Shown: piece after piece, positions 1-64,000 of the stretch
How the letters are laid out: every line of letters begins with the position of its first letter
Numbering within the stretch: position 1 is the stretch's first letter
NCBI GenBank assembly: GCA_964644965.1
Contig: CAZXYN010000005.1
Span: 9,759 to 73,758, forward strand
Origin: an uncultured Candidatus Saccharibacteria bacterium
Lineage (GTDB): Bacteria; Patescibacteriota; Saccharimonadia; Saccharimonadales; JACDBH01
Direction: 5' to 3'
Length of the DNA stretch: 64,000 bases
Notes under the pieces: model-generated
The model's input: the letters and a program-made list of their open reading frames with translations, nothing else
Told to the model about the DNA's origin: nothing
The model's database searches: none
Translations under genes and position numbers: made by a program

Positions 1-261
1 TCTGCCTCACGCGGCGAGGTGCGTACAATCGTGCTGGCACTAAAGATATTTGAGCAAACTCAGATAGAAAACATAACCAGCACTAAACCACTGTTCCTAC
101 TAGACGACGTATTTAGCGAGCTTGATGGAGCGCGCAGACGTCATCTAACTGAGTTTCTAAAGAGTCACCAAGTTTTTATTACTACCACCGACGCCGACGT
201 TGTTGTCCAGCATTTTTCCGACAAAAATAAAGTAATAGCCCTCACCCGCCCTGAGAACTGA
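1..261 (+). CDS. recF: RecF C-terminal fragment (5' end outside window)
   Basis: Frame 1 open from nt 1; SASRGEVRT...LFLLDDVFSELD matches ABC/SMC signature followed by Walker B/D-loop typical of RecF C-terminus; stop at 259-261. Confidence 0.7.
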   Translation, partial: SASRGEVRTIVLALKIFEQTQIENITSTKPLFLLDDVFSELDGARRRHLTEFLKSHQVFITTTDADVVVQHFSDKNKVIALTRPEN

Positions 262-271
262 GAGCGGATTT

Positions 272-985
272 CTACAATTGGGTAGGTAGCGTAGGGGGCT
301 CGATCACAGTGTATCTGATAGTATAGTCGTCCGGGTTTATTCCAGCCCCGGATATATAATCAGTCACCCTCTTTCCATATTGTGCAATAATCTCATTTTT
401 ATCCCTGCCTAAATCTTCTCTAGTTACATATAAATCAACATCCAGGAATAAAATAGATTCACCCATGTCATCCGTGCCAAAAGTATACTTTATAAAAAAT
501 CTATCACCTTGGTGTGGCAGGATATTGAGGATTGGGTTGTCAAATCTCCCTCTGTCTGCAACATATGCCTCCAGCTCTTTTTGGGTACCGCTGAGTCTTT
601 CGAACTGTATATAACCAGCTGTGAAACTAACCCTCACTTCGTCGATAATCTCTTGATCCAAGGAAACAACGTTTTTAACAACGAAACTATAAGCCGTATC
701 CTTTTCTAGTCGCCGCAGGGTTAAGAAAAGATAGGGTCCTTCTGCAAAAGTTCTACTTACAATAAAATCACCTTCAATATTCTTAGCATAATCTATGGAC
801 GTATCCAGATCTTCACTAAACTCTAATCGAACTGTACTGGTAGACGTAGCAACCACTTGATTAGTATCAGGTGTTGATCTAACCAGCCTGAACTCATGGT
901 TCTGTCCGAAAAAGAACCAAACAGCTCCTATGACAGCAATCACTATCAATACCAGAATAGTTTTCCTTACATTGTTCGTGCTCAT
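272..985 (-). CDS. hypothetical N-terminally membrane-anchored protein, last gene of T4SS-like operon
   Basis: 237-aa ORF; N-terminal hydrophobic helix ILVLIVIAVIGAVWFFF then soluble domain; 4-nt start/stop overlap with upstream hydrolase gene (982-985). Confidence 0.6.
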   Translation of the reverse strand: MSTNNVRKTILVLIVIAVIGAVWFFFGQNHEFRLVRSTPDTNQVVATSTSTVRLEFSEDLDTSIDYAKNIEGDFIVSRTFAEGPYLFLTLRRLEKDTAYSFVVKNVVSLDQEIIDEVRVSFTAGYIQFERLSGTQKELEAYVADRGRFDNPILNILPHQGDRFFIKYTFGTDDMGESILFLDVDLYVTREDLGRDKNEIIAQYGKRVTDYISGAGINPDDYTIRYTVIEPPTLPTQL

Positions 986-2091
986 GGAATCCTCACAAAT
1001 CCGGTGAGTGCAGGAAGCTCGGCACTATACGAGGCTTTTTTTATGGTGTTGCTCTCGTTTCCGCCGATTGATGTGTATGTGTTGGTATTGCTCTCGTAGC
1101 TCACAACTATGTTTACGTGTGATGGGAAGGGCATCAGACCTTCTTTATAGACGGCTATATCGCCAGGTTGTGGCACAAAACCGGCCTCGCCTTTTGGATG
1201 GAACCAACCTCGTTCATCACCATAGGCCATAATTCCCGACGCTGTTGAGATAGTACCGCCTTCGAAGCCAGCGCCTGCCGTTTCAAAAACCCAGCTGACA
1301 AAAAATGCGCACCACTCTGCTCTCACGCCATTTGTGTACTTTAGGTAGGATTCATTTTCTTCTTTTGCACCCAAAGCTAGCTCCCCCTCAGCTATCTGTA
1401 TAACTTTACTAGCGGTACCACCTGCTATACAACCAGAACTACTCACTGTATTTATCCCTGGAGCCTCGCCCCCAACCTTCTCGATCCAAATACTAAATTC
1501 CGGCGCATTATGGTATGAGAGCGTTATGTCACTGCCCACGCCATTTGATATTGACTCGATTAGTTTCTCCGCATATTGCCGAGGGGTTATAGTATTTCTT
1601 CCCGGTATTATATCAAGCAATGACTCGTTTGTTATGGCAGCCGGTAGGAAATGGCTAACCGCAAGTTTAAATAAATCATTATTCATAGACCTGAATTTTT
1701 GAGTATATTCTATGTAAGCTACGGCATCTTGAACCGCTTCCGGAGCATCTGCAGCTCTTGCATAGTTTCCTGCAGGACCGTATAAACTAGCTCTCGCTCT
1801 CCAAGTTGAGTCAATATACTGGTATTTGCCTGATGCACTACTAGCACCAGATTTGGCAGTTGGGTTACCGCTACTCTCCTGATAGGCTAAGACTTGCAAG
1901 AATCGATCAATACTGCCATTAGCAATACCTATATCATTACATACCGCGCTCGGCTGTGCGTCAAAATAATACACACCTGAGTCAAAAAGCTTTCGCTGGT
2001 CTGGCGACAATCCTATTGCTGGCGCTGTTGGTATAACTAGCATAGCTAACATCACTACCACAGAAGCAACTTTACTTTTCCAATCAATCAT
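982..2091 (-). CDS. secreted peptidoglycan hydrolase, transglycosylase-like N-domain plus C-terminal CHAP amidase/peptidase domain (VirB1/PrgK-like role)
   Basis: 369 aa; signal/anchor VVVMLAMLVIPTAPAIG; AYQESSGNP...GKYQYIDSTW resembles lytic transglycosylase/Rpf-like motif; EWCAFFVSWVF (Cys) and PSHVNIVVS (His) resemble CHAP catalytic pair. Confidence 0.8.
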   Translation of the reverse strand: MIDWKSKVASVVVMLAMLVIPTAPAIGLSPDQRKLFDSGVYYFDAQPSAVCNDIGIANGSIDRFLQVLAYQESSGNPTAKSGASSASGKYQYIDSTWRARASLYGPAGNYARAADAPEAVQDAVAYIEYTQKFRSMNNDLFKLAVSHFLPAAITNESLLDIIPGRNTITPRQYAEKLIESISNGVGSDITLSYHNAPEFSIWIEKVGGEAPGINTVSSSGCIAGGTASKVIQIAEGELALGAKEENESYLKYTNGVRAEWCAFFVSWVFETAGAGFEGGTISTASGIMAYGDERGWFHPKGEAGFVPQPGDIAVYKEGLMPFPSHVNIVVSYESNTNTYTSIGGNESNTIKKASYSAELPALTGFVRIP

Positions 2092-5019
2092 CTAATTACC
2101 TGTTGTTGACCAGTGCCAATTCTCTGAGGGCAGGTTTTTTAAGCCATAGCTAGCGGCGTTAGCAACCAACCAATCCCAACAAACCCTTGTGGACGGTCTT
2201 TCTCTTAAGTTAATAAAGCCAATACCATTACAAATTAAGTCTATAGCTAAACCTCTCTCGTGAAAAGATGTGCCTGGTTTGGCTGTTGGCGGGCTACAGC
2301 TGTTGGCGGACATCTCATATATGGCGTAGTTGCTTGTACCACAGTTTTGTCGCCGTAATGCAATCTGTCTTGCGGGGTCGCGCCAACCTCCACCGGTAAA
2401 AGTAATCCCACTAGCTTTTGCGTCATTTACTAGTCTCTCAATAGTGCCAGCAATACAATTATGAACCAATATACCTTGCACATCAGTTATCTCTTCTCTA
2501 CCAACTGGCGCTGATGGGCATTGACTCGTATCAAGGGATCCGGATGTATTAGTGTTTGCCGGTTGAGTGCCAAGACCAAGTTCAGTACACGCCTGCGCAT
2601 TATCATCATAGCAGTCCATCGTTCTGGCTATAGAGTCGTCCATAACGAAAAGAGCAGTTCGGATCCAATCGGGACTTAGATCGCCACAATTAGCCCCATT
2701 ATACTCGTTAGACAAAGGGTTTATCTCTTTGTCTAAAAGCGTTGTCCGTAACTGGCTTCCTTCACCCACTATTTCTACACCGAAACAATTCTTTACCCTG
2801 TCTTCGTCTATGCTACCTCTGTTATCAATAACCCACTTTACGTTTTCAGGGGAGTCATAGTTTGGATCATCGACAATGCTAGCAGGCATTGATACCAACG
2901 GGAATCCCCAGTCGTAAGTCGCTGATTGAGCATGGGCACTAGGCGATGCAATGGATAAGAGGTTGGATACTGTGCTAATAGGAGACTTTAATAGACCGGG
3001 GACTATTGAGCCGAAACTATTGCCAACACCAACGAGTCCGTGGCTCAGGGCCGGACGCATTGTGGCCATTGCGAGAGACCGTTTTTCCTGGGGGTTGAAT
3101 AATCTGTCGAACAAGTCCTTTTGTCTGAACTCCGCAATTTCTTGCTCGTTGATCTGGTTTAGTAGTGCCGTCTCGTCGCCGCTACTTAAAGGTACCCCAC
3201 CCATCGCAGCAGCATTTATATTGCTAGACATTCTAGCTGCATACGCGAGGCAGTTTCCGTATGCCTCTGCGTTTAATACCTCGATATCTTCTGGTTTGTC
3301 GCTTTCACCCGAATCAAACTCCACACCACATACGTCGGTAACCCTGCCCCTTACCTGTCCCTCTACAACTTCACCGAGAATCCTACTTGCTGCATAAGAG
3401 ATGGTACCGGCCAGGACGGCCTGTGCAGCTACCCTGCCCACGGCTCCGGCTGTTGTGGTTCCACCGGTAACTACGCCCCCTACAACCCCTGCAACAGTAA
3501 GCGTAGCACCGGCCGCAAGGCCGACAACTCTAGCGACTGGATTGCACGCAAAATCAGAGACACCATCAGCAACATCAGCAGCAGTAGCCCCGTCGTATCC
3601 AAGAGCACTCACTAGGCCTGAAATGCTGCTGCCGGTTGTAGTGAAAGCAGATCTGGCACCAATATCTATATCCGTACCAACACCCGATCCTCCGTTCGTC
3701 AATGCGTTGACAGACTTCGCACCCCATACGCTACGTCCATCAGCATCTCTAAAGTCAGCTATCACGTCCCCTGCTAACTGGGCGGTGAGATTCTGTCCCG
3801 ACTGGAATTGTGATGCCGCACTTTGGGTTTGGATTGATCTTATCATGGCGGGTGTGACTATAGTTGCATAGTAGACACCTGGTACTATGCCCGCAATATC
3901 TTTGACCGTGCACATAACTCCCTGAATTGCAACTGCAGCCCCAGCCGTTTTCATTAGTCCTGACCCGGCCTTGCTTCTCAGGTCGCTGCGTGCACTGGAT
4001 CTTCTCTGGTCAACCTCAACACTCTTTCTGGATCTCTCTGCATCAGCCTGCTTCCTTTCGCGCCTTGCTAGCACGGCATTATCTATGCGTCGCCCAACCG
4101 ATTCGCTAGCTCGGGATACAGGGTGAAATAGACTCGGTAATCTCAATGTTTTGCTAAACAATCTTTTGTTCATTGATACGGCAACTTTAGGATTAAGCCT
4201 TACGGTCGCCCTTCCACCACCAGCGTGGTGTGCTAAACCTTTTTTGATATTGTCAAGTTCGCTACCCTTAAAGTCCGACAACCTAAAGCTAAGGGATGTG
4301 TCGGTGTTGCCGATAGTGCCCACGCGGACTTTTTCTGCATCAATTCCAAATGCCCTGGCTATGTTTAGGCGGGTGTGTGTTGGCGTAGGGCCTCTGAGGG
4401 GGGAGTTAGCAGGTGGGTCAAACGTGACCGTTACTCTAGAGTTTCCCGTTACTCGTCCTGTTGTCTCTGTAAGCTTTATACCATGCTGCTGATCTAGTCT
4501 ATCCAGCATTCCGCCAAATACCCTATTTTGAACTGTTCCCAGGCGCGAACGTGACAGCATAACCCTATCATCGGCGTTCTTAAACAGGGATCGGTAAAGC
4601 ATCCTGTTTATACGTCTGTTTATGATATTTGTGTGAGCGCTTTCGTGTTTACCCAAAGCAGCATCAAGTTGGAATACTTGCATTGGACCCGTCGTCAAGA
4701 TTGTGAGTGCTCCAAGGCCTCCGCCGATAACAGTTCCTACGATACTACCAATAACTACCTGTTTTTTAGTTACGCGGGAGCGGCTCTTTTTCTTCTTTTC
4801 ATCATCACGGAACGGGATTTCATCATCAGAATCTCCTGTCTTTTCATCCAGTTTGGCACGTTCGGCCATATCATCGGTGACGGCACGGTCTTCCATAGCC
4901 TGCTCCTCGGCAGGGTTAATACCAGTGATCTGATTTAGATCACCCGTTCTTTTATCAAGCTTATCAGCTTCAATTTCCTCTGGTCGAGTTTTGGTTTGTT
5001 GGTCGTCGTAGACTGCCAT
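2092..5019 (-). CDS. large membrane protein with C-terminal M15/VanY-type D-Ala-D-Ala peptidase domain, T4SS-associated
   Basis: 975 aa; acidic N-terminus, TM VVIGSIVGTVIGGGLGALTILTTG, Gly/Ala/Val-rich hydrophobic segment mid-protein; C-terminus has SFHERGLAID (SxHxxGxAxD) and ENWHWS motifs of VanY/M15 peptidases; directly abuts neighbouring genes. Confidence 0.8.
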   Translation of the reverse strand: MAVYDDQQTKTRPEEIEADKLDKRTGDLNQITGINPAEEQAMEDRAVTDDMAERAKLDEKTGDSDDEIPFRDDEKKKKSRSRVTKKQVVIGSIVGTVIGGGLGALTILTTGPMQVFQLDAALGKHESAHTNIINRRINRMLYRSLFKNADDRVMLSRSRLGTVQNRVFGGMLDRLDQQHGIKLTETTGRVTGNSRVTVTFDPPANSPLRGPTPTHTRLNIARAFGIDAEKVRVGTIGNTDTSLSFRLSDFKGSELDNIKKGLAHHAGGGRATVRLNPKVAVSMNKRLFSKTLRLPSLFHPVSRASESVGRRIDNAVLARRERKQADAERSRKSVEVDQRRSSARSDLRSKAGSGLMKTAGAAVAIQGVMCTVKDIAGIVPGVYYATIVTPAMIRSIQTQSAASQFQSGQNLTAQLAGDVIADFRDADGRSVWGAKSVNALTNGGSGVGTDIDIGARSAFTTTGSSISGLVSALGYDGATAADVADGVSDFACNPVARVVGLAAGATLTVAGVVGGVVTGGTTTAGAVGRVAAQAVLAGTISYAASRILGEVVEGQVRGRVTDVCGVEFDSGESDKPEDIEVLNAEAYGNCLAYAARMSSNINAAAMGGVPLSSGDETALLNQINEQEIAEFRQKDLFDRLFNPQEKRSLAMATMRPALSHGLVGVGNSFGSIVPGLLKSPISTVSNLLSIASPSAHAQSATYDWGFPLVSMPASIVDDPNYDSPENVKWVIDNRGSIDEDRVKNCFGVEIVGEGSQLRTTLLDKEINPLSNEYNGANCGDLSPDWIRTALFVMDDSIARTMDCYDDNAQACTELGLGTQPANTNTSGSLDTSQCPSAPVGREEITDVQGILVHNCIAGTIERLVNDAKASGITFTGGGWRDPARQIALRRQNCGTSNYAIYEMSANSCSPPTAKPGTSFHERGLAIDLICNGIGFINLRERPSTRVCWDWLVANAASYGLKNLPSENWHWSTTGN

Positions 5020-5025
5020 TGTTCC

Positions 5026-6951
5026 CTACATGCCCGGTGCGAGCCGGTTATCTAGGTCTATTGTACCTTGTCCTTGGTCAATTTCGCCACCCTGTTCGAT
5101 TGCCTGCACCTGAGCCGGATCAGTCGTAATTAGACCCTGTTCGGTCTGGCTGGCAATAATTTGAATATGCACGTGATTTTGACCGGCAAAGAACAGCCCT
5201 TGCCCAACTGGGAATTGACTCAAGCGTTTCTTCTCTTCCGAAGTAAGCTTAAAGGTGTCGCTGAGCACATCAACCGCCGAACTCGACTGCTTAAGCAGAA
5301 TCTGCATACTGGCATTAGCGACAATCGCTCGACCCATGCGGGAGCCCATGAAATCTTCAACATCCTGGGTAATGGTGGTGATACCTAGGTTATATTTGCG
5401 GGCACGTTTAGCTAGGCTAAACAAGAAGTTAGCCGAATCTTCGTACTTCATAAGTTGCCAAGCTTCGTCCACCACCAAAATTCGGCGTTTGCGGTCACTC
5501 TTGGTCTTGTTCCAGATGTAATTTAGCACAATATACATAGCTACAGGTCGGAGTTCGTCCTCTAGGTCGCGAATATTGAACACGACCATCGGGTTATCGA
5601 TGTTTATGTTGCTTTGCTGCGAGAAAATACCAGCAAATGTACCGCTAGTGTACTTGCGTAATCTTTGAGCCAGCTGAGGACCGGTGCCGCCCATGTGTAG
5701 TAGTACATCGTACAGATCAGCAACGGTTGGCGCTGGCGATTGGTGGGTCAGCGGATCATCGGTAATTCCTGCACGTTTGTAAGTTTCAATCAGTGCAGCG
5801 TCTAGGTCAGACTCTTCGACAGGACTTAGCGCTGGCGCAATCATGCCGCCACCCTGCGCGGCACCGGCCATCTGTGCCTGCGCACCACCCATCATCAGAC
5901 GCAGCAGACCGTGCAAGGTTATCAAGTTGCTACGCAGCGCATCACCAGCGTCATCGCCATCTATGACTTGTGGCAAATCGAACGGATTGATACGGGTTGG
6001 CGAGTTGAGGCTGAGCTTTACATAAGCTCCGCCGACAGCCTCGGCCATGCGCTGGTATTCGTTTTCTGGATCGATGATAAATATCTCGGTGCCAAACATC
6101 AGGCTGCGCAGAGCCTCAAGCTTAACAGTAAAGCTCTTACCAGCACCAGACTTAGCAAAAACCACAGAGTTGCCGTTCTCTAGACTAAAACGATCAAATA
6201 TCACCAGCCCAGAGTTGTGCATATTGATGCCGTACATAATGCCGTTGTCTTGGCTGAGATCTGCCGATGTAAACGGAAATGTCGTGCTCAGTGCGCCGGT
6301 GTTCATGTTGCGACGAATCTGTAGCTGGTCGGTAAACTGCGGAATGGTGCTGTTGAGCCCCTGCTCTTGCTGGGCGCTGGCGACCTTGCTGTAGACCAGC
6401 TGCTGGCCAAGCATTGACTCTACCTTGTGGGTCACGAACTCCAACTCTTCCTGACTGTTGCCGTAGATGGTGAAATACAGACCAAATCGGAAGAATCTTT
6501 CCTCGCCCACCTGCAATTTGTCGCGCATTTCCTCGGCATCCATAATCGCCGCTTGTTTACCTGGGTCGCGGACACGACCCTTCTCGGAATCAATCTGAAT
6601 ACCGGCTTCCAGCTGAGTCACCTTCTTGCGTAGGTTTTCTAGTACAACCTGGCTCTCTACAGGGTAGATAAACATGCTGAGATCCATGACCTCATCTAGA
6701 TTAACCATACTACCAAGCCAGCCAGTAAACACTTGGCGCGGGTAGCCGTAGACGTAGAGGGTGCGAGCGTAGCGGGTACCAATACGGAAGAATCCACTCT
6801 GGAATTCGATTGAGCTCGGTGCAACAAAATCACGTAGCGCCGTGACGCCCTTTTGGAAAGCAGCGTGAACCTCTTGTTCCTCACGCTGTCTCTGGGCCTG
6901 AGCCAGCGCTACAGGATCGGCTTGCGGTTTTTGTTTTCCAAATGCCATCAT
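5026..6951 (-). CDS. virB4: VirB4/TrsE/PrgJ-class type IV secretion ATPase
   Basis: 641 aa; Walker A FAKSGAGKSFT, Walker B RILVVDEAWQLM; N-terminal FRIGTRYARTLYVYGYPRQVFTGWL typical of Gram-positive VirB4 homologues; GGAGG RBS upstream of ATG. Confidence 0.9.
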   Translation of the reverse strand: MMAFGKQKPQADPVALAQAQRQREEQEVHAAFQKGVTALRDFVAPSSIEFQSGFFRIGTRYARTLYVYGYPRQVFTGWLGSMVNLDEVMDLSMFIYPVESQVVLENLRKKVTQLEAGIQIDSEKGRVRDPGKQAAIMDAEEMRDKLQVGEERFFRFGLYFTIYGNSQEELEFVTHKVESMLGQQLVYSKVASAQQEQGLNSTIPQFTDQLQIRRNMNTGALSTTFPFTSADLSQDNGIMYGINMHNSGLVIFDRFSLENGNSVVFAKSGAGKSFTVKLEALRSLMFGTEIFIIDPENEYQRMAEAVGGAYVKLSLNSPTRINPFDLPQVIDGDDAGDALRSNLITLHGLLRLMMGGAQAQMAGAAQGGGMIAPALSPVEESDLDAALIETYKRAGITDDPLTHQSPAPTVADLYDVLLHMGGTGPQLAQRLRKYTSGTFAGIFSQQSNINIDNPMVVFNIRDLEDELRPVAMYIVLNYIWNKTKSDRKRRILVVDEAWQLMKYEDSANFLFSLAKRARKYNLGITTITQDVEDFMGSRMGRAIVANASMQILLKQSSSAVDVLSDTFKLTSEEKKRLSQFPVGQGLFFAGQNHVHIQIIASQTEQGLITTDPAQVQAIEQGGEIDQGQGTIDLDNRLAPGM

Positions 6952-7060
6952 AGGCCTCCTTCAGAGGCAATTATCAATTCACAATTATCAATTTTCATTA
7001 AATTTTCATTTACCAATTCGCATTCGGCCACGAATCGTCTGACAAATGTAGAACTACCTA

Positions 7061-7978
7061 TCATTGTAGTTCCCTCTCTAGATTTGGCTGCGGCGCAACA
7101 CCTTCGCCCTTGGTTACAACCGGGGCTGTCAGGTCGCCAAAGTTCTTCATCTGCTGGCGAGTAGCGGTATCTGGGTTGTAAGCATCGTAGAATAGCTCAA
7201 TAAGTTCCTGGGTATCTAGCGGTAGCCCTTGTACGCCACACTGCAGCATACCAGACAGCACCGCCTGGACTCGGTTTTTGAGCTCGGTCTTGGCGGCTTC
7301 TAGGTCTGCTTCGTTGATAGTGACGTGTTTTTCGTCACTTTGTTTAAACGACCCCATTAGATTGTTTATGAAACTTTTGCTGGCCTCTACAGCCTTCTGA
7401 GCTTCAAGCCCGACTGGAATAAACGGAATAACAATATAAAACCGCTTATCCATGATATTGGTCTGCTGAGCTATATTACTCATGAAGAAGATGTAATCTT
7501 CCATCAGTAGCGCCAGCAGCATGTTGTCGTGCTCGGAGCGTATCTTGTCGAGCTTCTCGATATAGGGGCGGATGTCCACCTTCTGTGAACGCACAAGGAT
7601 CTGGATTGGGAAATACAAAGAGTTTAGAAATCCCTGGTAGCTGTACTCTACGCCTTCTTGTTCCTGGGGATTCATCAGGTCAAAGTTCACGCTCTTCATC
7701 ATCAGCACAGACCGGAACGAACCGTCATTCATGATTACAATACCGTCGCGAATCTCAGCAATTTGCAAGGTGTTTTGGGTACTGTTTGGGTTGGTTGCTT
7801 GAGCGGACTGTATCTGCGGGCTCTGGGTTTGCGGCGGCATACCTGGTTGCATCTGGGGCGGTGCTTGACCGTACTGCTGGGCTGGAGTGATTGGCGCTGG
7901 CTGTGCGGGTACACTACCAGGCTGTGCGCCGGGATTAGGAGCTGCGTACGGATTCTGATTATCTGGATTCACTAGCAA
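7061..7978 (-). CDS. hypothetical T4SS-operon protein, Pro/Gln-rich N-terminus; C-terminal part resembles by eye the non-ATPase N-domain of conjugative VirB4-like proteins
   Basis: 305 aa; segment IAEIRDGIVIMNDGSFRSVLMMKSVNFDLMNPQEQEGVEYSYQGFLNSLYFPIQILVRSQKVDIRPYIEKL follows the pattern seen at N-termini of Gram-positive VirB4 homologues; no Walker motifs. Confidence 0.55.
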   Translation of the reverse strand: MLVNPDNQNPYAAPNPGAQPGSVPAQPAPITPAQQYGQAPPQMQPGMPPQTQSPQIQSAQATNPNSTQNTLQIAEIRDGIVIMNDGSFRSVLMMKSVNFDLMNPQEQEGVEYSYQGFLNSLYFPIQILVRSQKVDIRPYIEKLDKIRSEHDNMLLALLMEDYIFFMSNIAQQTNIMDKRFYIVIPFIPVGLEAQKAVEASKSFINNLMGSFKQSDEKHVTINEADLEAAKTELKNRVQAVLSGMLQCGVQGLPLDTQELIELFYDAYNPDTATRQQMKNFGDLTAPVVTKGEGVAPQPNLERELQ

Positions 7979-8112
7979 AGCCCCCAGCCTAGAGGTGAGT
8001 CATGCAGTATAGTTCTGTAAGAAATTGATTTCATAGGTAATCCCACTCTTCGAGTACAAACCAAAATGTCATTTCCAATTATAGGCGATTTCACCTTTAT
8101 AGTACAGGGTAA

Positions 8113-8548
8113 GAAACGTTAGCAATTTTCATTTTTCAATTCTCAATTTACAATCAACTGACAATGACCAATTATCAAAAGAAGTTTGACCTGGAGGAAA
8201 GAACTGCAAAGTTTGGCGAAGATGTGATAAATTTGTGCAAAAATCTGCCTAAAAACGAAATAACACGCCCACTAATCAATCAGATAATTCGTTCGGCAAC
8301 CAGTATCGGCGCAAACTACATGGAAGCCAACGGGGCTAGTAGCAAGAAGGACTTCAGGAATAAAGTATATATTTGTAAAAAAGAAGCTCAAGAAACCAGG
8401 CACTGGCTCAGGATGCTCGCCACCGCTCTACCGGAAGATAAAGAGGCTTTTCGTATTCTCTGGCAGGAGGCTCACGAGTTAGTCCTGATATTTCAGAAAA
8501 TCACCTCAACTCTAAATGAAAATTGAAAACTGAAACGTTTGAAAATTG
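8113..8548 (+). mobile_element. four-helix-bundle (IVS-protein) cassette with imperfect inverted repeats, inserted antisense in the T4SS operon
   Basis: Upstream CAATTTTCA (8123-8131) and TTTTCAATT (8133-8141) are complementary to downstream TGAAAATTG (8540-8548) and AATTGAAAA (8521-8529); GAAACGTT occurs at 8113-8120 and 8532-8539. Confidence 0.4.
8164..8526 (+). CDS. four-helix-bundle protein (23S rRNA intervening-sequence protein family)
   Basis: 120 aa; SATSIGANYMEANGASSKKDFRNKVYICKKEAQETRHWLRML matches the hallmark IxANIAEG...F...A.gS..E family pattern; only plus-strand gene within the minus-strand operon. Confidence 0.85.
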   Translation: MTNYQKKFDLEERTAKFGEDVINLCKNLPKNEITRPLINQIIRSATSIGANYMEANGASSKKDFRNKVYICKKEAQETRHWLRMLATALPEDKEAFRILWQEAHELVLIFQKITSTLNEN

Positions 8549-8552
8549 TCTT

Positions 8553-9665
8553 CTAGTGTAATGATACGACGACTTCGCCATCATCGTTCGGCTTGTTCAT
8601 TTTTTGAGCCTGCCGTGCGATAGTGGCAACGTCCAAATCATCATTGCTTGCAAGTCCAATTATAGCAGGGTTAACAGGGTTTTGTCTGTCTGTTTGCTGA
8701 TTGTTGCCTTGGGTTACTGCTGGTGCGGCCTGGGGCAAAGGTTTGCCCTGTTCGTCATGAAGCGGCTGCAGCACGCGTACGTGGTCTGACACGTGGGCTT
8801 TTTCTTTCTCGTGCTCTTCTACCAATTTGTGAGCAAAGGCCTTTTCTTCCTCGGTTACCTCTACAGACTGAGTGGAGTCATCGGTGCCAGGCGCTACGAC
8901 TTGCTGGTTAGCAAACGTCGCGTAGTTTTGCGGCAGAGGCATCTGTGGGGTCTGCGGCTGATTCATGAACCAATAGTCTTGTGCTGTTTGTGGCTTCTGG
9001 CCACCGCCCGACACTTGATCTCTAATCTGCTGCTTGTGGCTGCTAGAGGATTGTTTGATTAGCTGGTCGAGGTGCTGCGCGGTTGAGTTGGTGCTAGGAT
9101 CGAGCATGTCGTCAGATGGCAGCACATCTACACTGGACACATCCTGGGGTAAGCTGCTCGGGTCTACCAACCTATCAGAGTTTGCTGCCAAATACCCAGG
9201 CTGAGCAAACATATTGGCGTTGACGTTCTTCACCGCCCAGCCACGGCTGTCGACGGTGTTGGCTAGAGCTTGCAGACGGCTTTTTACTTCGTCTTGGTTA
9301 AAGTTCTTGGTAAAAACTTCTTGCACTCGCTTTGGTGCGGTTATGGTGACTAGGTCGCTGACACCGTCTTGGTTCCAGATTCGGGTACGAGATTTGAACA
9401 AAAACCGCAGCCGCGCCAGCAGCCAGATGTCATTTGGCTGATCACGCCCAATTGGCGCCGCTAGGAACCCTAGCACCAGCATAGGAACTAGCATCGGAGC
9501 TACAAAAACCACCTTCACAGGCAGCGGTATGCCAGTGACTATAACTCGAAAACAAATAAAACCCATCACAATCGCAACCGCCGCAAAGATAAACTGCTTG
9601 AGCGTAAACGGCCCAAATAGCTTGTCCTCTGCCTCTATATCTTGTAATACTTTATATGTCGCCAT
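8553..9665 (-). CDS. PrgI/VirB3-like T4SS membrane protein with long Gln/Pro-rich C-terminal extension
   Basis: 370 aa; N-terminus YKVLQDIEAEDKLFGPFTLKQFIFAAVAIVMGFICF followed by second TM (PrgI-family pattern). Confidence 0.7.
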   Translation of the reverse strand: MATYKVLQDIEAEDKLFGPFTLKQFIFAAVAIVMGFICFRVIVTGIPLPVKVVFVAPMLVPMLVLGFLAAPIGRDQPNDIWLLARLRFLFKSRTRIWNQDGVSDLVTITAPKRVQEVFTKNFNQDEVKSRLQALANTVDSRGWAVKNVNANMFAQPGYLAANSDRLVDPSSLPQDVSSVDVLPSDDMLDPSTNSTAQHLDQLIKQSSSSHKQQIRDQVSGGGQKPQTAQDYWFMNQPQTPQMPLPQNYATFANQQVVAPGTDDSTQSVEVTEEEKAFAHKLVEEHEKEKAHVSDHVRVLQPLHDEQGKPLPQAAPAVTQGNNQQTDRQNPVNPAIIGLASNDDLDVATIARQAQKMNKPNDDGEVVVSLH

Positions 9666-9739
9666 CTTTGTCTAAATTATAGATTATTTATCTGCTTACA
9701 AAAAGTGAGGTTTGCATGTTGTCTTTCAAGAATGCAGAA

Positions 9740-12700
9740 CTACTCAGGAAGATTAGGATCATTCGGATTGCGAGCTCGTGGGTTTAATCTTTCCCATCTT
9801 TGGGCTATTTGAGGGTCTCTTTCTATGCGGCCTCTAACGCTTGTTGGGTCAGAGGGGCCTGCAGCTCCAGGTCTCAGCCCTCCTGTCCTAATAAGGTCAG
9901 TGCTGTTCATGAGTTCATTAATCACCTCTTGGTTGTCGTCACTAGCATAAGACTTGGACTGGTTTAGTTGTTCTATTTGGGCTGCAGTTCTTAACATCTC
10001 ATCAGTAGCGTTATCTCTGTCTGTCTGAGACAACGTTTGGTCTTGTGATCTCCTGTGTTGTTCAGTAAGATGTGACCCAAGGGAACTTGCAAGGTTTCTA
10101 ACTTCCGGAGTTTTGCCTCTTAGTAAAGTGACTGGATCTTGAGCTCTTGAGGCTTGTACAGTTGCTCTATCATACGCAAGGGATGTGGGTCTTTGAGTAG
10201 GGCTCAACTCTTCGTGCACAAGACTCTGCAGGTTGCCAAATCCTGGAGCCAAATCACCACGCCCAACCTTCTTTGTCTCCGCATTTGCAAAACCAGCAAG
10301 TGCGCTTGCGGTAGATAGATTACCTCCAGATGCCCTAGCAAGTGTGCGTGACATATGCCCGACATCCCTGTAGCCAGTACCTGTAGATACCAGCTGTTGG
10401 GCAGCTGCAATAGCCGCTGCGCGTCCACCTAGTCCAGTTGCCTGCCAGGCTGCAATCGATCTGTCGGCTTCTGTCGCATTTACCCCATCAGCAATAAGTG
10501 CAGCACGGGCTTCCTTAGCGTTCATATCTTGCAATAGGATTCCTGCATGCAAAGCATTATCGTCTTGATTAACACCATTCCAGGCAGGATTCTTCATGAT
10601 TTGCTCCATGCTATTTAGCCGAGCCATCTGATCCATGCGAGCTTTGCCCTTTTTGCCCATTCCAAACACACCCTTACCACCACCTACTCCAGCACCCAGT
10701 CTTGTACCTGCGCCACGTGTAATCATATTCCTCTGACCAAATCCCGTACCGGTGCCAGTCTTGAATTCATTCCAGCGCTTGGCGCGAGATTCTTGACGAC
10801 CCTTCTTGAGCCTATCTAGCACACCACGCTCACTGTCATTGACCATACCAGCGATATTGCCAAACACACCACCAACCCACTTGAACATAAACGGTATAAA
10901 GAAGAACGGCATAATAAACGCACCAATAACAAGAACAACCTTCACTACGGAGTTGGTGGCCGCGAGTCCGGCGACGTTTGCAAACACTTCCCCAACCCCT
11001 AGCAAAAGCATAATCACCGGAAACAGCAGCAGCAGCCTAGAGAACGTCTTCCACCAAGTCTTCCACATGGCATCATTACCTGGGAAAATCCAGGCCAGGA
11101 TTGCGAGCGGAGCCACTAGGAACAGGGCAAGCAAAATAATTTGGCGAGCAATAAGGAGCAAGAAAATGCCGCCTAGCACGAGCGCAGCCGAAAAGAGCGT
11201 GCTCATAATCACGCCAACGCTAGCAATACTTACAAAGAGTCCTGCCGCAGCGATTACTCCCAGTCCAGCGACACGTGCCTGATCTCCAACACTTGCCCCA
11301 TCACCTGCCTGCAGCACCTGTGCATTCACCAAGGCTGCTCTAAGTGGTGCACCCTGGGTGCCAACATCAAACGGTCCTGTTATTAGTCCGCGTATACCCA
11401 CTCCAATAACATTCGTAATCTCTACAAGGAACAGGCAGATATACCAAGACAAAGTAATAAATATCACCGCTATCACCATGCGCGGCAATGCCTTCTTGAT
11501 TGTGTAAGCACTGAATATTTCAAACCCAAGCGCAGTCCCAATTACCATGACAAGCATTATCGGCACAAGGATTGCGTAGGCAATATTTCGTATCTGAGTC
11601 CAAGAAGCTTTCAATTTTTGCCCTGCACTCGGGTCGCCATTTTCTTCGGGCGCTTGGTCAAAATAACTACTTTTTATAAACAACAGGTCTCTGATTTGCT
11701 CATCGAGGAACGCAACTATATTGTCCAAAAGCTCTGCTACTGGACACAAAATCCAACTCAAACCACCGCCGTTGGATGAACATTCATCAATTTCTTCGTC
11801 TCCACCACCCGTTATATTCTCTCCGGCCTGGGTTGTTGAGACTCCGTCGGTATTTTCAGAACCTGCTACCGTTACAGCGAGCACATTACTAGAGCCCTCT
11901 TTTCTTATTTGTAAATCTCTAGTACCAGATCCTATTGACGCAACTTCTGTCGGGGTAGAAGTTATGTATAGATTTCCATTACAGTTTTCGGTTCTGAATT
12001 GATTGCGCCCTGCACACCAAGAGAACGTACGAGTGCCCTGCTCTCCTTGAGACACGTGCTGGATGAGTGTTTCTTCACCAGCGCCAACCACCCCGTAAGT
12101 TATATTGAACTTATCAAGCCCACCGATAATGGCACCCACCTTATAGCCAGTGGCACCACTCGGTATACTATGCCCACAGCGCCATTCAAGAGGGTTACCA
12201 TAAAGCAGGAAGTTGCCGTTTGTTAAGCCATCACACTCAGCACTTGTTCTATCTTCCTCAAATCCTATTATGTAGTCTATATCGCTAATAAGCCCCTGTA
12301 GGTCGGAGCGAGTAATTTTTTTATCCTTTCCATTAAAAGTATCGTTTAGTTCGTCATCCAGTCTACCGCTGAATCCTTTAACCCGACTTTCATCGGAGGT
12401 ATCATCCCCACTTACAAATCGGTAATCAAAGTTACCGTCACCTGTATTCGAATCTATAAGGTAGCCATCAAGAAGGTTCTTGAACTCATCATTTGCAAAT
12501 ACATACCTTGCATTTGCTCCAGAGGGTGAATCGCAATTGCCCGACCCACTATAACTTACTTGTATTGCGGCGCGGTTAACAAAACTAATATTCAGCCAGC
12601 CCGACGGACGTCGAGTATCGTGATTATAGGGGGGCACACAGAGCTGGTTGGGTTCGGTTGCGTGTACAGCTTCGGACGAAGGATTCACGACCGCTAGTGC

Positions 12701-12778
12701 TGCAGCAGCGAGAAATGAAACAGCAATAACAAGTAATGTGCGCCATAAGCTAGCTAACTGCTTATGTTTTGGACTCAT
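9740..12778 (-). CDS. VirB6/TrbL/PrgH-like polytopic T4SS membrane protein with large N-terminal extracytoplasmic and C-terminal cytoplasmic domains
   Basis: 1012 aa; signal/anchor LLVIAVSFLAAAALAVV, Cys-containing about 330-aa domain, then multiple hydrophobic helices around aa 390-640, then about 370-aa hydrophilic tail. Confidence 0.7.
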   Translation of the reverse strand: MSPKHKQLASLWRTLLVIAVSFLAAAALAVVNPSSEAVHATEPNQLCVPPYNHDTRRPSGWLNISFVNRAAIQVSYSGSGNCDSPSGANARYVFANDEFKNLLDGYLIDSNTGDGNFDYRFVSGDDTSDESRVKGFSGRLDDELNDTFNGKDKKITRSDLQGLISDIDYIIGFEEDRTSAECDGLTNGNFLLYGNPLEWRCGHSIPSGATGYKVGAIIGGLDKFNITYGVVGAGEETLIQHVSQGEQGTRTFSWCAGRNQFRTENCNGNLYITSTPTEVASIGSGTRDLQIRKEGSSNVLAVTVAGSENTDGVSTTQAGENITGGGDEEIDECSSNGGGLSWILCPVAELLDNIVAFLDEQIRDLLFIKSSYFDQAPEENGDPSAGQKLKASWTQIRNIAYAILVPIMLVMVIGTALGFEIFSAYTIKKALPRMVIAVIFITLSWYICLFLVEITNVIGVGIRGLITGPFDVGTQGAPLRAALVNAQVLQAGDGASVGDQARVAGLGVIAAAGLFVSIASVGVIMSTLFSAALVLGGIFLLLIARQIILLALFLVAPLAILAWIFPGNDAMWKTWWKTFSRLLLLFPVIMLLLGVGEVFANVAGLAATNSVVKVVLVIGAFIMPFFFIPFMFKWVGGVFGNIAGMVNDSERGVLDRLKKGRQESRAKRWNEFKTGTGTGFGQRNMITRGAGTRLGAGVGGGKGVFGMGKKGKARMDQMARLNSMEQIMKNPAWNGVNQDDNALHAGILLQDMNAKEARAALIADGVNATEADRSIAAWQATGLGGRAAAIAAAQQLVSTGTGYRDVGHMSRTLARASGGNLSTASALAGFANAETKKVGRGDLAPGFGNLQSLVHEELSPTQRPTSLAYDRATVQASRAQDPVTLLRGKTPEVRNLASSLGSHLTEQHRRSQDQTLSQTDRDNATDEMLRTAAQIEQLNQSKSYASDDNQEVINELMNSTDLIRTGGLRPGAAGPSDPTSVRGRIERDPQIAQRWERLNPRARNPNDPNLPE

Positions 12779-12839
12779 GTATCAAAATATAGCAGTAAAC
12801 GCAATAAAATAACAGGGTTAATATTTACATTAACAGAGG

Positions 12840-13946
12840 TTAATTCGTAATACTTGGTTCGTTGCTCACGATTCGCCAGCTCATTTCCTGAATACTGCCA
12901 GAATCTTTGTTCAGAATGAGACGGGTGAACTCAAGATAAGCTTGACCAGCATTGGATGGCTTGCCAAGCGTCGTGTCTTTAGCTTGGCTGAGAATATCTG
13001 CATTATTGATATCATCACCGCTATAAAACGAGAATACGCCCATGTAACCAGTACAGCTAACCGTATTGCCGTTATCAACACATTCCTCCACTCTTACATA
13101 ATCTTCTGTTGCATAGAATCGTTCAAGCGATCGCATGCGCTCTTCGGCGCCTTCATAATCAAAGTCTTCGCTAGATTCGCCCCCCATTACACGAGCGAGA
13201 GCATCAGTGTCTCGTAAATTGAGTGCAGCTAGAATGTCTTCGCCTACTTCTGTGAGTAAGCTTTCCGGAGCGCTACTCTCGAAGTAGTAATTTCCCTCAG
13301 AAACGGTGTCGGAATAGCCATGATTCGTAAGCTCAGACAACAGCAACGATTCGCTATCGTTCAAAAATGGGTAGCTTCCTTTTCGCGGCTCAACCTCTGA
13401 GCTGTCTTCAGGATTTTCCTCGGCTACTGGTTCGTCAACTTCTACTGGGTTGCTCGGGTCTTCTACAACTTCATCAGTAGTGTTTTCTGCCGGGACAGGA
13501 GCTGCTTCGGGAGTGTTATCTCCACTACCAGCCAGGCCTTTTGCGACAAAAGCTGCGCCACCAGCCAGTACGACTGCCGCAGTGAACGCGCCAATCTTCT
13601 TGCCTAGTGACATTTTCTTCTTGTCTTCTGGATTGCGAGGATCTTCTTCAATTTTTAGAGGGGTAATAAGACCCTTTTCGTGGGCTACACCAAGATGAGT
13701 GTCAAATTCTTTAACAGGTTTTTCAAGTCCAAGATTGCCCGAGTGAGGGATGCTATCTGTCTTCGTATACTCAGCTTCGACGACACCACCATCAGCAGGG
13801 CCGTACAGAGATGCTTGGTCTTGCTCAGCAGTATTGGCTTCATTAGCATCCGGGAATAGCTGCTGTTGGTTGATTTCGTCGTGGTTTATGTCTGTCATAG
13901 AATTTGTCCTTATAATTTCTAACGAACTGCCTGTATTATACCACAT
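12840..13946 (-). CDS. hypothetical single-pass membrane protein, first gene of T4SS-like operon
   Basis: 368 aa; TM IGAFTAAVVLAGGAAFVAKGLAG, acidic Pro/Glu-rich linker, C-terminal globular part; alternative start MTDINH at 13898. Confidence 0.6.
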   Translation of the reverse strand: MWYNTGSSLEIIRTNSMTDINHDEINQQQLFPDANEANTAEQDQASLYGPADGGVVEAEYTKTDSIPHSGNLGLEKPVKEFDTHLGVAHEKGLITPLKIEEDPRNPEDKKKMSLGKKIGAFTAAVVLAGGAAFVAKGLAGSGDNTPEAAPVPAENTTDEVVEDPSNPVEVDEPVAEENPEDSSEVEPRKGSYPFLNDSESLLLSELTNHGYSDTVSEGNYYFESSAPESLLTEVGEDILAALNLRDTDALARVMGGESSEDFDYEGAEERMRSLERFYATEDYVRVEECVDNGNTVSCTGYMGVFSFYSGDDINNADILSQAKDTTLGKPSNAGQAYLEFTRLILNKDSGSIQEMSWRIVSNEPSITN

Positions 13947-14043
13947 GAAAACGCTTGTGTCTAGTACCCAGAACCATTTTGCGACTGTTCACCCCTGTGA
14001 AAATTTCTAAAAAAGTCCAAAAACCCACAAAGACTATACAAAC

Positions 14044-14072
14044 TTGTCTTTTGCCACCGAAGAGTTTATAGT
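14044..14072 (+). promoter_or_regulatory. candidate sigma70-type promoter of pilin array
   Basis: TTGTCT (14044-14049), 17-nt spacer, TATAGT (14067-14072); only 8 nt before ATG 14081, implying a near-leaderless transcript. Confidence 0.35.
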
Positions 14073-14080
14073 TAGACCAA

Positions 14081-14608
14081 ATGCGTATGATAAAAAACAA
14101 AAAGCTATCATATTTTGCGCTCATTCCCCTGTTTGTTCTGATATTGGGGGTATTTTCAGTCTCGCAAACAGCGAACGCTCAAACACCAGAGCAGCAATGC
14201 CAATCATTATTGAACGATCCAGCCGACCCGGGGAATATAGGTTACAATGAGTGTGTAAATCAGATACGCGCAGCCCAGAACGGTATTCCGTCTGAAAACA
14301 CAGGAAGTTCATCAAGCGATAGCTGGACGGGTTCTGCAACAGATGCAAATTGCGAAGAAAGCATCAGTGCCCAGGATTGTGGCATCACATGGTATTTAGT
14401 GGTGGCTATTAATATCTTGTCGGCACTGGCTGGAATTGCCATTGCCATCTCTATCGCCTACGGGGGTATTGAGTACTCTATGTCTGGTAGCGATCCGCAG
14501 AAAGTCAGCGCTGCTAAGGATCGTATCCGCAATGCGATCATTGCCCTAATCTTCTTCATATTCGGGTTTGCCATCCTAAATTACCTCATACCGGGAGGTT
14601 TGCTATAG
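14081..14608 (+). CDS. VirB2/TrbC-like T4SS pilin paralog 1
   Basis: 175 aa; signal peptide ending ANA-Q; two C-terminal TM helices with loop YGGIEYSMSGSDPQKVSAAKDRIRNAIIALI shared with the five downstream paralogs. Confidence 0.75.
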   Translation: MRMIKNKKLSYFALIPLFVLILGVFSVSQTANAQTPEQQCQSLLNDPADPGNIGYNECVNQIRAAQNGIPSENTGSSSSDSWTGSATDANCEESISAQDCGITWYLVVAINILSALAGIAIAISIAYGGIEYSMSGSDPQKVSAAKDRIRNAIIALIFFIFGFAILNYLIPGGLL

Positions 14609-14610
14609 CT

Positions 14611-15126
14611 ATGAAAAAATCACTCCTCTTTATTGGTTTTATGACGGTTTTTAGTCTCATGTTGGTGCAAACAGCCTCAATGCCCTCTAGTTTCGTGGGC
14701 TCAAGTACCGTCTCGGCTCAAGCTCCTAGCGTCGAGGATGCAGACGGTGATGGTGATAATTGCACAGAGCGTATCCTGGGTCTTCCGGTTTGGTGGGCGT
14801 ACCTTGATGTTGGCGAGGTAAGAAACAGCGAGGGCGAAGTCATAGATGAATGTGGAGTAAAGGGTCCTGCCTACTCTGATGGTAGTATGAAGTGGGAAAG
14901 TGCAGCGGGTCTCATCGCCCTAGCCATATTCGAAATACTCCTTCGGCTTGGAGCGGTTGTGGCGGTTGGGTATGTCATATACGGTGGCTTCCGCTTCATT
15001 ACATCCCAGGGGGAACCTGAAAATGCTGCTTCTGCCCGTAGCACAGTTATAAATGCCGTTATTGGACTGGTTATAGCCATGGCATCAGCTAGTATAGTCA
15101 GCTTCCTAGCTAATAGGTTAACCTAA
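14611..15126 (+). CDS. VirB2/TrbC-like T4SS pilin paralog 2
   Basis: 171 aa; signal peptide; C-terminal YGGFRFITSQGEPENAASARSTVINAVIGLVIA two-helix motif. Confidence 0.75.
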   Translation: MKKSLLFIGFMTVFSLMLVQTASMPSSFVGSSTVSAQAPSVEDADGDGDNCTERILGLPVWWAYLDVGEVRNSEGEVIDECGVKGPAYSDGSMKWESAAGLIALAIFEILLRLGAVVAVGYVIYGGFRFITSQGEPENAASARSTVINAVIGLVIAMASASIVSFLANRLT

Positions 15127-15160
15127 GGATGTATAAAAGTAAGGTGTAAAATAAGATAGT

Positions 15161-15454
15161 ATGCAGAACTTATTAATCAGAGCAGCACAGGTTTTAGATC
15201 CCGATAATCTGGAAGGTGTCCCCAAGGGTAATTTAGACCCAATTACTCTAACGGATGCGCTTCAATGGGTCTTCGGTGTGTTCGCGGCTGTTGCGGTGCT
15301 GGTTATTGCTATCGCTGCCTTTCGAATAGTTATATCAAGGGGTAATCCACAAGACGTTTCTAAGTCACGAGACACAATTATCTATGCAGCTGTTGGCCTA
15401 GCAATAAGTTTGATGGCGTTTACTATCGTAACCTTTGTTGTGGAGCGTGTGTAA
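15161..15454 (+). CDS. VirB2/TrbC-like T4SS pilin paralog 3 (no obvious signal peptide)
   Basis: 97 aa; two TM helices; FRIVISRGNPQDVSKSRDTIIYAAVGLAIS motif. Confidence 0.7.
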   Translation: MQNLLIRAAQVLDPDNLEGVPKGNLDPITLTDALQWVFGVFAAVAVLVIAIAAFRIVISRGNPQDVSKSRDTIIYAAVGLAISLMAFTIVTFVVERV

Positions 15455-15840
15455 TGAGGAGACTACTTAGCCTGCTACTCATCAGTTCGTTCCTGGCAAT
15501 CCCTTTTCTTGCTGTTTCACCTGTCCATGCACAATTTGATCCGTTCGCAGATATTTGTGATCCTTCTACAGCCGATGCCGCTGCCTGTAGTACGAATGGC
15601 AAAGATGACCCACTGTCTGGTAGTGACGGTCTGATTATGAAGGCTGTGATGATACTGTCGTATGCGACAGGAGCGGCTGCTGTAATAATGGTAATCCTGG
15701 GCGGCCTGAAGTTTATTACCGCCAACGGCGATGCCAATAGTGTGTCCAGTGCCCGAAACACCGTGCTTTACGCACTCATAGGTATAGTAGTATTCGCTGC
15801 ATCACAATTAATCGTAAGATTCGTAATAAGTAGTCTATAG
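15454..15840 (+). CDS. VirB2/TrbC-like T4SS pilin paralog 4
   Basis: 128 aa; signal peptide ending VHA-Q; LGGLKFITANGDANSVSSARNTVLYALIGIVV motif; 1-nt stop/start overlap with paralog 3. Confidence 0.75.
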   Translation: MRRLLSLLLISSFLAIPFLAVSPVHAQFDPFADICDPSTADAAACSTNGKDDPLSGSDGLIMKAVMILSYATGAAAVIMVILGGLKFITANGDANSVSSARNTVLYALIGIVVFAASQLIVRFVISSL

Positions 15841-15845
15841 GAGAT

Positions 15846-16253
15846 ATGAATATGCAAAAAAGATTGAAACTAGCTGCCTTGAGCCTGATGATGGCGATAG
15901 GTTTGCTTGTGCCTGCGCTTGCCTCGGCTCCGGTCTCTGCACAGGTATCTGAAGATTCAAAGCAGGCAGCTTGTGATGGGCTAGGACTCGGCGCCGACGA
16001 AGGTGGCTGTAACGGCACGGCTGGTACGTCTGTCTCTAGCCTGCTGGCTGATGTAATCAATATTTTGTCATGGATTGTAGGTATCGTGGCAGTAATTATG
16101 ATAATTATCGGTGGGTTCAAATACGTCCTGTCTAACGGCGATAGCGCTGGCATAAACAGCGCCAAGAACACCATTATATATTCACTAATCGGGCTTGTGG
16201 TCGCTGCGCTTGCGCAGATAATGGTGCAGTTTGTCCTGGATAGGGTCACTTGA
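15846..16253 (+). CDS. VirB2/TrbC-like T4SS pilin paralog 5
   Basis: 135 aa; signal peptide ending SAQ; IGGFKYVLSNGDSAGINSAKNTIIYSLIGLVV motif. Confidence 0.75.
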   Translation: MNMQKRLKLAALSLMMAIGLLVPALASAPVSAQVSEDSKQAACDGLGLGADEGGCNGTAGTSVSSLLADVINILSWIVGIVAVIMIIIGGFKYVLSNGDSAGINSAKNTIIYSLIGLVVAALAQIMVQFVLDRVT

Positions 16254-16339
16254 GGCTACGAGTGGTTACGCTTGTAACAGGGCGTATCTAGTGATATAAC
16301 TAATGCTAAAGCAATAAAGTAAATGAGGAATAACAAAAG

Positions 16340-16762
16340 ATGATAAAGAAAATAAAACAATTTGCCTTAATTCTAGCACTGAGCGCTGGTCTTTTCATGC
16401 CAGTGGCGCTAGTTGGTGTTACGAGTGCTCAGGCAAACATTCAGGGTAGTCTGTGTGATGGAACAGAGTTCGCCCCTGCTCCAGTTGATGGCAGCAGCGG
16501 TAGTTGTGATACAGCTGGAAGCACAGGAAGTGTCCAGAGTGCTATTAGTACAGCAGTTGACCTACTGTCATGGGTAGTTGGTATCGTATCTGTAATCATG
16601 ATTATTGTCGGTGGTTTCCGCTACATCACCTCTGGTGGTGCGAGCGACAAAGTTACTGGTGCCAAGAACACCATTATCTATGCAATCATCGGTCTAGTCA
16701 TTGTGGCGCTTGCCCAGTTCATCGTGAACTTTGTACTCAACCAGACGGTTAACATAACCTAA
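16340..16762 (+). CDS. VirB2/TrbC-like T4SS pilin paralog 6
   Basis: 140 aa; signal peptide ending AQA-N; VGGFRYITSGGASDKVTGAKNTIIYAIIGLVI motif, closest to paralog 5. Confidence 0.75.
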   Translation: MIKKIKQFALILALSAGLFMPVALVGVTSAQANIQGSLCDGTEFAPAPVDGSSGSCDTAGSTGSVQSAISTAVDLLSWVVGIVSVIMIIVGGFRYITSGGASDKVTGAKNTIIYAIIGLVIVALAQFIVNFVLNQTVNIT

Positions 16763-16847
16763 GGTAGAGCAATAAATTTGTGTTAAGCCCCGGTTCCTCA
16801 CTGGGGTTTTTCTTTGCCCTTAGCTCCCGCCCCTTCTAGGGACAATC

Positions 16848-16880
16848 AAAAACCCGCTCGGTTTCAAGAGCGGGTTTTTT
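16848..16880. terminator. bidirectional rho-independent terminator
   Basis: AAAAACCCGCTC-ggtttcaa-GAGCGGGTTTTTT: 8-9 bp GC-rich stem with A-run upstream and T-run downstream, between convergent pilin array and hsp20. Confidence 0.7.
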
Positions 16881-16931
16881 GTCGAGGTTTCTAAGGTTTA
16901 GAGAACTTCGATTTTCTTGACCGTGTCCTGT

Positions 16932-17019
16932 CTAGTAGTAGAGCTTCGTGTAATTTTGCTCTTAAGCAAAATAAAACACCCCAGTTTCCTGGGGGTGTTC
17001 ACGAAGCCTCACTACCGGG
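16932..17019 (-). repeat. hairpin repeat element, copy 1 (GTAGTGAG/TCTACTAC family)
   Basis: Arms CTAGTAGTAGAGCTTCGTG (16932-16950) and CACGAAGCCTCACTACCGGG (17000-17019) are inverted repeats enclosing two internal hairpins (TTTTGCT/AGCAAAA; AACACCCCAG/CTGGGGGTGTT followed by T-run on minus strand); 11 nt downstream of hsp20 stop. Confidence 0.75.
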
Positions 17020-17029
17020 CTTGTTTGAT

Positions 17030-17515
17030 CTAGAGGACCTCAATCTTTTTAACGGTGTCCTGCTTGACCTTAGCAAAGCTGATGGTGAGTACACCGTCTT
17101 TGAGCATTGCTTCGATCTCTTCTTCCTTAACAGGTACTGGTAGCGCGATAGATCGGCTAAATTCACCCCAGTAACATTCCTGAACGAAGTAGTTTTCTAC
17201 GTCGTCTTCGTTTCCAGCGCTCAATGTGCCACGTACAGACAATGTGTTGTCTGAGATGCTGACATCAAGGTCGTTCTTGTTCACACCTGCGGTGCGAGCC
17301 TTCACAACCAGCTTGTCGCGTGTTTCGTACACATCAACTGCTAGCTGGCCAGGAACTGGTTCTTCGTCGTCCCAGTCGTTGGCGCTTGGGCTACTAACGC
17401 CTTGATCGTCACTAACTGGTTCGTCTGCAGAAGTTGGCATATCGTCGTCGCCAAGGAAAGCAGCAGTCAGTTCGTCTTCCATCAAGAGGTCATCATCCTG
17501 ATTCCGTCTTGCCAT
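17030..17515 (-). CDS. Hsp20/alpha-crystallin small heat-shock protein
   Basis: 161 aa; acidic N-terminus then LAVDVYETRDKLVVKARTAGVNKNDLDVSISDNTLSVRG...GVLTISFAK alpha-crystallin domain pattern. Confidence 0.85.
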   Translation of the reverse strand: MARRNQDDDLLMEDELTAAFLGDDDMPTSADEPVSDDQGVSSPSANDWDDEEPVPGQLAVDVYETRDKLVVKARTAGVNKNDLDVSISDNTLSVRGTLSAGNEDDVENYFVQECYWGEFSRSIALPVPVKEEEIEAMLKDGVLTISFAKVKQDTVKKIEVL

Positions 17516-17717
17516 AAGGTTTGTCTCCCCTCCACTTAACTCTTGTTACACTTGATCCGAAAACATTTGATTTTTTATCTTGCTACTAGTATAGCTAGAG
17601 ATGCAACAGCGTGCAAAGGTTTTGTAACCTTATTTACAACATAATATATACAACAATAGCTTTTGTCTGATATAAAAAGATAAAAATATAGTTCAGTTGG
17701 TGGGAGACAGGTGTCTC

Positions 17718-18392
17718 ATGCGTTTGATCGAACAATTTTTCAGAATCGTCGCACCATCCAACTGTTTGATGTGTCGTACCGAAGGTAGCTTACTGTGCGC
17801 CTGGTGTATTGAAGATGCTTTGCCGCAGCATCAGCCTCGTTGCTATCGCTGCAACGCATTGACCTCAGAGAGTTCAATCTGTGCAAACTGCAAGCGAAAA
17901 ACAGCTCTCAGAAGTCTGTGGATACGTACCGAATACTCTGATACAGCCAAGAACCTGGTTCATATGATGAAATTTAAGTACTCAGGCGAAGCAGCTGACA
18001 TTCTGGCCACCGAACTGGTGAACACAATCCCTGCCCTGTCGCCAGAAACAATCGTTGTAGCAGTACCTACAATCACATCGCATGTACGTCAGCGCGGATT
18101 TGACCACACCAAACGCATTGTTGCACGGATTTCTGCCATGACCCCATATTCTAGTCAGCAAGTGCTTGTTCGGATGGGTCAGCATCGCCAGGTTGGTTCT
18201 AGTCGAAAGCAGCGTTTGACCGAAGTAACTAATAGTTTTCGGGTCAAAAGCCCATTTGTGGTCAAAAATTGCCCCGTTGTGCTGGTAGATGACGTGCTGA
18301 CCACTGGTGCAACGCTTGAGGCAGCAGCCAAGGCTCTACGACAAGCTGGCGCTTCGCGGGTAGACGCGGTGGTTTTCGCCCGCGCCCGGTAG
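17718..18392 (+). CDS. comF: ComF-family phosphoribosyltransferase-domain protein
   Basis: N-terminal Cys pairs (CLMCRT...CAWC, CYRC...CANC) and C-terminal PRTase motif VVLVDDVLTTGATL; ATG 17718 chosen, TTG 17697/GTG 17700 are in-frame alternatives. Confidence 0.8.
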   Translation: MRLIEQFFRIVAPSNCLMCRTEGSLLCAWCIEDALPQHQPRCYRCNALTSESSICANCKRKTALRSLWIRTEYSDTAKNLVHMMKFKYSGEAADILATELVNTIPALSPETIVVAVPTITSHVRQRGFDHTKRIVARISAMTPYSSQQVLVRMGQHRQVGSSRKQRLTEVTNSFRVKSPFVVKNCPVVLVDDVLTTGATLEAAAKALRQAGASRVDAVVFARAR

Positions 18393-18458
18393 TAGACTTT
18401 CGTGCTGCCAGCAAAAGCTGGCTATTGGATGGGAGGTTCACGAAAGCTCACTACTGGG
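18385..18458. repeat. hairpin repeat element, copy 2 (GTAGTGAG/TCTACTAC family)
   Basis: Arms CCCGGTAGTAGACTTTCGTG (18385-18404) and CACGAAAGCTCACTACTGGG (18439-18458); internal hairpin GCCAGC-aaaa-GCTGGC; left arm contains the comF stop codon TAG 18390-18392. Confidence 0.75.
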
Positions 18459-18669
18459 CCGCGCCAAATAGTCTTTTATTAACAGAGATAAACTGTTATA
18501 ATTCGTATCTGTTAACAACTGAATTGCAGCTAATAACCAAAATTCCAAACCAAGTCGCCTAGGCGACTGTTCGGGATTTTGAGAGGAGGAAGCTTGCTGA
18601 GATTTCTAATGTTGCCGGATAAACTTGTTTTGTCGGCGGCAAGGAAATCGCAGCATTGCATTCCGACGA

Positions 18670-18762
18670 GGAGAGGTACCCAAGTGGCTGAAGGGGACGG
18701 TTTGCTAAATCGTTAGTGGGGCGAGAGTTCCAGCGAGGGTTCGAATCCCTCTCTCTCCGCCA
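18670..18762 (+). tRNA. tRNA-Ser (anticodon GCU), CCA encoded
   Basis: Hand-folded: acceptor GGAGAGG/TCTCTCC, anticodon stem ACGGT/ATCGT with loop TTGCTAA, long variable arm, T-arm GAGGG-TTCGAAT-CCCTC, 3' GCCA. Confidence 0.85.
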
Positions 18763-18927
18763 ATACGAATATTTAATAGCTCGTACGCTTTTAAATATTC
18801 GTATATGGTTCGGCAGATAGGGGTGAGAACGGGAAGTTCGGGGGACTTCCCCGCACCTTGCCCGTGCTATGCCAGTGGCATAGCTAAGGGGCTGGCTGGC
18901 AAAAGTAAGTTTTTTTGCCGCCAGAGG

Positions 18928-18949
18928 CGAATCCCTCTCTCTCCGCCAA
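18928..18949 (+). repeat. 22-bp echo of tRNA-Ser 3' end
   Basis: CGAATCCCTCTCTCTCCGCCAA is identical to 18742-18763 (T-loop through CCA+A of tRNA-Ser GCU; the first 21 bp, through CCA, also match tRNA-Ser GGA at 46074-46094). Confidence 0.85.
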
Positions 18950-18956
18950 GATTCTT

Positions 18957-19316
18957 TTACAATCTATATTTTCCTTGAGGACGAATAGAGCGTCTGCCGT
19001 CTAAGCATTCAGGGATAAGGTATTCCCTACCGTCTGAAGTAAGTACATATAGCCAGTCATATGCATTTTGCTTGGTTTTCTTGATAACGTAGCCTTGAGA
19101 ATTGCTGTGTATTCTTCTAAGCTCAACATCTTTACCACTGTTATACCTGACTTGTACACGGTAAATGGTTTCGTCTTTGTCTACTAGTAGGTCGTACGCA
19201 GCTGACTCTGTTATTGGCAGGGCTAGATCGTAACCCATCCTAGTGAAGGTTGCTATTGATTGCGCGACAGCTATGTCGCCTTTGCGTTGTGTGGTTCTCA
19301 TAAGGAAAGTATACAC
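18957..19316 (-). CDS. small PD-(D/E)XK-type endonuclease (group I intron-associated endonuclease-like family)
   Basis: 119 aa; KGDIAVAQSIATFTRMGYDLALPITESAAYDLLVDKDETIYRVQVRY follows the G..AE..V...G..V..P..D..YDL...RVQVK pattern of small PD-(D/E)XK nucleases; sits between two tRNA-Ser genes. Confidence 0.6.
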   Translation of the reverse strand: MYTFLMRTTQRKGDIAVAQSIATFTRMGYDLALPITESAAYDLLVDKDETIYRVQVRYNSGKDVELRRIHSNSQGYVIKKTKQNAYDWLYVLTSDGREYLIPECLDGRRSIRPQGKYRL

Positions 19317-19338
19317 GGTAGGGCATACCGTTCAATAA

Positions 19339-19428
19339 GGAGAGATGCTCGAGTGGTTTAAGAGAACAGTCTTGAAAACTGTCGTGCCGGAAACGGTACC
19401 GTGGGTTCGAATCCCACTCTCTCCGCCA
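19339..19428 (+). tRNA. tRNA-Ser (anticodon UGA), CCA encoded
   Basis: Acceptor GGAGAGA/TCTCTCC, anticodon stem ACAGT/ACTGT with loop CTTGAAA, long variable arm, T-arm GTGGG-TTCGAAT-CCCAC, GCCA. Confidence 0.85.
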
Positions 19429-19491
19429 AGGAATGCCGCCTGTCATAGGCGGTATTTTGTTTACCCCTGCCCCTTGCGGTACAATAACCAT

Positions 19492-20199
19492 ATGCAAGAT
19501 GGGAATCAGAATGAACCCGGATGGGTGTTTAAGCCTGGTGATGAGCCAAATACTCAGCCCGCAGCCCCTGCTGAATTGCCGCCTACCCCAGAGGTAGAGC
19601 CGGTTACCCCTAAGCCTGTGGAAGTAGAGACACCGCCAGCTCCTGCTACACCAGAAGCTGTCCAACAACAACCTGCGCAGCCAGCACCCTCAGAAATGCC
19701 AACGGAAGAAGAGTCACAACAAGCTCCGACGGAGAACGCTGCTCATGTTGAATGGACGGCATCAGAGTACATCGCTCATCAGAAGAATGCTGGCTGGTTT
19801 GCTCTGCTGGCTCTTGCAACTCTGGGTGTTGCAGCAGTTGTTTTCTTGGTCACCGGCGGAGATTTGATTGCAACTGTCGTGATTGGCCTGCTTGGCGTGT
19901 CGCTAGGTATCTTTGCTGCCCGTCAGCCAAAGGTGCTTAATTATGCTATCGACAGTTCCGGAATTCACATTGGTCAGAAATTTTATCCTTACGGCTCGTT
20001 CAAATCCTTCTCTGTTGTGCATGATCAAGCGATGGGCTATATCTCGCTAGCACCTCTGCGCAGATTTATGCCGCCGCTCAGTGTGCACTACGATCCAAAC
20101 GACGAAAACAAAATTGCCCAGACTCTAGCCGAGTACCTCCCTTATGACGACCACAAGCCAGATATGACAGATACAATCACGAGGAAAATCAGGTTTTAA
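19492..20199 (+). CDS. hypothetical two-TM membrane protein with Pro-rich N-terminus
   Basis: ATG 19492 chosen because the longer ORF (19345) overlaps tRNA-Ser; hydrophobic segments WFALLALATLGVAAVVFLV and LIATVVIGLLGVSLGIFAA. Confidence 0.65.
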   Translation: MQDGNQNEPGWVFKPGDEPNTQPAAPAELPPTPEVEPVTPKPVEVETPPAPATPEAVQQQPAQPAPSEMPTEEESQQAPTENAAHVEWTASEYIAHQKNAGWFALLALATLGVAAVVFLVTGGDLIATVVIGLLGVSLGIFAARQPKVLNYAIDSSGIHIGQKFYPYGSFKSFSVVHDQAMGYISLAPLRRFMPPLSVHYDPNDENKIAQTLAEYLPYDDHKPDMTDTITRKIRF

Positions 20200-20200
20200 A

Positions 20201-20638
20201 TTGGATCAGCAGACTCCAGTGCAAGCTGCACCTACAAATAATTCTAATATGACGCTAGAACAGCTAGCGGCATCTCAGCCAGCTGCCCCAGTCGCTGTGC
20301 CCCAGAAGAAAATAATTGGCCGCCCAGACATGTTTAGTAAGTTCTTGGTACTAGAAGGTTTCACTCACTGGTTTTTTCGGCTTGGCTTTGCCAGTATTTT
20401 CCTAGTAAATGCTGTTTATGCGACTCTCGATCCAGAAAGTTTTACGGTATTGCTTGAGAAGAATCCAGTAGCGAGCGCCATTGGATTCACTGATTTGATG
20501 CTCAAGTTTGCGCTTGTGAATGATCTGCTGCTTGCGATATTTATAATCGGTGGCTGGCGCAAACAATGGGTTTACGCCTGGGCCGGAGCTTGGCTGTTGC
20601 TAGTGGCAGGTCTCAAGATGATGAACCTATTCTTCTAA
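20201..20638 (+). CDS. hypothetical membrane protein (DoxX-like appearance, weak)
   Basis: 145-aa ORF with at least three hydrophobic helices; start uncertain (TTG 20201; ATG 20249 or 20330 in frame). Confidence 0.55.
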   Translation: MDQQTPVQAAPTNNSNMTLEQLAASQPAAPVAVPQKKIIGRPDMFSKFLVLEGFTHWFFRLGFASIFLVNAVYATLDPESFTVLLEKNPVASAIGFTDLMLKFALVNDLLLAIFIIGGWRKQWVYAWAGAWLLLVAGLKMMNLFF

Positions 20639-20678
20639 TAATAAAAAACCCGTTCACATAGCGAACGGATTCTATATT

Positions 20679-20755
20679 TGGTACACCCGGCAGGATTCGA
20701 ACCTACGACCTCCTGTACCGCAAACAGACGCTCTATCCAGCTGAGCTACGGGTGC
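20679..20755 (-). tRNA. tRNA-Arg (anticodon read as GCG), CCA encoded
   Basis: Reverse complement GCACCCGTAGCTCAGCTGGATAGAGCG-TCTGT-TTGCGGT-ACAGG-AGGTC-GTAGGTTCGAATCCTGC-CGGGTGT-ACCA; acceptor/D-arm closely resemble bacterial tRNA-Arg. Confidence 0.75.
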
Positions 20756-20857
20756 ATGTGATTTTCTTGTTGAAAGTGCAATATTGTACACTGATGCCTT
20801 GATGAATTCTCTGGATACAGCGTGAATACTGTCTAAATAGTTTGGCTTTGCCAAAAC

Positions 20858-20876
20858 CCAGCTGAGCTACGGGTGC
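20858..20876 (-). repeat. 19-bp echo of tRNA-Arg 5' end
   Basis: CCAGCTGAGCTACGGGTGC identical to 20737-20755 (acceptor 5' strand plus D-arm of the tRNA on minus strand), 102 bp upstream of the gene. Confidence 0.85.
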
Positions 20877-20995
20877 GCAACAGGGGTTAATACTACCATA
20901 GTTTTCGAGATTTGACCAGACTAAATCAGTTAAGAAGACCTGCTCCGTCCAAGAGCAGGTCTTCCAAGGGTCTCTAGATTAAGGGCTACAGCAAA

Positions 20996-21652
20996 CTACC
21001 GTCTAGAGTGCTGCTTTTGTGGGCTACGACGTGACTCTCGGGAGTTATCGTCTCTGGAATTCCATCTATCTCGTCGATCAGATTGACGTTCCTTTCTATC
21101 TTCCCAGCGGTCAAACTTTTTCTCCCATTTGGCACGCCATGCAGCTACTGCCTGTTCACCACGCTTGCTACAGTCGTGTTTCTTGTCTGATGCATCCTTG
21201 ATACGGACAATTTCACCGTCGCTGGCTCGGACATAAATCCTCCAACCGTCGGCAAACACGACCTTGTAGACTTTTTCGGCATCAAGTTTCTTGAGTTTGA
21301 CTTTTGCCATAACAACTTCACTGTCTGGGTGCTCTGTCTGAGCGATAATTACCGCTTCGGCTAACGCCACTGCAGTGGGTTCGGCCGGTACTTCCGGCTC
21401 CTCTACCACAGGCTCCTCGTCCTCTTCGATGACCTCAGGAGTTTCTACAACCGGAACCACAACTTCTTCTACAATTGGCTCCTCGGTAGTCTCTTCCTCG
21501 ACCACCTCGACGGTTTCTACGGTTTCAACTGTCTCAGTTTCTGTTGGAATCTCATCTTCTTGCGCGTAGGCACGAATTGCTAGCGGTGTTGCTAATACAC
21601 TTGCGAATAATGCAATAACAAACACGTTTTTAAACTTACTAATTTTTACCAT
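20996..21652 (-). CDS. secreted acidic-repeat protein with PepSY-like C-terminal domain
   Basis: ATG 21652 gives signal peptide MVKISKFKNVFVIALFASVLATPLAIRAYA; Glu/Val/Pro-rich repeats; VYKVVFADGWRIYVRASDGEIVRIKD resembles PepSY; basic Arg/Asp/Ser tail; divergent from ECF sigma gene. Confidence 0.6.
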   Translation of the reverse strand: MVKISKFKNVFVIALFASVLATPLAIRAYAQEDEIPTETETVETVETVEVVEEETTEEPIVEEVVVPVVETPEVIEEDEEPVVEEPEVPAEPTAVALAEAVIIAQTEHPDSEVVMAKVKLKKLDAEKVYKVVFADGWRIYVRASDGEIVRIKDASDKKHDCSKRGEQAVAAWRAKWEKKFDRWEDRKERQSDRRDRWNSRDDNSRESRRSPQKQHSRR

Positions 21653-21804
21653 GGTTACCTTCCTGCTTACGTTTGTGTGCGACATATGTAACGAAACGCC
21701 TGCAAAAACGTTACATATTACGGAAAGTTGCCTAAAGAAAAAAGCCGGCAAACACCAATATGCGATAATGTTTAACAATGCTTTCGAAACGGAGGTTTAC
21801 CCGA

Positions 21805-22260
21805 ATGTACAATGCATACGCCGACGACATCTACCGGTTTCTGTTCGTGCATGTACGCGACAAAGAGACCGCAGAGGATCTGACGGCCGATACATTCGCA
21901 AAGGCTTGGAAGCACATAGATAAGTATGATTTTCGTCACCCACGGGGCTGGCTTTACGCAATTGCTAGGAATACGCTGACCGATTATTGGCGCAAGAAAA
22001 AGCCTGTGCAGCTCGATGAATCAATAGAGATTATTGATGACAAACCTTCTCACGAGGAAATTATGGACAAAAAACTAGAACTAAAACGCGCCGCCAAGGC
22101 ACTGACTACCCTACCGAGTGACATGAAATCAGTCGTTTCGTTGCGATTCTTGCAAGGGTATTCTGTACGTCAAACGGCCGAAGCCCTGGATTTAAGCGAG
22201 GCCAATGTCCGCGTCATGCAGTACCGCGCGCTCAAGAAAATGCGAAAGGAGTTGTCATGA
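21805..22260 (+). CDS. ECF-type sigma-70 family RNA polymerase sigma factor
   Basis: Region 2-like YRFLFVHVRDKETAEDLTADTFAKAW and region 4 HTH VRQTAEALDLSEANVRVMQYRALKKMR; GGAGG 9 nt upstream of ATG 21805 (ATG 21778 alternative). Confidence 0.85.
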   Translation: MYNAYADDIYRFLFVHVRDKETAEDLTADTFAKAWKHIDKYDFRHPRGWLYAIARNTLTDYWRKKKPVQLDESIEIIDDKPSHEEIMDKKLELKRAAKALTTLPSDMKSVVSLRFLQGYSVRQTAEALDLSEANVRVMQYRALKKMRKELS

Positions 22261-22829
22261 AAAAATCAGAATTAGAACGACAACTTCGAAAAACCGGCGC
22301 CAACACCAGTGAATCCCAGCAGCTTGCCGATCTGGCGGCCGACCTAAGTACTATTAAGACAAAGGGTTTGTCTGACAAGACCCGCCAGCAAATTATGAGT
22401 AATATTGACCGCAAACCACGGATTGTCTATCCGCTTCGTTGGGCGATGGGTGGTGTGGCTATGGTGTTTGTAGCTGCGGCAATCGCGGTTCTTGCCCTGC
22501 CAAACCGACCTGCCCAAGAAACAATGCAGAGCGCCGATGATCATACGACTCAGCTACTAGATCAAGAAGATTTAACCGATAAGCAGACAGAAATCGAGCA
22601 GCTCATGCAGCAACAAGCCCCATTAGAACAGATAGAAGAGGCCGAAAAGCAGTATGAAAACGCTGTTGACCAGAATTGGCAGCGTTATCGCAGCCAAGAT
22701 GATAAGAGTCAGGACGAATACTGGAACTGGCGCAACAACAATAATTATCGGGATTATCGCGATGGATACGTGAATAGCTGGTTCGACAGAAGAGACGAAG
22801 ACAGTGGTGACAGCCGCCGAAGACGCTAA
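22257..22829 (+). CDS. putative anti-sigma factor (single-pass membrane protein)
   Basis: ATGA overlap with sigma gene; one TM WAMGGVAMVFVAAAIAVLAL; position-based inference only. Confidence 0.5.
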   Translation: MKKSELERQLRKTGANTSESQQLADLAADLSTIKTKGLSDKTRQQIMSNIDRKPRIVYPLRWAMGGVAMVFVAAAIAVLALPNRPAQETMQSADDHTTQLLDQEDLTDKQTEIEQLMQQQAPLEQIEEAEKQYENAVDQNWQRYRSQDDKSQDEYWNWRNNNNYRDYRDGYVNSWFDRRDEDSGDSRRRR

Positions 22830-22869
22830 TGCTTGCTTCTGAACCCTGGGGTATCTACAATTTAGGATA

Positions 22870-23199
22870 ATGGAAAGAAGTGTATTCTATACCCCACCAG
22901 AAAATACGGTAGAAGAAGCTGACCACGCAACAGAGCTTATTAGAAAAATGACTGCAGGTGAAGAGTTGTGGTGGCCTGGCATGGATACTGATAGCGGACG
23001 TACAGCCTATCTGTTTGCTAACAGGAAATGTCTGGGCTACATAAGTCACGAGTATGATACCGATATCACTGACATAGTATTGTATCCAGAAGACGCGAAC
23101 GGCGAGCCAAGAACAATTTCGTCAGAAATAATGACCGAAGAAGCCGCTGCCGAAGTGCTACGCACCGCAGCTGGACTAAAGGTCACAGATCAAGAGTAG
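22870..23199 (+). CDS. hypothetical protein
   Basis: 109-aa ORF, protein-like composition, no recognised motif. Confidence 0.5.
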   Translation: MERSVFYTPPENTVEEADHATELIRKMTAGEELWWPGMDTDSGRTAYLFANRKCLGYISHEYDTDITDIVLYPEDANGEPRTISSEIMTEEAAAEVLRTAAGLKVTDQE

Positions 23200-23224
23200 T
23201 CCACCTCTGATAAAATAAAACTAC

Positions 23225-23315
23225 GGAAGAGTGGCTGAGCTGGTTTAAGGCGCACGACTCGAAATCGTGTGTGCGGGAAATCGTACCGTGGGTTCGAATC
23301 CCACCTCTTCCGCCA
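23225..23315 (+). tRNA. tRNA-Ser (anticodon CGA), CCA encoded
   Basis: Acceptor GGAAGAG/CTCTTCC, anticodon stem CACGA/TCGTG with loop CTCGAAA, long variable arm, T-arm GTGGG-TTCGAAT-CCCAC, GCCA. Confidence 0.85.
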
Positions 23316-23323
23316 GGAAGATG

Positions 23324-23354
23324 AACCCGACCCTTGTGGTCGGGTTTGACTTTT
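23324..23354 (+). terminator. rho-independent terminator after tRNA-Ser(CGA)
   Basis: AACCCGACC-cttgt-GGTCGGGTT followed by TGACTTTT. Confidence 0.5.
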
Positions 23355-23431
23355 CTGATGAAAAGTCTGGGATGGGAACCCGGGTTCGTCGTATGCGAAG
23401 CGGAGAAGCCCAGCTTGTCTGGGCGCTATCT

Positions 23432-23446
23432 CACCTCTTCCGCCAG
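23432..23446 (+). repeat. 15-bp echo of tRNA-Ser(CGA) 3' end
   Basis: CACCTCTTCCGCCAG identical to 23302-23316. Confidence 0.8.
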
Positions 23447-23448
23447 AC

Positions 23449-24537
23449 TTAAGAGTCAGATTCGGATTTTGCTTTATCTTCTGATTCAGGAGCAGCCTTT
23501 TCTTGTTCACCATCAGGCGTAGGCTTGTCTTTCTCTGGATCTTTTGGTTGATTATAAAACTTCGCAAGCAGCACGCCGGCCAGACCGACAATCAAGAATA
23601 TTGCCGCATACCACCAGAGTAATCTAGCGACGTCCTGCCCAGCAACCTCCATGACACGTACGGCCAGGCTGACTCCTGGCTGGTTTTTATCATTATTCTC
23701 AATCAGGTTTTTGACAAACCCAGGCCCCCTGCCAATAAACAGCGCTGACAATCCTACCGCAAAGCCGCTCGAGGCCATTATCAACCCACTACGCTGTACG
23801 CCTTTGCGGCGTGTGCTGCTTAGGAAAAATATTGCTACCAGGGATACTAAACTAAGAAGACCAAAGACAATTGGCATCCATTTGCTGCGCTGGTAGGCTT
23901 CACGAAATTCCTTGGGTAGTGGATCACCCTGGTCGCCACCGTCGATGAACTCACTTGATTCAAACTGGGTGTTTTCATTGCTTTGTAGCACGTTGTTAAC
24001 TTGCTTTGTTACCTCTGCACCAGCCTGTTCAGCGGTCAACTCTGGAGGTAGACATGGAGCGACAAAAATGTCGTAATTTGCTGCCAGGATTCGAGCCTGA
24101 GCAGGTGTGCAGGTTGGAAGACTGGCTGCTCGCTGGCTGGCGATATTGCCGATTCCCTCAGCGATTCGGGAGCTTGATTCACTGATGTCTACCGTAAATG
24201 ATGGCGGTGTCACGCCGTTGTCAAGCCAGTGGTAGACACCGTCCACTAGATCTTCGACCGAAGATTGCAGCAGATCCTTGCCAATTGCGTCGTACACCAC
24301 CTGCTGCACTTCTTCGTTATTGGCTACGGCAGCAATATTTTCGTTGCCGTTCTCTGCTACTTGATCTGCAACTGTTTTGCTTAGTTCACTGTAAAAATCG
24401 CTGTCTACCAGCCAAGACTTTACTACCTCTTTGTCGTGAATGACGCTAGATAGCGAATGAGACCATGCGAGGCCAAATAGCGAGGCGCCAAGCACCACTG
24501 CAAAAAAAGATAACCCAAGCCGACGTGCAAGCTGCAT
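23449..24537 (-). CDS. hypothetical polytopic membrane protein with Lys/Glu-rich C-terminal tail
   Basis: ATG 24537 (MQLARRLGLSFFAVVLGASLF) chosen to avoid overlap with HIT gene on other strand; longer ORF to 24621 possible; TM helices at both ends. Confidence 0.6.
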   Translation of the reverse strand: MQLARRLGLSFFAVVLGASLFGLAWSHSLSSVIHDKEVVKSWLVDSDFYSELSKTVADQVAENGNENIAAVANNEEVQQVVYDAIGKDLLQSSVEDLVDGVYHWLDNGVTPPSFTVDISESSSRIAEGIGNIASQRAASLPTCTPAQARILAANYDIFVAPCLPPELTAEQAGAEVTKQVNNVLQSNENTQFESSEFIDGGDQGDPLPKEFREAYQRSKWMPIVFGLLSLVSLVAIFFLSSTRRKGVQRSGLIMASSGFAVGLSALFIGRGPGFVKNLIENNDKNQPGVSLAVRVMEVAGQDVARLLWWYAAIFLIVGLAGVLLAKFYNQPKDPEKDKPTPDGEQEKAAPESEDKAKSESDS

Positions 24538-24570
24538 AATGATTAAGTATAACCCTGCTACAATAAAATT

Positions 24571-24975
24571 ATGCAAGATTCGGTGTTTACCAAGATCATC
24601 AAGGGTGAAATTCCCTGCCACAAAGTCTATGAGGACGAAAAAACTATCGCCTTTTTAACCATCGAGCCACTAATTGAAGGCCATACATTAGTTGTTTCCA
24701 AGCTCCAGATTGACGATTTTGAGGCTCTACCTACAGAGGATTACCAGGCACTGTTCTCAACCGTTCAGAAAGTAGCTGAGCGTATTAAGCAAGTTTACGG
24801 TGTTCGCAAAGCCATTGTCAGCATCATGGGCTACGAAGTGCCACACGCTCATGTCCACATCATGCCGGCTAATGCAGAGGCCGAGTTCTACCAGGCTATC
24901 GAGCAGCGTGATAAGCTTGCCAAGGAACCAGATCATCAAAAGCTCGCAGCAGTAGCAGAAAGGCTCAAATTCTAA
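24571..24975 (+). CDS. HIT-family (HinT-like) nucleotide hydrolase
   Basis: 134 aa; FTKIIKGEIPCHKVYEDEKTIAFL and histidine triad HAHVHIMP. Confidence 0.85.
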   Translation: MQDSVFTKIIKGEIPCHKVYEDEKTIAFLTIEPLIEGHTLVVSKLQIDDFEALPTEDYQALFSTVQKVAERIKQVYGVRKAIVSIMGYEVPHAHVHIMPANAEAEFYQAIEQRDKLAKEPDHQKLAAVAERLKF

Positions 24976-24976
24976 C

Positions 24977-25141
24977 ATGAACTCGTTCTTCATAGCTTTC
25001 CTAGCATCACTAGGTGTATCAGTGTGGGTTTACACCAAGGTCTACAAATCTTCGGGCAATAACCAGAACGCCGTGATTGCGGCGGCAATCGCAGCAGTCA
25101 TAAACTTCATCTTCATAATCAGCACACTTAGCCTGTTGTAA
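24977..25141 (+). CDS. possible small two-TM membrane protein (54 aa)
   Basis: Hand-translated MNSFFIAFLASLGVSVWVYTKVYKSSGNNQNAVIAAAIAAVINFIFIISTLSLL; starts 1 nt after HIT stop; below ORF-track cut-off; no clear RBS. Confidence 0.35.
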   Translation: MNSFFIAFLASLGVSVWVYTKVYKSSGNNQNAVIAAAIAAVINFIFIISTLSLL

Positions 25142-25206
25142 AAACTAGCCAGATAATACTCATTTTGTGTAGCATTATCTGCGCCAAACAGGTATGATAG
25201 TCCCAT

Positions 25207-26040
25207 ATGGACGAGCAGAGTTTGGGTAGGCATCTGCAGTCTGCCCGTGTTGCGGCAGGACTGACGCAACAGGAATTATGCCAGCGGGCAGGAATTTCTT
25301 ATTCGACACTGGCCAAGATTGAGCGCGGTGCTATCAAGGCACCGTCGGTCTTCACGATCCAGCGGCTAGCTGAGGTGCTTGGCACCGATATGGGTACGCT
25401 GATGGGCAATTTTAAGCCACTGACCAGTCAAAAGGGTCGTAGCAAATCAGGCGTTACCTTTGTATTCTTCGACATCAATGGTTGTTTGGTTCGATTCTTC
25501 CACCATGCCTTCACCGAGCTAGCCCAGGACACCGGCATCCCGTCAGATCAAGTAGAAACAACGTTCTGGCACTACAACGATGCAGTTTGCCGCGGTGAAC
25601 TAGACATAGACGAATTCAATCGCATCATGGCCGAGCAATTCCACCACATGGTCGACTGGAAGTCCTACTACATGCGCGCCGTTGCCGCCATCCCAGAGAT
25701 GCACGAACTCGTCGCTTGGGCGACAGAAAACTACAGGGTTGGCTTATTGTCCAACATCATGCCGGGATTCATCAAGGATATGATTGGCAGCGGCCTGCTG
25801 CCAAATGTTCCATACGACGCAATTGTCGATTCTTCAGAGGTAAGAGCCATCAAGCCAGAGCCGCAAATTTATCAAATCGCCCAAGAAAAGGCCGGAGTAC
25901 CGCCCGAGGAAATTCTCTTCATAGACGATTCTCGTACCAACATCATGGCAGCCAGCCAGCTAGGCTGGAAGGTGCTGTGGTTCGATGATTTTAGGCCAGA
26001 AGAATCAGTCGCCCGTGCCCGCCAAGCTCTAGAGAAATAA
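25207..26040 (+). CDS. fusion protein: N-terminal XRE-type HTH domain plus C-terminal HAD-superfamily hydrolase
   Basis: LQSARVAAGLTQQELCQRAGISYSTLAKIERG (HTH_XRE) then FFDINGCLV (DxD-variant motif I), LLSN, KPEPQIY, FIDDSRTN (HAD motifs). Confidence 0.75.
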   Translation: MDEQSLGRHLQSARVAAGLTQQELCQRAGISYSTLAKIERGAIKAPSVFTIQRLAEVLGTDMGTLMGNFKPLTSQKGRSKSGVTFVFFDINGCLVRFFHHAFTELAQDTGIPSDQVETTFWHYNDAVCRGELDIDEFNRIMAEQFHHMVDWKSYYMRAVAAIPEMHELVAWATENYRVGLLSNIMPGFIKDMIGSGLLPNVPYDAIVDSSEVRAIKPEPQIYQIAQEKAGVPPEEILFIDDSRTNIMAASQLGWKVLWFDDFRPEESVARARQALEK

Positions 26041-26062
26041 TAATACTTACCTCAGACAAAAT

Positions 26063-26096
26063 CTACATAATTGGTCCGGCCGGACCAATTATGTAG
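26063..26096. terminator. perfect 34-bp palindrome, candidate bidirectional terminator
   Basis: CTACATAATTGGTCCGG|CCGGACCAATTATGTAG; A-run after it on plus strand and T-run (ATTTTGT) after it on minus strand; between convergent genes. Confidence 0.45.
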
Positions 26097-26257
26097 AAAA
26101 ATAGGTATGAAAATGCCCCAGCCAATTTTTGACTCTCTTAAGAGCGCAACCCCACAGAAGAGAAAATACTTCTCTGCTCTGGGGTTGCCAGAAAGGAGAT
26201 TTGGGACGAGCGTTAGCTCAAGTCTTTGTCTCCCTTCTGGGTAGCCCTTTGTTGCTT

Positions 26258-26728
26258 CTAGCGGCGTGCTAGATCTCTACGCCTTGGACCGCGTGGTCGT
26301 GCTGGTCGAGATGTATCGACGGGGACCTCCATGGAGGGTAGCTCGTCGACGACGCGGTGGAACTCCATCCAGAGCCCATCTCGAATCGGGTGACCTCCAT
26401 CGTCGAGGCTCGTGACCAACTTGATCTGCCACAGGCCGTTGTGTTGGCTCTGTGCCTCGATGTAGGACTTGCATCCGGTGGATGGTCGCCTGATGGAGAC
26501 CGCGTCGTTCGGGCCGACGATCTGCCAGGGTTCGCCGACGGCGTCCGGGTGGGTGTAGATCGTCTTCCCTTCTGCAAGGTAGAACATGAATCCGTCGGAC
26601 TCCTGGACGACGAGTTCGCCTTCGCTCACCGGGAACGATGGCTTGATGGCGGGTTGAAGTGCCATCAGGACATGATCCCAGTTCATGTAGGTGGTCTCGA
26701 TCAGTTGAATCTTGGCTATGAGGCTCAC
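26258..26728 (-). CDS. hypothetical protein in GC-rich island, Arg-rich C-terminus
   Basis: 156 aa; GTG start with AGGGAG RBS 6 nt upstream; balanced composition versus antisense-looking overlapping ORFs; no motif recognised. Confidence 0.6.
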   Translation of the reverse strand: MSLIAKIQLIETTYMNWDHVLMALQPAIKPSFPVSEGELVVQESDGFMFYLAEGKTIYTHPDAVGEPWQIVGPNDAVSIRRPSTGCKSYIEAQSQHNGLWQIKLVTSLDDGGHPIRDGLWMEFHRVVDELPSMEVPVDTSRPARPRGPRRRDLARR

Positions 26729-26956
26729 GATACTCCCTTATGTGGAAATGGACAGAATGTGCAGGGTTTCAGTCTATGACTGAAAGCAAACACCAGTGGT
26801 GCTTAGTTCCAGCCATAGACAACAAGCAAGCTAGCCTCTACTGCAATCTAATGCAGGAGGCAAAACAAAAGGCTTATTAAATTTCATACTGAACCAAAGG
26901 CACAGCACCATATAATAATAGCACATTAACAGGTAAAAGTCAATGAATTTGGGCAT

Positions 26957-29527
26957 CTACAACTCCTTGGAAGCTTCGGCAAAAGAGTCTATCTCAGCAT
27001 TTACCTGTTGCAAGCGTAGCTCGCTGTCGGTGAGCTGTTGCCTAGTTTCGGCCACTAGTTCCTTCGGTGCGCTCTTCACATATGATTTATTGGCGAGCCG
27101 TACCTTTAGTCTCTCTACAGATAGAGCCTCGGCAGTTTGCTGTTCTTGGAGCTTGGTCAGATAATTGCGGGCGGTTTCGTGATCGACAGCAATCCAGCAG
27201 TCTTCGCTCGTCTGCGTCAGATGGAGCCCAGTGCCATCACGTACGTGTGAGACGTTCTCGAGCCGCGCAAGCTGCTTTACCAGCTCGCCATGATGCTGGA
27301 GCAGTACGGACTCTTTGTAGTACAGCTGCGGCTTGGCAATACCTAGGTTTTTTACGATTGACCGAGCCTCTACCACTAACTCCTTGATAGCTTCAAACAC
27401 AGCTGTTTCATCCTTGATACTAGTCTCTTGCTTTGGCCAGGCACTGGAAATCAGCAAGCTGTCTTTCTCCCACTTCAGGGTTTGCCAGATAGCCTCTGTC
27501 ACAAACGGCGCGAACGGATGGGTAATCTTCAGCAGTGTCTCTAGTCCGTAGGCCAGAATGCCATGATTTGGCTTGCCCTTGCTGGCCTCGATGTACCAGT
27601 CAGCAAAATCATCCCACAGCGTGTGATAAACAGTGTCGTAGGCTTCTGAGAAACGGTAGTTCTCGATATCGGCAGACACTTTTTCAACTGACTGTTGTAA
27701 TTTGGACAATATCCAGTGATCGGCAGGTGTTTCAGGATGAGGCTTGTGTCTACGGTCGCGTACCCCCTCGGGGCTGTCGCCAATCACGCCTTCGACAAAT
27801 CTAGCTACGTTCCACAGCTTGTTACAGAAATTACGTCCAGCATCAATCTTGCCAGGTGCGTAGGCAGCGCTAAATCCAGCACTGCGCCCAGATATGATTC
27901 CCATGCGTAGGGCATCGGAGCCGTGGCTTGCAATGACTTCGTTCGGGTCAATTACGTTGCCGAGAGATTTGCTCATCTTGCGGCCGTCTTCGCTCCTGAC
28001 CATGCCGTGCAGATAAACGGTCTTGAAAGGCACTTCACCAGTTACGTACAGCCCGAGCACAATCATGCGTGCCACCCACTGGTATAAGATGTCGATGCCG
28101 GTTTCCATCAGATCAGTCGGGTAATATTTATTGAAATCACCTTCTGGGTAGTCCAGCGTTACGTACGGCCACTGACCGCTAGAGAACCAAGTATCAAACA
28201 CATCTGAATCACGGCGGTAAGTTTTGCCTTCTACCTCTATAGTTTCGGAGGCTACTCGTTCGTCAAAAATCCAGTCGTCACTGTCCTCAACATTCTGAAA
28301 CGCCGGAATCGGGATACCCCAGGCGATTTGCCGTGAAATATTCCAGTCTTTGACGCTCTCTAGATACAAAATCGTCTGATCGCGCTTGCTTGCCGGGTAG
28401 AATGTCACCCGGTCGTCCTTTAGCGCCTTGATAGCCGGACCTGCCAGTTTTTTCATATCAATAAACCACTGATCCATCAGCATTGGCTCAATCACGGTGC
28501 CGCATTTGTAGCACTTCCCTACTCTGTTGCTGTAGTTCTCGTCTACCTTTTCGAGCAGACCCTTTTCCTTGAGTGCTTTGGCAACTGCTTTGCGAGCTTC
28601 TGCCACTGGCATACCGGCAAAATCCCCTGCCCTATGGTTCATTGTGCCGTCGTGATTGATGACCCGGATTGCCTCTAGATTGTGTCGCTGAGCAACCTCC
28701 CAGTCGTTGAAGTCATGAGCTGGGGTAATCTTCACCGCCCCTGTTCCGAACTTGGGATCTACATATTCGTCGGCAACAACACGTACCTCAAACGGGCCGT
28801 TTAGACCTTCGGCGGTAATTGTCTTGCCCACTAAATCTTTGTAACGTTCGTCGTCTGGATGAACAGCCACCGCCGTATCACCAAACTTTGTCTCTGGACG
28901 GGTGGTTGCTAGCGTAAATGGGCCGTATTTTAGGTAATACAGCGGGCTGGTCTGGTCTTCGTGTACTACTTCGATATCGGCAAAGCTTGTACGGTGGAAG
29001 GTACAGTAATTTACTAGGCGTTCGCCCCTGTAAATCAGCTTGTCATCCCACATCTTTTTGAACGTACTGTAGGCAGTTTTGACCACTTTTTCGTCTAGTG
29101 TGAAGGTGAACCGGCTCCAATCTACGGATGCACCCAAGGATCGCAGTTGCTTTTCAAAATTACCTTTGTTTCCTTGTACAAAATCATAAATCTGGCCGTA
29201 AAGCTCCTCGCGGCTGAAATCAAACCGACTCTTGCCTTCCCTAGCCAAGTGCTTTTCGTAGACAACCTGTGTCTCAAACCCAGCATGATCCGCCCCTGGT
29301 AAAAACAGTGTAGACTTGCCCTGCATACGGTGATAGCGGACCGCGATATCCTGCAACGAATAGTTGAGAGAGTGACCAATATGCAGATTGGCATTAGCGT
29401 TTGGCGGCGGCATGATAGTAGTAAATGTGTCGCCATTTTCTTTTGGCTCAAAGGCGCCACTTTTTTCCCACAAATCGTAGATTGTAGACTCGTATTCGGC
29501 TGGTTCGTATACCTTAGGTAAATTCAT
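26957..29527 (-). CDS. valS: valine--tRNA ligase
   Basis: PPPNANANLHIGH (HIGH), RKMSKSLGN (KMSKS), C-terminal coiled-coil; ATG 29527 (MNLPKVYEP) preferred over 29572. Confidence 0.95.
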   Translation of the reverse strand: MNLPKVYEPAEYESTIYDLWEKSGAFEPKENGDTFTTIMPPPNANANLHIGHSLNYSLQDIAVRYHRMQGKSTLFLPGADHAGFETQVVYEKHLAREGKSRFDFSREELYGQIYDFVQGNKGNFEKQLRSLGASVDWSRFTFTLDEKVVKTAYSTFKKMWDDKLIYRGERLVNYCTFHRTSFADIEVVHEDQTSPLYYLKYGPFTLATTRPETKFGDTAVAVHPDDERYKDLVGKTITAEGLNGPFEVRVVADEYVDPKFGTGAVKITPAHDFNDWEVAQRHNLEAIRVINHDGTMNHRAGDFAGMPVAEARKAVAKALKEKGLLEKVDENYSNRVGKCYKCGTVIEPMLMDQWFIDMKKLAGPAIKALKDDRVTFYPASKRDQTILYLESVKDWNISRQIAWGIPIPAFQNVEDSDDWIFDERVASETIEVEGKTYRRDSDVFDTWFSSGQWPYVTLDYPEGDFNKYYPTDLMETGIDILYQWVARMIVLGLYVTGEVPFKTVYLHGMVRSEDGRKMSKSLGNVIDPNEVIASHGSDALRMGIISGRSAGFSAAYAPGKIDAGRNFCNKLWNVARFVEGVIGDSPEGVRDRRHKPHPETPADHWILSKLQQSVEKVSADIENYRFSEAYDTVYHTLWDDFADWYIEASKGKPNHGILAYGLETLLKITHPFAPFVTEAIWQTLKWEKDSLLISSAWPKQETSIKDETAVFEAIKELVVEARSIVKNLGIAKPQLYYKESVLLQHHGELVKQLARLENVSHVRDGTGLHLTQTSEDCWIAVDHETARNYLTKLQEQQTAEALSVERLKVRLANKSYVKSAPKELVAETRQQLTDSELRLQQVNAEIDSFAEASKEL

Positions 29528-29842
29528 CAAGTGTTCCTGTGCCCAAGCGTCCTGGCTACGAGCAGAGCTCATAGCTCTGACGCTTGTTTTGGCGAATTAC
29601 TGCGTTGCCTGTTGCGACTACTCCCTTCACCGTACCTCAGTACGGCTCGGTCCGTTGCTCACAGGCGCCTTGTACTTCATCCAAACACAGGACACTTGTC
29701 GCTTATTTGTACTTTTAGAGTATATCACCTCTGTTAATATTAGCCTACCTTTCCCTGAAAGCGCCCTTCCAGAGTCTTCACATGAAAAAAGACGCACAAA
29801 ATAGCACGCCTTTTCACACGAAAAGATTCAGCTTTTGCTGTA

Positions 29843-30006
29843 ACCGTTTCTTGTGAACACCACACTCTGTTTTGTCGGGACAGACGGTTGATAATTGGTG
29901 TCTCGGGAGAAGCATTTCGTGAGTAAGGCATATCTGTAAGATATGTTGAATGAGCGAAATCTTCTCGCGGGCGCCAAGTGCGGGCGTCTGCCGATAACAC
30001 AGAGTG
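29843..30006. repeat. 164-bp long imperfect palindrome with perfect 18-bp termini
   Basis: GTGAACACCACACTCTGT (29843-29860) and ACAGAGTGTGGTGTTCAC (29989-30006); inner complementary blocks TCGG, CAGACG, GAGAAG, ATTTCG, CATATCT on both arms. Confidence 0.8.
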
Positions 30007-30101
30007 TGGTGTTCACCTAAAAGTGCGATCCCAGCTCCTGGGACAAACGAGAGTTTTTATTTTCCCTTCCATGGTAAACCCGCAGAAAAGCATATGCAAT
30101 A

Positions 30102-30130
30102 TTGACAAATATTGCCTCTTATGCTAAAAT
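30102..30130 (+). promoter_or_regulatory. sigma70-type promoter
   Basis: TTGACA (30102-30107), 17-nt spacer, TAAAAT (30125-30130), 23 nt upstream of ATG 30154. Confidence 0.65.
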
Positions 30131-30153
30131 GTATCTGTTAATCAAAAATAAAC

Positions 30154-30834
30154 ATGTCAGAAGCACCTCACGCACATGCTCCAATAGATGTAGACAAGCT
30201 GTCTCCAATGAACAGTTCTGACTTACTATTTGAACACCCAGCTACGCCAAACAAAATTGTTAGATTCAGTAGTGAGTTTGGCTTTGGCGAAGAAGGTGAG
30301 GCTCAGATTGCCGCCACTCTTGAAGGACTAAAAACAGTGCAGGGATTATATTCTGAACTTGAGTCTGCCTATAGTATCAAAACCGCAGGATTCTACCCAT
30401 CAGTAACCCAAACAAACAGGGGTGGGGCAGAAACAATGATTGTCAGCAACCGTGTAGAGGGTAGGGGTTTTACCTCGAATGATATGCTGCCGGACGATAT
30501 TAAACCCGCCGCGGCAAAGCTTTTTGATAACTTATCAGCCTACATCAGTAGCAAGCGTACTCAAAACCAACCATTTCTGAGTGATATCTTTGGTATCGAA
30601 CAGTATGTATACGATGAAAAACAGCAGGACTTTGTCCTGGTAGACACTGATCCGTACTATGGTGAAAATGCCGGTAATGACACCAAATATGCCTGGTCAC
30701 TCCATGAGCTCGCTACCTGGGCAGGGCAGGTGCTTGACCCTGAAGCTATAAAAAATTGGCAAGAAAAGATGGTAGAGAACGATAGTTCAGAGCAGCTCCC
30801 CATGATCATAGCTCGTATAGCCAGTATGAACTAA
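30154..30834 (+). CDS. hypothetical protein
   Basis: 226-aa ORF downstream of consensus promoter; no motif recognised with confidence. Confidence 0.6.
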   Translation: MSEAPHAHAPIDVDKLSPMNSSDLLFEHPATPNKIVRFSSEFGFGEEGEAQIAATLEGLKTVQGLYSELESAYSIKTAGFYPSVTQTNRGGAETMIVSNRVEGRGFTSNDMLPDDIKPAAAKLFDNLSAYISSKRTQNQPFLSDIFGIEQYVYDEKQQDFVLVDTDPYYGENAGNDTKYAWSLHELATWAGQVLDPEAIKNWQEKMVENDSSEQLPMIIARIASMN

Positions 30835-31944
30835 CTACATCGAAAGATTCGGTTGGATTTCTAGAGAGTAGGGGTCAGCCGTTGGCTGGCCAAGTTGGGT
30901 CTTGAATGCGCCCAGAGCGGCAATCATCGCACCGTTATCAGTACAGAGTCTAGGGTCCTGATACCTGATTTCTATTGGTAATCGCTCAGCTAACTGCCTG
31001 CGTAGCTCAGGGCTGGCAGCTACACCGCCAGCGATTACAACTGAGGCAGGGGAGAACTCTTCATAGGCGGTAATTGTCTTATCGACGACTGTTTCTATGG
31101 CTACACGTTGGAATACCGCAGCAATGTCGGCCTTCTGAGCCTCAGAGAGCCTTCCTGCCAAGTTTTTGGACGGAAACGTGTAATCTGCTCCTATCATGGC
31201 CTGAGCTTGCCGTAGGACGGCTGTTTTTAAGCCCGAGAAGCTAAAGTCGTACTTTCCGTCCATTCTAGCCTTTGGTAGAGAGAAGGCTTTTGGGTCGCCC
31301 TCGAGCGCCTTTTTACCGACAGACGGGCCGCCGGGGTAGGGCAGGCCGATGATTTTGGCGACTTTATCAAAAGCTTCGCCAACTGCGTCATCTTGCGTCT
31401 GGCCGAGCAGAGTGTAATCAAAATGATTGCGGAACAGGGCAAGCTGGCTGTGCCCGCCGCTGACAATCAGTGCCAAAATTGGGAATTTTGGTGCAGTAGA
31501 CGGTAGACGGTAGACGGTAGACAGGGTAGGGGATGCGGCAGTAATAAAGTTGGCGTAGACGTGGCCCTCTACATGATTAATCCCATAGAGTGGCTTGTTT
31601 TTGGTTATCGCTAGCGTGCGCGCTGTCATAACGCCAACCAATAGGGAGCCGCCTAGTCCAGCACCATACGTCACCGCTACGGCGTCAATCTGATCCCAGG
31701 GATCAGATTTGGTAGATGGATGAGCTTCAGATATTGCCTCATCTATGACGGGGATAATCGATTCAATATGGCTGCGGGCGGCTATTTCTGGCACCACACC
31801 ACCATACTGTACGTGCAGATTAGCAGAGGAGGCTACGACATTAGATAGCAGGGTAAGTTGATTATCGTCATCAATCTCGACCACCGCAGCAGCAGTCTCA
31901 TCACAGCTCGACTCTATACCCAATATCCTGAGAGGTTTTGTCAT
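30835..31944 (-). CDS. tsaD: tRNA N6-adenosine threonylcarbamoyltransferase
   Basis: ILGIESSCDETAAAVV, HVEGHVYA, LIVSGGHSQL motifs; ATG 31944 (MTKPLRILGIESS) preferred over 32019. Confidence 0.9.
   Translation of the reverse strand: MTKPLRILGIESSCDETAAAVVEIDDDNQLTLLSNVVASSANLHVQYGGVVPEIAARSHIESIIPVIDEAISEAHPSTKSDPWDQIDAVAVTYGAGLGGSLLVGVMTARTLAITKNKPLYGINHVEGHVYANFITAASPTLSTVYRLPSTAPKFPILALIVSGGHSQLALFRNHFDYTLLGQTQDDAVGEAFDKVAKIIGLPYPGGPSVGKKALEGDPKAFSLPKARMDGKYDFSFSGLKTAVLRQAQAMIGADYTFPSKNLAGRLSEAQKADIAAVFQRVAIETVVDKTITAYEEFSPASVVIAGGVAASPELRRQLAERLPIEIRYQDPRLCTDNGAMIAALGAFKTQLGQPTADPYSLEIQPNLSM
31497..31524. repeat. tandem heptamer (TAGACGG)x3 plus TAGACAG inside tsaD
   Basis: Read directly; encodes LSTVYRLPST in a loop that is longer than in the E. 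coli TsaD sequence as recalled. Confidence 0.85.
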
Positions 31945-32094
31945 TAGTATTAGCTTAACAGATAACTGCATGGTACTTATTTGAAAAAAACACAAAAAAA
32001 GGCTACAAGTTATTGACAAAAAGCTTATGTTTTGCTATAATGGTGCTATTACAACATAAAAACACAAAAATTATCAAAGCAAGGAATTAATCAC

Positions 32095-33675
32095 ATGAGT
32101 ACAATCGAACAACTACCACAACGCCAACCACGACAAGAACAGCCAGAAGAGGCTGTAGCTATCGACACTGCCGCTATCAATGCAGAGCAGATAGCCGCAC
32201 AAGCACAGGCAGATCAGCTCGAAACTGAAATGAACGGTGCATATTCTAGCCTTGGCAATCGCCATACATATGCAGTAGATGCAGAAACTGGCAAAAAGCA
32301 GGTTGTAAAGCGCGAAGAGGCACTCAATAAAGCCGACGAGCTTAACGGTATGCGCAGTGTCGCTGCAGGTGATACCAATGGCAAATCTTGGGCTGAGATG
32401 TCTGATGGCGAACAGCTTGCCAAGGCAAAACTCGATGGTTACAAGGATGCGTATATTGACCGAAAATCCGACACTCTCATTCAGGGCAAAAAGACTAAAG
32501 CTCCAAAAACATCAGAAGAAATCGATCAAATCCAGGATAAGAAACAAGCTCGCATAGACGCACGCGCTATCCGAAATGGCAAAGATACTACAGAACCAAG
32601 CCAGGAAGCTGACCAAGCAGAGGAAACACGTGAGACATTTACTGCTCGTGAGCTACTAAACACCTGGGTTAAGGCAATTGACTCTGATGACAAAGAGACA
32701 GCAGCACATGTTGCTGATGAGATAGAGGACATGACTGGTGTTGTCACAGAAGAAGACATGTCCAATGCAGAACACCGTGCTGAGTTAGAAGCAGCCCCAG
32801 CCAAGCTGGCTGCAGTCTTGCGACAGAAAAGTGCCGCTGGATTAGAAACAGAGGCCAAGAAAGCCAAGCCAAGCGAAGAATTCGATTCGCTAATCAAGGC
32901 CTGGGCACTTGCCGAGAAGAATAACGACGCTGAAGGCGCTCAGCTTGCTCAAGATAAATTACAGCAAATAATCACTGCAGGCCAAGAAAATGGTCTCATC
33001 TCAGAAGACAAAATTGCTGATCTTATCAAGGAAATGAACATAGCCAAAGAGGCACATCTAAAGATGCTGCGAACCGAAGACAAGCCAGCTCAGAAGCTCT
33101 ATGACTATGAAGAAATGGTTAAAGAGCCAGTTGTTGAAACGACTACCGTAGAAGCAGTTGACGTAGAATCTGAGGAAGAAGTTGCTAAAGAGGCAGGCAT
33201 GATTGCCGCTATCAAGGCACGATTTACTTCTATCAAGGAAAAAGTTGGTGAAAGACTAACCACTCGAAAACAGAAGATAGCTGTAGCCGCAGGTGCAGTA
33301 GCACTAGTTGCTGGCGGAATGTTCGGAGCATATCTAATGAACACCAATGACGGTGGTTCTAGCGAAGGTGATGCTCCACTCAGTGAATTGTTTGAAAACG
33401 ATGATATTGAGGCTGGAGCAAGCTCAACTAGTGAAGTAGCCAATCCTGCAAACCAGAACATTGATGTATCTCAGTACAGCTGGGATGTTGCTAATCAGTT
33501 AAGTCCTGGTAATGAAGGTAGTGTCATACAGGGAGCGGTTGATCGCTATAACGAAGCTCATGGCACTGGTTTTGCCTTGACTCCGCATAACGGCTCGACC
33601 TGGATCATGGATGGTGCCCGTGCAATCAGCCCTGCCGAGATGGCCGAGCTAAACAACTTGATGCAAGCTGCCTAA
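32095..33675 (+). CDS. hypothetical Glu/Lys/Ala-rich protein with one TM helix and C-terminal globular domain
   Basis: 526 aa; long charged helical-looking region, TM IAVAAGAVALVAGGMFGAYLM near aa 400. Confidence 0.6.
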   Translation: MSTIEQLPQRQPRQEQPEEAVAIDTAAINAEQIAAQAQADQLETEMNGAYSSLGNRHTYAVDAETGKKQVVKREEALNKADELNGMRSVAAGDTNGKSWAEMSDGEQLAKAKLDGYKDAYIDRKSDTLIQGKKTKAPKTSEEIDQIQDKKQARIDARAIRNGKDTTEPSQEADQAEETRETFTARELLNTWVKAIDSDDKETAAHVADEIEDMTGVVTEEDMSNAEHRAELEAAPAKLAAVLRQKSAAGLETEAKKAKPSEEFDSLIKAWALAEKNNDAEGAQLAQDKLQQIITAGQENGLISEDKIADLIKEMNIAKEAHLKMLRTEDKPAQKLYDYEEMVKEPVVETTTVEAVDVESEEEVAKEAGMIAAIKARFTSIKEKVGERLTTRKQKIAVAAGAVALVAGGMFGAYLMNTNDGGSSEGDAPLSELFENDDIEAGASSTSEVANPANQNIDVSQYSWDVANQLSPGNEGSVIQGAVDRYNEAHGTGFALTPHNGSTWIMDGARAISPAEMAELNNLMQAA

Positions 33676-33694
33676 TCTAGAGATTTAGGAACAA

Positions 33695-33726
33695 ACAGAC
33701 CCTGATACCTAGGGTCTGTTTTTTGT
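33695..33726 (+). terminator. rho-independent terminator
   Basis: ACAGACCCT-gatacct-AGGGTCTGT followed by TTTTTTG. Confidence 0.75.
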
Positions 33727-33744
33727 TTGCCGTATACTGTTGGC

Positions 33745-35055
33745 ATGAATATTAGGAAGACGGTGAAGAAGTTTATACCTAAGGGGTTATTCCCGTTGAT
33801 TGAGCCGTATGGCCACAAGGCTGAGGCGGTGCTGTTTCACGGTCTGAACGGTTTTCCGGCTCGGCGAATGAAAGTTATCGGTGTGACCGGGACAAACGGC
33901 AAGACGACGACCAGCTTCATGATTCACCGCATGCTAACAGAGGCAGGCTATAAAGTGGGGCTGATGAGCACGGTGGCTTACGGTATTGGTGACGAAATAC
34001 ATCCACAGGTGCACCACATGACTAATGTGGCAGTGCCGGAGCTAGTACGCCGACTAAAATGGATGCGTGACCAAGGGGTAGAATGGCTAGTGCTGGAGAC
34101 GACAAGCCACGCGCTGGCGCAGAACCGCGTGTGGGGCGTGCCGTATTCTATCGCCGTCATGACCAATGTGACGCATGAGCACCTGGATATGCATGGTACG
34201 TTTGAGCGTTATCGTGATGCCAAGCGGCGGCTGTTCCAGATAACAAACCGCAACAAAAAGGGCATGCAGGTGGGAATTATCAATGCTGAGGACCCAAGCG
34301 CTACGCTGTTTAAACGCGATATCAAAAACGCCATAACCTATGGTATCGACAAGGGTGAAATGCAAGCGCGCGACGTCAAATTGACACCAGATGGCTCTAA
34401 ATACACGGTGTTTTATAAGGGCAAAGAACTGAAGATTGAGTGTTTTATACCGGGCAAGTTTAATGTATCTAACAGCTTGGCGGCGGCGGCTGTCGGTGGC
34501 GTGGTGGGGCTGAGCGGCGAGCAGATAGAGCAGGGGATTGCGGCGCTAAAGCGGGTCGAAGGGCGGATGGATCCGATTGATGAGGGGCAGAGCTACAGTG
34601 TAATTGTGGATTTTGCTCATACGCCGGATAGTTTCGAGAAGTTATTCAAAGATCTGCGGCCAGTGGTGAAGGGCAAGCTGATTGTGATGTTTGGCAGTGC
34701 TGGGAGGCGCGACGAGGCCAAGCGGGCTATCCAGGGTGAGTTAGCTGGGAAGTATGCCGATGAGGTCGTGGTGACCGAAGAGGATGATCGTGATATCGAT
34801 GGCCAGGAAATTATGAATATGATTGCCGAGGGGGCTGAAAAGGCTGGCAAAGTGCGCGATAAGAATTTGTTTTTGGTACATGATCGTACACAGGCTATAG
34901 AATTTGCGGTTTCACGTGCATCGGCTAAAGACGACACGGTGTTGCTACTAGGAAAAGGTCACGAGAAGACCATAGAGCGAGCTGATGGTGAGCATGATTG
35001 GGACGAAATTTCCGTTGTGCGCAAGGCACTACGGAAATTGGAATCTGGAAGTTAG
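33745..35055 (+). CDS. murE: Mur ligase family protein (MurE-like, short N-terminus)
   Basis: GVTGTNGKTTT P-loop, HEHLDMHGTFERYRDAKRRLF, DFAHTPDS, C-terminal VVTEEDDRD; TTG 33727 alternative start. Confidence 0.75.
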   Translation: MNIRKTVKKFIPKGLFPLIEPYGHKAEAVLFHGLNGFPARRMKVIGVTGTNGKTTTSFMIHRMLTEAGYKVGLMSTVAYGIGDEIHPQVHHMTNVAVPELVRRLKWMRDQGVEWLVLETTSHALAQNRVWGVPYSIAVMTNVTHEHLDMHGTFERYRDAKRRLFQITNRNKKGMQVGIINAEDPSATLFKRDIKNAITYGIDKGEMQARDVKLTPDGSKYTVFYKGKELKIECFIPGKFNVSNSLAAAAVGGVVGLSGEQIEQGIAALKRVEGRMDPIDEGQSYSVIVDFAHTPDSFEKLFKDLRPVVKGKLIVMFGSAGRRDEAKRAIQGELAGKYADEVVVTEEDDRDIDGQEIMNMIAEGAEKAGKVRDKNLFLVHDRTQAIEFAVSRASAKDDTVLLLGKGHEKTIERADGEHDWDEISVVRKALRKLESGS

Positions 35056-35464
35056 AATCTGGAATCTGGAATGGAAGACATAAAATCATTCAAAAACCTA
35101 AGGGTCTGGCAGGCAAGTTATGAACTTGGTCTTGCCGTCTATCGCCATACAAAGCATTTTCCCAAGGAAGAACAGTTCGCGTTAATATCACAGATGAGGC
35201 GAGCAGTTGTATCTGTGTCTTCCAATATCGCTGAAGGTTATGGCCGCCGGCAGCCCAAAGACAAAGAGCATTTCTATACGATGGCTTGTGGCTCCCTGTA
35301 TGAATTGCAAAGCCAGCTGGAGTTTTCAAAAGGGCTTGGTTATCTAACAGATGTGCAGCACTCAGAATTATCTGAGCAAGCTGTTTCTTGTGCCAAGCAG
35401 CTCAACGCATTATTGAGCAGGCATCGGAGCTGAAATATTCTAAATTCTAACTTCCAGATTCCAA
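35038..35464 (+). mobile_element. four-helix-bundle (IVS-protein) cassette bounded by perfect 21-bp terminal inverted repeats
   Basis: TTGGAATCTGGAAGTTAGAAT (35038-35058) and its exact reverse complement ATTCTAACTTCCAGATTCCAA (35444-35464); left repeat contains the murE-like stop codon (35053-35055). Confidence 0.7.
35071..35433 (+). CDS. four-helix-bundle protein (23S rRNA intervening-sequence protein family)
   Basis: 120 aa; VSSNIAEGYGRRQPKDKEHFYTMACGSLYELQSQL family pattern. Confidence 0.85.
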   Translation: MEDIKSFKNLRVWQASYELGLAVYRHTKHFPKEEQFALISQMRRAVVSVSSNIAEGYGRRQPKDKEHFYTMACGSLYELQSQLEFSKGLGYLTDVQHSELSEQAVSCAKQLNALLSRHRS

Positions 35465-35467
35465 CTT

Positions 35468-36382
35468 CTATACGTTGTCGAGTGTGAGTGTGGTGCAGCG
35501 GATGTAGCCGCCGCCTTTGCCGAGCTCTTGGATGATAGGGGTGACGACCTTCAGACCCTTGTCCTGCAGATGCTGCTTGAGCTGGGGGGCGAAGGCGCTC
35601 ATGATGACGGTGTGGCCGGTGCTGATGAGATTGCAGGCAAAGGCCTTTTTGGCTTCGCGCGTGTTGACTTCTATTTTTTCCATCGGAAGCTCGCGTATGC
35701 GAGCCCGTGATCGGCGGGTGAAAGCAGCAGGGCACCAGGCTATCAGGCCGTCCTGTGTGTCGGTGTGCGGTCGGATGACTGCTAGGGCTAGATCGATGTC
35801 GTAGTAGTAGCTGTCTGGCCAGCCAGAGGCTTTGTTTATCACTGGTAGGCCAAGGCCAGAGAGGCTGCGCTTGGGCTTGGTTTGGAGGCTAATAACTTCG
35901 TAGCCGAGGGTGTCAGCTAGAAACTTATGGGCTTGCTCGTCGGTGCGGTAGACAGAGCCTGCGAACAGGTAGTTACCACAGGGTAGGGCATCGCCCTGGC
36001 CGCTGAAGCGAAGGTTGTCAGGCACCGTGAAAATTTCGAAGCCCAGTTTTTTTAGCTGCTCCTGTGCATAGTCTTCTTCGCCTTTTCGGGCATTGGGCAG
36101 ACGGGACATGACGGCTTTGTTGCCGCGGGTCAGCGCCCAGTTGGCGGTGTAAACACCGTCTTGACAACCAGCTGGCGGGTCAACTTGGACTACTTCGACG
36201 CGTGCTGCCCCTAGTGCGTCAGCGATACTTTGGTGCTCGGCGCGGGCCTTCTGGGCGTCGATTTTAATGCTGCTGTCCATGTGGGCATTGATGGCTTGGT
36301 CATCGCTGAAATATTCGGTACCCGACATCAGGACGCGCGCGTTGAACAAGGGGGTTCTAGGATTATCCATGCTGGTAGCCAT
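35468..36382 (-). CDS. amidinotransferase-fold enzyme (DDAH/arginine deiminase-like)
   Basis: 304 aa; C-terminal GGGYIRCTTLTL with catalytic-type Cys; overall guanidino-modifying enzyme look; exact substrate not assignable. Confidence 0.6.
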   Translation of the reverse strand: MATSMDNPRTPLFNARVLMSGTEYFSDDQAINAHMDSSIKIDAQKARAEHQSIADALGAARVEVVQVDPPAGCQDGVYTANWALTRGNKAVMSRLPNARKGEEDYAQEQLKKLGFEIFTVPDNLRFSGQGDALPCGNYLFAGSVYRTDEQAHKFLADTLGYEVISLQTKPKRSLSGLGLPVINKASGWPDSYYYDIDLALAVIRPHTDTQDGLIAWCPAAFTRRSRARIRELPMEKIEVNTREAKKAFACNLISTGHTVIMSAFAPQLKQHLQDKGLKVVTPIIQELGKGGGYIRCTTLTLDNV

Positions 36383-36595
36383 AGTAGCATGCGGGCATAA
36401 AAAAACCGCCTGCTGGCGGATGAATTCATGTGAGGTTGGGGGAAGGGCTTGGTTTTGGTGGGGAGGGAGTTAGATCGTAAGAATATTCCTACAAAATCTC
36501 ACCTGGGTTAAAGCCAAGCCCTAAAGTTGCCCGGCCTGGGTTCTGGAAGGCGTCGTTGCCCTCCGAGAACCCTGCCGGATCGGTTCCTAGCGGTA

Positions 36596-37000
36596 CTAGT
36601 CCACGTACGAGAAGATGCTTCCCTCGGTAGTGGAGTTGTTCTTGGCGAAGTCGTTGCGGATGCCCGAGTAGTAGCCAGCTACTGCAGTATCCCAATCGTC
36701 AATCATGGAATCGCTGAGGTTGTTGGCCATGGCCTGCACCTGCTGGAGAAAACTGTGTCCGATCTGCGTGCACTGCTCCTCGGTCTTGACCGCGTCACTG
36801 AGCTGGAGCAGTGCGTACCGTTCGTAGACCCAGATCTCGACGATGTCGCTGAGACCGTCCTTGCCCTTGAAGAGCCGCTCGAACTCGTTCTTGGCATACT
36901 CCGAGTAGATCGGTGCGTTGGTCCACAAGCGCATGTAGCAAGGGTTGCCAATCTCGATCGACTCGATGCCGAAGGAACCGATGTTTGTTTCAAACTCCAT
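36596..37000 (-). CDS. hypothetical protein in GC-rich island
   Basis: 134 aa, ATG start, balanced composition; competing plus-strand ORF 36527-37015 looks like antisense of GC-rich coding; no clear RBS. Confidence 0.5.
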   Translation of the reverse strand: MEFETNIGSFGIESIEIGNPCYMRLWTNAPIYSEYAKNEFERLFKGKDGLSDIVEIWVYERYALLQLSDAVKTEEQCTQIGHSFLQQVQAMANNLSDSMIDDWDTAVAGYYSGIRNDFAKNNSTTEGSIFSYVD

Positions 37001-37150
37001 CTAACTGATACCTGACTTTCGTGTAGGGGTGAGTGATGGGTGTGCTTCCATAGAATATGGATTACGTGTTAGGATACTCCTCTCGGTATATTTTGGCAAG
37101 AATAAAATTGCTAAAAATGAAACAATGTTCTAAAATATGTCATACGAACT

Positions 37151-37735
37151 ATGAATACCCCTGAATTTCAGCCCAATGAAAGCGACCTCGAGCTTATAGC
37201 AAGCCAGGAAGCAGAAAGTCGTTCACGCCTACTACAGAGTGTGACGTCTACTTTTCGTGACGCTGAGCGCTTGGATCAGGCAAACTCTGATGCTTATATC
37301 CAGCGCAGCTTGGTAGAAGCACCCGTGCCTACATACATAGCTAGACTTGATGCAAAAGACGAGAGTATTGTCCAGACACTAACGGGACAAAAAATGTCCA
37401 GAGAAAAGATATTTGTCTACATACCTCAAGAAGATAGATCAAGTGAATGGTTTACACGAGCATGGTTTAAAAGAAGGGGTCCTGATGGGGTAGAAGGAAT
37501 GTTTCAGCTAGATCAGCACGGCTATGCTCCCTACGAAAGTCATTATGATATTGAGCAAAAGCTTGCACAGGTGGAACAAGAGGTAGAAGACGAGACTGGT
37601 GAAACCGACTTGCTTCTTATTGGCGATAGATTAGTCATTGATGCAATGAAAGCAAAGATACGATCACGCCGAGAAATGGAAAATCTTCTTCGTCAACTGC
37701 GCGAAGATTTCAATATCGTGCCGTTTTACTCCTAG
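37151..37735 (+). CDS. hypothetical protein
   Basis: 194-aa ORF, no recognised motif. Confidence 0.55.
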   Translation: MNTPEFQPNESDLELIASQEAESRSRLLQSVTSTFRDAERLDQANSDAYIQRSLVEAPVPTYIARLDAKDESIVQTLTGQKMSREKIFVYIPQEDRSSEWFTRAWFKRRGPDGVEGMFQLDQHGYAPYESHYDIEQKLAQVEQEVEDETGETDLLLIGDRLVIDAMKAKIRSRREMENLLRQLREDFNIVPFYS

Positions 37736-37760
37736 TAAAACAACGAACTTGACGAAGTAA

Positions 37761-37787
37761 TTGGCACTCGGGTATCATGAGTGCTGA
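37761..37787 (+). promoter_or_regulatory. CIRCE-like HrcA operator upstream of groES
   Basis: TTGGCACTC-N9-GAGTGCTGA versus consensus TTAGCACTC-N9-GAGTGCTAA (16/18); overlaps candidate promoter TTGACG (37749-37754) / TATCAT (37773-37778). Confidence 0.65.
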
Positions 37788-37910
37788 AACGTTGATTGTC
37801 TGCTGTGCAGCGGATTGCGAGAATAATCAACGTCACACGATAATTTAAATCACGAATTTTGCGACCGTGGTAGGTTCGACGGCGTGAAAGTTCTGAAAAG
37901 AGGAGTTTTT

Positions 37911-38186
37911 ATGAGTGTACCTATTACCCCTCTGCGGGATTACGTTGTTTGCATCCGCGAGCAAAAAAAAGAGCTTAAGACCAAAAGCGGTCTGTTAATC
38001 GCGCCAACCGTATCTGACGAAGACTCTACGCTGAAGGTTGTAGCTGTAGGCAAAGATGTAAAGCAGCTTAAAGTTGGTGACCGGATTATTGCCAAAAATT
38101 ATGCTCAGACAGAGGCCAAGCTAGAGTTTGGCGGTGAACAATATCAGCTGATCAAAGAAGAAGATGTTCTAGCGACTGTGCGCTAG
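37911..38186 (+). CDS. groES: co-chaperonin GroES
   Basis: ITPLRDYVV...KSGLLIAP...VVAVGKDV...GDRIIAK; GAGGAG RBS before ATG 37911. Confidence 0.9.
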   Translation: MSVPITPLRDYVVCIREQKKELKTKSGLLIAPTVSDEDSTLKVVAVGKDVKQLKVGDRIIAKNYAQTEAKLEFGGEQYQLIKEEDVLATVR

Positions 38187-38316
38187 TAACTGCCAATTTA
38201 CCAGTTACCATTCCTCAATTATTTTACCAATTACCAATTTTTCAGAAATGGCCAATAGAAAATAATTTGGAAAATCAGCAAATGATAAATGATAATTTCA
38301 ACAAAGGGAGTAAATG

Positions 38317-39963
38317 ATGAGTAAAAAAGTATTTTATGAAGAAGATGCCCGCCGACGCGTACTCGAGGGCGCCAAGATTTTGTACGATGCAGTCAAAACA
38401 ACCATGGGGCCAAAGGGTCGCAATGTTGTAATTAGCAAGGGTTACGGAGGCCCAACTGTCACGCACGATGGTGTGACAGTGGCAAAAGGTGTCGAAATTG
38501 CCGATGTAGATGACGAAACACTAGGCTACAAAGTCGGTGCAGAGCTTATCAAGCAAGCCGCCAACAAAATGAATGATGTCGCTGGCGACGGCACAACCAC
38601 AGTCACAGTGCTGACTTATCACATTCTGAACGAAGCCAACAAGCTGATTGCTGCTGGCCATAATCCAATGCAACTCCGCAAGGGGCTCGAAGCAGCCGCT
38701 CACGATGTAATCAAGGCACTGGACAAGCAACGCGAGAATATCGCTGGTGATTCTAAGCGTGTGGCAGAAGTAGCCACGATCTCTGCTGGTGACGCCGAAA
38801 TCGGTAAGCTAATTGCTGACGTAATCGGCAAGGTTGGCAAAGAAGGCGTTGTGACCGTAGAGGAAGGCCAGGGGCTTGATCTGGAGAGCGAAGTTGTCGA
38901 GGGCTTTACCTTTGACCGCGGATTCCAGAGCGCTTACATGGTAACTGACACAGCTCGTATGGAAGCGGTGCTAGAAAAGCCACATATCGTGGTAACAGAT
39001 AAGAGAATCGGTTCGTTGCAAGAATTCCTGCCAGTGCTCGAAAAAATTGCCCAGACTGGCAAAAAGGAAGTTGTAATCATCGCCGAAGATATTGAAGGTG
39101 ACGCCCTGGCAACACTAGTGCTGAACAAGCTCAAGGGCGTGTTGAACGTGGTGACTATCAAGGCGCCATCGTTTGGTGATCGCCGCAAAGATATTCTGCA
39201 GGACATCGCGATTCTAACTGGTGGTAGTTACATCGACAGCGAGCAACAGTTTGACACAGTCGAGCTAGGCGATATTGGTACGGCTCGCAAGGTGATTGTC
39301 ACTAAGGACGAGACGACAATTATTGAAGGTGCTGGATCAGTTGCCGAGCTCAAAAACCGTATTTCTCAGATTTCTACCCAAATCAAGAATGCTTCTAGTG
39401 AGTATGACCGTGAAAATTACGAGAAGCGCCGTGCAGCCCTAAACGGCAAGGTGGCTGTCATCAAAGTGGGCGGTGCTACCGAGACCGAAATCGAAGAGAA
39501 AAAGTATCGTGTAGACGACGCCGTGGCTGCTGTGAAGGCTGCGCTAGACGAAGGAATCGTAGCCGGTGGTGGAGTGACGCTAATCAATGTGTCTACTTCT
39601 ATCGTTGATAGCTCTAAGGACGATGCTACAGTCAGTGCCGGCAAGACAATTCTAGCGAATGCGCTGGAGCAACCTTTTAGAATTCTACTGACAAACGCTG
39701 GCCTCAATGCTGACGAATGGCTGCCTCAGGTCAAAAAAGGCAAGCCGGGCCAGGGTGTAAACGTCAATAATCCAACCAAGCTAGTTGATTTGAAGTCTGC
39801 TGGTGTTGTTGATCCAGCCCGCGTGACCAAAGAAGCTGTCCAGAATGCGGTATCGATTGCTGGTACGGCTATCACCATGGGCGCGCTTGTTGTAGATGTG
39901 CCAGAGCCAAAATCTGCTGCAGCCCCTGATATGGGTGGTATGGCGGGAGGGATGGGCTTCTAG
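38317..39963 (+). CDS. groEL: chaperonin GroEL
   Basis: MSKKVFYEEDARR...TMGPKGRNVV...AGDGTTTVTVL...C-terminal GGMAGGMGF; AGGGAG RBS; ATG 38314 alternative. Confidence 0.95.
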   Translation: MSKKVFYEEDARRRVLEGAKILYDAVKTTMGPKGRNVVISKGYGGPTVTHDGVTVAKGVEIADVDDETLGYKVGAELIKQAANKMNDVAGDGTTTVTVLTYHILNEANKLIAAGHNPMQLRKGLEAAAHDVIKALDKQRENIAGDSKRVAEVATISAGDAEIGKLIADVIGKVGKEGVVTVEEGQGLDLESEVVEGFTFDRGFQSAYMVTDTARMEAVLEKPHIVVTDKRIGSLQEFLPVLEKIAQTGKKEVVIIAEDIEGDALATLVLNKLKGVLNVVTIKAPSFGDRRKDILQDIAILTGGSYIDSEQQFDTVELGDIGTARKVIVTKDETTIIEGAGSVAELKNRISQISTQIKNASSEYDRENYEKRRAALNGKVAVIKVGGATETEIEEKKYRVDDAVAAVKAALDEGIVAGGGVTLINVSTSIVDSSKDDATVSAGKTILANALEQPFRILLTNAGLNADEWLPQVKKGKPGQGVNVNNPTKLVDLKSAGVVDPARVTKEAVQNAVSIAGTAITMGALVVDVPEPKSAAAPDMGGMAGGMGF

Positions 39964-39995
39964 GAAGCCCAAAGTTTCTACATATTGGCGGCCTG

Positions 39996-40077
39996 CCCAG
40001 TAGTGAGCCTTCGTGTCCATCCGCCAAAGGCGGATGCATGGTTCGCCTGGCGAACCGCACGAAGATCTACTACTGGG
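39996..40077 (+). repeat. hairpin repeat element, copy 3 (GTAGTGAG/TCTACTAC family)
   Basis: Arms CCCAGTAGTGAGCCTTCGTG (39996-40015) and CACGAAGATCTACTACTGGG (40058-40077); two internal hairpins TCCGCC-aaa-GGCGGA and GGTTCGCC-tg-GCGAACC; 33 nt after groEL stop. Confidence 0.8.
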
Positions 40078-40100
40078 TATGATGGGCATGTAAGGCTTTT

Positions 40101-40169
40101 TTGAGAGGGGGTATCCCCCTCTCAACGCGCCGGGAAGCGAATGAATCGCTTCATCGGGCTGCTCTCCCC
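40101..40169 (+). repeat. 69-bp two-hairpin intergenic repeat, copy 1
   Basis: TTGAGAGGGGGTATCCCCCTCTCAACGCGCCGGGAAGCGAATGAATCGCTTCATCGGGCTGCTCTCCCC; about 90 percent identical to 45785-45853. Confidence 0.8.
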
Positions 40170-40260
40170 ATGGCCTGTGCAGGCTAGGGGTTATTTTTTC
40201 AGGCGAGATTGTTGCGAGCATTGCCAAAATATAGTAAAATCAGTCAAAAGGGAGACGTTC

Positions 40261-40821
40261 ATGGCACTGTTTAACCGCAATAAAGACAAATCAGCACTAC
40301 CAGAAATCGACAAATACTACGACGGCGAACGACGTGATCGTTCGGGTCTTGCGTGGCTTCTTGCCATGGTGTCGGTTATTATCGTAACCTTGCTTATAAT
40401 CGGGCTTTTTCTCTTGGGTCGGTGGGCATATCGTTCATTTATCAGTGACAACAACAGTGGCGATACTACAAGTGAACAGCAGGATGGCAATGAAGATGCT
40501 CCTAGTTTTGACGGTGGTGGCAGCTCAGATGACGGTTCGGACAGTGAAGCGAATGATGGTGAGACTGATGAGCCAGATGATTCTGAAGGTTCCGCTGACG
40601 ATTCCTCAGACGGCAGCTCATCTACAGACGGTGAAGAAGGTAGCGTAGATGCACCAGTTCGCACTGACACACCAAGCGACTCAACAGCTCAAGTCCCTGC
40701 AACAGGTGATGACCCACTACCAAACACTGGTCCAGCTGGAATTGCTACAGTATTTATGGGTGTATCGACACTCGCCGGTGGTGTTCATTACATCGTTGAG
40801 CGCAAGCGCTCCAAGCAATAA
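40261..40821 (+). CDS. LPXTG-type sortase-anchored surface protein, Asp/Ser/Gly-rich
   Basis: ATG 40261 with GGGAG RBS; N-terminal TM/signal LAWLLAMVSVIIVTLLIIGLFLL; C-terminal LPNTG + hydrophobic helix + RKRSKQ. Confidence 0.75.
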   Translation: MALFNRNKDKSALPEIDKYYDGERRDRSGLAWLLAMVSVIIVTLLIIGLFLLGRWAYRSFISDNNSGDTTSEQQDGNEDAPSFDGGGSSDDGSDSEANDGETDEPDDSEGSADDSSDGSSSTDGEEGSVDAPVRTDTPSDSTAQVPATGDDPLPNTGPAGIATVFMGVSTLAGGVHYIVERKRSKQ

Positions 40822-40927
40822 ATAGTAGCTAGGAATTTGGGTTTAGAAACCATAAATCAGAGCCTGTTGGCAACTGATTTCTGTCTACTGTTTTCTACCT
40901 ACTAATGTCTAACCTCAAAAAGACCAA

Positions 40928-41647
40928 CTAGTCGGTCTTTTTCTGCGTGAAGTAGTTTATTTCGTTGACGATGTCGAGTAGTGCCTGGGCCCGGGTCTTT
41001 TCATCGGTAATTTCCTGTGCGGCTTCGTAGGCAGGCTTGACCAAGGTGTGATCGTCGGTTGCCTGCATCATCATCATGGTGGTATGGAAACGCTCTTCTG
41101 GTGATTGGTCTAGGTGTCCGACGAGCGGTGACAAGTCCTGTAGAGCTTTGCTGCGGATTTCCGATAGGTCGTCATTGCCACTACCGGCATTATCATCTAA
41201 TCTCACATCGACAGGCAGTGGATGAGTGCTTGGTACGCTGCTAGCGTCCTGGTAAGTCTCTTCTGGTGCAGATTCTTCTACAGGTACGGGTGCTTGAGAT
41301 TGCTCTGGTGCAGGTGGTTCTTCTAGCTGGGGCTCGGGTTCGGTAGGTTGCTCTGGCGCTGTTTCTTCGTGCTGGTGCTCGCTGGTGTCATCCCAATTGT
41401 TCTGGGCTACAGGGGCGTCAGTCATGATATAGCCACCGTTGTCCTCTGTAGGCTGGTCGCTGACTGGTGGTACGCTCTGGTCGTTGTAAGCAGGAGCTAC
41501 CGGGCTAGCGCTATCGTGTTGTACAGGTAGTACGCCGTCAATTGAGCTTGGCGGTGGCGTGGGTGCCTGAACAGGACTAGCATCTTGGACAGGTTGGTCC
41601 TGATAAGCTTGATCGACCGGTTGTTGTTTACTACCAAATAGCCCCAC
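40928..41647 (-). CDS. hypothetical Pro/Gln/Glu-rich protein
   Basis: 239-aa ORF, low-complexity N-terminal two-thirds, helical-looking C-terminus. Confidence 0.5.
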   Translation of the reverse strand: MGLFGSKQQPVDQAYQDQPVQDASPVQAPTPPPSSIDGVLPVQHDSASPVAPAYNDQSVPPVSDQPTEDNGGYIMTDAPVAQNNWDDTSEHQHEETAPEQPTEPEPQLEEPPAPEQSQAPVPVEESAPEETYQDASSVPSTHPLPVDVRLDDNAGSGNDDLSEIRSKALQDLSPLVGHLDQSPEERFHTTMMMMQATDDHTLVKPAYEAAQEITDEKTRAQALLDIVNEINYFTQKKTD

Positions 41648-41737
41648 CGCATTGCTCCCTTATAGAGATTTTTAAGAACTGACAATTTCCTCTACAATAG
41701 CATAAGCAGATTAAATTGAGTAGAGGATGGAGCCAGG

Positions 41738-42763
41738 ATGTTAGACGATCTCAAATACATTCACGAAAAGGATACTCAGGACGCGTTAGGAATAGCCGAA
41801 AAACAGTGGCAGCAGCTTGAACAGAATTATGACATTCCAAAGCTTGATTTCTCGCTAGAAAACATCGTGGTTGGTGGCATGGGCGGCTCGGCCTTGGCGG
41901 CGCTAGTTAGCACCTCTTGGCCAGGCTACACAGTTCCATTTGAGATTATGCGTGACTATGAGATACCTGGCTACGTATCAGAGCAGACGTTGTTTGTCGC
42001 TTCTAGCTACTCTGGCAACACCGAAGAAACACTCGAAGCTATCGGTAAGGCAGAGGCCAAAAAAGCCAATATTGTAGTGGTCGCTAGCGGTGGCAAATTA
42101 GCTGACATTGCCCGCGAAAAGGGCTACCCGTTGGCCGAAATCCCTGGTGGTATGCAGCCACGTTACGCTATGCTCTATAACTTCAAGGCTATTATGACGA
42201 TTCTCGAGCAGGCTGGAATAATCGAGTCTGTCGGCAAAGAATTAGACGGCGCAAAAGAGTTTATCAAACAATCAGTTAGCGACTGGCGAGCAGATGTCAA
42301 AACTGATCAGAATATCGCCAAGCAACTTGCCCTTGAGTTATCGGGCGCTACACCAGTTATATACGCTGGTCCAAAGTTTTTCCCAGCCGCCTACAAATGG
42401 AAAATTAGCTTCAATGAAAACGCCAAGAACGTCGCCTGGTGTAATCAGTTTCCGGAGTTCAATCATAACGAATTTTTGGGTTGGACATCGCATCCTATCG
42501 ACAAGCCGTACAAAGTTATTGAGCTAGCGAGTAGCCTAGAACACGAGCGAACACAGAAGCGATTTGAGGTTACTAACAAGCTCCTCAGCGGCCGCTGGCC
42601 AAACCCCCATGTCGTAGAGGCAAAAGGGGACAATCTTCTCGATCAGCTGCTGTATCTAGTTGCACTAGGGGATTTTGTGTCAATTTACTTGGCGCTACTC
42701 AACGGATTGAACCCAACCCCTGTCGATTTAATCGAAAAATTCAAAGCTGAGCTGAACGACTAG
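41738..42763 (+). CDS. bifunctional phosphoglucose/phosphomannose isomerase (SIS domain)
   Basis: 341 aa; GGMGGSALAA, SYSGNTEETL, C-terminal LNGLNPTPVDLIEKFK pattern of PGI/PMI family. Confidence 0.7.
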   Translation: MLDDLKYIHEKDTQDALGIAEKQWQQLEQNYDIPKLDFSLENIVVGGMGGSALAALVSTSWPGYTVPFEIMRDYEIPGYVSEQTLFVASSYSGNTEETLEAIGKAEAKKANIVVVASGGKLADIAREKGYPLAEIPGGMQPRYAMLYNFKAIMTILEQAGIIESVGKELDGAKEFIKQSVSDWRADVKTDQNIAKQLALELSGATPVIYAGPKFFPAAYKWKISFNENAKNVAWCNQFPEFNHNEFLGWTSHPIDKPYKVIELASSLEHERTQKRFEVTNKLLSGRWPNPHVVEAKGDNLLDQLLYLVALGDFVSIYLALLNGLNPTPVDLIEKFKAELND

Positions 42764-42822
42764 GCTACATTGACAAAATACTCAGTTATATGCATAATGT
42801 GTAAAAATTGAAGTCATAGCCC

Positions 42823-43596
42823 GTGAGTAACCCAGAAGAATTTCCAGAGTTTTCAGATGAAGCAATTGAGTATTTATTAAATGCGCCCCAGTCCGAGGCT
42901 GAGTACGATCCAATCCAAGTACTTGAGCAGGATTATAAGTGGCGAATTGCAGAGGTTATGCAAGTGCTGAGTGAACACGCTCTCGTACCAGAAGGCCTAG
43001 ATACAGATTCGCTTGGACATGTTGAGCTTATGGCTCTCGCAAACAACAGGGATTTTGGGTTGAGACGATTTGCAAATCGAACGATTAACCTTATATCAGC
43101 CACTGAAGTGGCGGTAGAGCCGGCGGTTGGCGAAGATGATTACCTGACGAGGACTAATTTGCTTGAAGGATATCTTGGCTCAATCGCATCCGAAAATGAC
43201 TCAAGGCTGGATTGGGGACGGGCAGCAAAAGATCTATTTGGTCATGCACTCTCTTTTCCTGAGGATGAGATGCTCGATATCTATATGAGTTCACTGGCAT
43301 TTTCCTATGAGCAATCAGTTGATAACAAACTTACTACTCATCCAGTTCTGGCCCAAGAAAAGGTGTCGATAAGACAACTCCTTGCAGAGGCTGGCTCTAA
43401 TAATGATGAAACAGATGCCATTGTCCGGGGTATTTTGTACCTTTCGGTCTCTGAATTACTTAAGGCAGATGGCGAACGGCTTACTGACGATGAGGCATAT
43501 GCACAAATCACTGCAGGCAAAAAAATAGAAATTGATCAGCAGCTTGTCGTGGGGCTTCTTCGTAGAGCCCGAAAAAACCTAGATAGAAAAAATTAG
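42823..43596 (+). CDS. hypothetical protein
   Basis: 257-aa ORF (GTG start), no recognised motif. Confidence 0.5.
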   Translation: MSNPEEFPEFSDEAIEYLLNAPQSEAEYDPIQVLEQDYKWRIAEVMQVLSEHALVPEGLDTDSLGHVELMALANNRDFGLRRFANRTINLISATEVAVEPAVGEDDYLTRTNLLEGYLGSIASENDSRLDWGRAAKDLFGHALSFPEDEMLDIYMSSLAFSYEQSVDNKLTTHPVLAQEKVSIRQLLAEAGSNNDETDAIVRGILYLSVSELLKADGERLTDDEAYAQITAGKKIEIDQQLVVGLLRRARKNLDRKN

Positions 43597-43597
43597 G

Positions 43598-44839
43598 CTA
43601 TTCGTAGCGGAGAGATTCAATAGGGTCTTGGCTGGCGGCTTTTACGGCTGGGGCGGTGCCAAACACTACACCAACTACGGCCGACACGCCCACAGCAAGT
43701 ACGACAATTTGCCAGGTGATAACCGGTTCTAGATCACTGACGAGCCTGACAACAATATTTCCAAAAACGGCTACGCCAACACCGATTATGCCGCCTACCA
43801 GGCTCAGCACTGCGGCTTCTGTTAAGAACTGGCTATAAATTTGGCGGTTGGTTGCGCCCAAGCTCTTACGCACACCAATCTCGCGGGTTCGTTCGGTAAC
43901 GCTGACGAACATGATATTCATGATGCCGATACCGCCAACCAGCAGGGAAATAGCGGCGATACCTGCAATAAAGGCCGATGCGCTCGTCACTGCGTAGCGA
44001 GCGACTTGGTCTGTCTCGCTGGCTTGTAGCACTGTGAAATCTTCTTGCTGGCCGTGGTTTTTGAGTAACTGGGTACGGGTAGCTGCGGCAAGTTGACTAG
44101 GGGTTACGCCGCTCTGTGGTAGGATTAGGAATTGATAAATACTCGGGTCGGTTTCTAGAAGTGCTTTAGCGGTTGGGTAAGAAATAAACACCGCCTTATT
44201 AAGATCAGTCACAGCGCTAATTGGATTGGTACGGAATTCGTCGAATATACCACCAACTACAAAGTCTTGGCCACGAATCGTAATGAGTTTGCCCAAGGGT
44301 ACATTCTCGCCAAATAGCTCCTCGGCAACCCGTTTGCCAATGACAACCGAGTTGCGTCCAGAATTAGCGTCGCTAAAGAATCCGCCGTACAGAACCTTTT
44401 GTCCAAGTATTGTCGGTAGATCGCTAGTTGTAGCGATAATTGTGGCTTCCCGGTAAGGCTCTTCGTCGAAGTTGGTTGGTAGTCCAGAAACAGTACTCAG
44501 CGGCACGACTGTGCCGACTTCTGAGAGCTTCTTGATAGATTCGTAATCAGCGGGGGTAAGGGTGTTGCTACCGAGTGCAGCTAGATAATTCACGCCCGTA
44601 ATGTTGCCGTCTTCGTCGCGGTGAGCAATTGCACCGGACTGGACGGTGACCAGCTGGTCGTTGCTGGCGGTGCTGCTGTTCACAATCTGGCGACGTATGC
44701 CCTCGCCTAGTGATACAGTCAGAATGACCGACGACACGCCGATTATAATACCAACCATTGTTAGCAGGCTGCGAGTCTTATTGCTGCGGATCGACGATAG
44801 CGCCATGCGGGCGTTTTCGTTAAAAAGTAAGGCAGGCAT
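43598..44839 (-). CDS. MacB/FtsX-type ABC transporter permease
   Basis: 413 aa; N-terminal TM, large periplasmic-type domain, C-terminal three TM with ERTREIGVRKSLGA motif. Confidence 0.85.
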   Translation of the reverse strand: MPALLFNENARMALSSIRSNKTRSLLTMVGIIIGVSSVILTVSLGEGIRRQIVNSSTASNDQLVTVQSGAIAHRDEDGNITGVNYLAALGSNTLTPADYESIKKLSEVGTVVPLSTVSGLPTNFDEEPYREATIIATTSDLPTILGQKVLYGGFFSDANSGRNSVVIGKRVAEELFGENVPLGKLITIRGQDFVVGGIFDEFRTNPISAVTDLNKAVFISYPTAKALLETDPSIYQFLILPQSGVTPSQLAAATRTQLLKNHGQQEDFTVLQASETDQVARYAVTSASAFIAGIAAISLLVGGIGIMNIMFVSVTERTREIGVRKSLGATNRQIYSQFLTEAAVLSLVGGIIGVGVAVFGNIVVRLVSDLEPVITWQIVVLAVGVSAVVGVVFGTAPAVKAASQDPIESLRYE

Positions 44840-45729
44840 TATTTGGCTTCCTTCTTTTTGCGCGGTTTGGTAGTTTTCTTGGTTTTCTTAGGTTTTTTGG
44901 ATTCCTTGGTGATGCGCTGGCGAATAGGCACTGGCTTGGATGGAATCTCGTGCAGGAAGGCAGAGATACTCTCTAATTGCTCATCTTCCTCTGTTCGTTC
45001 CAGTTCCTCGCCACCGCTGCGGGCGCGGATCGGGACTTCGCCTAGGCGCTTTTGTTCGTCGTGTACAATTGCGCCATCGAGCATATAGAGTACGCGGGTA
45101 GCGTAGCGGGTGAGCTCCGGATTATGAGTCACCATCAGGATGGTGCTGCCTGTGGTATGTAGTTCTGCCAACAGTTCCATGACCACTCGGCTACTATGGC
45201 TATCTAGGTTACCAGTTGGTTCGTCGGCAATTATTAGGCTAGGACTATTTACTAGTGCGCGGGCAATAGCAACCCGTTGTGTCTGGCCGCCAGACAAGGC
45301 TTTAGGATAAAAATACTCGCGGTCTTGCAGTCCAACGCGCTCTAGTGCGGCCGAAGCTTGCTTGAGTCGTTTGGTCTGCGAAGTGCCCTTGTAGGCGAGG
45401 GGTAGAGCAACGTTTTCTAATGCGTTAAGACGCGGCAGCAGATTGAATGACTGAAAAATAAAACCAATATGATCGCGGCGGGCACGCGCCAGACGGGTTT
45501 GGCGTAAACGCGAGACAACGCGGCCACTGAGCTGGTAGGTACCGTGAGTCGGCCGGTCGAGCAGACCAATTACATTGAGCAAGGACGATTTGCCAGAGCC
45601 ACTAGGCCCCATGATTGCCACAAACTCGCCTTTTTCCACCGTTAAACTGACCTCGTCGAGGGCGACGGTCGTAGCGTTTCCAAATCCGTAGAGTTTGGAA
45701 ACCTCTTTTAGATCAATTACGGTTGCCAT
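44839..45729 (-). CDS. ABC transporter ATP-binding protein (MacB/LolD-like) with Lys-rich C-terminal extension
   Basis: Walker [10 protein letters not shown], signature [15 protein letters not shown], Walker [13 protein letters not shown]; tail [19 protein letters not shown]. Confidence 0.9.
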
Positions 45730-45784
45730 GCTACCTTATAGTGTACCGAAGAAGCACATCTGTCGGCAAGGTGTAAAAAACAAC

Positions 45785-45853
45785 TTGAGAGGGGAACATC
45801 CCCTCTCAACGCGCCGAGAAGCGAATAAATCGCTTCGTCGGGCTGCTCTCCCC
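45785..45853 (+). repeat. 69-bp two-hairpin intergenic repeat, copy 2
   Basis: TTGAGAGGGGAACATCCCCTCTCAACGCGCCGAGAAGCGAATAAATCGCTTCGTCGGGCTGCTCTCCCC. Confidence 0.8.
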
Positions 45854-46002
45854 TGAGCTCAAGTGTAAAAAATACTCTTTTCGGCTATAATGAATCGGCA
45901 AACAAGGAGAGGTGCAGGAGTGGTTGACGCCAGTCAATCCCTTTAGCGGATTGACAAGGTAGCGAACTGTTAAAATAAAACAGTTCGCGTTACTGGCGCT
46001 AT

Positions 46003-46094
46003 GGAGAGGTGTCCGAGTGGTTTAAGGAGCACGCTTGGAAAGCGTGTATGTGAGGCAACTTGCATCGAGGGTTCGAATCCCTCTCTCTCCGCCA
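46003..46094 (+). tRNA. tRNA-Ser (anticodon GGA), CCA encoded
   Basis: Acceptor GGAGAGG/TCTCTCC, anticodon stem CACGC/GCGTG with loop TTGGAAA, long variable arm, T-arm GAGGG-TTCGAAT-CCCTC, GCCA. Confidence 0.85.
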
Positions 46095-46113
46095 TAAGTA
46101 GTACAATGTAGTT

Positions 46114-46548
46114 ATGAATATGTTTAAGGGAAGTAAGGCTACAACCGTTGAGGAATATCTCAACAATGTGCCGCTTGAGCGTCAGGAAATTATCAATTAT
46201 CTGCATCAGTTCATTCAGGATGCGGTGCCGAATCTAGAGCCGTATTTTGCATTCAACATGATTGGCTACGGCAAGTTTCATTACAAAGATTATAAAAAAC
46301 GCTATGCCGAGTGGCCGATCATCGCACTGGCAAATCAGAAGAACTACGTCAGTGTGTATGTCTGTGCAGTCAAAGACGGTGAGTATATTGCCGAACAGTA
46401 CAAAGAATCCTTGGGCAAAGTCAGTGTCGGCAAAAGCTGCATTAGATTTAACAAGCTAGAAAAAATTAACCTAGATGTATTAAAAGAAGTCCTAGAGCTC
46501 GCGGCCGAAAATCCTGGACTCGTCTACGCAGGGGAGCACAAAAGCTAA
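46114..46548 (+). CDS. DUF1801 (YdhG-like) domain protein
   Basis: 144 aa; VEEYLNNVP...IGYGKFHYK...GKSCIRFNKLEKINLDVLKEVL pattern. Confidence 0.55.
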   Translation: MNMFKGSKATTVEEYLNNVPLERQEIINYLHQFIQDAVPNLEPYFAFNMIGYGKFHYKDYKKRYAEWPIIALANQKNYVSVYVCAVKDGEYIAEQYKESLGKVSVGKSCIRFNKLEKINLDVLKEVLELAAENPGLVYAGEHKS

Positions 46549-46550
46549 CC

Positions 46551-47264
46551 ATGTCAGACACTGTAGGAGGGCTCGGCACAATACTTGGTATCTGGGCGCA
46601 CCCAGACGATGAGCTGTTCAATATGGGTGGCATCATGGCCATGGCGGCCCAAAACGGACAAAAAGTAATCTGTGTAACGGCCACTCGCGGCGAGGCTGGT
46701 GTTCAGGACGAATCACGCTGGCCAGCCGGCGACTTGGGCGAAATTCGTACCCGTGAGCTGGAGGCAGCATATGAGATATTAGGCGTGTCTGGTCACGAAT
46801 GGTTGGACTATCCAGACGGCGGTTGTGCAGATGTTGACGAGGGCGAAGCCGTTCAGCGACTTACCGAAATTATCAAAAAATATCAGCCAGACACGGTGCT
46901 AACATTTGAGCCAAATGGTATGACAGGGCATGACGATCACAAGGCAGTCTCGCGTTGGAGTAGTCTGGCACTAGACTTGAGCGGTCATACTGCACAGCTG
47001 TATCACAGCGCTCTGACGTCCGCGCAGTACCAGGCATTTGGCTCGGCAGACAAGACTTTGAATGTATTCTTTAACATTGATCAGCCGACTATTTGCGAGC
47101 AATCAGACTGCGACATTTATGTAGAACTTAGCGACGAGCTATACCAGCTCAAGCTTGATTCACTGGCTGCCATGCCGTCGCAGATGGAACGTATGCTAAG
47201 CGAATACCAATCAACGCTTCGCCCAGCTCTAGGAGTCGAGGCGTTTAAAGGGGTGAATAAATGA
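46551..47264 (+). CDS. PIG-L/LmbE-family N-acetylglucosaminyl deacetylase
   Basis: 237 aa; ILGIWAHPDDELFNMGG and HDDH motifs. Confidence 0.8.
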   Translation: MSDTVGGLGTILGIWAHPDDELFNMGGIMAMAAQNGQKVICVTATRGEAGVQDESRWPAGDLGEIRTRELEAAYEILGVSGHEWLDYPDGGCADVDEGEAVQRLTEIIKKYQPDTVLTFEPNGMTGHDDHKAVSRWSSLALDLSGHTAQLYHSALTSAQYQAFGSADKTLNVFFNIDQPTICEQSDCDIYVELSDELYQLKLDSLAAMPSQMERMLSEYQSTLRPALGVEAFKGVNK

Positions 47265-47629
47265 AGCAGAAAATAAATCCAACACTGTGGCTGCGTGCTG
47301 AAGGCCTGGCGCTACTAGTTGCCTCGGTCTGGTATTTTTACGGAATTGGTGGCAATTGGCTGCTGTTTGCGGCGCTGTTGCTGGCAGTGGACATATCAAT
47401 GATTGGCTACGTTAAATCAACCCGGCTTGGTGCAATAACCTACAACGTAGGACACTCTTTGGTACTGCCAATAATACTACTGATTTTTTGGCATGACGGT
47501 GGATTGGTAACGCAGCTAGCAATCATCTGGATTGCTCACATTGGCATGGATAGATTGTTCGGTTACGGACTCAAATATGGTGATGACTTCAAACACACCC
47601 ACCTCGGTAGAATTGGCGGAGCCAAATAG
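47261..47629 (+). CDS. DUF4260-like small membrane protein
   Basis: 122 aa, four hydrophobic segments, HIGMDRLFGYGLKY near C-terminus; ATGA overlap with upstream gene. Confidence 0.5.
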   Translation: MKQKINPTLWLRAEGLALLVASVWYFYGIGGNWLLFAALLLAVDISMIGYVKSTRLGAITYNVGHSLVLPIILLIFWHDGGLVTQLAIIWIAHIGMDRLFGYGLKYGDDFKHTHLGRIGGAK

Positions 47630-47632
47630 GCT

Positions 47633-48166
47633 CTAGAGTGCTTGCAGCACGCTGTTGATTACATCCTTGGCTTTGTCGCCAATTGGTGTGCCATCAATCT
47701 CAATCTCTTGCGTGAAGCGTAGATTGCCCTCGGGCTCAATCAGCTGTGGCTTTAGAAATTCGAACATGGTGTGCAGGTTCTTAATAGAACGGGCACCGCC
47801 GACCCAGCCGTAGCCTATCATCGCTATCGGTTTGTCTTGCCACTCTTTGTATAGCCAATCAATGGCGTTTTTGAGTACAGCTGGCGTGCTGTGGTTGTAC
47901 TCGGGTGTCAGGATTAGCACCTTGTCAGCGGCGGTCACGAGCTGGCTGAACTTCTGGGCATTCTCATCGGTTGGCTTGTAGTCTTCGTGCGAAGGTGTTA
48001 GTTCACTATCAAAGAAAGCCATCGGTAGTTCCTTGAGGTCAGCTAAGCTAATTTCGAGCTCCGGGTAGTTTTGTAATTCTGCCTGGACTTGGTCCAGGAT
48101 TTTGTCGGCAATGCGGCCTTTGCGCACGCTACCAGTGACAATAAGAACTTTTGTCATAAAATCCAA
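47633..48166 (-). CDS. NADPH-dependent FMN reductase family protein
   Basis: VLIVTGSVRKGR, LTPEYNHSTPAVLKNAIDW motifs. Confidence 0.8.
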   Translation of the reverse strand: MDFMTKVLIVTGSVRKGRIADKILDQVQAELQNYPELEISLADLKELPMAFFDSELTPSHEDYKPTDENAQKFSQLVTAADKVLILTPEYNHSTPAVLKNAIDWLYKEWQDKPIAMIGYGWVGGARSIKNLHTMFEFLKPQLIEPEGNLRFTQEIEIDGTPIGDKAKDVINSVLQAL

Positions 48167-48181
48167 TCTGTTATTTAGTTT

Positions 48182-48454
48182 CTAGAGTTTCTTTGGGTCA
48201 ATACCGGCGCTTAGAAGCAAGGTAGAGTTGAGATGATAGATTTTCTCTGTACCATCTTTGCGTTCAACCAAAATCCCAGCATCGACAAGCTTGCCAAAAT
48301 GATGACTCATGGCTGGCTGTGATAGGGAAGACACCGTACTGACCTCTGAACAGCTCTTGCTATCATTGTGATCGCGCACTAGGGCCCTAACAATATCTAG
48401 CCGAGTCTTATCAGAAAGTGCTTTGAAAATATTTAGAGTATCTACTGCAGGCAT
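48182..48454 (-). CDS. ArsR/SmtB-family HTH transcriptional regulator
   Basis: FKALSDKTRLDIVRAL...SQPAMSHHFGKLVDAGIL. Confidence 0.8.
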   Translation of the reverse strand: MPAVDTLNIFKALSDKTRLDIVRALVRDHNDSKSCSEVSTVSSLSQPAMSHHFGKLVDAGILVERKDGTEKIYHLNSTLLLSAGIDPKKL

Positions 48455-48580
48455 ACTCCGTATTATACACTAATCTAAATATTTAAATATGTAAATACTT
48501 AAATATATATTGCCAGACGCTGACTTCTGTAAATAATCAGGTGATAACATCAAAATAGCGTATAATACCACCAGATATGG

Positions 48581-48903
48581 ATCATGTAGTGAGCCCTTGA
48601 TGAGCATTATGTTCTACGTATATATACTTCAATCAGAAGATAAAAAGCGACTTTATATTGGTAAGACCCAAAATCTTAATAGACGGGTTAAAAAACATAA
48701 TGCCGAACAAAATGCATCTAACAAAGCTTATACGCCTTGGACTTTGATTTTCTACGAGGCATACACTAACTATGATGATGCAACTAGACGTGAAAAATAT
48801 CTTAAAACTACTCAAGGACACCAGGCTATCAGAAGAATGCTCAGCAAACATTTAGAGAAGTATAATGAGATGCATTTTGAGCATCAAGGATCTACTACGT
48901 GAT
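48581..48903 (+). mobile_element. GIY-YIG gene cassette with short terminal inverted repeats, copy 1
   Basis: Left ATCATGTAGTGAG (48581-48593), right TCTACTACGTGAT (48891-48903); paralogous to 61193-61514 at DNA and protein level including non-coding left end. Confidence 0.6.
48609..48902 (+). CDS. GIY-YIG nuclease superfamily protein (UPF0213-like)
   Basis: MFYVYILQSEDKKRLYIGKTQNLNRRVKKHN...REKYLKT; start set by alignment with paralog at 61220. Confidence 0.85.
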   Translation: MFYVYILQSEDKKRLYIGKTQNLNRRVKKHNAEQNASNKAYTPWTLIFYEAYTNYDDATRREKYLKTTQGHQAIRRMLSKHLEKYNEMHFEHQGSTT

Positions 48904-50557
48904 GGAACAGATGAGAGAGTTGATCGCTAACCGAATAAGCCAGCTGTACGGCCAAGAAGTGCCAATAGTGTTTACGCGTCCGGACGAACAGTTCGGCGAT
49001 TTTTCGACCAATGTTGCCATGCAGCTTGCTAGTAAGGTTGGCTCTAATCCGCGAGAGATTGCCCAATCTATTATCGACAATCTGTCTCACGACGATATTG
49101 CCAAGGCCGAAGTCGCTGGTCCAGGATTTATCAACCTGACTCTAAGCGACCAAGCACTTACAGACCTAATAGCTGCTGAACCCACCAAAATTTTTGCCGA
49201 AGAATCAGTTGTGATTGAGACCAATAACCCGAATCCGTTCAAGGCCATGCACATTGGTCATGCCTTTAACGCAATCGTGGCTGATACGCTTGCCAATCTG
49301 ATAGAAGCGGCCGGTGCACACACCTACCGCGTCAGCTATCATGGTGATGTTGGTCTTCATGTTGGCAAGAGTATGTATAGTTTGCTGCGCTACGTAGACG
49401 GCGAGCCAAACAAGCTGCTAGACGTTCCAGAGGAAGAGCGCAATAGCTTCATGTCGCGGATGTATGCCGAGGGTTCTGCTGCTTATAAAGAGGACGGTTC
49501 GCTGGACAGCGGAGCCAGGGCAGAGATTGATGAGCTTGCCAGGCAATCATTTACCCGCGAGGATGCTACCTATGCTGCTGTCTATGAAATTTGTAGAGAT
49601 TGGAGCTTTGAACAGATTGATACAAATGTTGCGCGGCTAGGTAACAAGCCAGTGGAGCGTAGGTTCCTAGAGAGTGATGCCGAGCATAGAGGCGTAGAAA
49701 TTGTCAAAAAGAATACCCCAGCTGTGTTCAAAGAAAGCGATGGTGCATTAATATTCGAGGGTAGTAAACATGGCACGTTCGACAATGCTTTTGTTAGCGC
49801 ACGCGGTACAGGGCTGTATGCTTCGCGTGATCTTGGTTTAATCCAGCTCAAGAATGAACAGTATCACCCAGATAAGAGTTATATCGTCACAGCAGAGGAG
49901 CAGCGGGATTATTTCAAGGGAGTAATTGCGGCTGCTGAATTATGCATGCCTGATCAAAAGGGCGTCACCATCAACATCCCAACCGGCACAGTCAAGCTAA
50001 CAACTGGCAAGATGAGCTCGCGTGATGGCGACGTGGTAGAGATTGGCTGGTTGTTTGACCAAGTAGCTAGCGCCATCAAAGAGCGCGGTGGTTCGGCCAG
50101 TGATCAAGACATTGCCGGCGCACTGCGCTATCAGTTCTTGCAGGTGCGGATTGGTAGTGACGTGGTGTTTGACATCGAAAATTCGGTTAGTATTCACGGC
50201 AACTCCGGACCGTATTTACAGTACGCACACGCAAGGGCTCGCAGTATTTTGCGCAAGGCGCAAGAAGTTGAAAGTGAAAAGTTGAAAGTCGAAAGTTTGC
50301 AAAAGGCCGAACGCAGTCTGGTCCGAAAAATCGGCGAGTACAACGAGGTTGTAGGGAGAGCAGCTGACGAGCTAATGCCGCATCACATCTGTCATTATCT
50401 GCATGAGCTGTCTCAGAATTTTAATTCGTTCTACGAACACAACCGAGTAATTGGTGACGCGCGCGAGGGTACTCGTCTAAAAATCGTAGAGCTTTATGCA
50501 GACACACTAAAGCGCGGTCTAGAGCTACTAGGTATTAACGCCCCAGAACAAATGTAG
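48899..50557 (+). CDS. argS: arginine--tRNA ligase
   Basis: 552 aa; HIGH-type MHIGHAFN, anticodon-binding C-terminus ending in M; start GTGATG overlaps GIY-YIG stop. Confidence 0.95.
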   Translation: MMEQMRELIANRISQLYGQEVPIVFTRPDEQFGDFSTNVAMQLASKVGSNPREIAQSIIDNLSHDDIAKAEVAGPGFINLTLSDQALTDLIAAEPTKIFAEESVVIETNNPNPFKAMHIGHAFNAIVADTLANLIEAAGAHTYRVSYHGDVGLHVGKSMYSLLRYVDGEPNKLLDVPEEERNSFMSRMYAEGSAAYKEDGSLDSGARAEIDELARQSFTREDATYAAVYEICRDWSFEQIDTNVARLGNKPVERRFLESDAEHRGVEIVKKNTPAVFKESDGALIFEGSKHGTFDNAFVSARGTGLYASRDLGLIQLKNEQYHPDKSYIVTAEEQRDYFKGVIAAAELCMPDQKGVTINIPTGTVKLTTGKMSSRDGDVVEIGWLFDQVASAIKERGGSASDQDIAGALRYQFLQVRIGSDVVFDIENSVSIHGNSGPYLQYAHARARSILRKAQEVESEKLKVESLQKAERSLVRKIGEYNEVVGRAADELMPHHICHYLHELSQNFNSFYEHNRVIGDAREGTRLKIVELYADTLKRGLELLGINAPEQM

Positions 50558-50569
50558 AAGGAGAAACTA

Positions 50570-51001
50570 ATGACTAAAACTAAACCAACACCAAATAACG
50601 ATCGTGAAAAGAAAATTGCCGCCGCCGCGCGCGCCAAAGCGCTGCGCGAAAGAGCGGCCAATGCACCAGGTAGCAAGCATGTCAGTGGATTTATGAATTT
50701 TGTCCGTGAGCAGGGAGTTGTTGGCTTAGCGGTAGGTTTGGCAATCGGTACTGCTGCTACAGTGTTGGTCAAATCAATTGTTGATAATATCGTCACTCCG
50801 ATTATTGGCTATTTGCTACCTGGTACGGGCAGTCTCACCACTAAGTCGAGTTGTCTCAACTACGTTAATGGTGAGTGCACCAATGTCATGGCCTGGGGTG
50901 TAGTGGTGAGTAACTTCATTAGTTTCATTGCTATAGCGCTACTAATCTATTTTGTGGTCAAAGGCCTCAAGCTAGATCGCCTGGACAAAAAGAAAGACTA
51001 G
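50570..51001 (+). CDS. mscL: large-conductance mechanosensitive channel
   Basis: FMNFVREQGVVGLAVGLAIGTAATVLVKSIVDNIVTPIIG; second TM and charged tail. Confidence 0.85.
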   Translation: MTKTKPTPNNDREKKIAAAARAKALRERAANAPGSKHVSGFMNFVREQGVVGLAVGLAIGTAATVLVKSIVDNIVTPIIGYLLPGTGSLTTKSSCLNYVNGECTNVMAWGVVVSNFISFIAIALLIYFVVKGLKLDRLDKKKD

Positions 51002-51057
51002 TACCTCCCTGGCAGGGTGTATACTAGAGGCATATAAAAAATAGGAGCTCAAAGCTT

Positions 51058-51324
51058 ATGTACATCGTAAAGTTTCTAAAGAGAAAAGATGCGGCAACGC
51101 TGATAGTTGGTATCATCCTAGCCGTAATTATCGCCGGTATTCTACCAGCGGTCACCAGTGACCTAGCAACTTACCTAGCAGGTATCGAGACTGCTCAGGC
51201 AACCGAGTGGCGCGAGAACGTGATTCGTCCGCTTATAAGTGCTGGTCTGCAGATTGTAGTACTCGAAGCAATCCTTCGGGTTGTTGTCTATGTACGACCA
51301 TACTTCGTTCGCAAGAAGCGCTAA
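51058..51324 (+). CDS. hypothetical small membrane protein
   Basis: 88 aa, two hydrophobic helices, basic tail. Confidence 0.5.
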   Translation: MYIVKFLKRKDAATLIVGIILAVIIAGILPAVTSDLATYLAGIETAQATEWRENVIRPLISAGLQIVVLEAILRVVVYVRPYFVRKKR

Positions 51325-51347
51325 ATAATAAAAATTAGCCACCAGAT

Positions 51348-51382
51348 ATCGCCCGGAAACTAGTCTTTTCGGGCGATTTTTA
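51348..51382 (+). terminator. rho-independent terminator
   Basis: ATCGCCCG-gaaactagtctttt-CGGGCGAT followed by TTTTT. Confidence 0.65.
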
Positions 51383-51399
51383 TGTCGTATACTAGAAGT

Positions 51400-51786
51400 A
51401 TGCAGCAGGGAACACATCTTACCGATGAACAGATACGAGTCCTAAAGCACGGTGATACCGAGGCACCTTTTAGCGGTGCGTTCCTGCATAACATAGAGCA
51501 GGGTATATATATTTGTGCCCAGTGCGATGCGGTTTTATTCGATTCCAAGACAAAATTCGACAGTGGCTCTGGCTGGCCGAGCTTTTACAATGTGGCTGAC
51601 AAGGGCAATGTAGCGCTAGTCGAATATTCCAGCCACGGTATGCAGCGTATTGAGGTCAAGTGTGCAAACTGCAACGGTCACCTGGGGCATGTGTTTCATG
51701 ATGCGCCAGATCAGCCAACGGGCATGCGGTTTTGCATTAATTCATTAGCCCTTAACTTCAGGAAAGAAGGCGGCGATGAAAGTTAA
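51400..51786 (+). CDS. msrB: peptide-methionine (R)-S-oxide reductase
   Basis: CAQCDAVLF, GSGWPSF, CANCNGHLGHVF, RFCINS; ATG 51400 preferred because ATG 51382 lies in the terminator T-run. Confidence 0.9.
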   Translation: MQQGTHLTDEQIRVLKHGDTEAPFSGAFLHNIEQGIYICAQCDAVLFDSKTKFDSGSGWPSFYNVADKGNVALVEYSSHGMQRIEVKCANCNGHLGHVFHDAPDQPTGMRFCINSLALNFRKEGGDES

Positions 51787-52165
51787 CATATCTGCAGACG
51801 GTATTGGACTGGAGCTTCATGGAAAGGAGCAGTTTTGGGCAGTGCGGGCAAAAATTAACGTGCCTACAAAGACGATTAAAGACATTCGGTTCGAGCCAAA
51901 GTTCCAAGATTGGCGCAAATGGCAGGTCCGCATGCCGGGTACTCACGCACCAAAGCTATTGCTAGCAGGTTCATACTGGACAGAGCTTGGCTGGGACTTC
52001 TTGTATATTAAGAAGCCGAATAATTTTATAAATCCTAGGGTAGACGACGTGTTGGTGATAGAAACCGATCAGAACCGCTATACTAGGGTCATTATTAGCA
52101 GCGACGAAAAAGAGGCCAAGAAAGTTATAGCCTGGTGGAAGAAACAGAAGAAACCCAAGAAGTGA
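51776..52165 (+). CDS. hypothetical protein with Lys-rich tail
   Basis: 129-aa ORF overlapping msrB stop by 11 nt. Confidence 0.5.
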   Translation: MKVNISADGIGLELHGKEQFWAVRAKINVPTKTIKDIRFEPKFQDWRKWQVRMPGTHAPKLLLAGSYWTELGWDFLYIKKPNNFINPRVDDVLVIETDQNRYTRVIISSDEKEAKKVIAWWKKQKKPKK

Positions 52166-53385
52166 ATAAGCCATTCTACAAAAGGCGTCCATCTAAGCGG
52201 ACGCTTGTTCTTCTTGGTCTTGGCGGGATTATTATAGTGATTATTCTGTTACTGCTATTTCTGTTTGTACAAACCTCAGATGCACCGGGTCCAGAAGAGA
52301 ATAAATCTGCAGAGTCTAGCCAACAAACAGAGCCAAAGACCTCGATTACTATGTTGGCCACAGGTGACTGGATTGCTCATGATGTAATCAACGAGGTTGC
52401 AGGCAGCAGCGGTGAGTTTAATTACGCCAGTATGACCGAACCAATGCGGCCATATTTTGAACAGACAGACATAAATTTTTGTAATCTGGCGACACCCGCT
52501 GGCGGCGTTCAGCATGGAATTAGCGGATACCCGGTGTTCAATGCGCCGCTAGAGTGGAACCGCGATATGCATGGCCTAGGTTGTAACCTAATTAACACCG
52601 GCACGAACCACACCAATGACAAGGGTCAAGCAGTGATCACATCAGAACTCAATGACTGGGACGGCAAAGAAAATGTGCTCGCTCATGCTGGTGCTAACCG
52701 TAGCATAGACGAGATGAATACAGTTCGATACTTTGAGCGTGATGGTGTAAAGTTTGCGTTCTTGTCCTACAGTACGTACTCCAACTCGCCAAACCCCGAG
52801 GTCTACAGCCTGACTCGCTTTACCGAACCGCTAGTCACAACCCAGATGACAGAAGCACGGGCAAATGCCGATGTGGTGATTGTTAGCATGCGCTGGGGCA
52901 CAGAATATTCATCTGGAATAAGTGCTGCTCAGGAGCTCGCTGCACAGAAACTAGCAGGGCTTGGTGCTGATATCGTGCTTGGTCATGGTCAGCATGTGCT
53001 GGGCCCAGTAAAACAGCTGCCACGGGCTGACGGTGGTGAAACAACCGTCTGGTATGGACTAGGCAATTTCCTGAATGCACAGCTAGAGACAGAGGCGCTA
53101 ACTGGCTGTGTGGCGACTTTTGATATTGATATTGCCAGCAAAAAGGTCAGTGGTTCTGGCTGTCTGCCGTTTTACCAACACTATGAATGGACGGCTGCAG
53201 ACAAAGCCGCCGGGCGTTTGTTGACACGAGGTAACTTCCTGATCATGCCGCTATATAATGCAGCCGAATACCTGGCGCGACCGGACGCTCACCTAGAAAC
53301 GACAGTCGAAGAGCAGATGAATCGCATCAGTGGCATAGTGAACACCTACACCGAGATCCCATTGCGAAACGCCGACGATCTATAA
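52135..53385 (+). CDS. CapA-family (PGA_cap metallophosphatase-like) membrane-anchored protein
   Basis: TM LVLLGLGGIIIVIILLLLFLFV; MLATGDWIAHD, NLATP, NTGTNHTNDKG, GHGQHVLGP motifs; start uncertain (GTG 52135 or GTG 52162). Confidence 0.7.
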   Translation: MEETEETQEVNKPFYKRRPSKRTLVLLGLGGIIIVIILLLLFLFVQTSDAPGPEENKSAESSQQTEPKTSITMLATGDWIAHDVINEVAGSSGEFNYASMTEPMRPYFEQTDINFCNLATPAGGVQHGISGYPVFNAPLEWNRDMHGLGCNLINTGTNHTNDKGQAVITSELNDWDGKENVLAHAGANRSIDEMNTVRYFERDGVKFAFLSYSTYSNSPNPEVYSLTRFTEPLVTTQMTEARANADVVIVSMRWGTEYSSGISAAQELAAQKLAGLGADIVLGHGQHVLGPVKQLPRADGGETTVWYGLGNFLNAQLETEALTGCVATFDIDIASKKVSGSGCLPFYQHYEWTAADKAAGRLLTRGNFLIMPLYNAAEYLARPDAHLETTVEEQMNRISGIVNTYTEIPLRNADDL

Positions 53386-53533
53386 TTGACAAATCTACGC
53401 GTACAAGGCGTACAAGGTTCGACCTTGTACAAACTTGTACAAAAGTGAACACCTACACCGTCGTACAAGGTCGAACCTTGTACAGAGAACCTTGTACAGA
53501 GAAATCCCGGTAAGAAACGCCGACGATTTATAA
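53386..53533. repeat. GTACAAGG/CCTTGTAC palindromic mini-repeats plus diverged duplicate of the capA-like 3' end
   Basis: GTGAACACCTACACCG (53338-53353) recurs at 53445-53460; ATCCC..GAAACGCCGACGAT.TATAA recurs at 53504-53533; two hairpins GTACAAGG-ttcga-CCTTGTAC and GTACAAGG-tcgaa-CCTTGTAC; tandem AACCTTGTACAGAG x2. Confidence 0.85.
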
Positions 53534-53579
53534 CAAGGCGCTTCTCAGTTTCTAAATGATAAGCTAAAGTAAAAGCAAC

Positions 53580-54371
53580 ATGGAGATAAAATCTGCGGCT
53601 TCTGAAGCGAAGAGGAAGTATGTCACCGAAGTAAATACTTTAATTGGTGATATAAAAAAGGCCGTTAAAAATGGCAAAGTTTCGGAAAATGATCAGATAG
53701 ACTTGCAGGTCCGGCTTGATACGATCGCAGATCTGTATCAGGAAGATGAATCTATCGGTAAAAGTGCATACAAAATGTACTATGCCCAGGCAGTGTTACA
53801 TTCTTATAGCGGCAAACTCTCACTGGCAAACCAATTCCTAGAGTCAGCTGAGCAGAAAAACGGCGAAAACTTCGTAGCCGGTGATGAGCTTCGGCAATTT
53901 TTTGGTTTGTCAGACGATGGATCGCCAACTAGTCAAGCCCACGGATCCAAGAAAAAGGTAGCTTCTTCGAACAAAAGAATCGTGAATTATATTGTGGATA
54001 TTGGATTTTGCTATTTGTTAATGGTACCGGTTGCTATTATTACTGCTGCCTTGGATTCGGCTAGCCCAGGGTTATTTTTTGACCCATATACAGGCGCGGC
54101 GAACCTCGGGGTATATCTGATCGCCTTTATCGTAATGATTCATTATTTTGTAACTCTTGAAGCTTCATTTGGCTGGACGATTGGAAAACTAATCACGAAA
54201 ACCAGGGTTATAAGTGAAAAGGGTTCGGGGCGGGGTACATGGCAAATCTACAAGCGTTCTTTTGCAAGGTTTATTCCTTTTGAAGTTTTCTCATTCATAG
54301 GCAGCAATCCCGTGGGTTGGCACGACAGACTCTCTGGCACGCGGGTCGTAGATAAGCCAAAAAAATTATAG
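53580..54371 (+). CDS. RDD-family membrane protein with N-terminal soluble domain
   Basis: C-terminal half has three TM helices and WHDRLSGTRVV ending typical of RDD domains. Confidence 0.65.
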   Translation: MEIKSAASEAKRKYVTEVNTLIGDIKKAVKNGKVSENDQIDLQVRLDTIADLYQEDESIGKSAYKMYYAQAVLHSYSGKLSLANQFLESAEQKNGENFVAGDELRQFFGLSDDGSPTSQAHGSKKKVASSNKRIVNYIVDIGFCYLLMVPVAIITAALDSASPGLFFDPYTGAANLGVYLIAFIVMIHYFVTLEASFGWTIGKLITKTRVISEKGSGRGTWQIYKRSFARFIPFEVFSFIGSNPVGWHDRLSGTRVVDKPKKL

Positions 54372-54378
54372 TATCAAC

Positions 54379-55752
54379 ATGAACTTGCCAGCAAAAAAGC
54401 ACAATCGGGCAGAACCAAGCTACAGCCTGAAGGCGGTAACGCCGATCCGTCCTGTTTTTTCACTAAGACTCGTATCGTCAACAAATGCAAGGAAACATAT
54501 CTTTACTAGAAAAAGACTTGCTCTGGCAGGTGTCATCGCCTTTGCTGTGGTGTTCTTCGGTACATGGATTAGCGGGCATGCCAGTTATGTCGTAGATGCC
54601 TATCCGGTTGTGGAGCTTTCGGAGAAAACCACCACTCTACACTGTAATTACAGCGGACAAGAAATCTCAGTCGATCTTAGATTGCATGGCAATGTAAATA
54701 ATTACTATCATAACCGCGCCGATAAAACAGCAGCGATAAAAAGCGGTGACTACAAACGGTTCATATATGAAAATGCTAGGGACGATACCATAGATGACCT
54801 CGCCGACAAGATTCGGGCAGAAGCAAGAGTGCGTAGTCTGAGTGATGACCAGCTTCTCGAACTAGCTGGCTGTTTTATTCAAAACATTCCGTACGATGAT
54901 GTAAAAGCGAGTGCCGTACTTGCTGGCGGAGCCATATCTGACAAAGATCTGAGCCAGCATCCGTATGAAACACTGTATAAAAACAGTGGTATTTGTACGG
55001 ACAAGACATATCTTGGCAGTTTGCTCTTGCAAAAGCTCGGCTATAGTACGGGTATTTACCTCTTTCCAGAAGATGAGCACATGGCTCTAGCCGTGTCAGT
55101 ACCAGCCCCATACACTTCCTTTGGCTCAAAGTACACGATATTTGAGCTCACAAATACTGGATTTGCCCCTGGGGAATTGCCAACCGGAATTGATGATAAT
55201 GATGGACGGCCTTCCGTATCAATCAATACATTAAACGAACTTTCATTGTCGCAGGATCCAACCCAGGTCAATTATCAACAGTCAAATTATATCGATGCGC
55301 CGACACTCGTGATTGATGTAAATGAAGGTAAGAGCTATAACAGGATCGCCGCCGTAAAAAACCTTAAATACAAAATATCAAATGGACTCTCAGAGCTCGA
55401 ATCAAAAACCGCAACCCTAAACAGTGCCTACAATGAATTAGTTTACCGCGATAATGCCCAAGAGAGTGCCTACAGCTATTATCTGAGCTTGCCAAGCACA
55501 ACATACGAATGTGGCTATCAGTATAACTACAGTTATTCGTACAGCCTGTATAGCTACTCGTCGCCGTATACGTATGAATGCGGCTACGTACCAAACAAAA
55601 GCAAAGATTATGCATATGATACATATAGCTTCAGGCTGTCTAGCTACAATAGCTATGTGTATTACTATAATGCTTTACTTGATAGCTACAATGCTGAGCT
55701 GAGCACAGTGCAGGCAGACATTAATTCATACAAGGCGTTTGACTACAACTAA
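54379..55752 (+). CDS. hypothetical membrane-anchored protein, possible transglutaminase-like cysteine protease core, Tyr/Ser-rich C-terminus
   Basis: TM LALAGVIAFAVVFFGTWI; GICTDKTYLGSLLLQKLGY...EDEHMALAV suggests Cys/His arrangement; tail YQYNYSYSYSLYSYSSPYTYECGY. Confidence 0.45.
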   Translation: MNLPAKKHNRAEPSYSLKAVTPIRPVFSLRLVSSTNARKHIFTRKRLALAGVIAFAVVFFGTWISGHASYVVDAYPVVELSEKTTTLHCNYSGQEISVDLRLHGNVNNYYHNRADKTAAIKSGDYKRFIYENARDDTIDDLADKIRAEARVRSLSDDQLLELAGCFIQNIPYDDVKASAVLAGGAISDKDLSQHPYETLYKNSGICTDKTYLGSLLLQKLGYSTGIYLFPEDEHMALAVSVPAPYTSFGSKYTIFELTNTGFAPGELPTGIDDNDGRPSVSINTLNELSLSQDPTQVNYQQSNYIDAPTLVIDVNEGKSYNRIAAVKNLKYKISNGLSELESKTATLNSAYNELVYRDNAQESAYSYYLSLPSTTYECGYQYNYSYSYSLYSYSSPYTYECGYVPNKSKDYAYDTYSFRLSSYNSYVYYYNALLDSYNAELSTVQADINSYKAFDYN

Positions 55753-56546
55753 GGGAAGGGGACGGGGTCTAAGCCAAAGAATTCTTCCATGGTTTGACCA
55801 CTGTTTTTGAGCTCTGTTGCTAGCTCTGTGCCGACGTAGCGCATATGCCACGGCTCGTACTGATAACCAGTGATATTTTCTTTGCCGTTAGGGTAGCGGA
55901 TGATAAATCCATATTTGTGCGCGTGTTCGGCTAACCATTTACCTTCGGGTGTGTCCTCGAAACAGATCTCTAGGTGGCAGGTACCACTGGTGCTGGTGGC
56001 GTCAAAGGACAGGCCAGTCTGATGTTCGCTGGTGCCCGGACGGGCGCTGTAGCGGTCGGCTGCGATCTGGCCGTCTTGAGCAACGTAACTGTTGTAAAAC
56101 TGGCGCTGTAGGGCCTCTGAGCGGTAACCGCTACCGAATACCAGGGTAACTCCATCGGCTGCAGCGGAACTGAACATCCTGATTAGGTCTGGCTCTATAA
56201 TCTGATGAGCATTCATTTGCTGGTTGCTTGCTCCTAGGCGCAAACGTACACCGGGCACAACTAAGTCTGGTGGCACATAGCCGTCTGGCAGCGGACGTTG
56301 TCGATTGACGACCCACCACAGACTACCCGGCTCGTCTACCGAGTATTGTTGCTTGTCAAAGCCTGTCTGGACAGGCTGTTGCTCGGTGTCTTTGCTATCA
56401 GGGGGTTGGTTTTCTAGCTGCTGTTCTGTGGCGTTACTACTATTGAAGACATCACTGAACTTCATTAACCCAAAAATACCAGCGCCAATCAATAGAATAA
56501 TACCGAGAGGAATCAGAAATTTCTTTTGCATAGATATATTGTACAA
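55749..56546 (-). CDS. M15B/VanY-type D-alanyl-D-alanine carboxypeptidase
   Basis: N-terminal anchor; GYRSEALQ, TSEHQTGLSFD, YEPWHMRYVG motifs. Confidence 0.85.
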   Translation of the reverse strand: MYNISMQKKFLIPLGIILLIGAGIFGLMKFSDVFNSSNATEQQLENQPPDSKDTEQQPVQTGFDKQQYSVDEPGSLWWVVNRQRPLPDGYVPPDLVVPGVRLRLGASNQQMNAHQIIEPDLIRMFSSAAADGVTLVFGSGYRSEALQRQFYNSYVAQDGQIAADRYSARPGTSEHQTGLSFDATSTSGTCHLEICFEDTPEGKWLAEHAHKYGFIIRYPNGKENITGYQYEPWHMRYVGTELATELKNSGQTMEEFFGLDPVPFP

Positions 56547-57112
56547 TGGTGGTAATGAGTATTACTAAGGTAATTCCAACCAAGTTGCTTTGGATGGATC
56601 TAGAATTTACTGGCTTTGAGTACAGTAAGGATGTGATTCTGGAGGTATCGGTCGAAGTTACGGACTTCGATTTCAATACACTGGAATCGTATGAAGCGCG
56701 TATCAAAAACGATCCAAAAGTTCTGGTAGAGCGCATGAAACTTAACACTTTTTGGCAAGATCACCCAGAGAACAGAGATAATTTCCTGAATCATAACGAC
56801 GAAGGCAAATCGTCTGCCACTGTAGAAAAAGAGCTGGTCGCGTTTGTTGAGCAACATTTTGGTTCTGAGCCAGCTGTGCTGTCAGGCAACTCTATTCATT
56901 CTGATCGCGGTATTATCAAAGCCAAGTGGCCAGCCCTGGATTTACGTCTGCACTACCGTATGCTTGATGTTACTAGTCTAAAAATCATTATGCAGGGCAA
57001 GTATGGTGTGGAATACGAAAAACAGAACACGCACCGAGCCTATGATGATATTCAGGAATCAATTGCTGAGCTTCAGTATTATTTGGATTATCTACAGAAG
57101 TCTAATACTTAA
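56546..57112 (+). CDS. orn: oligoribonuclease
   Basis: LLWMDLEFTG (Exo I), NSIHSDRGI, HRAYDDIQESIAEL (Exo III DEDDh). Confidence 0.85.
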   Translation: MVVMSITKVIPTKLLWMDLEFTGFEYSKDVILEVSVEVTDFDFNTLESYEARIKNDPKVLVERMKLNTFWQDHPENRDNFLNHNDEGKSSATVEKELVAFVEQHFGSEPAVLSGNSIHSDRGIIKAKWPALDLRLHYRMLDVTSLKIIMQGKYGVEYEKQNTHRAYDDIQESIAELQYYLDYLQKSNT

Positions 57113-57148
57113 TAAGAAATATTTGATATTTGAGGGGTTAGCAGCTTT

Positions 57149-57190
57149 CTAATAAAATAAACCGCCGTTAGGGGCGGTTTATTTTATTAG
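57149..57190. terminator. bidirectional terminator, 18-bp perfect inverted arms
   Basis: CTAATAAAATAAACCGCC-gttagg-GGCGGTTTATTTTATTAG between convergent orn and surface-protein genes. Confidence 0.7.
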
Positions 57191-57221
57191 ATATCAAGTA
57201 TCAGATATATGGCGGTAGCCA

Positions 57222-60200
57222 TTATTTTTCTTCTGCACGGCGTGAAGTCATGTAGAAGATTGTTCCTAAGATGACAACTACGATCGGTATCCACCAGTAC
57301 CAGCAGATGCCCAAGATCTTTGAACAGCCAGTGCTGTCAGATTCTTCGCTTTCATCACCAGCTGCGAGTGTCTGGGCCTCATTGAGCTCTGCTTGAGCTT
57401 CGTCGCGGTTCATATCGTCTTCACTGACATTTGGATCAGTGTTTTCAGTTTCAGCTGCAAGCACAGCACTGTTACTTTGGGCGGATGCATTGCGCGCCGT
57501 AGGGGCTGGGTTACTACCGTCACTGTTGGTAGGTGTGTTAGTGACTCCAAGTGTTTGAGGGGCAGGATTGTTAAAACCACCAGTTCCGCCAAAGTTGTTC
57601 TGGATGGCGACAGGGAGAACGCTTGCAAATGTTGGCCAGCTTGGTGATCCTTCATCAAGAGGGCTAATTTCTACACTTTCGGTTACTGACTGACCCGCGC
57701 TGTTAGTGCCAGTAACGGTTACTACAGCCTTTATGGGCATGAGACTTGCTGGGTTCCATAGATATGTGCCCAGATTCCAATATTGCTCAGTGTAAGTACC
57801 TGGGGAGGTAATGAACGGTGTGCTTAGTTGACTGGTGCCGCTACCAATGAGTGCGAGAAGTTCATCATTATGGGTGTTGGACACAAATGGGGTAGAGTCA
57901 CCATCGTGGTATAAGTCGACGGTTACACCAGTAACAGTTTGAAAGTCAGAAACCCGGAAGCCGACATTAATTCCCTTATAGTCTGTGCCACTATGAGTGT
58001 TGAAGTTCTCGCCAAGTACAGTCGGTTGCGGATTGTTAACGGTGAATTTTACAAGCTTGAATCGGAGCTCGTTGCCTGCATGATCTTTTGCGTATCCACG
58101 GACGGTGTAGATTCCATTAGGAAGGCTGCTTACATCAATATTATCCAGAGCTACATCAAAGGAGTTAGTCCTGATTGGCAGACCGCTATGAGGTGTATTT
58201 AGTCGTGTAGGGGAGCCGTTGCCTAGTTCGATTAGTTTAGTTGTGTTAGTTTCATCGTAGATGTTGGCAGCTACAATCTCTAGGCCTGAGGCGTTGTCTG
58301 TAGCTTCCAAGTTAAAGCTGAGCTTTCCTTCGCTGCTTATCGTCACATTCGTAATGTCAATTTCAGGTTTAGTGTAGTCGATAATGAACTGCACAGATGA
58401 ATCGGTTATTGACAACCAGCTGGTCATATCACTAGCGTTGGCTCTGATGGTGTAGACACCGTCTGATAGACCCATAGTGCTTATATTGCAAGTATGAGTG
58501 TAGGCGTTTGTGTTAAGGGAGGCTACATTTATTGAACAATTCTTTATGAGTGTTGTATTCGTCTCGTTGTAGACATGTCCAGTAACCTGGTTTAACCGTA
58601 GGTTATCAGCGGCAGTTACTGAAAGAACTGTCGGGTTGATACTGTTGTGTAGTGTGTTGACAGTGATTGTGGGGCGTACATTGTCTACAGTGAAGTTTGT
58701 TCGCCAGCCAATATGACTGTTGCCCGCAGTATCATATGGGCGGAAGTTAAAGTAGTTGCCCTCAAAAGTCTGGTTTATGGGACTACCATCTGAATATGTA
58801 GAAGGTAGTGTGAATACAAATTCATATGTATCGCCACTAACATGGGTCATGTTCCCAGCTGTAATTTGCTTGCCAGTGTACGGCCAGTCACGTACCCAGA
58901 GCTGTATCTTATCAATACCACTTGCAGCATCTACTGCATCAACTGTGATTCTTACAATGTCACCTGGTCTTGCAAATTTCTTAGCAACTCCATTTACATA
59001 CATCACAATATTAGAAAGGCTAGGTGCAGTGTTGTCCACGGTGATATTTTGAGCTTTTGCGGAGCGGCCGTTACCGGCGTTATCTGCAACGTCGATACCG
59101 AGAGCGTAGACACCGTTATAAAGCGTAGTATCTATTTGAGCCTCGTAGATGTCTGTTTCGCCAGCTACAAGATGCATCTGTACTGCTCCGAACTGATTTG
59201 GATTCGCCCCATCAACAAATTTTACCCATACATAGTTGAGTCCAGAACCTTCTTCGATAATTCGTGCTTGAATAGTCACAAGACCCGAAACCGTGCTGCT
59301 TGCAACAGGGGTTATGAATTCTATAACTGGTTGAGTGTTGTCGATGGTAAAGTATTTGAAAGATTTATCACCGGAAGTATTGCCAGCTGCATCTTGAACG
59401 CTGCCTACGCGTAGTACGTATTTGCCGTCAGGTAGAGTTGTCGTGTCGATCGTGAAAGTGCCCGTACCGCTGGAAAGGTTAACTTTTTGACCCTTCTTAT
59501 CGCTTTGGTTAGGGACACCGTATAGTTCAACCCATATATCCTTATTCTTGGTAGGATCAAGAGGGTTATCATCAGTAATCGTCACCTCAAAAGATTGCGT
59601 ACCAGACAGAGTCAGGGGAGCATCTGGAGTAATTGATATGGTCGGCTTGGTAGTATCAGGAACTTCAACAATGCTGAAGGTACGCGTTAGTCGGTTGCCT
59701 TGGGTGGGATTAAAAACAAAACAGTAATCACCAATGTTAGTAAACGAAGCTGTATCAACAGAAGCGGTAAATACCCCCCCCAACCAACTACTAGAGTTAC
59801 TAAAGCCATCTACATTACCAGCCACTGTGCCACTTCCAGCAGAGCATGTGTTATAACGGACAGCCCATTGTACACCACCGACTTGAGCTTCAAAGCTCCA
59901 GACTTCAAGCTCAAGAGACTCTCCTTTATAAACTGTTTTATTTACAGAAGGCTTAACTATTTGTTCAAGCAAACTTAGATAAGTTGGCCAACTTGACCCA
60001 CCTTCGTTAAGTGATGTTAGCTCAACAGACTCAGTACCATTTGTACCCGTAACCGTAACAATTGCCTTGGTCGGCTTGGTGTCAACTGTCCAGTCAAAGC
60101 TACCCAGATTCCAATATTCTTCGACGTATGTACCGTTCTGAATAATGAAAGGAGTGCTCAAGGTTGTTGCGCCGCCGTTTATCAAGCTAAGCAGGGTTGC

Positions 60201-61082
60201 ATTGTGAGTGTTGGTCACCAGCAAATCATCGTTTTTATACAACGAAACACTGACGGATGAAACTTCGCCAAAATCAGCAATGTTAAAGCCAACATTGATG
60301 CCCTTGTAGCCACTGTCATTGTGAGTATTAAAGTTCTCACCATTAACGATAGGTACAGCATCTTGCTCGAAGTTATAAGTAGCTTCTGTAGTGACTACTT
60401 TGTCAACTAGTGCTGCCATGCCAGGATTGCCAGTACCCATGTTCAGTGTAAAACCGGTAACTATTGCGTTCGGTATGCTCACAAGAACCTCACTAAGTGG
60501 GTGCGTGTAGTTTACCGCCTCAGCAGGCTTAGCACCGTTGAACCAAAACCTTGAGCTTGCGGTGAGGTTCCATGTATTCCAGTTGTTATAATCTTCGCTG
60601 CCGGTGTCATTATAGGTAGGTTCAAACCAAGCCCAAAAAGTGTCGGACTGGTCATTTAGATTGCCGTCTTTATCGATCGCGAGTACATAGGCAGGAGCTG
60701 CGGTCGCCGCACCAGCTAATCGCTTGGTGGAGTAACTTAGATTTATGTCTGAAGCAAGCACAGGGGTAGATGATGAGGCGAGGGCTCGGTCTAGCTGAAT
60801 ATATTCACTACCATTAATTGTTTCCAACTTGAGTGCACCATTACCAAGGGGCGCCGTCGGATCACTCTCGAAAGTGTAACCTGGTGTTGCAGTTCCATAC
60901 TTGACCCATCCATTCAGGTTTGTGGGAGTTACTATTTCTGTTGCAGGTGCAGCTGCGACTGGTTTTGATAGCAAGAACGGTAGGGCGACGCCCATGCTGT
61001 TTGCTAGGATCGCTGCTGACGCAATAACAGAGGTTAAATTTTTACGAAAGCGTGATAACTTTTGCCCGTAGACGTACTTCAC
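57222..61082 (-). CDS. giant surface protein with signal peptide, tandem Ig-like domains, duplicated terminal domain and C-terminal membrane anchor (adhesin candidate)
   Basis: 1286 aa; signal ending PVAAAPA; at least five domain boundaries with D[NYT]T.P motif (PDTTKPTISI, IDNTQPVIEF, VDNTAPSLSN, VDNVRPTITV, IDYTKPEIDI); C-terminal TM WWIPIVVVILGTIFYM + RRAEEK. Confidence 0.8.
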   Translation of the reverse strand: MKYVYGQKLSRFRKNLTSVIASAAILANSMGVALPFLLSKPVAAAPATEIVTPTNLNGWVKYGTATPGYTFESDPTAPLGNGALKLETINGSEYIQLDRALASSSTPVLASDINLSYSTKRLAGAATAAPAYVLAIDKDGNLNDQSDTFWAWFEPTYNDTGSEDYNNWNTWNLTASSRFWFNGAKPAEAVNYTHPLSEVLVSIPNAIVTGFTLNMGTGNPGMAALVDKVVTTEATYNFEQDAVPIVNGENFNTHNDSGYKGINVGFNIADFGEVSSVSVSLYKNDDLLVTNTHNATLLSLINGGATTLSTPFIIQNGTYVEEYWNLGSFDWTVDTKPTKAIVTVTGTNGTESVELTSLNEGGSSWPTYLSLLEQIVKPSVNKTVYKGESLELEVWSFEAQVGGVQWAVRYNTCSAGSGTVAGNVDGFSNSSSWLGGVFTASVDTASFTNIGDYCFVFNPTQGNRLTRTFSIVEVPDTTKPTISITPDAPLTLSGTQSFEVTITDDNPLDPTKNKDIWVELYGVPNQSDKKGQKVNLSSGTGTFTIDTTTLPDGKYVLRVGSVQDAAGNTSGDKSFKYFTIDNTQPVIEFITPVASSTVSGLVTIQARIIEEGSGLNYVWVKFVDGANPNQFGAVQMHLVAGETDIYEAQIDTTLYNGVYALGIDVADNAGNGRSAKAQNITVDNTAPSLSNIVMYVNGVAKKFARPGDIVRITVDAVDAASGIDKIQLWVRDWPYTGKQITAGNMTHVSGDTYEFVFTLPSTYSDGSPINQTFEGNYFNFRPYDTAGNSHIGWRTNFTVDNVRPTITVNTLHNSINPTVLSVTAADNLRLNQVTGHVYNETNTTLIKNCSINVASLNTNAYTHTCNISTMGLSDGVYTIRANASDMTSWLSITDSSVQFIIDYTKPEIDITNVTISSEGKLSFNLEATDNASGLEIVAANIYDETNTTKLIELGNGSPTRLNTPHSGLPIRTNSFDVALDNIDVSSLPNGIYTVRGYAKDHAGNELRFKLVKFTVNNPQPTVLGENFNTHSGTDYKGINVGFRVSDFQTVTGVTVDLYHDGDSTPFVSNTHNDELLALIGSGTSQLSTPFITSPGTYTEQYWNLGTYLWNPASLMPIKAVVTVTGTNSAGQSVTESVEISPLDEGSPSWPTFASVLPVAIQNNFGGTGGFNNPAPQTLGVTNTPTNSDGSNPAPTARNASAQSNSAVLAAETENTDPNVSEDDMNRDEAQAELNEAQTLAAGDESEESDSTGCSKILGICWYWWIPIVVVILGTIFYMTSRRAEEK

Positions 61083-61192
61083 CTGAAACTCCTATTCAGT
61101 TACTCGAATTACCTAAAATTATACACCCGTGGTACTAAAAAGTCTAATTGTCAAACCTATGAATAAATTATCTGTATAATAGGGAGCAATGA

Positions 61193-61514
61193 ATCATGTA
61201 GTGAGGTTCTGATTGCATTATGTTCTATGTCTATATTCTTCATTCAGATGTAAGGCAGAGACTTTACATTGGGAAGACAAATAATCTCAAGCGTCGAGTT
61301 AAAGAACATAATGACGGTCAAAATTTATCTACGAAAGCCTACAGACCCTGGACTCTGGCGTTTTATGAAGCTTACATTAATGCTGATGATGCAAGTCGTC
61401 GGGAAAAGTATCTGAAAACAACTCAGGGTCGGCAAACAATACGAAAGATGCTACGCTCTCACTTGGAAAACTACAAAAGTATAAATTTTGAGTATCAGGA
61501 CTCTACTACATGAT
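61193..61514 (+). mobile_element. GIY-YIG gene cassette with short terminal inverted repeats, copy 2
   Basis: Left ATCATGTAGTGAG (61193-61205), right CTCTACTACATGAT (61501-61514); 10-bp perfect core ATCATGTAGT/ACTACATGAT. Confidence 0.6.
61220..61513 (+). CDS. GIY-YIG nuclease superfamily protein (UPF0213-like), paralog
   Basis: MFYVYILHSDVRQRLYIGKTNNLKRRVKEHN...REKYLKT; roughly two-thirds identical by eye to 48609-48902 product. Confidence 0.85.
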   Translation: MFYVYILHSDVRQRLYIGKTNNLKRRVKEHNDGQNLSTKAYRPWTLAFYEAYINADDASRREKYLKTTQGRQTIRKMLRSHLENYKSINFEYQDSTT

Positions 61515-61884
61515 GAACCACAAAGCTGTAGAAGAATATATATTGACCATGCCAAATTCGTGGCTGGATTACCCATTTGGTAAAGAGGCAGCAGTATACA
61601 AAGTTCGAAGTTCTAAGGACAAAGGACAAAGTGAGGGTAAGATGTTTGCGCTGATTGCCGAAGGATCTAAGCCTGTACGAATCAGCCTGAAATGTGATCC
61701 GCAACTCGCCAAATTACTTCGTGAAAAGTACGAGACAGTCATGGAAGGCTACCATCTGAACAAGAAACACTGGAATACAATCCTGCTGACAGGGCAGCTG
61801 CCGTGGGAAGAGGTTCAAGGACTTATTTTGCATAGCTACATCTTGGTCACAGAGGGTAGCGACACTCACCAACCTACTGCGTAA
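61510..61884 (+). CDS. MmcQ/YjbR-family protein
   Basis: YPFGKEAAVYKV...KMFALI...ISLKCDPQLAKLLREKY...GYHLNKKHWNTI. Confidence 0.75.
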   Translation: MMNHKAVEEYILTMPNSWLDYPFGKEAAVYKVRSSKDKGQSEGKMFALIAEGSKPVRISLKCDPQLAKLLREKYETVMEGYHLNKKHWNTILLTGQLPWEEVQGLILHSYILVTEGSDTHQPTA

Positions 61885-61918
61885 TTTGGTATACTAGCGA
61901 TATTACATAGGAGTGAAC

Positions 61919-62257
61919 ATGCAAAAAGATAGCAAGCCGACAAAGTCGGTCGAAGAAAAATATTGTAGTTCTTGTGGGGAGATAATAAAAAAAGAAGCCG
62001 AAATATGTCCTAAGTGCGGGGTTAGGCAAATGAGCCCTAAGTCTGGAATGGTAAAAAGTAAGATAGTAGCCGGTCTACTAGCGTTGCTATTGGGCGGAAT
62101 TGGAATTCACAAGTTCTATTTGGGGAAGCCAATAGGAATACTCTACTTGTTCTTTTTCTGGACATTTATTCCAGCCATCGTTGCTCTCGTAGAAGGGATT
62201 ATTTATCTGACATTCTCCGGAACTGACGAAGAGTTCACCGAAAAATACGCAAAATAG
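61919..62257 (+). CDS. zinc-ribbon plus TM2-domain membrane protein
   Basis: CSSCGEIIKKEAEICPKCG then GLLALLLGGIGIHKFYLGK...FIPAIVALVEGIIYL; AGGAG RBS before ATG 61919. Confidence 0.75.
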   Translation: MQKDSKPTKSVEEKYCSSCGEIIKKEAEICPKCGVRQMSPKSGMVKSKIVAGLLALLLGGIGIHKFYLGKPIGILYLFFFWTFIPAIVALVEGIIYLTFSGTDEEFTEKYAK

Positions 62258-62264
62258 AACCAGC

Positions 62265-63140
62265 CTACTGCGTAAGGGCGGCGTAGATTGTGGCGGCGAA
62301 GTCGGCGATTGGGGCTGAGGCGCCGGAGCCCTGGCCAAGTATTGCTACCGCAAACTCACGGCCGTCGGGAAGTGTCATTATGCCGATATCGTGGTAGTTG
62401 ATATCTTCGTTCCAGCCGACTTTGGTTTCCCATTTGGCCTCTGGTGCACCAGTTTGTAGACCACGTTTGAACTTGGCATCTTGGGTAAGCATGGCGTCGC
62501 GCAAGAACGCAGTGTTTTCTTCGTTCAAATCACGACCTTCGGCAATATACTGTGAAATCAGAGCACTATCATGAGCGGTGGTTCGGATGCCGTTAAAGTA
62601 GGTGCCGGTCATCCCCATGGCCGCAACCCGCTGATTCAGCGTTGTTTGGCCCATGTCGGCCATCATTGCCTCACCACACGGGCTGTGTGACTCGCGGATC
62701 ATCTTGTCGACGCATTCTTTACGGGTAAAGCCTTGCAATAGTATCTCGTCAGGATTCATAACACCGTTCTGTATATCAAGCAGGGCAAGGTAGGCAACGT
62801 AAATTTTATACAAACTAGCTGCGAACAGCTCGCGGTCTGGCTGGACACTACCAATCACAGAGCCAGACTGCAAATCATAGACAACGATACTGTAGCTGGC
62901 CGCTTGGGCAGCTTCCCAAGCTGTCACAGTCTGTTGAAGATCTATCGGCTGGTAGGCTGGCTCCTCGGGCTCATCTCTGGTTGCAGTATCTGATTCGGCT
63001 GATGGCGCTGGTGCTTCAGCTCTGCTATTAAAAAACAGATACAAACCAAGCAAAACGGCAAGTAACAGAACGCCTGCGATCACAAACCGGCGCTTTTTTG
63101 GTGCGGGTCGCTTTGTCCGCCTACCAGAAACATAACTCAT
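62265..63140 (-). CDS. membrane-anchored serine hydrolase (class A beta-lactamase-like fold)
   Basis: N-terminal TM; ASLYK (SxxK) motif; overall size and layout of beta-lactamase-related proteins. Confidence 0.5.
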   Translation of the reverse strand: MSYVSGRRTKRPAPKKRRFVIAGVLLLAVLLGLYLFFNSRAEAPAPSAESDTATRDEPEEPAYQPIDLQQTVTAWEAAQAASYSIVVYDLQSGSVIGSVQPDRELFAASLYKIYVAYLALLDIQNGVMNPDEILLQGFTRKECVDKMIRESHSPCGEAMMADMGQTTLNQRVAAMGMTGTYFNGIRTTAHDSALISQYIAEGRDLNEENTAFLRDAMLTQDAKFKRGLQTGAPEAKWETKVGWNEDINYHDIGIMTLPDGREFAVAILGQGSGASAPIADFAATIYAALTQ

Positions 63141-63181
63141 ATGTATAAGTATACCTGCTAGCTTGGTATACTAGAAACAAG

Positions 63182-64000
63182 ATGAAGAGGTATCAGCTTG
63201 ATCATACTGTCAAAACTGACGGCAACAAGCGGCGCAAGTTTGTACTGCTTGGGGTTGCAGGGCTCGCTGTACTTGTACTTGGTGGCTGGTTTATTTATAG
63301 AATTGTTGCGCCAACAAACGAAGAAAAGGCAGTCAGCCAGCTGCAGTTTGATCAAAGCGTAACAGAGGCTGAAAAGCAGGCAATAAGCGACGCAGTTGCC
63401 GCCAACCCAGAAGCGTTGAGTAACAGCGTGGATGTCAGTGTTAGTACAGGCCTTGAAGCCGAAAGCACCGAGTCTGTACTAGCAGCCTACGTGCCGGTGA
63501 CGCATGTTTATTCTGCGAGGCAAGACATTACAAGCTCAGAGCTAGGTTCTGTCACTACATACGTACCAGAGGGTACTGATGAAATGGTCAAGAATGCTAT
63601 TGCCGCTTCGGTCGGGATAGACGCGACTACCATAAAAACAATACCAGAAGAATTAAATGACACATCGGTAGCGTTCATACCGGCCGATCAACTGAGTTTC
63701 GAAGTTAAGCTACTCAGCCTAGACAACGCCTATTATCTAGACAGCTTTAAGTCTGGTGCAATCTTTCGACAGGCAGAGTTTGGCGGTGATGATGCCGAGG
63801 CACTGGCAGAAATCAGTCTGAACCAACTTGCTGGCAAAGATGAGACATTAAAGGTCAATATGACAGGGGTCACGGCATTAACCAGGCTAATGATGCGCAA
63901 GCTTGCAAGCGTCGGCGATGCGACCTATTTCAGCGAAAAAATCGGCGATTTTATGGCTGATGCCGATATCACACACGTGTCTAACGAAGTCTCGTTCCGG
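63182..64000 (+). CDS. CapA-family (PGA_cap) protein, N-terminal part (3' end outside window)
   Basis: Hand-translated open frame from ATG 63182 to window end with no stop; TM FVLLGVAGLAVLVLGGWFIY; LKVNMTGVTALTR...DITHVSNEVSF matches CapA N-terminal motifs; absent from ORF track because no stop codon in window. Confidence 0.7.
   Translation, partial: MKRYQLDHTVKTDGNKRRKFVLLGVAGLAVLVLGGWFIYRIVAPTNEEKAVSQLQFDQSVTEAEKQAISDAVAANPEALSNSVDVSVSTGLEAESTESVLAAYVPVTHVYSARQDITSSELGSVTTYVPEGTDEMVKNAIAASVGIDATTIKTIPEELNDTSVAFIPADQLSFEVKLLSLDNAYYLDSFKSGAIFRQAEFGGDDAEALAEISLNQLAGKDETLKVNMTGVTALTRLMMRKLASVGDATYFSEKIGDFMADADITHVSNEVSFR

Follow-up and report, generated by a model that had tools for sequence, protein, structure and literature searches.

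Intervening sequences (IVSs) of 23S rRNA have been described since about 1990 (PMC4990558), and several of them carry an ORF for an S23p protein, including those of Coxiella burnetii (helix 45), Leptospira, and Azospirillum lipoferum. The Coxiella IVS is 428 to 444 nt long and is bounded by a 28-bp terminal stem that is cut by RNase III; tandem GACAGAT heptamers stand directly before the S23p ATG, and the Shine-Dalgarno sequence of such ORFs is weak or absent (PMC4990558). Outside rRNA, Zhang and Ye found 23S_rRNA_IVP genes inside cas operons in 2013, for example between cmr3 and cmr2, and read this co-occurrence as a possible functional link with CRISPR-Cas (PMC3936711). PF05635 is also the family most often located beside the reverse transcriptases of diversity-generating retroelements (DGRs) (PMC10053308), and Avd (bAvd, PDB 4DWL) has a homologous four-helix-bundle fold, is about 120 aa long, and forms a pentamer. 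Tandem 7-nt units are known as well from the intergenic TAACTGA heptanucleotide arrays of Beggiatoaceae, cyanobacteria, and Bacteroidetes, which often end a few bases from a start codon; they have been reported as direct repeats that precede many different genes, and a function in translation has been suggested for them (PMC4679880).

The window analysed here (the whole 64,000-nt stretch of DNA) contains a cassette of about the same size as the Coxiella IVS that encodes a protein of the same family (Table 1). As in the 23S rRNA IVSs, the ORF is enclosed by a stem formed from terminal inverted repeats, and tandem heptamers stand directly before an ATG that lacks a Shine-Dalgarno sequence. Unlike the rRNA copies, which are sense, it is antisense to its host genes and sits in a spacer between protein genes rather than in rRNA, where IVS elements are located; an Rfam scan of the window returned five tRNAs only and no rRNA. 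We consider, with a probability of roughly 0.6, that the feature is an old IVS-type cassette, an S23p/Avd-like four-helix-bundle gene between inverted heptamer-repeat arms, that is most likely processed at the RNA level.

Table 1. Positions of the cassette, its parts, its neighbors, and related features in the window.
Feature	Position	Strand	Basis and remarks
Whole inserted cassette, ~444 nt	8109..8552	+	Left arm, ORF, and right arm; junction defined against empty L013
Left arm	8121..8163	+	CAATTTT CATTTTT CAATTCT CAATTTA CAATCAA, ending 6 nt before ATG; repeats and periodicity
Four-helix-bundle gene	8164..8526	+	120 aa; PF05635/TIGR02436 profile matches
Right arm AAATGAAAATTGAAAACTGAAACGTTTGAAAATTG	8512..8549	+	Complementary to left arm; begins within the last three ORF codons
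TraC-like T4SS gene (flanking host gene)	7061..7978	-	Precomputed PF26593 annotation on identical contigs; alignment
Promoter-like and leader module of TraC-like gene	7979..8108	-	Homologous in L004, L013, and L014
PrgI-family T4SS gene (flanking host gene)	8553..9665	-	PF12666, E 3e-9
ORF-less arm relative, TraC-like/VirB4 junction	6952..7060	-	CAATT-type heptamer array 6966-7020; fold z -2.9
Second cassette, different subfamily	35034..35470	+	PF05635, E 3e-35; ORF 35071-35433

The host region is a minus-strand cluster (272..13946) of genes for CHAP/SLT and VanY hydrolases, a VirB4-like ATPase, and TraC-like, PrgI, and TrbL_3 proteins. The preliminary description had placed the four-helix-bundle gene antisense within this cluster as its only plus-strand gene, in a 574-bp gap (7979-8552) between the PrgI-like gene and a 305-aa gene, here identified as TraC-like, and both statements held: it is the sole long plus-strand ORF with a family match there. 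On one side the cassette is bounded by the stop codon of the PrgI-like gene, and on the other by a promoter-like module (CTGTACT..TATAAT..GAGTGGGAT..ATG, then a short upstream ORF) that belongs to the TraC-like gene. This module is present both in the related T4SS locus L004, where the slot is occupied, and in L013 and L014, where it is empty; by this comparison it is outside the insertion. Since the cassette stands just upstream of a conserved promoter-like module, it is likely at a transcription-unit boundary and not deep inside one transcript. Terminator prediction over 7900-8700 found none.

The 120-aa protein matched PF05635 (23S_rRNA_IVP) with an E value of 9e-20 (71.3 bits; cutoff, 33.8) and TIGR02436 with 86.7 bits (cutoff, 24), in agreement with its earlier assignment as a four-helix-bundle "23S IVS protein." The family, for which we found at least 7,999 significant relatives, is very large and has the motif GxxRxxxSxxxNxxE (PMC3936711). 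The window protein carries R43-x3-S47-x3-N51-x2-E54, in QIIRSATSIGANYMEA, with Q in place of the leading G; it conforms to the definition of the family used here (about 110 to 130 aa with R-x3-S-x3-N-x2-E). Its relative in PDB is 2RLD (E 7e-14), and that of the second-cassette protein is 2GSC/XCC0516 (E 1e-18), both deposited with five chains, which by homology supports a homopentameric four-helix bundle for the 8164-8526 protein. A correspondence of five heptamers with five subunits was rejected as too loose, because clean runs are 3 to 4 units long and stems are about 35 nt. The protein is clearly under purifying selection, with a pN of 0.12 and a pS of 0.76 in comparison with its L004 orthologue. 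The Coxiella ORF, in contrast, is decaying.

Complementary A/T-rich words had been noticed on both sides of the gene. They are present upstream (CAATTTTCA at 8123-8131 and TTTTCAATT at 8133-8141) and downstream (TGAAAATTG at 8517-8525 and 8540-8548, AATTGAAAA at 8521-8529), and they are the visible part of two inverted arms of about 35 nt that consist of tandem heptamers of the CAATTTT type. TGAAAATTG or its complement occurs four times in the window (0.82 expected); three copies flank the 8164-8526 gene, and the fourth, at 6989, falls in the intergenic spacer that comes next. Five CAATTNN-type units at 8123-8157 reproduce the tandem-heptamer trait of the Coxiella IVS, and the 7-nt periodicity of the left arm is evident from a lag-7 identity of 0.63, compared with 0.19 to 0.39 at other lags. 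A promoter scan also detected a promoter-like TTTTCA-17-TACAAT in the left arm, with 9 nt between the end of its -10 box and the ATG.

The complementarity of these flanks exceeds what is expected by chance in AT-rich DNA. Their local complementarity score was 32, with 17.3 ± 3.1 in dinucleotide shuffles (2 of 500 reached 32) and a mean of 12 in 649 control windows of the same geometry, whose maximum was 24 with the second cassette set aside. The best single arm pair joins 8127-8148 with 8514-8535 (22 nt, 86% complementary). The arms form the closing stem whichever strand is folded, in the predicted minimum free energy (MFE) structure as well as in the centroid. They have the form of an IVS stem around an ORF and could also serve as the terminal inverted repeats (TIRs) of a MITE. 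The fold energy of the cassette was no better than that of shuffles (z of +1.2 sense and -0.8 antisense), and the structure is therefore supported by the position of the stem, not by its energy.

Conservation within the subfamily points in the same direction as these controls. The consensus (AATTTTC)x3 AATTTAC AATCAAT TTTCA ATG, with TACAAT at -15 to -10, recurs in 68 relatives at saturated synonymous divergence, and arm identity is 0.54, compared with 0.30 at 4-fold sites and 0.28 to 0.41 in shifted registers.

The preliminary description had further noted an 8-bp word, GAAACGTT, on both sides of the gene. The copies are indeed at 8113 and 8532, but they are not in excess over chance (3 in the window, 1.83 expected; 26 of 100 shuffles reached 3). 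The L004 orthologue of the cassette lacks a conserved right-hand copy, and the word was therefore rejected as a target-site duplication; no other such duplication was found at the junction defined against L013.

The layout had been read as an insertion, and we compared the slot between the PrgI and TraC-like genes across the T4SS loci of 80 Saccharimonadales species, about 75 of which showed both neighboring genes. None of the 80 had a close homologue of the 8164-8526 gene there, only two had a divergent gene of the same family, and most slots were simply empty, with usual PrgI-to-TraC gaps of 15 to 150 nt. In L013, the PrgI stop codon is followed directly by the CTCTGTACT...TATAAT...GGGTGGGA module, and the same module begins at 8108 (minus strand) in the window. 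Empty sites are thus the rule among the orthologous loci, complementary words bracket the inserted unit, and universal conservation with identical flanks was not seen, all of which upholds the insertion.

In a TraC tree, the window and L004 formed one occupied clade nested among empty ones, while L007, L038, and L059 are separate occupations by different subfamilies in both orientations. These results indicate that the slot has been occupied independently at least four times. The insertion in the window is ancient and not recent: L004 shares it, and synonymous sites are saturated between the two. Near-identical cassette copies in different places were not found, and there was no sign of recent movement: the 64 kb of genome examined held one copy of each subfamily, and paralogues on other contigs were diverged.

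The armed design is not peculiar to this locus. Across 79 distinct related cassettes, 81% had an arm complementarity of 24 or more, a value reached by none of 251 control windows; lag-7 identity in the arms was 0.53, compared with 0.32 at other lags, and the median stem was 35.5 nt. Lag-7 arrays numbered 163 in 274 kb of four-helix-bundle loci, 110 of them within 100 nt of a four-helix-bundle ORF, versus 15 in 769 kb of T4SS loci. The upstream neighbor was co-oriented with the cassette gene in 63 of 66 cases, and the antisense-to-both-neighbors layout of the window occurred in none of the 44 metagenomic cassettes in which both neighbors were scored. In this survey, the gene was almost never alone, with paired complementary heptamer arms across the six or so phyla sampled.

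These cassettes occupy diverse host loci. The Azospirillum copy, with GGACAGA-type arms, lies inside LSU rRNA and is a true 23S rRNA IVS. An armed cassette is located between cas6 and cas4 in Anabaena and between cmr2 and cmr3 in Picosynechococcus; the design is also present in Nostoc and Riemerella, and it occurs twice in one ATP synthase operon in the order atpG, 4HB, atpD, 4HB, atpC. The 8164-8526 subfamily itself is further found in type IV pilus, signal peptidase, and ATP synthase operons, and its relatives are 70 to 80% identical across different candidate phyla. Because of the armed layout and the empty sites, our analysis suggests that the cas-operon copies may be hitch-hiking insertions rather than evidence of a functional link. 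The armed cassette is a definable unit, whether in an rRNA, cas, ATP synthase, or secretion-system operon, and the joint occurrence of S23p and CRISPR-Cas or T4SS genes is no reason to assume that they are functionally linked; in the window, too, the cassette is separate from the secretion machinery.

The second cassette in the window follows the same plan with a different unit. Its arms (35034-35070 and 35436-35470) are composed of GGAATCT-type heptamers, and the left one overlaps the 3' end of the Mur ligase gene upstream, whose stop codon falls within it. Arm complementarity was 49, which none of 500 shuffles reached, and the predicted fold (z -5.2) has a closing stem of about 35 bp. Arm-like sequence also occurs on its own. 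At the TraC-like/VirB4 junction of the window, the heptamer array is accompanied by a CCUCUGAAGGAGG mini-hairpin over the VirB4 ribosome-binding site. The spacer at this junction was 0 to 1 nt in 57 of 79 species, and 14 had an insert of 81 to 118 nt, most of these inserts being clear heptamer hairpins; in L031, a full four-helix-bundle cassette is found there instead. The ORFs of 35 to 38 aa called over these TraC-like/VirB4 hairpins are probably spurious. The groES-groEL spacer (38187-38316) was tried as another heptamer hairpin and rejected, with a z of -0.64 that was no better than shuffles.

For the IVS-type cassette, we propose the following mechanism. In a transcript crossing the cassette on either strand, base pairing of the arms would create a stem of about 35 bp and leave the ORF in the loop, and this stem may serve as a substrate of RNase III, by analogy with the 23S rRNA IVSs of Coxiella, Leptospira, and Salmonella. 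Such processing would release the cassette from the host RNA, and the insertion would thereby stay harmless. Excision by RNase III was shown for the rRNA copies and would apply to the window cassette by the same analogy. Most family members would ride on host operon transcripts in the sense orientation, as the prevailing co-orientation with the upstream neighbor suggests. The 8164-8526 copy is antisense to both neighbors and would therefore have to be transcribed from the promoter-like sequence that its left arm contains; the resulting mRNA would be nearly leaderless. The protein itself would bind nucleic acid, probably its own arms, because these are conserved within the subfamily beyond neutral expectation, yet differ between subfamilies. 

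Among the alternatives, the one that survives best, though we think it unlikely, is a MITE- or transposon-like mobile element acting at the DNA level, in which the arms would be TIRs recognized by a recombinase in trans or by the four-helix-bundle protein itself. ORF-less hairpins of 81 to 118 nt would then be non-autonomous derivatives, as REPINs are to RAYT genes, and any RNA structure would be a by-product. A genome with REPINs carries hundreds of near-identical copies of them at scattered sites, and the RAYT proteins are Y1 transposases, whose catalytic fold is known. The cassette resembles REPtrons (REP/REPIN with RAYT) in that both have a small gene between inverted short structured repeats and gene-less hairpin derivatives in the intergenic spacers of operons; unlike in REPtrons, however, the protein is a four-helix bundle, a fold without known catalytic activity, and the arms are tandem heptamers rather than a single palindrome.

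Mobility of this kind would suit the patchy slot with its four or more occupations in both orientations, the alternation of ORF-less hairpins and a full cassette at the TraC/VirB4 junction, the solo CAATT-type array found both in the window (1.1 kb from the CAATTTT-armed cassette) and in L004, and the occurrence of proteins 70 to 80% identical in different candidate phyla. Mismatches in the arms also showed no bias toward the RNA strand (51 G.U and 68 A.C; P = 0.14), and these data consequently do not discriminate between a stem in RNA and an inverted repeat at the level of DNA. On the other hand, no target-site duplication was found, there is no transposase nearby, near-identical copies were not seen, and, as judged by eye, paralogues that share a contig have an identity of only about 78%. 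REPIN-like dispersal was rejected because arrays of the unit were confined to the cassette in the window and in the 50 kb read of a 56-kb Anabaena plasmid. Finally, random transposition would not be expected to yield co-orientation in 63 of 66 cases, unless its products are then filtered by selection.

That the gene is a domesticated accessory or regulatory T4SS gene, whose antisense transcription or protein tunes PrgI and TraC-like expression, is improbable. The same slot is occupied in antisense orientation in three lineages (the window with L004, L007-L010, and L038), the gene is old and under purifying selection, and the rarity of its antisense-to-both layout, absent from the 44 scored cassettes, could indicate a special role here. 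Nevertheless, nearly all of the 80 related T4SS loci lack the gene in this slot, its subfamily serves no single host operon type, the L059 cassette is sense-oriented in the same slot, and in this clade the slot itself is a boundary that precedes a promoter-like module, one that L013 and L014 have even though they lack the cassette. Nothing among our findings requires antisense regulation of the operon.

Derivation from a DGR as an orphan avd gene is very improbable. It is suggested by PF05635 being the Pfam family that Avd resembles (PMC10053308) and by weak matches of the second-cassette protein to bAvd and to the Avd NCBIfam model. The window cassette, though, is accompanied by neither a reverse transcriptase nor a template/variable repeat (TR/VR) pair: Pfam scans of 29 larger window ORFs, including all of at least 250 aa, detected no RVT domain, and in 1-20000 the only direct repeat of at least 35 nt was between two paralogous pilin genes and not a TR/VR pair. 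The Avd equivalog model NF033474 did not match the 8164-8526 protein and gave 26 bits for the second copy (cutoff, 80). A genuine avd on the Anabaena plasmid, by comparison, adjoins its reverse transcriptase and lacks the inverted heptamer arms that the window cassette has. A DGR was rejected on these three grounds (reverse transcriptase, TR/VR pair, and Avd-model match). That this is an ordinary small gene flanked by chance matches in A/T-rich DNA, as the unremarkable fold energy of the region and the chance-level count of GAAACGTT might suggest, has a negligible probability and is refuted by the arm controls (complementarity above shuffles and every other control window), the 79-cassette survey (81% above a score reached by no control), and the arm consensus kept by 68 relatives at saturated synonymous divergence.

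Cyanobacterial STRR sequences are intergenic heptanucleotide repeat arrays, and the arms of the Anabaena cassette (GGTGACA/TCACCTG) resemble arrays of this kind. The window arms share with the TAACTGA arrays their tandem 7-nt units and their closeness to a start codon; the TAACTGA-type arrays, unlike the cassette arms, were not described as paired inverted arms around one gene family (PMC4679880). Among searchable papers, only the Coxiella IVS study links heptamer arrays with the PF05635 family (PMC4990558). A wider and doubtful proposal is that S23p/TIGR02436 proteins in general are sequence-specific partners of tandem heptanucleotide arrays, with one 7-nt unit per subfamily, in one universal system. 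Such a system would unite the armed cassettes, the rRNA IVSs, and at least part of the heptanucleotide arrays and ORF-less hairpins, and the protein would control the processing, translation, or spread of RNA or DNA bearing its unit; the CAATT-type array before the VirB4-like gene, 1.1 kb from the cassette, would be a candidate target. The findings on the armed cassettes themselves offer a partial explanation for heptanucleotide repeats being the commonest long simple repeats in bacterial genomes. Cutting of the arms by RNase III, binding of the protein to its own unit, and the origin of new copies can now be tested.

Two further observations concern the protein family. Coxiella S23p is probably not expressed, as the authors of that study concluded (PMC4990558), which fits poorly with a protein that is needed, though the 8164-8526 gene is clearly under selection. 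Carriage of the 8164-8526 subfamily by phages was rejected, as a search of viral contigs gave no matches; for the second-cassette subfamily, the viral contigs yielded six distant matches, again with heptamer arms.

A cluster of minus-strand genes, typical of the type IV secretion systems (T4SS) of Gram-positive and CPR bacteria, occupies the first 14 kb of the window (47.6% G+C); the best named protein relatives, among the matches listed, came from Candidatus Saccharimonadales. A plus-strand gene within this cluster encodes a four-helix-bundle (4HB) protein of the S23p or "IVS protein" family, with both profile matches above the curated cutoffs. The preliminary description had listed complementary A/T-rich words around this gene; all were found in place, as fragments of two inverted arms (~8121-8163 and ~8512-8549). 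The left arm consists of heptamers (CAATTTT CATTTTT CAATTCT CAATTTA CAATCAA), with an identity of 0.63 at lag 7 versus 0.19-0.39 at other lags, and the best single arm pair spans 22 nt at 86% complementarity. The local complementarity score of the flanks, 32, was reached in 2 of 500 dinucleotide shuffles (17.3 ± 3.1), while 649 control windows, matched in geometry and spread over the 64 kb, averaged 12 with a maximum of 24, apart from one at 49, so that the words are meaningful rather than chance matches. An 8-mer, GAAACGTT, described on both sides of the gene does occur there, but its three copies versus 1.83 expected are not significant and the orthologous cassette of locus L004 does not conserve the copy on the right; it was rejected as a target-site duplication. 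In predicted MFE and centroid structures of both strands the arms form the closing stem, with the total fold energy of this A/T-rich cassette no better than shuffles. The control window scoring 49 revealed a second cassette, whose arms mirror one another unit by unit (score reached by 0 of 500 shuffles; predicted fold z -5.2, closing stem of ~35 bp) and in whose left arm the upstream Mur ligase gene has its stop codon.

Features of the window and 4HB cassettes or hairpins in the loci compared
Feature	Location	Strand	Details
CHAP/SLT and VanY wall hydrolases	window, first-14-kb cluster	-	T4SS cluster members
VirB4-like ATPase	window, 5026-6951	-	
Partial ORF-less relative	window, 6952-7060	-	TraC-like/VirB4 spacer; CAATT-type heptamer array, type shared with nearby cassette
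TraC-like gene	window, 7061-7978	-	
4HB ORF, 120 aa	window, 8164-8526	+	in 574-bp gap 7979-8552; PF05635 E 9e-20, TIGR02436
PrgI-family gene	window, 8553-9665	-	
TrbL_3 gene	window, first-14-kb cluster	-	
Second cassette	window, 35034-35470		ORF 35071-35433; PF05635 E 3e-35, different subfamily; GGAATCT-type arms
4HB relative	L005		type IV pilus operon
4HB relative	L006		after T4SS pilin array
4HB relative	L100		adjoins signal peptidase gene
4HB relatives	L110, L118		further pilus-type contexts
Two 4HB cassettes, different subfamilies	L135, 2980-3342 and 4894-5205	all genes same strand	ATP synthase operon, order atpG, 4HB, atpD, 4HB, atpC
Cassette	L038, T4SS locus		GAGTCCT-type unit
Cassette	L059, T4SS locus		TTAAGAC-type unit
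Cassette	L031, T4SS locus		CCAGAAA-type unit
Cassette	Nostoc		GGGAAAA-type unit
Cassette	Anabaena sp. 90, between cas6 and cas4		GGTGACA-type unit, ~260 nt of array
Cassette	Picosynechococcus, between cmr2 and cmr3		GGAGATA-type unit
Cassette	Riemerella		AAGGTTC-type unit
Cassette	Azospirillum		GGACAGA-type unit
ORF-less hairpins	L013, L015, L063, L080		units GAAGGAC, TTGGAAG, CAAACTT and AATTAGG, respectively

Judged by its sequence, the cassette is an element of the type known as rRNA intervening sequences (IVSs), located outside rRNA. The Coxiella IVS, located in helix 45 and 428-444 nt long, has terminal inverted repeats that form a 28-bp stem cut by RNase III, and two or three tandem GACAGAT heptamers (the number varying by strain) directly 5' of the ATG of an S23p gene with a poor Shine-Dalgarno sequence (PMC4990558). 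Size, parts and their order are all alike in the two elements, whereas only the Coxiella element lies in rRNA. The Azospirillum copy, in sense orientation inside a bacterial LSU rRNA gene (Rfam RF02541, 2529 bits), is a classic IVS and shares the armed design. Earlier reports place PF05635 ORFs in insertions within the 16S and 23S rRNA of CPR bacteria (PMC11270868) and within cas operons, where co-occurrence was taken as a possible functional association (PMC3936711). Arrays of heptanucleotides ahead of start codons have been described in Beggiatoaceae, cyanobacteria, and Bacteroidetes, with no link to the 4HB family drawn (PMC4679880). Already known are the 4HB family and its occurrence outside rRNA, the stem-bearing rRNA IVS, and the Coxiella heptamers. 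In the searchable literature, whose coverage is incomplete, no prior description was found of heptamer-armed hairpins as a general attribute of the 4HB family in any location, of arm sequence tracking protein subfamily, of ORF-less hairpins and full cassettes alternating at the same operon junctions, or of the co-orientation of cassettes with their hosts.

Relatives at 61-83% identity to the window's protein occur in many other settings, nearly all with tandem AATTTTC/AATTTAC units up to the ATG and complementary GAAAATT/GTAAATT units after the ORF. Complementarity scores of at least 24 were observed for 81% of 79 distinct cassettes versus 0 of 251 control windows taken from these loci; low scorers were mostly mis-called starts, tandem cassettes or truncated flanks. 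Lag-7 identity across the 79 was 0.53 (other lags, 0.32; controls, 0.26), and the paired stretch (median 35.5 nt) joined approximately -40 to -4 before the ATG with +9 to +48 after the stop. Away from 4HB loci, heptamer arrays are scarce, with 15 per 769 kb in T4SS loci versus 163 per 274 kb in 4HB loci (110 of them ≤100 nt from a 4HB ORF); arrays at lags 5, 6, 8, 9, and 10 numbered 0-11 per set. Just past the 4HB stop in four loci (L100, L136, L142, and L166), a second left-arm-type array with no inverted right arm runs into an ATG (e.g., ...AATTTTCAATCAATTTTCAATG); these may represent cassettes that are truncated or in tandem, or else arrays that serve the following gene.

An alignment (A1) of the window's TraC-like protein with those of two relatives was used to fetch T4SS loci from 80 Saccharimonadales species. 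In none of the 80 did the PrgI-TraC spacer contain a close homologue of the window's 4HB gene; it is usually 15-150 nt long, with only a GGGTGG-type ribosome-binding site. The junction is readable in the empty site L013, where the PrgI stop codon directly abuts a CTCTGTACT...TATAAT...GGGTGGGA module that is also present in the empty site L014 and is homologous to the sequence after the cassette in the window and L004. The inserted block is thus ~8109-8552 (444 nt), and its landing site lies just upstream of a promoter-like region predating the cassette. Together with the arm statistics, the empty sites support the earlier interpretation of an insertion that the operon tolerates, with meaningful inverted words on either side. 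The promoter-like and leader module preceding the TraC-like gene (7979-8108, minus strand) is conserved and contains an upstream ORF of 20 codons, with its TAG stop overlapping the gene's GTG start (TAGTG); an analogous 23-codon ORF in L013 includes a copy of that genome's heptamer-arm sequence.

The insertion is old. The window and L004 share the slot and orientation of the cassette, and their 4HB proteins are 83% identical; pS of 0.76 (synonymous sites saturated) versus pN of 0.12 shows the protein to be under strong purifying selection. In a neighbour-joining tree of TraC-like proteins these two form one clade nested among empty-site species, and four further loci (L007-L010) have the window gene's subfamily in the same antisense orientation, yet fall in a distant clade. 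L038 and L059 hold a quite different 4HB subfamily in this slot, one antisense and one sense. Tree positions and the differences in subfamily and orientation thus give at least four independent occupations (window with L004, L007-L010, L038, and L059). L067 (4483-5001), the sister of L038 on the tree, has ~350 nt with no ORF in the slot, in which a TTCTCAGCTCTGTACTC stretch at the TraC-proximal end matches the L038 arm; read by eye, it seems a decayed cassette with only an arm remnant.

Orientation is strongly biased toward the host strand. Among metagenomic cassettes, co-stranded neighbours were seen upstream in 63 of 66 and downstream in 61 of 72, and of the 44 scored on both sides none was antisense to both. 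The usual cassette would be transcribed within its host operon and, by analogy with pre-rRNA, trimmed out by RNase III via the arm stem, so that busy operons could tolerate the insertion. The window copy, an exception in orientation, likely sits at a transcription-unit boundary and may rely on a promoter-like TTTTCA-17-TACAAT in its left arm. TACAAT, at -15 to -10, is part of the CAATTTT subfamily consensus; with no Shine-Dalgarno sequence and the predicted -10 box ending 9 nt 5' of the ATG, a nearly leaderless mRNA would result. A DNA-level element with terminal inverted repeats and non-autonomous hairpin derivatives, which would be compatible with the IVS-type reading, fits the patchy occupation of the slot and the lack of RNA-strand bias among arm mismatches (51 versus 68, p 0.14). 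We regard it as doubtful, however, as the orientation bias does not fit, each heptamer unit is locally confined, and no target duplication (nor any recombinase or recently moved copy) was seen for the cassettes examined. A domesticated T4SS regulator is unlikely because related loci have empty sites and many other host operons carry cassettes.

The IVSs of rRNA split into short ORF-less and long ORF-bearing forms, and the IVS-type elements described here parallel this split at T4SS junctions. Among 79 species surveyed, the TraC-like/VirB4 spacer was 0-1 nt in 57 and held an 81-118 nt insert in 14, most of these inserts being hairpins whose arms are complementary heptamer arrays of a species-specific unit; L031 carried a full 462-nt 4HB cassette, and the remaining seven had other spacers of 4-52 nt or 286 nt (L046). 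The ORF-less heptamer hairpins fold better than shuffles (z -2.3 to -4.1), and public gene calls over them are ORFs of 35-38 aa with unconserved peptides. The window's own partial relative is likewise a 38-aa ORF in public records, without protein conservation, and its CCUCUGAAGGAGG mini-hairpin over the VirB4 ribosome-binding site would sequester that site. Both T4SS junctions of L046 have long ORF-free inserts (4519-4929 and 5844-6130; 410 and 286 nt) with strong non-heptamer inverted repeats, e.g., CACGAGTTTCGGACTT...AAGTCCGAAACTCGTG, and are a different kind of intergenic element.

Divergent and other-phylum cassettes have units of their own, so arm sequence varies by protein subfamily without loss of complementarity or of the 7-nt period. 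Six viral-contig matches, probably from cyanobacterial DNA, have heptamer arms too; exceptions were a Gemmatirosa copy with a one-sided array and a Nostoc PCC 7120 copy with unmatched flanks, adjoining an IS element. Across 68 cassettes of the CAATTTT subfamily (mean protein identity 67%), 4-fold degenerate sites are saturated (identity 0.30), and the ATG-anchored left arm retains an identity of 0.54 versus 0.28-0.41 in shifted registers, so that arm sequence itself is constrained, beyond mere pairing ability. Arm sequence co-varies with subfamily and shows within-subfamily conservation; from this, our preferred inference is that the 4HB protein recognises the arms. The entries for solved relatives of the protein (2RLD and 2GSC) each contain five chains, and its homologue Avd, the accessory protein of diversity-generating retroelements (DGRs), binds nucleic acid and reverse transcriptase. 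Within the limits set by 64 kb, a DGR Avd is excluded as the identity of the window gene, and a genuine avd, on Anabaena sp. 90 plasmid pANA02 (L184), lacks inverted arms. This bona fide DGR has (ACCAATT)x3 between the avd stop and the reverse transcriptase ATG (10106-10131), with no inverted partner upstream of avd. Chance complementarity around an ordinary gene is excluded by arm scores exceeding shuffles and, in most of the 79 cassettes, all controls, and by arm sequence conserved at saturated divergence.

Elsewhere in the window, four tandem GTAGACG heptamers (31491-31528) with no nearby complementary arm lie inside a TsaD-family gene (30835-32019, minus strand), possibly as an array produced by slippage within the gene. 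Inside a 124-aa ORF (61510-61884) is a short stretch with heptamer periodicity (AAGTTCG AAGTTCT AAGGACA AAGGACA, 61601-61631), and a small ORF at ~61221-61513 may encode a GIY-YIG (UPF0213-type) nuclease domain protein, which it resembles by eye. Opposite the T4SS cluster is a plus-strand array of small genes (14081-16762), annotated as T4SS pilins in orthologous contigs, two of which have a 77-nt stretch in common at 77% identity (16161-16237 versus 16661-16737).

Follow-up and report, generated by a model that had tools for sequence, protein, structure and literature searches.

A repeated tRNA-Ser(GCU) end and a PD-(D/E)XK nuclease gene between two tRNA-Ser genes of a Saccharibacteria genome: probably two independent tRNA-targeted insertions

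Large mobile elements classically integrate into tRNA genes, and the genomes of CPR bacteria are tiny and thought to be poor in mobile DNA. The window analysed here, a stretch of 64,000 nucleotides from an uncultured Candidatus Saccharibacteria bacterium, contains a short interval between the genes for tRNA-Ser(GCU) and tRNA-Ser(UGA), in which the end of the first tRNA recurs and a small nuclease gene follows on the opposite strand. This raises the question whether the interval was formed by one element, by several, or by something that is not mobile at all. In the reading preferred here, which is given a probability of about 0.6, it contains two independent tRNA-targeted mobile elements or insertions, a non-coding mini-element and a nuclease gene.

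A 187-nt insertion behind tRNA-Ser(GCU)

The 22-mer CGAATCCCTCTCTCTCCGCCAA occurs at 18742-18763 and, as an identical second copy in direct orientation, at 18928-18949; the chance expectation for such an echo is 0 (100 dinucleotide shuffles, up to 3 mismatches). The block of identity begins in the T-loop and runs to CCA, and the repeat extends one base beyond the encoded CCA. The first-pass annotation had described this exact recurrence at a distance of 165 bp and a perfect 14-bp hairpin at the start of the intervening DNA. All of this was recovered: the copies lie 186 nt apart from start to start with 164 nt between them, which is close enough, and the hairpin arms ATACGAATATTTAA and TTAAATATTCGTAT are located at 18763-18776 and 18791-18804. 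One-mismatch copies of the 22-mer form the 3' ends of tRNA-Ser(UGA) (19408-19429) and tRNA-Ser(GGA) (46074-46095). The first part of the interval is composed as follows.

18670-18762, plus strand: tRNA-Ser(GCU), intact (ARAGORN; Rfam tRNA 52.8 bits)
18742-18763: repeat copy 1, the last 21 nt of tRNA-Ser(GCU) plus one flanking base
18763-18949, plus strand: 187-nt insertion relative to L005 and L119, with hairpin, structured body and echo (three-way alignment)
18763-18804, plus strand: terminator-like hairpin with a perfect 14-bp stem (18 nt at 94%) and loop TAGCTCGTACGCT
18806-18830, plus strand: 5' arm TGGTTCGGCAGATAGGGGTGAGAAC, which repeats a tRNA 3' end/T-arm imperfectly and in inverted orientation (family alignment)
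18831-18851, plus strand: hairpin H1, GGGAAGT-TCGGGGG-ACTTCCC (RNAalifold)
18866-18884, plus strand: hairpin H2, GCTATGCC-AGT-GGCATAGC
18894-18922, plus strand: hairpin H3, GGCTGGCAAAA-GTAAG-TTTTTTTGCCGCC
18928-18949, plus strand: echo, from T-loop C56 to CCA plus one base, adjoining the ancestral flank GATTCTTTTACAATC

Two related loci, L005 and L119, represent the empty site. In the three-way alignment, their tRNA-Ser(GCU), which differs from that of the window by 1 nt, is followed directly by the sequence that stands behind the echo in the window, and the 187-nt block is missing; its boundaries can slide inside the 22-nt repeat. The direct repeat is thus the footprint of an insertion, as had been proposed, and among relatives the interval between the two tRNA genes is polymorphic rather than a conserved trailer. 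Repeat copy 1 is read as the tRNA 3' end regenerated by the insertion and the echo as the displaced original 3' end of tRNA-Ser(GCU). Since the terminator-like hairpin is missing from both empty sites, it was brought by the insert, which consists of a new tRNA 3' end, this hairpin and a structured body of around 120 nt.

Within the body, H1 leads into the conserved linker CCCCGCACCTTGC; the CCTT of this linker pairs with the AGG(C) that immediately precedes the echo to form helix P2, and helix P1 can form between GGGGTGAG of the 5' arm and CGAATCCC in the echo. An inverted T-arm match is found at the 5'-arm position in most elements and is weak in the window copy (p~0.95 alone). The helix by which the 5' arm and the echo would close the element clearly beats shuffled echoes in only about 5 of 17 elements and is suggestive. 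The insert has no open reading frame of its own; the sole overlapping one, of 57 aa, extends beyond the echo. Domains of an integrase, transposase or recombinase were not found in the 18 window ORFs tested, nor were any evident in the loci that carry mini-elements.

Members of the mini-element family could be recognised only by an echo scan and a covariance model. A BLAST search of the window and the first 85 loci, with the spacer as query, yielded no further copy, so that the search for the spacer elsewhere, which the first-pass annotation had proposed, came out empty by BLAST; the covariance model, in contrast, detected eight copies in six Saccharibacteria loci (73-141 bits, E 1e-15 to 1e-32), namely the window, L121 (three copies, two of them in tandem), L062, L028, L078 and L069. 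All eight stand directly 3' of a tRNA gene (Ser-GCU, Ser-UGA or Arg-GCG), and the echo always equals the local tRNA; the other matches of the model reach at most 25 bits and are all tRNA 3' halves. Helices P1, H1 and P2 are recovered by RNAalifold across the family, five pairs of H1 are maintained through changes on both sides, and the loop motif AGCTCGTACGCT of the terminator-like hairpin is kept in the L121 copies. Echoes of tRNA ends form a broader class: about 20 of 180 tRNAs in the CPR loci examined have a 3' echo 50-450 nt downstream, 14 echo matches are 5' echoes, almost all upstream of the tRNA, and none of the matches derives from the tRNA middle. The window itself contains one more echo, after tRNA-Ser(CGA). 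Two further leads were followed and rejected. The body pattern TGGGATGWGAA..GCCAGTGGC gave 3 matches in IMG/VR and 30 in JGI metagenomes, all of which lay in coding DNA away from any tRNA and were due to chance. The 5' motif GGGAT..GAATTCGAAC recalls the 5' end of tmRNA; however, ARAGORN and Rfam were negative for a tmRNA or tRNA-like gene, and a real CPR tmRNA (in L029) is unlike the mini-element.

The nuclease gene beside tRNA-Ser(UGA)

Behind the echo, the first-pass annotation had placed a minus-strand ORF of 119 aa with the pattern of small PD-(D/E)XK nucleases associated with group I introns. The ORF is present (18957-19316, 119 aa from a GTG), but homologues and the position of the promoter point to the ATG at 19301 as the start, which shortens the protein to 114 aa. 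The second part of the interval comprises the following features.

18957-19301, minus strand: PD-(D/E)XK gene (PF11645, I-Ssp6803I-like), 114 aa, outside the 187-nt insertion
19308-19335, minus strand: candidate nuclease promoter, TTGAAC, 16 nt, TATACT
19315-19331: palindrome ACGGTATGCCCTACCGT within the promoter spacer (-35 to -10), a candidate operator
19339-19428, plus strand: tRNA-Ser(UGA), divergent and 37 nt from the nuclease ATG (ARAGORN; Rfam tRNA 59.3 bits)

The enzyme class was confirmed by a profile search with a hit to Pfam PF11645 (PDDEXK_5; E 5.8e-15, 56 bits, cut-off 26.1). The homing endonuclease structure PDB 2OST is matched by sequence (phmmer E 1.3e-4, identity 23-24%) and by predicted fold: the AlphaFold2 model (pLDDT 86.2, pTM 0.80), which has a restriction-endonuclease-like alpha/beta fold, finds 2OST chains as its best Foldseek matches (E 5e-9, TM 0.78-0.81, rmsd 2.5 Å), followed by Hjc resolvases. 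PADLOC labels the protein 'HEase'. The intron part of the proposed pattern did not hold; an Rfam scan of the window returned no group I intron at E up to 10, and both flanking tRNAs are intact.

A peptide-pattern scan of 185,579 species genomes led to at least 136 confirmed nuclease loci. In 78 of 82 loci, tRNA-Ser(UGA) lies within about 110 nt of the nuclease gene, and 2 more are cut by contig ends; the two genes are divergent in 40 cases, the nuclease gene precedes the tRNA in 25 and follows it in 13. A homologue with 52% identity in the Arthrobacter phage Talia1610 overlaps tRNA-Ser(UGA) within a tRNA array, and homologues in Vibrio and Acinetobacter phages adjoin tRNA-Pro and tRNA-Tyr. The gene is missing from the ComF-syntenic relatives L119, in which 30 nt separate Ser-GCU from Ser-UGA, and L121, and direct repeats of tRNA pieces flank it in L045 (39 nt), L031 and L064. 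Its presence or absence among syntenic relatives and the position of its homologues beside tRNA genes are what a homing-type gene would show. Exact-protein look-ups of the window nuclease found no contig; Logan contigs with the neighbouring genes terminate inside the two tRNAs.

The nucleases of the window and L005 share 89% of their amino acids, while synonymous sites are near saturation; by this comparison, the gene is intact and under strong purifying selection. Recent horizontal transfer was considered as a cause of this protein identity and rejected, as third-position identity (0.51) is no higher than that of the flanking genes (ComF 0.40, HSP20 0.70), and the synonymous divergence of the nuclease gives no sign of a recent transfer between the two genomes.

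The -10 box of the candidate promoter ends 6 nt before the ATG, so the nuclease mRNA is probably leaderless. The motif YRGT-N7-ACYR, which the palindrome represents, stands upstream of the nuclease gene in 58 of 82 loci compared with 2.2% of random windows, and the nuclease probably binds this palindrome in its own promoter and thereby may regulate itself. In the divergent arrangement, the extended -10 box of the tRNA promoter is back-to-back with the -35 box of the nuclease; where the gene precedes the tRNA, the gap is 0-50 nt and co-transcription is therefore likely. This architecture would suit a DNA-binding protein that has been domesticated, perhaps to regulate its own and the overlapping tRNA-Ser(UGA) promoter, and so would the strong purifying selection and the state of the active site: the Lys of the (D/E/Q)-x-K motif (position 52) is Arg in the window and in 70 of 82 loci, and is replaced by Arg in 112 of 120 proteins, whereas phage homologues retain it. 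Because of this exchange in most CPR members, cleavage activity of the nuclease is uncertain. However, the acidic active-site residues D9, E32 and D37 as well as Q50 are invariant in all 82 loci, Lys is kept in 12 of them, and the patchy distribution and the flanking repeats suit a selfish gene. True homing endonucleases, for example I-TevI, are known to repress their own genes too. Domestication is regarded as a possible but doubtful explanation, perhaps one chance in four.

Three further resemblances of the palindrome to tRNA were followed. The idea that it imitates the anticodon arm of tRNA-Ser(UGA) was rejected: the two share the pattern GT-N7-AC, but their arms show no covariation across loci. 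Its half-site ACGGTACCGT recurs at the junction of variable arm and T-stem of tRNA-Ser(UGA) (19393-19402) in 15 of 80 tRNAs, including that of the gene-less L119, and was left as a coincidence or a lead. In a post hoc comparison, the palindrome arms equal the tRNA-Ser(GCU) anticodon stem at 8-9 of 10 positions in 14 of 33 Saccharimonadales loci and not in other lineages.

Possible origins of the interval

According to the preferred reading of two independent insertions, a 187-nt non-coding mini-element would have inserted into the part of tRNA-Ser(GCU) between the T-loop and the 3' end, supplying a tRNA 3' end and a terminator-like hairpin of its own. As it brings both, the tRNA gene stays intact and terminated, and the original 3' end would have been shifted downstream as the 22-nt echo, following the attL/attR logic of tRNA-integrating elements. 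The mini-element, which encodes no protein and has a conserved three-way fold, would be moved in trans, presumably by a site-specific (tyrosine-type) recombinase with a crossover in the T-loop or, less likely, through a T-loop break repaired by copying another element-bearing tRNA locus. The nuclease gene would be a separate, older insertion filling the spacer between the two tRNA genes. It encodes a relative of I-Ssp6803I, the homing endonuclease of a tRNA intron, but stands free, and it belongs to a clade tied to tRNA-Ser(UGA) genes in CPR bacteria and at least one actinophage; its probably leaderless promoter contains a conserved palindrome, and selection retains the gene. Several points speak against parts of this reading: none of the 18 window ORFs tested has an integrase or transposase domain, a circle of only 187 bp would be very small for an integrase to handle, and GNRA loops and covarying hairpins are found more typically in functional RNAs than in att arms.

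The latter point leads to the proposal that the 187-nt block chiefly encodes a small structured RNA whose 3' end resembles that of a tRNA, made by read-through or processing of the tRNA transcript, inherited vertically and sometimes lost. The compensatory changes in H1, the conservation of P1 and P2, GNRA-type loops, which are frequent among the elements, and a second terminator hairpin after many copies are in line with it, as is the fact that the window and L121 copies are 60-68% identical although ComF reaches only 56%; the near-saturated synonymous sites in the pair of window and L005 also fit. It sits badly with the patchy distribution in close relatives, with the multiple or tandem copies at different tRNAs within single genomes (L121, L056 and L082) and with an echo that always equals the local tRNA. 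Moreover, no promoter was found for the block, and Rfam 15, including tRNA-like, tmRNA, ribozyme and intron families, gave only chance-level matches to the element body in the window and 11 element-bearing loci. The proposal is unlikely as a full account, and since it is compatible with mobility, it is only a partial rival.

By analogy with phage nucleases, the echo could also be a scar left by repair. An endonuclease directed at tRNA genes, which might be the PD-(D/E)XK protein next door, would cut the T-loop, and recombinational repair would duplicate tRNA ends and copy the small block from another locus. SegB of T-even phages cuts tRNA genes at the antisense T-loop motif RAWTSGAAC and drives a recombination-dependent amplification of tRNA segments (PMC13096335). 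Echoes of the window type begin inside the T-loop, and partial tRNA duplications of both ends as well as tandem units occur in the CPR loci. In L121, the whole T-arm is replaced; the T-arm of the regenerated tRNA-Ser(UGA) differs from its echo on both strands. This also weighs against the preferred reading, since recombination upstream of the T-loop, or divergence at a later time, would account for it better than a crossover strictly within the T-loop. On the other hand, no nuclease gene accompanies the three mini-elements within the 7.7-kb locus of L121, the gene of L005 stands without an echo, the conserved promoter palindrome is unlike the T-loop, and local duplication alone would leave the conserved foreign body unexplained. 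A repair scar is accordingly thought improbable. A broader combination is rated as similarly improbable, in which structured, protein-less CPR mini-elements, a class not described before whose members carry a tRNA 3' end, a terminator, an inverted arm like a tRNA end and a covarying three-way fold, spread via T-loop breaks or recombination while the partly domesticated, tRNA-Ser(UGA)-linked clade acts as nuclease or regulator on the DNA of tRNA genes; if true, mini-element and nuclease would be functionally connected, and transcription of tRNA-Ser(UGA) might be coupled to the nuclease operator.

Finally, the first-pass view that echo, spacer and nuclease gene are one decayed integrated or homing element can draw on the mere 7 nt between the end of the echo and the nuclease stop codon, on the tRNA-Ser(UGA) 3' end as a third repeat, 95% identical, beyond the gene, and on L031 and L064, in which a unit of tRNA-Ser(UGA) and nuclease gene is bracketed by tRNA-Ser(GCU) repeats, but it is contradicted by L005, which has the gene without spacer and echo, by the nuclease-free mini-elements of L121, by exact repeats that enclose non-coding DNA only and by an intact gene under purifying selection, and is thus very improbable.

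If two independent insertions are indeed the origin of the interval, the logic of regenerating a gene and displacing its old end would be used by gene-less elements of 110-190 nt that are frequent in tiny CPR genomes. The mini-elements would make the remodelling of these genomes testable and would account for short-read assembly breaks at element-bearing tRNAs. The nuclease defines a clade of I-Ssp6803I relatives with the fixed partner tRNA-Ser(UGA) across CPR bacteria and at least one phage; it is a concrete candidate for a new homing endonuclease specific to tRNA genes, or for a domesticated form of one. In the literature covered, which is incomplete, no published description of the mini-element or of a tRNA-Ser(UGA)-linked nuclease clade was found.

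Comparison with known systems

I-Ssp6803I, the protein of PDB 2OST, is a PD-(D/E)XK homing endonuclease from a group I intron in the tRNA-fMet gene of Synechocystis. The window nuclease shares its Pfam family and predicted fold, and each is a small protein linked to a tRNA gene. Unlike I-Ssp6803I, the window gene is free-standing without an intron and linked to tRNA-Ser(UGA) rather than tRNA-fMet, sequence identity is 23-24%, and the motif Lys is mostly Arg in its clade. I-Ssp6803I targets a 23-bp pseudo-palindrome (PMC3384342), and a 17-bp palindrome of 5+7+5 geometry is likewise conserved in the promoter of the nuclease gene here. SegB of phages T4 and T6, a GIY-YIG enzyme, cuts tRNA genes at a T-loop motif and promotes the inheritance and amplification of tRNA segments (PMC2330249, PMC13096335). 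As in the case of SegB, the nuclease gene stands alone, wedged among tRNA genes, and phage members of PF11645 also adjoin tRNA genes; however, its fold is of the PD-(D/E)XK and not of the GIY-YIG type, and its host is a cellular CPR chromosome. SegB has no isotype preference, whereas the nuclease clade is nearly exclusive to one isoacceptor.

The mini-element resembles two groups of mobile DNA. MITEs, REP/BIME and the IS200/IS605-derived PATEs are likewise short and non-coding, occur in many copies and are rich in hairpins; their terminal inverted repeats are imperfect, as the inverted arm resembling a tRNA end may be in the mini-element, and they are mobilised in trans, as the mini-element would be. 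In contrast to MITEs and the duplications made by DDE enzymes, the 'target duplication' of the mini-element is 16-22 nt long and always a tRNA end, and, unlike in MITEs, one terminal repeat is supplied by the target. To our knowledge, no transposase matches the mini-elements. Islands and prophages in tRNA genes have integrase-less, cis-mobilisable derivatives, such as the CIMEs of Streptococcus. According to the Islander report, an insert that integrates into a tRNA gene splits it and restores the 3' part, and the far end is marked by the fragment that was displaced (PMC4383910). The regenerated 3' end, the displaced copy, the identity block from the T-loop to the 3' end, the empty sites in relatives and the tandem accretion in L121, L082 and L056 are all shared with tRNA-integrating islands. 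The mini-elements differ from them in that their inserts of 110-190 nt contain neither an integrase nor any other ORF and carry conserved covarying hairpins and an inverted arm resembling a tRNA end; an analogous version at the 5' end exists as well.

The interval between tRNA-Ser(GCU) and tRNA-Ser(UGA)

The two tRNA-Ser genes, in whose vicinity T4SS pilins, TrbL, HSP20 and ComF are encoded, enclose a repeated tRNA end and a nuclease gene, which are arranged as follows:

18670-18762, plus strand: tRNA-Ser(GCU) (ARAGORN, Rfam)
18742-18763 and, exact, 18928-18949: 22-mer CGAATCCCTCTCTCTCCGCCAA, starting at T-loop C56 and reaching one base beyond CCA; the second copy is the echo
18763-18804: hairpin opening the DNA between both copies of the 22-mer
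18957-19316, minus strand: nuclease ORF, with the gene taken as 18957-19301
19335-19308, minus strand: nuclease promoter (TTGAAC, 16 nt, TATACT), the ATG lying 6 nt past the -10 box
19315-19331: palindrome ACGGTATGCCCTACCGT in the promoter spacer
19339-19428, plus strand: tRNA-Ser(UGA) (ARAGORN, Rfam)

The first-pass annotation had described the echo, the hairpin and the minus-strand ORF behind them, and all three are present. By chance, the 22-mer would not be expected to recur, even if three mismatches were permitted. The gene start was moved to the ATG at 19301, since the homologues have around 114 amino acids and the promoter ends 6 nt ahead of this codon. The repeat had also been interpreted as the footprint of an insertion, which is borne out by two empty sites. 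The Logan contig L005 carries ComF, the same tRNA-Ser(GCU), a nuclease gene whose product is 89% identical to that of the window, and tRNA-Ser(UGA); here, the tRNA (...CCGCCA) is directly followed by GATTCTTTTACAATC, which is the sequence 3' of the echo in the window. A three-way alignment of the window, L005 and locus L119 revealed a clean 187-nt block, which is present in the window only. Therefore, the echo represents the 3' end that the tRNA originally had, and the insert brought in the copy within the tRNA as well as the hairpin, which is missing from both empty sites. The duplication is thus polymorphic among relatives and not a conserved trailer.

Four further Logan contigs (L001-L004; SRR16797988, SRR16797999, SRR16797979) match the window identically on both flanks, but end within tRNA-Ser(GCU) (~18719) and within tRNA-Ser(UGA) (~19399), so that these short-read assemblies do not span the interval; strain variation or repeats at the locus are the probable cause. 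Upstream of the interval (1-16900) is a type IV secretion or conjugation-like cluster with several T4SS_pilin genes, TrbL_3 and PrgI, as judged from the precomputed Pfam hits of identical contigs. Such clusters are typical of Saccharibacteria.

The interval had been proposed to be one decayed or miniature integrated or homing element. Both the miniature insertion and the homing-type gene were retained, the single decayed element was not: L005 has the gene without the insert, and because the echo and insert vary apart from the nuclease, they are two separate entities. The first-pass interpretation of the interval is thus partly supported.

Structured insertions behind tRNA genes

Copies grouping with that of the window were found in L062, L028, L069, L078 and, threefold, in L121. 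Seven of these eight copies (family A, six loci) were used to build a covariance model, which assigns 73-141 bits to the eight, while everything else, namely ordinary tRNA 3' halves, scores at most 25 bits. The tRNAs 5' of the copies are tRNA-Ser(GCU), tRNA-Ser(UGA) or tRNA-Arg(GCG), and the echo equals the local tRNA end in every case but that of the UGA copy in L121. L121 contains three elements within 1.4 kb (4170-5570), two in tandem behind tRNA-Ser(GCU) and one behind tRNA-Ser(UGA). The UGA copy and the second of the GCU copies have nearly identical hairpins, which argues for movement or conversion inside one genome. Furthermore, the T-arm of the L121 tRNA-Ser(UGA) (GAGGG/CCCTC) is unlike its echo (CCCAC), which has the usual form of this tRNA, and resembles that of tRNA-Ser(GCU), suggesting that the entire 3' part of the tRNA was replaced.

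RNAalifold predicts a helix P1 between GGGATTCG and the CGAATCCC of the echo, a hairpin H1, in which five pairs are kept despite changes on both sides, and a helix P2 of CCTT with AAGG. This covariation and the GNRA loops of the elements support the reading that the 187-nt block is a resident structured RNA, which is compatible with mobility. No Rfam family matches the element in the window and eleven element-bearing loci.

Echoes are not restricted to family A. The last 16 nt of 180 tRNAs were used to scan 85 CPR loci and the window, and around 20 of these tRNAs have a copy of their 3' end outside tRNA genes, which lies 50-450 nt downstream and without exception in direct orientation. No tRNA middle was found copied among these 180 tRNAs; 14 matches are copies of the first 16 nt of a tRNA and lie almost all upstream. 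Behind the tRNA, the usual order is a hairpin, an imperfect inverted copy of a tRNA T-arm or 3' end, one to three hairpins, the echo and often a second hairpin. The echo starts in or just after the T-loop. The inverted copy occupies spacer positions ~40-70 in nearly all elements and is individually significant in about 10 of 18. Two further echoes are located in the window:

23316-23446: second mini-element, after tRNA-Ser(CGA) (23225-23315), with its echo at 23432-23446
20858-20876, minus strand: 5' echo of tRNA-Arg(GCG), covering its first 19 nt (GCACCCGTAGCTCAGCTGG, as far as the D-loop); the gene lies at 20679-20755, minus strand

The tRNA-Ser(CGA) element is composed of a hairpin, the 12-nt palindrome GGGATGGGAACCCGGGTTCG, GCGAAGC, the hairpin GCCCAG-CTTGT-CTGGGC and a 3' echo with one mismatch, and abuts the stop codon of a convergent gene for 390 aa. 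It is not matched by the family-A model; a clearly homologous copy is present in L078, also behind tRNA-Ser(CGA). The 5' echo lies 102 nt upstream of its gene with a promoter-like TTCATC..TACAAT in between, and comparable 5' echoes occur in L029, L033, L052, L068 and L077, some of the kind being tandem (L037).

The tRNA-linked nuclease gene and its promoter

The assignment to the PD-(D/E)XK endonucleases of group I intron type holds for family and fold, but the gene is not intron-encoded. The protein scores well above the PF11645 threshold in a profile search and matches 2OST (I-Ssp6803I) by sequence. 2OST is also the top structural match of its AlphaFold model (pLDDT 86, TM 0.81); Hjc resolvases and the SPARDA nuclease domain rank next. 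The PADLOC model 'HEase' matches as well; NCBIfam has no model for the nuclease. There are more than 1300 homologues, of which the best 120 are 66-100% identical. Residues D9, E32, D37 and Q50 do not vary. In 70 of 82 loci carrying the gene and in 112 of 120 proteins, arginine (Arg52) takes the place of the motif lysine, whereas phage homologues keep the lysine. Between the window and L005, protein identity is 89% for the nuclease, 66% for ComF and 95% for HSP20, and third-codon-position identity at identical residues is 0.51, 0.40 and 0.70, respectively. The nuclease lies between its neighbours in the latter measure; therefore, this pair diverged along with its flanks and under strong purifying selection. 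The gene is not in decay.

When each GTDB species was represented by one genome, a scan yielded at least 136 confirmed nuclease loci across many CPR lineages. tRNA-Ser(UGA) is located within ~110 nt of the gene in 78 of the 82 loci, and two others (L005, L056) have a contig end within the tRNA. The tRNA is divergent and upstream in 40 loci, including the window, follows the gene with a gap of 0-90 nt in 25 and precedes it in 13; the position of tRNA-Ser(GCU) varies. The closest phage homologue (Arthrobacter phage Talia1610, L122, PQ559666.1 93582-94028, 52% identity), annotated as 'Holliday junction resolvase', lies in a tRNA array and overlaps tRNA-Ser(UGA), and more distant ones abut tRNA-Pro in a Vibrio phage and tRNA-Tyr in an Acinetobacter phage. 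The homologues in L122, L123 and L125 are all situated within tRNA arrays, and each of them reaches or overlaps the 5' end of a tRNA gene (Ser-UGA, Pro and Tyr, respectively); in a Klebsiella phage, no tRNA is annotated near the homologue. L119 and L121 share the pilin-HSP20-ComF neighbourhood with the window and lack the gene, the gap between both tRNA-Ser genes being 30 nt in L119. In L045 (2860-3390), the gene is flanked by perfect 39-nt direct repeats, TCCGCCTGTAGGGAGGGGTGGCAGAGTGGCCGATTGCAC, consisting of its last codons and the first 28 nt of tRNA-Ser(UGA), which resembles the scar that an insertion or duplication at the tRNA D-arm would leave. In L031 and L064, a unit of tRNA-Ser(UGA) and nuclease gene lies between repeats of tRNA-Ser(GCU). 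Taken together, the tRNA linkage, phage context, presence and absence and flanking repeats are typical of free-standing homing-type genes, and the nuclease gene is predicted to be one, its fixed partner being a tRNA.

A YRGT-N7-ACYR palindrome is found at the promoter place in 58 of 82 loci compared to 2.2% of random 80-nt windows. The remaining loci mostly have visibly related variants, and this is true for either tRNA side. In the divergent arrangement, the extended -10 box of the tRNA (TGTGATATAAT type) stands back-to-back with the -35 box of the gene. By analogy with I-Ssp6803I, the protein should be dimeric or tetrameric, and it might bind this candidate operator and repress its own gene; it may have a regulatory, domesticated role.

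The arms of the window palindrome (ACGGT/ACCGT) correspond to those of the anticodon stem in tRNA-Ser(GCU) at 18701-18717 (ACGGT TTGCTAA ATCGT), with the same 5+7+5 geometry. In 14 of 33 loci, most of them from Saccharimonadales, eight to nine of ten arm positions agree; other lineages do not show the match. It may hint at an ancestral target or be due to chance. The half-sites also occur fused as ACGGTACCGT at the junction of variable arm and T-stem of tRNA-Ser(UGA) (19393-19402), and a near copy, GACGGTAGGGAATACC, which encodes DGREY, lies within the nuclease gene (19019-19034); neither is conserved across the nuclease family.

Proposed modes of insertion and related systems

The strongest leads are the near-universal linkage of the nuclease to tRNA-Ser(UGA) and the many structured mini-insertions at CPR tRNA ends; no description of the mini-element or of a tRNA-Ser(UGA)-linked nuclease was found in the literature searched. 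The mini-element splits the tRNA gene in the T-loop region, regenerates the 3' end, adds a terminator-like hairpin and leaves the old end downstream. Crossover in the T-loop is reportedly among the sublocations known for tyrosine integrases (Williams 2002). Splitting and regenerating a tRNA end is the established logic of tRNA-integrating elements (PMC4383910). A putative recombinase acting in trans is favoured as the mover, with limited confidence, since no recombinase is in view (none of 18 window ORFs tested has such a domain), the unit is very small, and in L121 the regenerated T-arm and the echo differ on both strands. Another route would be a T-loop break by a tRNA-gene endonuclease and subsequent recombination-dependent duplication of tRNA segments. 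It has a precedent in SegB of T4/T6, which cuts tRNA genes at RAWTSGAAC, the antisense of the T-loop, and drives such duplication (PMC13096335).

The mini-element would work like a tRNA-integrating island of which only the att region is left; such islands differ from it in its size, in being without any gene, and in its conserved fold with an inverted tRNA-end arm. The nuclease is a PF11645 member by sequence and fold, whose motif deviates at the lysine. Functionally, the predicted nuclease would be closest to the SegB-type free-standing endonuclease genes of phage tRNA clusters, from which it differs in its fold, its occurrence in cellular genomes and its preference for one isoacceptor.

Follow-up and report, generated by a model that had tools for sequence, protein, structure and literature searches.

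Among described systems, the nearest to the elements considered here are the Ssn nucleases, single-domain GIY-YIG proteins of ~94 aa that cut only single-stranded DNA, and do so next to hairpin repeats (Chenal et al. 2025, PMC11893778). These repeats flank the nuclease's own gene and are also scattered through the genome, and the insertion sequence-like appearance of the NTS-ssnA-NTS layout was remarked upon by the same authors (PMC11893778). In Neisseria, the Ssn system has been proposed to modulate transformation or recombination. GIY-YIG ORFs have further been reported from non-intron insertions in the rRNA genes of CPR bacteria (PMC11270868), and these insertions may be the same elements as those described below. 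A first-pass annotation of the DNA studied here had supposed that a link between GIY-YIG genes and hairpin repeats was undescribed. This cannot be upheld, as a comparable link has been published for Ssn/SRM (PMC11893778), with a different motif and geometry. The published SRM motif (HGTCWY..YYVSBRH..WNVSBRG..RNCYNB) has no match anywhere in the window, that is, in the whole 64-kb stretch of DNA that was analysed (0.33 expected from shuffles), but it does flank the control genes, left and right, in two contigs, L196 and L138. These contigs (from IMG/VR, classed as viral) carry NTS-ssnA-NTS units at 7789-8161 and 936-1330, respectively, each with a GIY-YIG ORF between inverted ATTCCCGCG...GCGGGAAT hairpins.

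The window has a GC content of 47.6% and encodes a T4SS-type pilin, which is typical of CPR bacteria. Its GIY-YIG proteins have homologues in Patescibacteria or Saccharibacteria only, and one Logan contig (run SRR16797988) is 100% identical to positions 51220-64000. The window contains three ORF-less hairpin elements (E1, E2 and E3) and two GIY-YIG cassettes (C1 and C2; 321 bp, or 320-321 by their coordinates). All five share the same ends, consisting of a variable terminal stem of 4 bp, the motif GTAGT, a 3-nt core and a variable stem of ~8 bp. In all five, one arm has GAG as its core and the opposite arm AGA.

The hairpin element from which this work started, E3, occupies 39996..40077 on the plus strand, encloses two interior hairpins and begins 33 nt past the groEL stop (ORF 38314-39963), counted from the last base of the stop codon. 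Its arms read CCCA-GTAGT-GAG-CC-TTCGTG ... CACGAA-GA-TCT-ACTAC-TGGG, and its flanks (CCTG and TATG, 2/4 matching) form no exact 4-bp repeat. Directly past it, within 40078-40130, tATGATGGGCATGTAA forms a five-codon mini-ORF (four sense codons and TAA), the start of which resembles the rebuilt starts beside cassettes. It is followed by a perfect hairpin, gagagggggtatccccctctc, and then by an ORF without a Pfam match (40141-40821).

The second element, E1 (16931..17019, with the start at 16931 or 16932), lies on the minus strand, on which its GAG arm comes first, 11 nt past the hsp20 stop. It too has two interior hairpins, and one of them precedes a U-run when read in the hsp20 sense. This part of the interior (16952-16999, minus strand), where a GC-rich hairpin runs into UUUUAUUUU in the sense direction of hsp20, resembles an intrinsic terminator lodged within the element. 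The outer stem of E1 is degenerate on one side (TCTA vs CGGG) and its flanking 4-mers match at only 3/4 positions. The third element, E2 (18385..18458, minus strand), has a single interior hairpin and is flanked by a 5-bp direct repeat, CCGCG; the stop codon of a comF-like ORF (17697-18392) is the TAG within its GTAGT (18390-18392). Two chaperone genes in the window, hsp20 and groEL, thus bear an element. The 3′ end of hsp20 also carries a family member in another Saccharibacteria genome (L005, 14152-14237), located within the last hsp20 codons and supplying the TAG. Since the two hsp20 elements differ in their stems, core polarity and insertion points, they are probably independent insertions at the same gene end.

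Both cassettes lie on the plus strand and carry an ORF of 97 aa. C1 (48582..48902; ORF 48609-48902) has the arms TCAT-GTAGT-GAG-CC-CTTGATG ... CATCAAG-GA-TCT-ACTAC-GTGA and is inserted at the argS start codon, with TGGA duplicated at 48578-48581 and 48903-48906; the same site is filled in another locus, L001. C2 (61194..61513; ORF 61220-61513) has the arms TCAT-GTAGT-GAG-GT-TCTGAT ... ATCAGG-AC-TCT-ACTAC-ATGA and is inserted at the start codon of a yjbR-family gene, with TGAA duplicated at 61190-61193 and 61514-61517. To the left of C2, a host promoter-like TATAAT, the Shine-Dalgarno (SD) sequence and the old ATG are retained. A TGATG overlap joins the nuclease stop to the host start in both cassettes, and both keep the old SD and ATG on the left. 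The two GIY-YIG copies in the 64-kb window are 70% identical.

Much of what the first-pass annotation had proposed for these elements is borne out. It had placed three hairpin elements at E3 (39996-40077), E1 (16932-17019) and E2 (18385-18458), with arms enclosing one or two small hairpins, and all three are indeed present, folding with a closing stem of ~20 bp (z = -4.3 to -7.3). The arm motifs GTAGTGAGNNTTCGTG and GTAGTAGANNTTCGTG each occur three times in the window (0.32 and 0.26 expected, respectively), with one of each per element. The asymmetry it noticed is equally clear: every hairpin element has one GTAGTGAG-NN-TTCGTG arm and one GTAGTAGA-NN-TTCGTG arm, and both cassettes show GTAGTGAG on the left and TCTACTAC on the right of their 97-aa PF01541 ORFs. 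The 8-mers it considered to be shared by element ends do sit at hairpin or cassette termini, in 5/5 window sites for GTAGTAGA and 5/6 for GTAGTGAG. Only the element ends need a small revision, the true ends lying 4 bp outside GTAGT/ACTAC.

These five elements belong to a much larger family. A profile built from 38 GIY-YIG homologues retrieved 80 loci (~1.1 Mb) from Patescibacteria genomes, spanning Saccharibacteria, Paceibacteria, Doudna-, Gottesman- and Nomurabacteria, and others. The left-arm pattern retrieved 19 metagenome contigs, in which we recognise 12 real hairpin elements (11 distinct), the rest being chance matches inside genes. Together, ~1.2 Mb of related DNA was examined for GTAGT...ACTAC pairs with complementary neighbours, leaving the three positions after GTAGT free. 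This search gave ~60 cassettes (297-379 bp, with a GIY-YIG ORF) and ~30 ORF-less elements (52-149 bp). In both classes the terminal arms are a 20-bp imperfect inverted repeat, and the core is heterotypic in 90/90 elements, with GAR on one arm and AGA on the other. When either strand is folded, the arms form one long stem with a tandem G.T and A.C mismatch, which sits 5 bp inside the variable terminal stem.

To control for circularity, cassettes were also located by protein homology only, with no pairing required. GTAGT upstream and ACTAC downstream were present in 59 of the 80 protein-located loci, with the tandem mismatch in 57 of these 59. In the stems of these cassettes, Watson-Crick pairing over the 4 outer and 8 inner bp averaged 0.89, compared with 0.51 (maximum 0.56) when arms were re-paired between loci, and each stem position was occupied by 2-4 pair types. 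Stem pairing is under selection. A structure-only search, accepting any 5-bp stem with the tandem mismatch and paired neighbours, returned 99 matches against ~0.1 estimated by chance. Ninety of these have GTAGT, and the others are singly compensated variants (GTAGA/TCTAC, GTACT/AGTAC, GAAGT/ACTTC and others) in which the mismatch is retained. Stem sequences vary even among copies of one genome (TTCGTG, CTTGATG and TCTGAT in the window) yet stay complementary. The eighth arm base is lineage-specific in both classes: Saccharibacteria have G, and other lineages A.

Relative to the ORF, the core occurs in either polarity (37 vs 20), which changes from one subfamily to another and also among members of a single arm subfamily (L041 vs L025). 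Two explanations for polarity were considered and rejected. In the window, the switch in GAG-first orientation coincides with a GC-skew minimum at ~30 kb, but across 89 elements core polarity shows no relation to local GC skew. Nor does polarity follow transcription, with 6 sense and 6 antisense among small elements and 3 and 3 among mid-size elements in co-directional contexts. The cumulative skew minimum itself (window 28000-33000) is where the skew turns from negative to positive, in the manner of a replication origin; no adjacent gene is DnaA-like, the neighbours being tsaD, a Mur ligase, a ValS/IleS-type tRNA synthetase and two ORFs without a Pfam match.

Across the ~1.2 Mb, the GIY-YIG gene is the only ORF ever enclosed by these ends. 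No larger parent element of 500-6000 bp with the same ends was found in this DNA, the single match above 500 bp being an artefact in which the outer arms belong to two different short copies. Elements do occur in tandem or nested (L042 3040-3483, the right flanks in L013 and L016, and L020 10290-10392), either as a short element directly followed by a cassette or as a cassette followed by another left arm. The L042 composite is flanked by TAAAA on both sides.

With the element boundary set precisely 4 bp beyond GTAGT/ACTAC, 36/59 cassettes and 16/30 short elements are flanked immediately by a perfect direct repeat of 4 bp. Other registers yield 0-1 such cases, and across all alternative boundaries and offsets the count is 0-4. 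The register is the same in both classes, and cassettes and short elements therefore share their ends and their target-site duplication. Empty sites are also available. The dnaG start is empty in L100, which is 100% identical to the window genome and reads ATGGATGC here, and is filled in five other Saccharibacteria loci (L003, L004, L007, L008 and L009), where it reads ATGGA[element]TGGATGC. Conversely, L003 and L004 have an uninterrupted yjbR start, at which the window carries C2 and a duplicated TGAA. Such pairs of filled and empty orthologous sites show real mobility. One short element is found at the same site in two genomes (L052 941-1009 and L077 4782-4852), where the flanks are identical and TGGA is duplicated; between the two copies the interior hairpins differ in sequence but still pair.

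Insertion is concentrated at gene boundaries. In 48/59 cassettes, no more than 10 nt separate the right end from an ATG. The genes that begin there are diverse and mostly of the housekeeping kind: argS and yjbR in the window, and dnaG-, RNase Y-, EF-G-, AlaRS-, RuvA- and PGK-like genes elsewhere. The target duplication reads TGGA, TGAA, ATGA or TATG, so part of the start codon is always included, and the start codon is rebuilt at the right end of the cassette; in elements of the TC..GA type, the element's final A becomes the A of ATG. Ten loci whose cassettes are without a host ATG showed no rRNA context. The same host gene is filled in several genomes (dnaG in five; rny-like, argS and fusA-like genes in two each), a pattern that long vertical residence or homing fits as well as transposition does. 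Short elements occupy tiny intergenic gaps, and in 6 of ~20 small elements, the comF-like case of E2 among them, the upstream ORF ends at the TAG within GTAGT. We infer that this placement mainly reflects survivorship in gene-dense genomes, together with the need of a promoter-less nuclease gene for host expression signals.

Short elements and cassettes have in common only their arms of ~17-21 nt, and the interiors of the short elements are unrelated to the ORF. Within these limits, the resemblance can be very close. At one locus (L056), both arms of a short element and a cassette are 18/18 identical, and a rare compensated GTACT core is found in a cassette (L043) and a short element (L055) of the same genome, JACQJI01. 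A 1.8-kb contig (L083) bears a cassette together with a TTCGTG-type hairpin. A TTCGTG-armed cassette that could be the direct parent of the window hairpins was not found among the 19 metagenome matches.

The short elements fall into two size classes. Those of 60-95 nt almost always enclose two hairpins, so that the whole forms a three-way junction, and these hairpins are kept despite sequence turnover (interior z-scores of -2.2 to -8.8, the shortest element excepted). The interior hairpins were judged from individual folds, since a MAFFT alignment of the interiors is inconsistent and RNAalifold recovers only the closing stem. Inspection by eye of the three-way junction revealed no hammerhead-like or other ribozyme core. 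Against Rfam 15, only tRNAs reach the gathering score in the window, and nothing credible appears around E3 at E <= 10. Elements of 120-149 nt have AT-rich, unstructured interiors and sit mostly on start codons. They include L020 17430-17561, L064 8809-8936, L026 14836-14984, L057 2012-2157 and L012 8279-8408, a class with a narrow size range and with related copies in different genomes; their cargo may be a promoter or a small peptide.

The hairpin repeats and the GIY-YIG cassettes are thus very probably two cargo classes of one mobile family. The first-pass annotation had suggested that the repeats are MITE-like derivatives, or recognition sites, of the GIY-YIG element, and here its proposal needs to be divided. 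That the short elements are MITE-like, non-autonomous partners of the GIY-YIG element is supported, because the two classes share their arm design, asymmetry and duplication, the matching arms in L056, the GTACT core and the lineage-specific eighth base. They have terminal inverted repeats (20-bp arms), small size (52-149 bp) and no ORF, as well as a duplication of fixed length at one register in 16/30 cases. The short elements were also considered as deletion copies of the cassette, and this is ruled out: only the arms match and, because the interiors are unrelated to the cassette ORF, they are not simple deletion derivatives.

Both window ORFs encode proteins of 97 aa in which PF01541 covers residues 1-70/72, with no other domain. 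Residues invariant in the 38 homologues include Y5, Y16, G18, R26, H30 and E50, the GIY and YIG tyrosines among them. In the Saccharibacteria proteins, the conserved ...QGSTT at the C-terminus is simply an in-frame translation of the right arm. The best matches among solved structures are UPF0213 proteins and SLX1 structure-specific nucleases, and TIGR01453 scores 21-24 bits against a cut-off of 56. For the Ssn clade (cd10448), the published requirement is a blastp match to N. meningitidis SsnA at E < 1e-10 and 75% coverage. The NTS-flanked ORFs from the viral contigs served as a proxy for N. meningitidis SsnA, and against such an ORF the window protein shows 34% identity over 64/97 aa (E 4e-9) and an hhalign probability of 97%, which is no closer than to UPF0213 proteins. 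No plasmid homologues of the window protein were found at E <= 1e-3. Three loci (L024, L063 and L068) carry homologous GIY-YIG genes without GTAGT arms; 40-50 nt upstream of the ORF they have a small hairpin with a conserved ..CGTATGG.. loop, perhaps a second type of repeat whose arrangement is nearer to that of Ssn.

How might such elements move? We lean towards the view that they form one family in which each element with an ORF encodes, in its nuclease, the enzyme for its own mobility, with the ORF-less hairpins as non-autonomous partners in trans. That the GIY-YIG nuclease drives the mobility of both classes is, to our minds, slightly better than an even prospect. Under this proposal, the nuclease would recognise a folded single strand, as a hairpin or cruciform, carrying the fixed mismatch, much as Ssn nucleases act at hairpins, and would process its own element and, in trans, the ORF-less hairpins. 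A staggered target break of 4 nt, followed by host repair, would generate the duplication. Translational coupling would make start-codon insertions nearly harmless in gene-dense genomes, and would let a promoter-less nuclease use host expression signals.

We suggest that the nuclease acts on folded arms because the stems vary and yet pair, because its Ssn relatives behave in this way, and because the window protein resembles the NTS-flanked ORF. Variable, complementary stems around an invariant mismatch appear to fit recognition of a folded strand or cruciform better than recognition of a duplex site, and covariation of the two ends is also expected from co-evolving transposase binding sites. 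A hydrolytic GIY-YIG nuclease cannot join DNA, and insertion would therefore have to rely on host functions; we know of no precedent for a GIY-YIG transposase. It is a tentative reading, which we would put somewhat short of even, that these are the smallest self-contained bacterial transposable elements (~300-320 bp) and a new insertion-sequence class with a GIY-YIG 'transposase'. Similarly tentative is the corollary that such an enzyme would recognise its own ends as a hairpin with a G.T/A.C mismatch, and so move both itself and its ORF-less partners.

The combination of inverted repeats and a duplication of fixed length is the classical signature of DDE enzymes, and the elements might accordingly be ordinary MITEs moved by an unrelated transposase, with the GIY-YIG gene a passenger, for instance a selfish stabilising or homing nuclease. 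A lone hydrolytic nuclease of 97 aa is unlikely to be a complete transposase, and the interiors of the short elements, unrelated to the cassette, would suit such an arrangement. We nevertheless consider it unlikely: no longer element with these ends occurs in ~1.2 Mb, the GIY-YIG ORF is the sole protein cargo across phylum-level diversity, and inner and outer stems that differ within a genome while remaining complementary point to recognition of structure rather than of a fixed binding site. Those same stems could instead act in RNA, as a helix of ~20 bp with G.U and A.C wobbles that undergoes processing or stabilisation, perhaps by RNase III in the manner of rRNA intervening sequences, or as mRNA 3′-end, terminator or processing elements beside which the GIY-YIG gene is a passenger. 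In RNA, wobble pairing would accommodate the two mismatches, and neither strand folds better than the other; the elements lie within operons, directly past stops or on starts, and would be co-transcribed; E1 places a terminator-like hairpin and U-run behind hsp20; and in the 60-95-nt class the pair of interior hairpins persists while their sequence turns over. The GIY-YIG ORFs in non-intron CPR rRNA insertions (PMC11270868) can be read in the same way. The 4-bp duplications and empty sites are, however, the marks of DNA-level insertion, the elements are oriented evenly with respect to transcription (6 sense and 6 antisense among small elements, 3 and 3 among mid-size ones), no Rfam family matches, and the nuclease as sole enclosed ORF is left unexplained. 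An RNA-level role is distinctly unlikely as the explanation of these elements, and could be an added property rather than an alternative.

A last possibility is that we are looking at a domesticated Ssn-like system, in which a single-strand endonuclease serves the host and the hairpins are dispersed recognition sites that are no longer mobile. The architecture does parallel NTS-ssnA-NTS, the same host-gene sites are filled in several species, and Patescibacteria are thought to rely on DNA uptake, with comF adjoining E2. Set against this, RAYT-like domesticated systems are typically single-copy, whereas there are several nuclease copies per genome at different sites (two in 64 kb), and target duplications are intact and sites can be found empty. 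Domestication is thus very unlikely to account for the family, and we retain the reading in which the nuclease is the element's own mobility enzyme.

If the nuclease does move these elements, it would represent a fifth kind of enzyme in bacterial DNA transposition and offer a minimal model of ~300 bp. Ssn-type single-strand nucleases would likewise be extended to Patescibacteria, with a different substrate, namely a stem in which the tandem mismatch is defined. An enzyme able to read such a mismatch in a folded strand could also serve as a tool. The family explains a puzzle in CPR annotation, that of tiny 'GIY-YIG nuclease family' genes fused to housekeeping starts, the ...QGSTT tail being repeat DNA. 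The start and stop codons of essential genes are rewritten (argS, dnaG, fusA-like, comF-like and hsp20-adjacent cases), and the elements therefore matter for gene calling and gene expression.

Several known systems share parts of this design. REPINs and their RAYT partners resemble it in having ~80-nt elements with two inverted arms, a long hairpin and GTAG at the outer ends, in the partner gene lying between inverted copies, and in the short, dispersed, intergenic nature of the repeats. The partner here is a GIY-YIG protein (PF01541), whereas RAYT is a Y1 (HUH) transposase; GTAG is paired within the stem here and an unpaired tag in REPINs; and only here are duplications present and the nuclease gene multi-copy. 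Bacterial MITEs (Correia elements and those derived from DDE insertion sequences) resemble it in outward form, with terminal inverted repeats, a fixed-length duplication, no ORF, and only the ends in common with a larger ORF-bearing partner, and they too are often located at gene boundaries, where they affect start and stop codons. In contrast to MITEs, the partner here is only ~300-320 bp and encodes a nuclease rather than a DDE, serine or tyrosine transposase, and the stem positions covary freely around an invariant mismatch.

The GIY-YIG homing endonucleases (I-TevI, Seg, Mob) are also selfish nuclease genes found beside or inside conserved housekeeping genes, with the same gene site filled in several genomes. 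In the I-TevI and Seg types, the GIY-YIG domain is N-terminal and a DNA-binding region follows at the C-terminus, and the genes, intron-borne or free-standing, have no inverted-repeat ends. Unlike them, the proteins described here are without a DNA-binding domain (97 aa vs >200 aa), and they come with inverted-repeat ends, duplications and ORF-less companions. Elements of the IS200/IS605 group and integron attC sites are recognised as imperfect hairpins through conserved irregularities, as we propose for this family. Their enzymes, however, are HUH or tyrosine recombinases, IS200/IS605 elements make no target duplication, and the family described here has no strand or replication bias.

The strongest likeness remains that to Ssn/SRM. 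Both systems pair a single-domain GIY-YIG protein of ~95 aa with inverted repeat copies that bracket its gene, fold as hairpins and also occur without the gene; such gene-free copies number three in the window and ~30 in related loci. The two differ in geometry, as the flanks here are halves of one stem around the ORF and the SRM flanks are two self-contained hairpins of 28 nt. They differ as well in sequence, with GTAGT and the tandem mismatch conserved here instead of the CGTC-tagged SRM, in the 4-bp duplications and start-codon sites found here, in the C-terminal tail of the nuclease, and in the host phylum, Patescibacteria, which is absent from PMC11893778. A search of the open-access full-text literature found no GIY-YIG elements with inverted-repeat ends and duplications, nor a Patescibacteria GTAGT repeat. 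A small GIY-YIG nuclease gene with dispersed hairpin repeats is already known (Ssn/SRM, 2025), and the present family appears to be widespread in Patescibacteria and undescribed in this form, with a real chance of representing a new class of insertion sequence.
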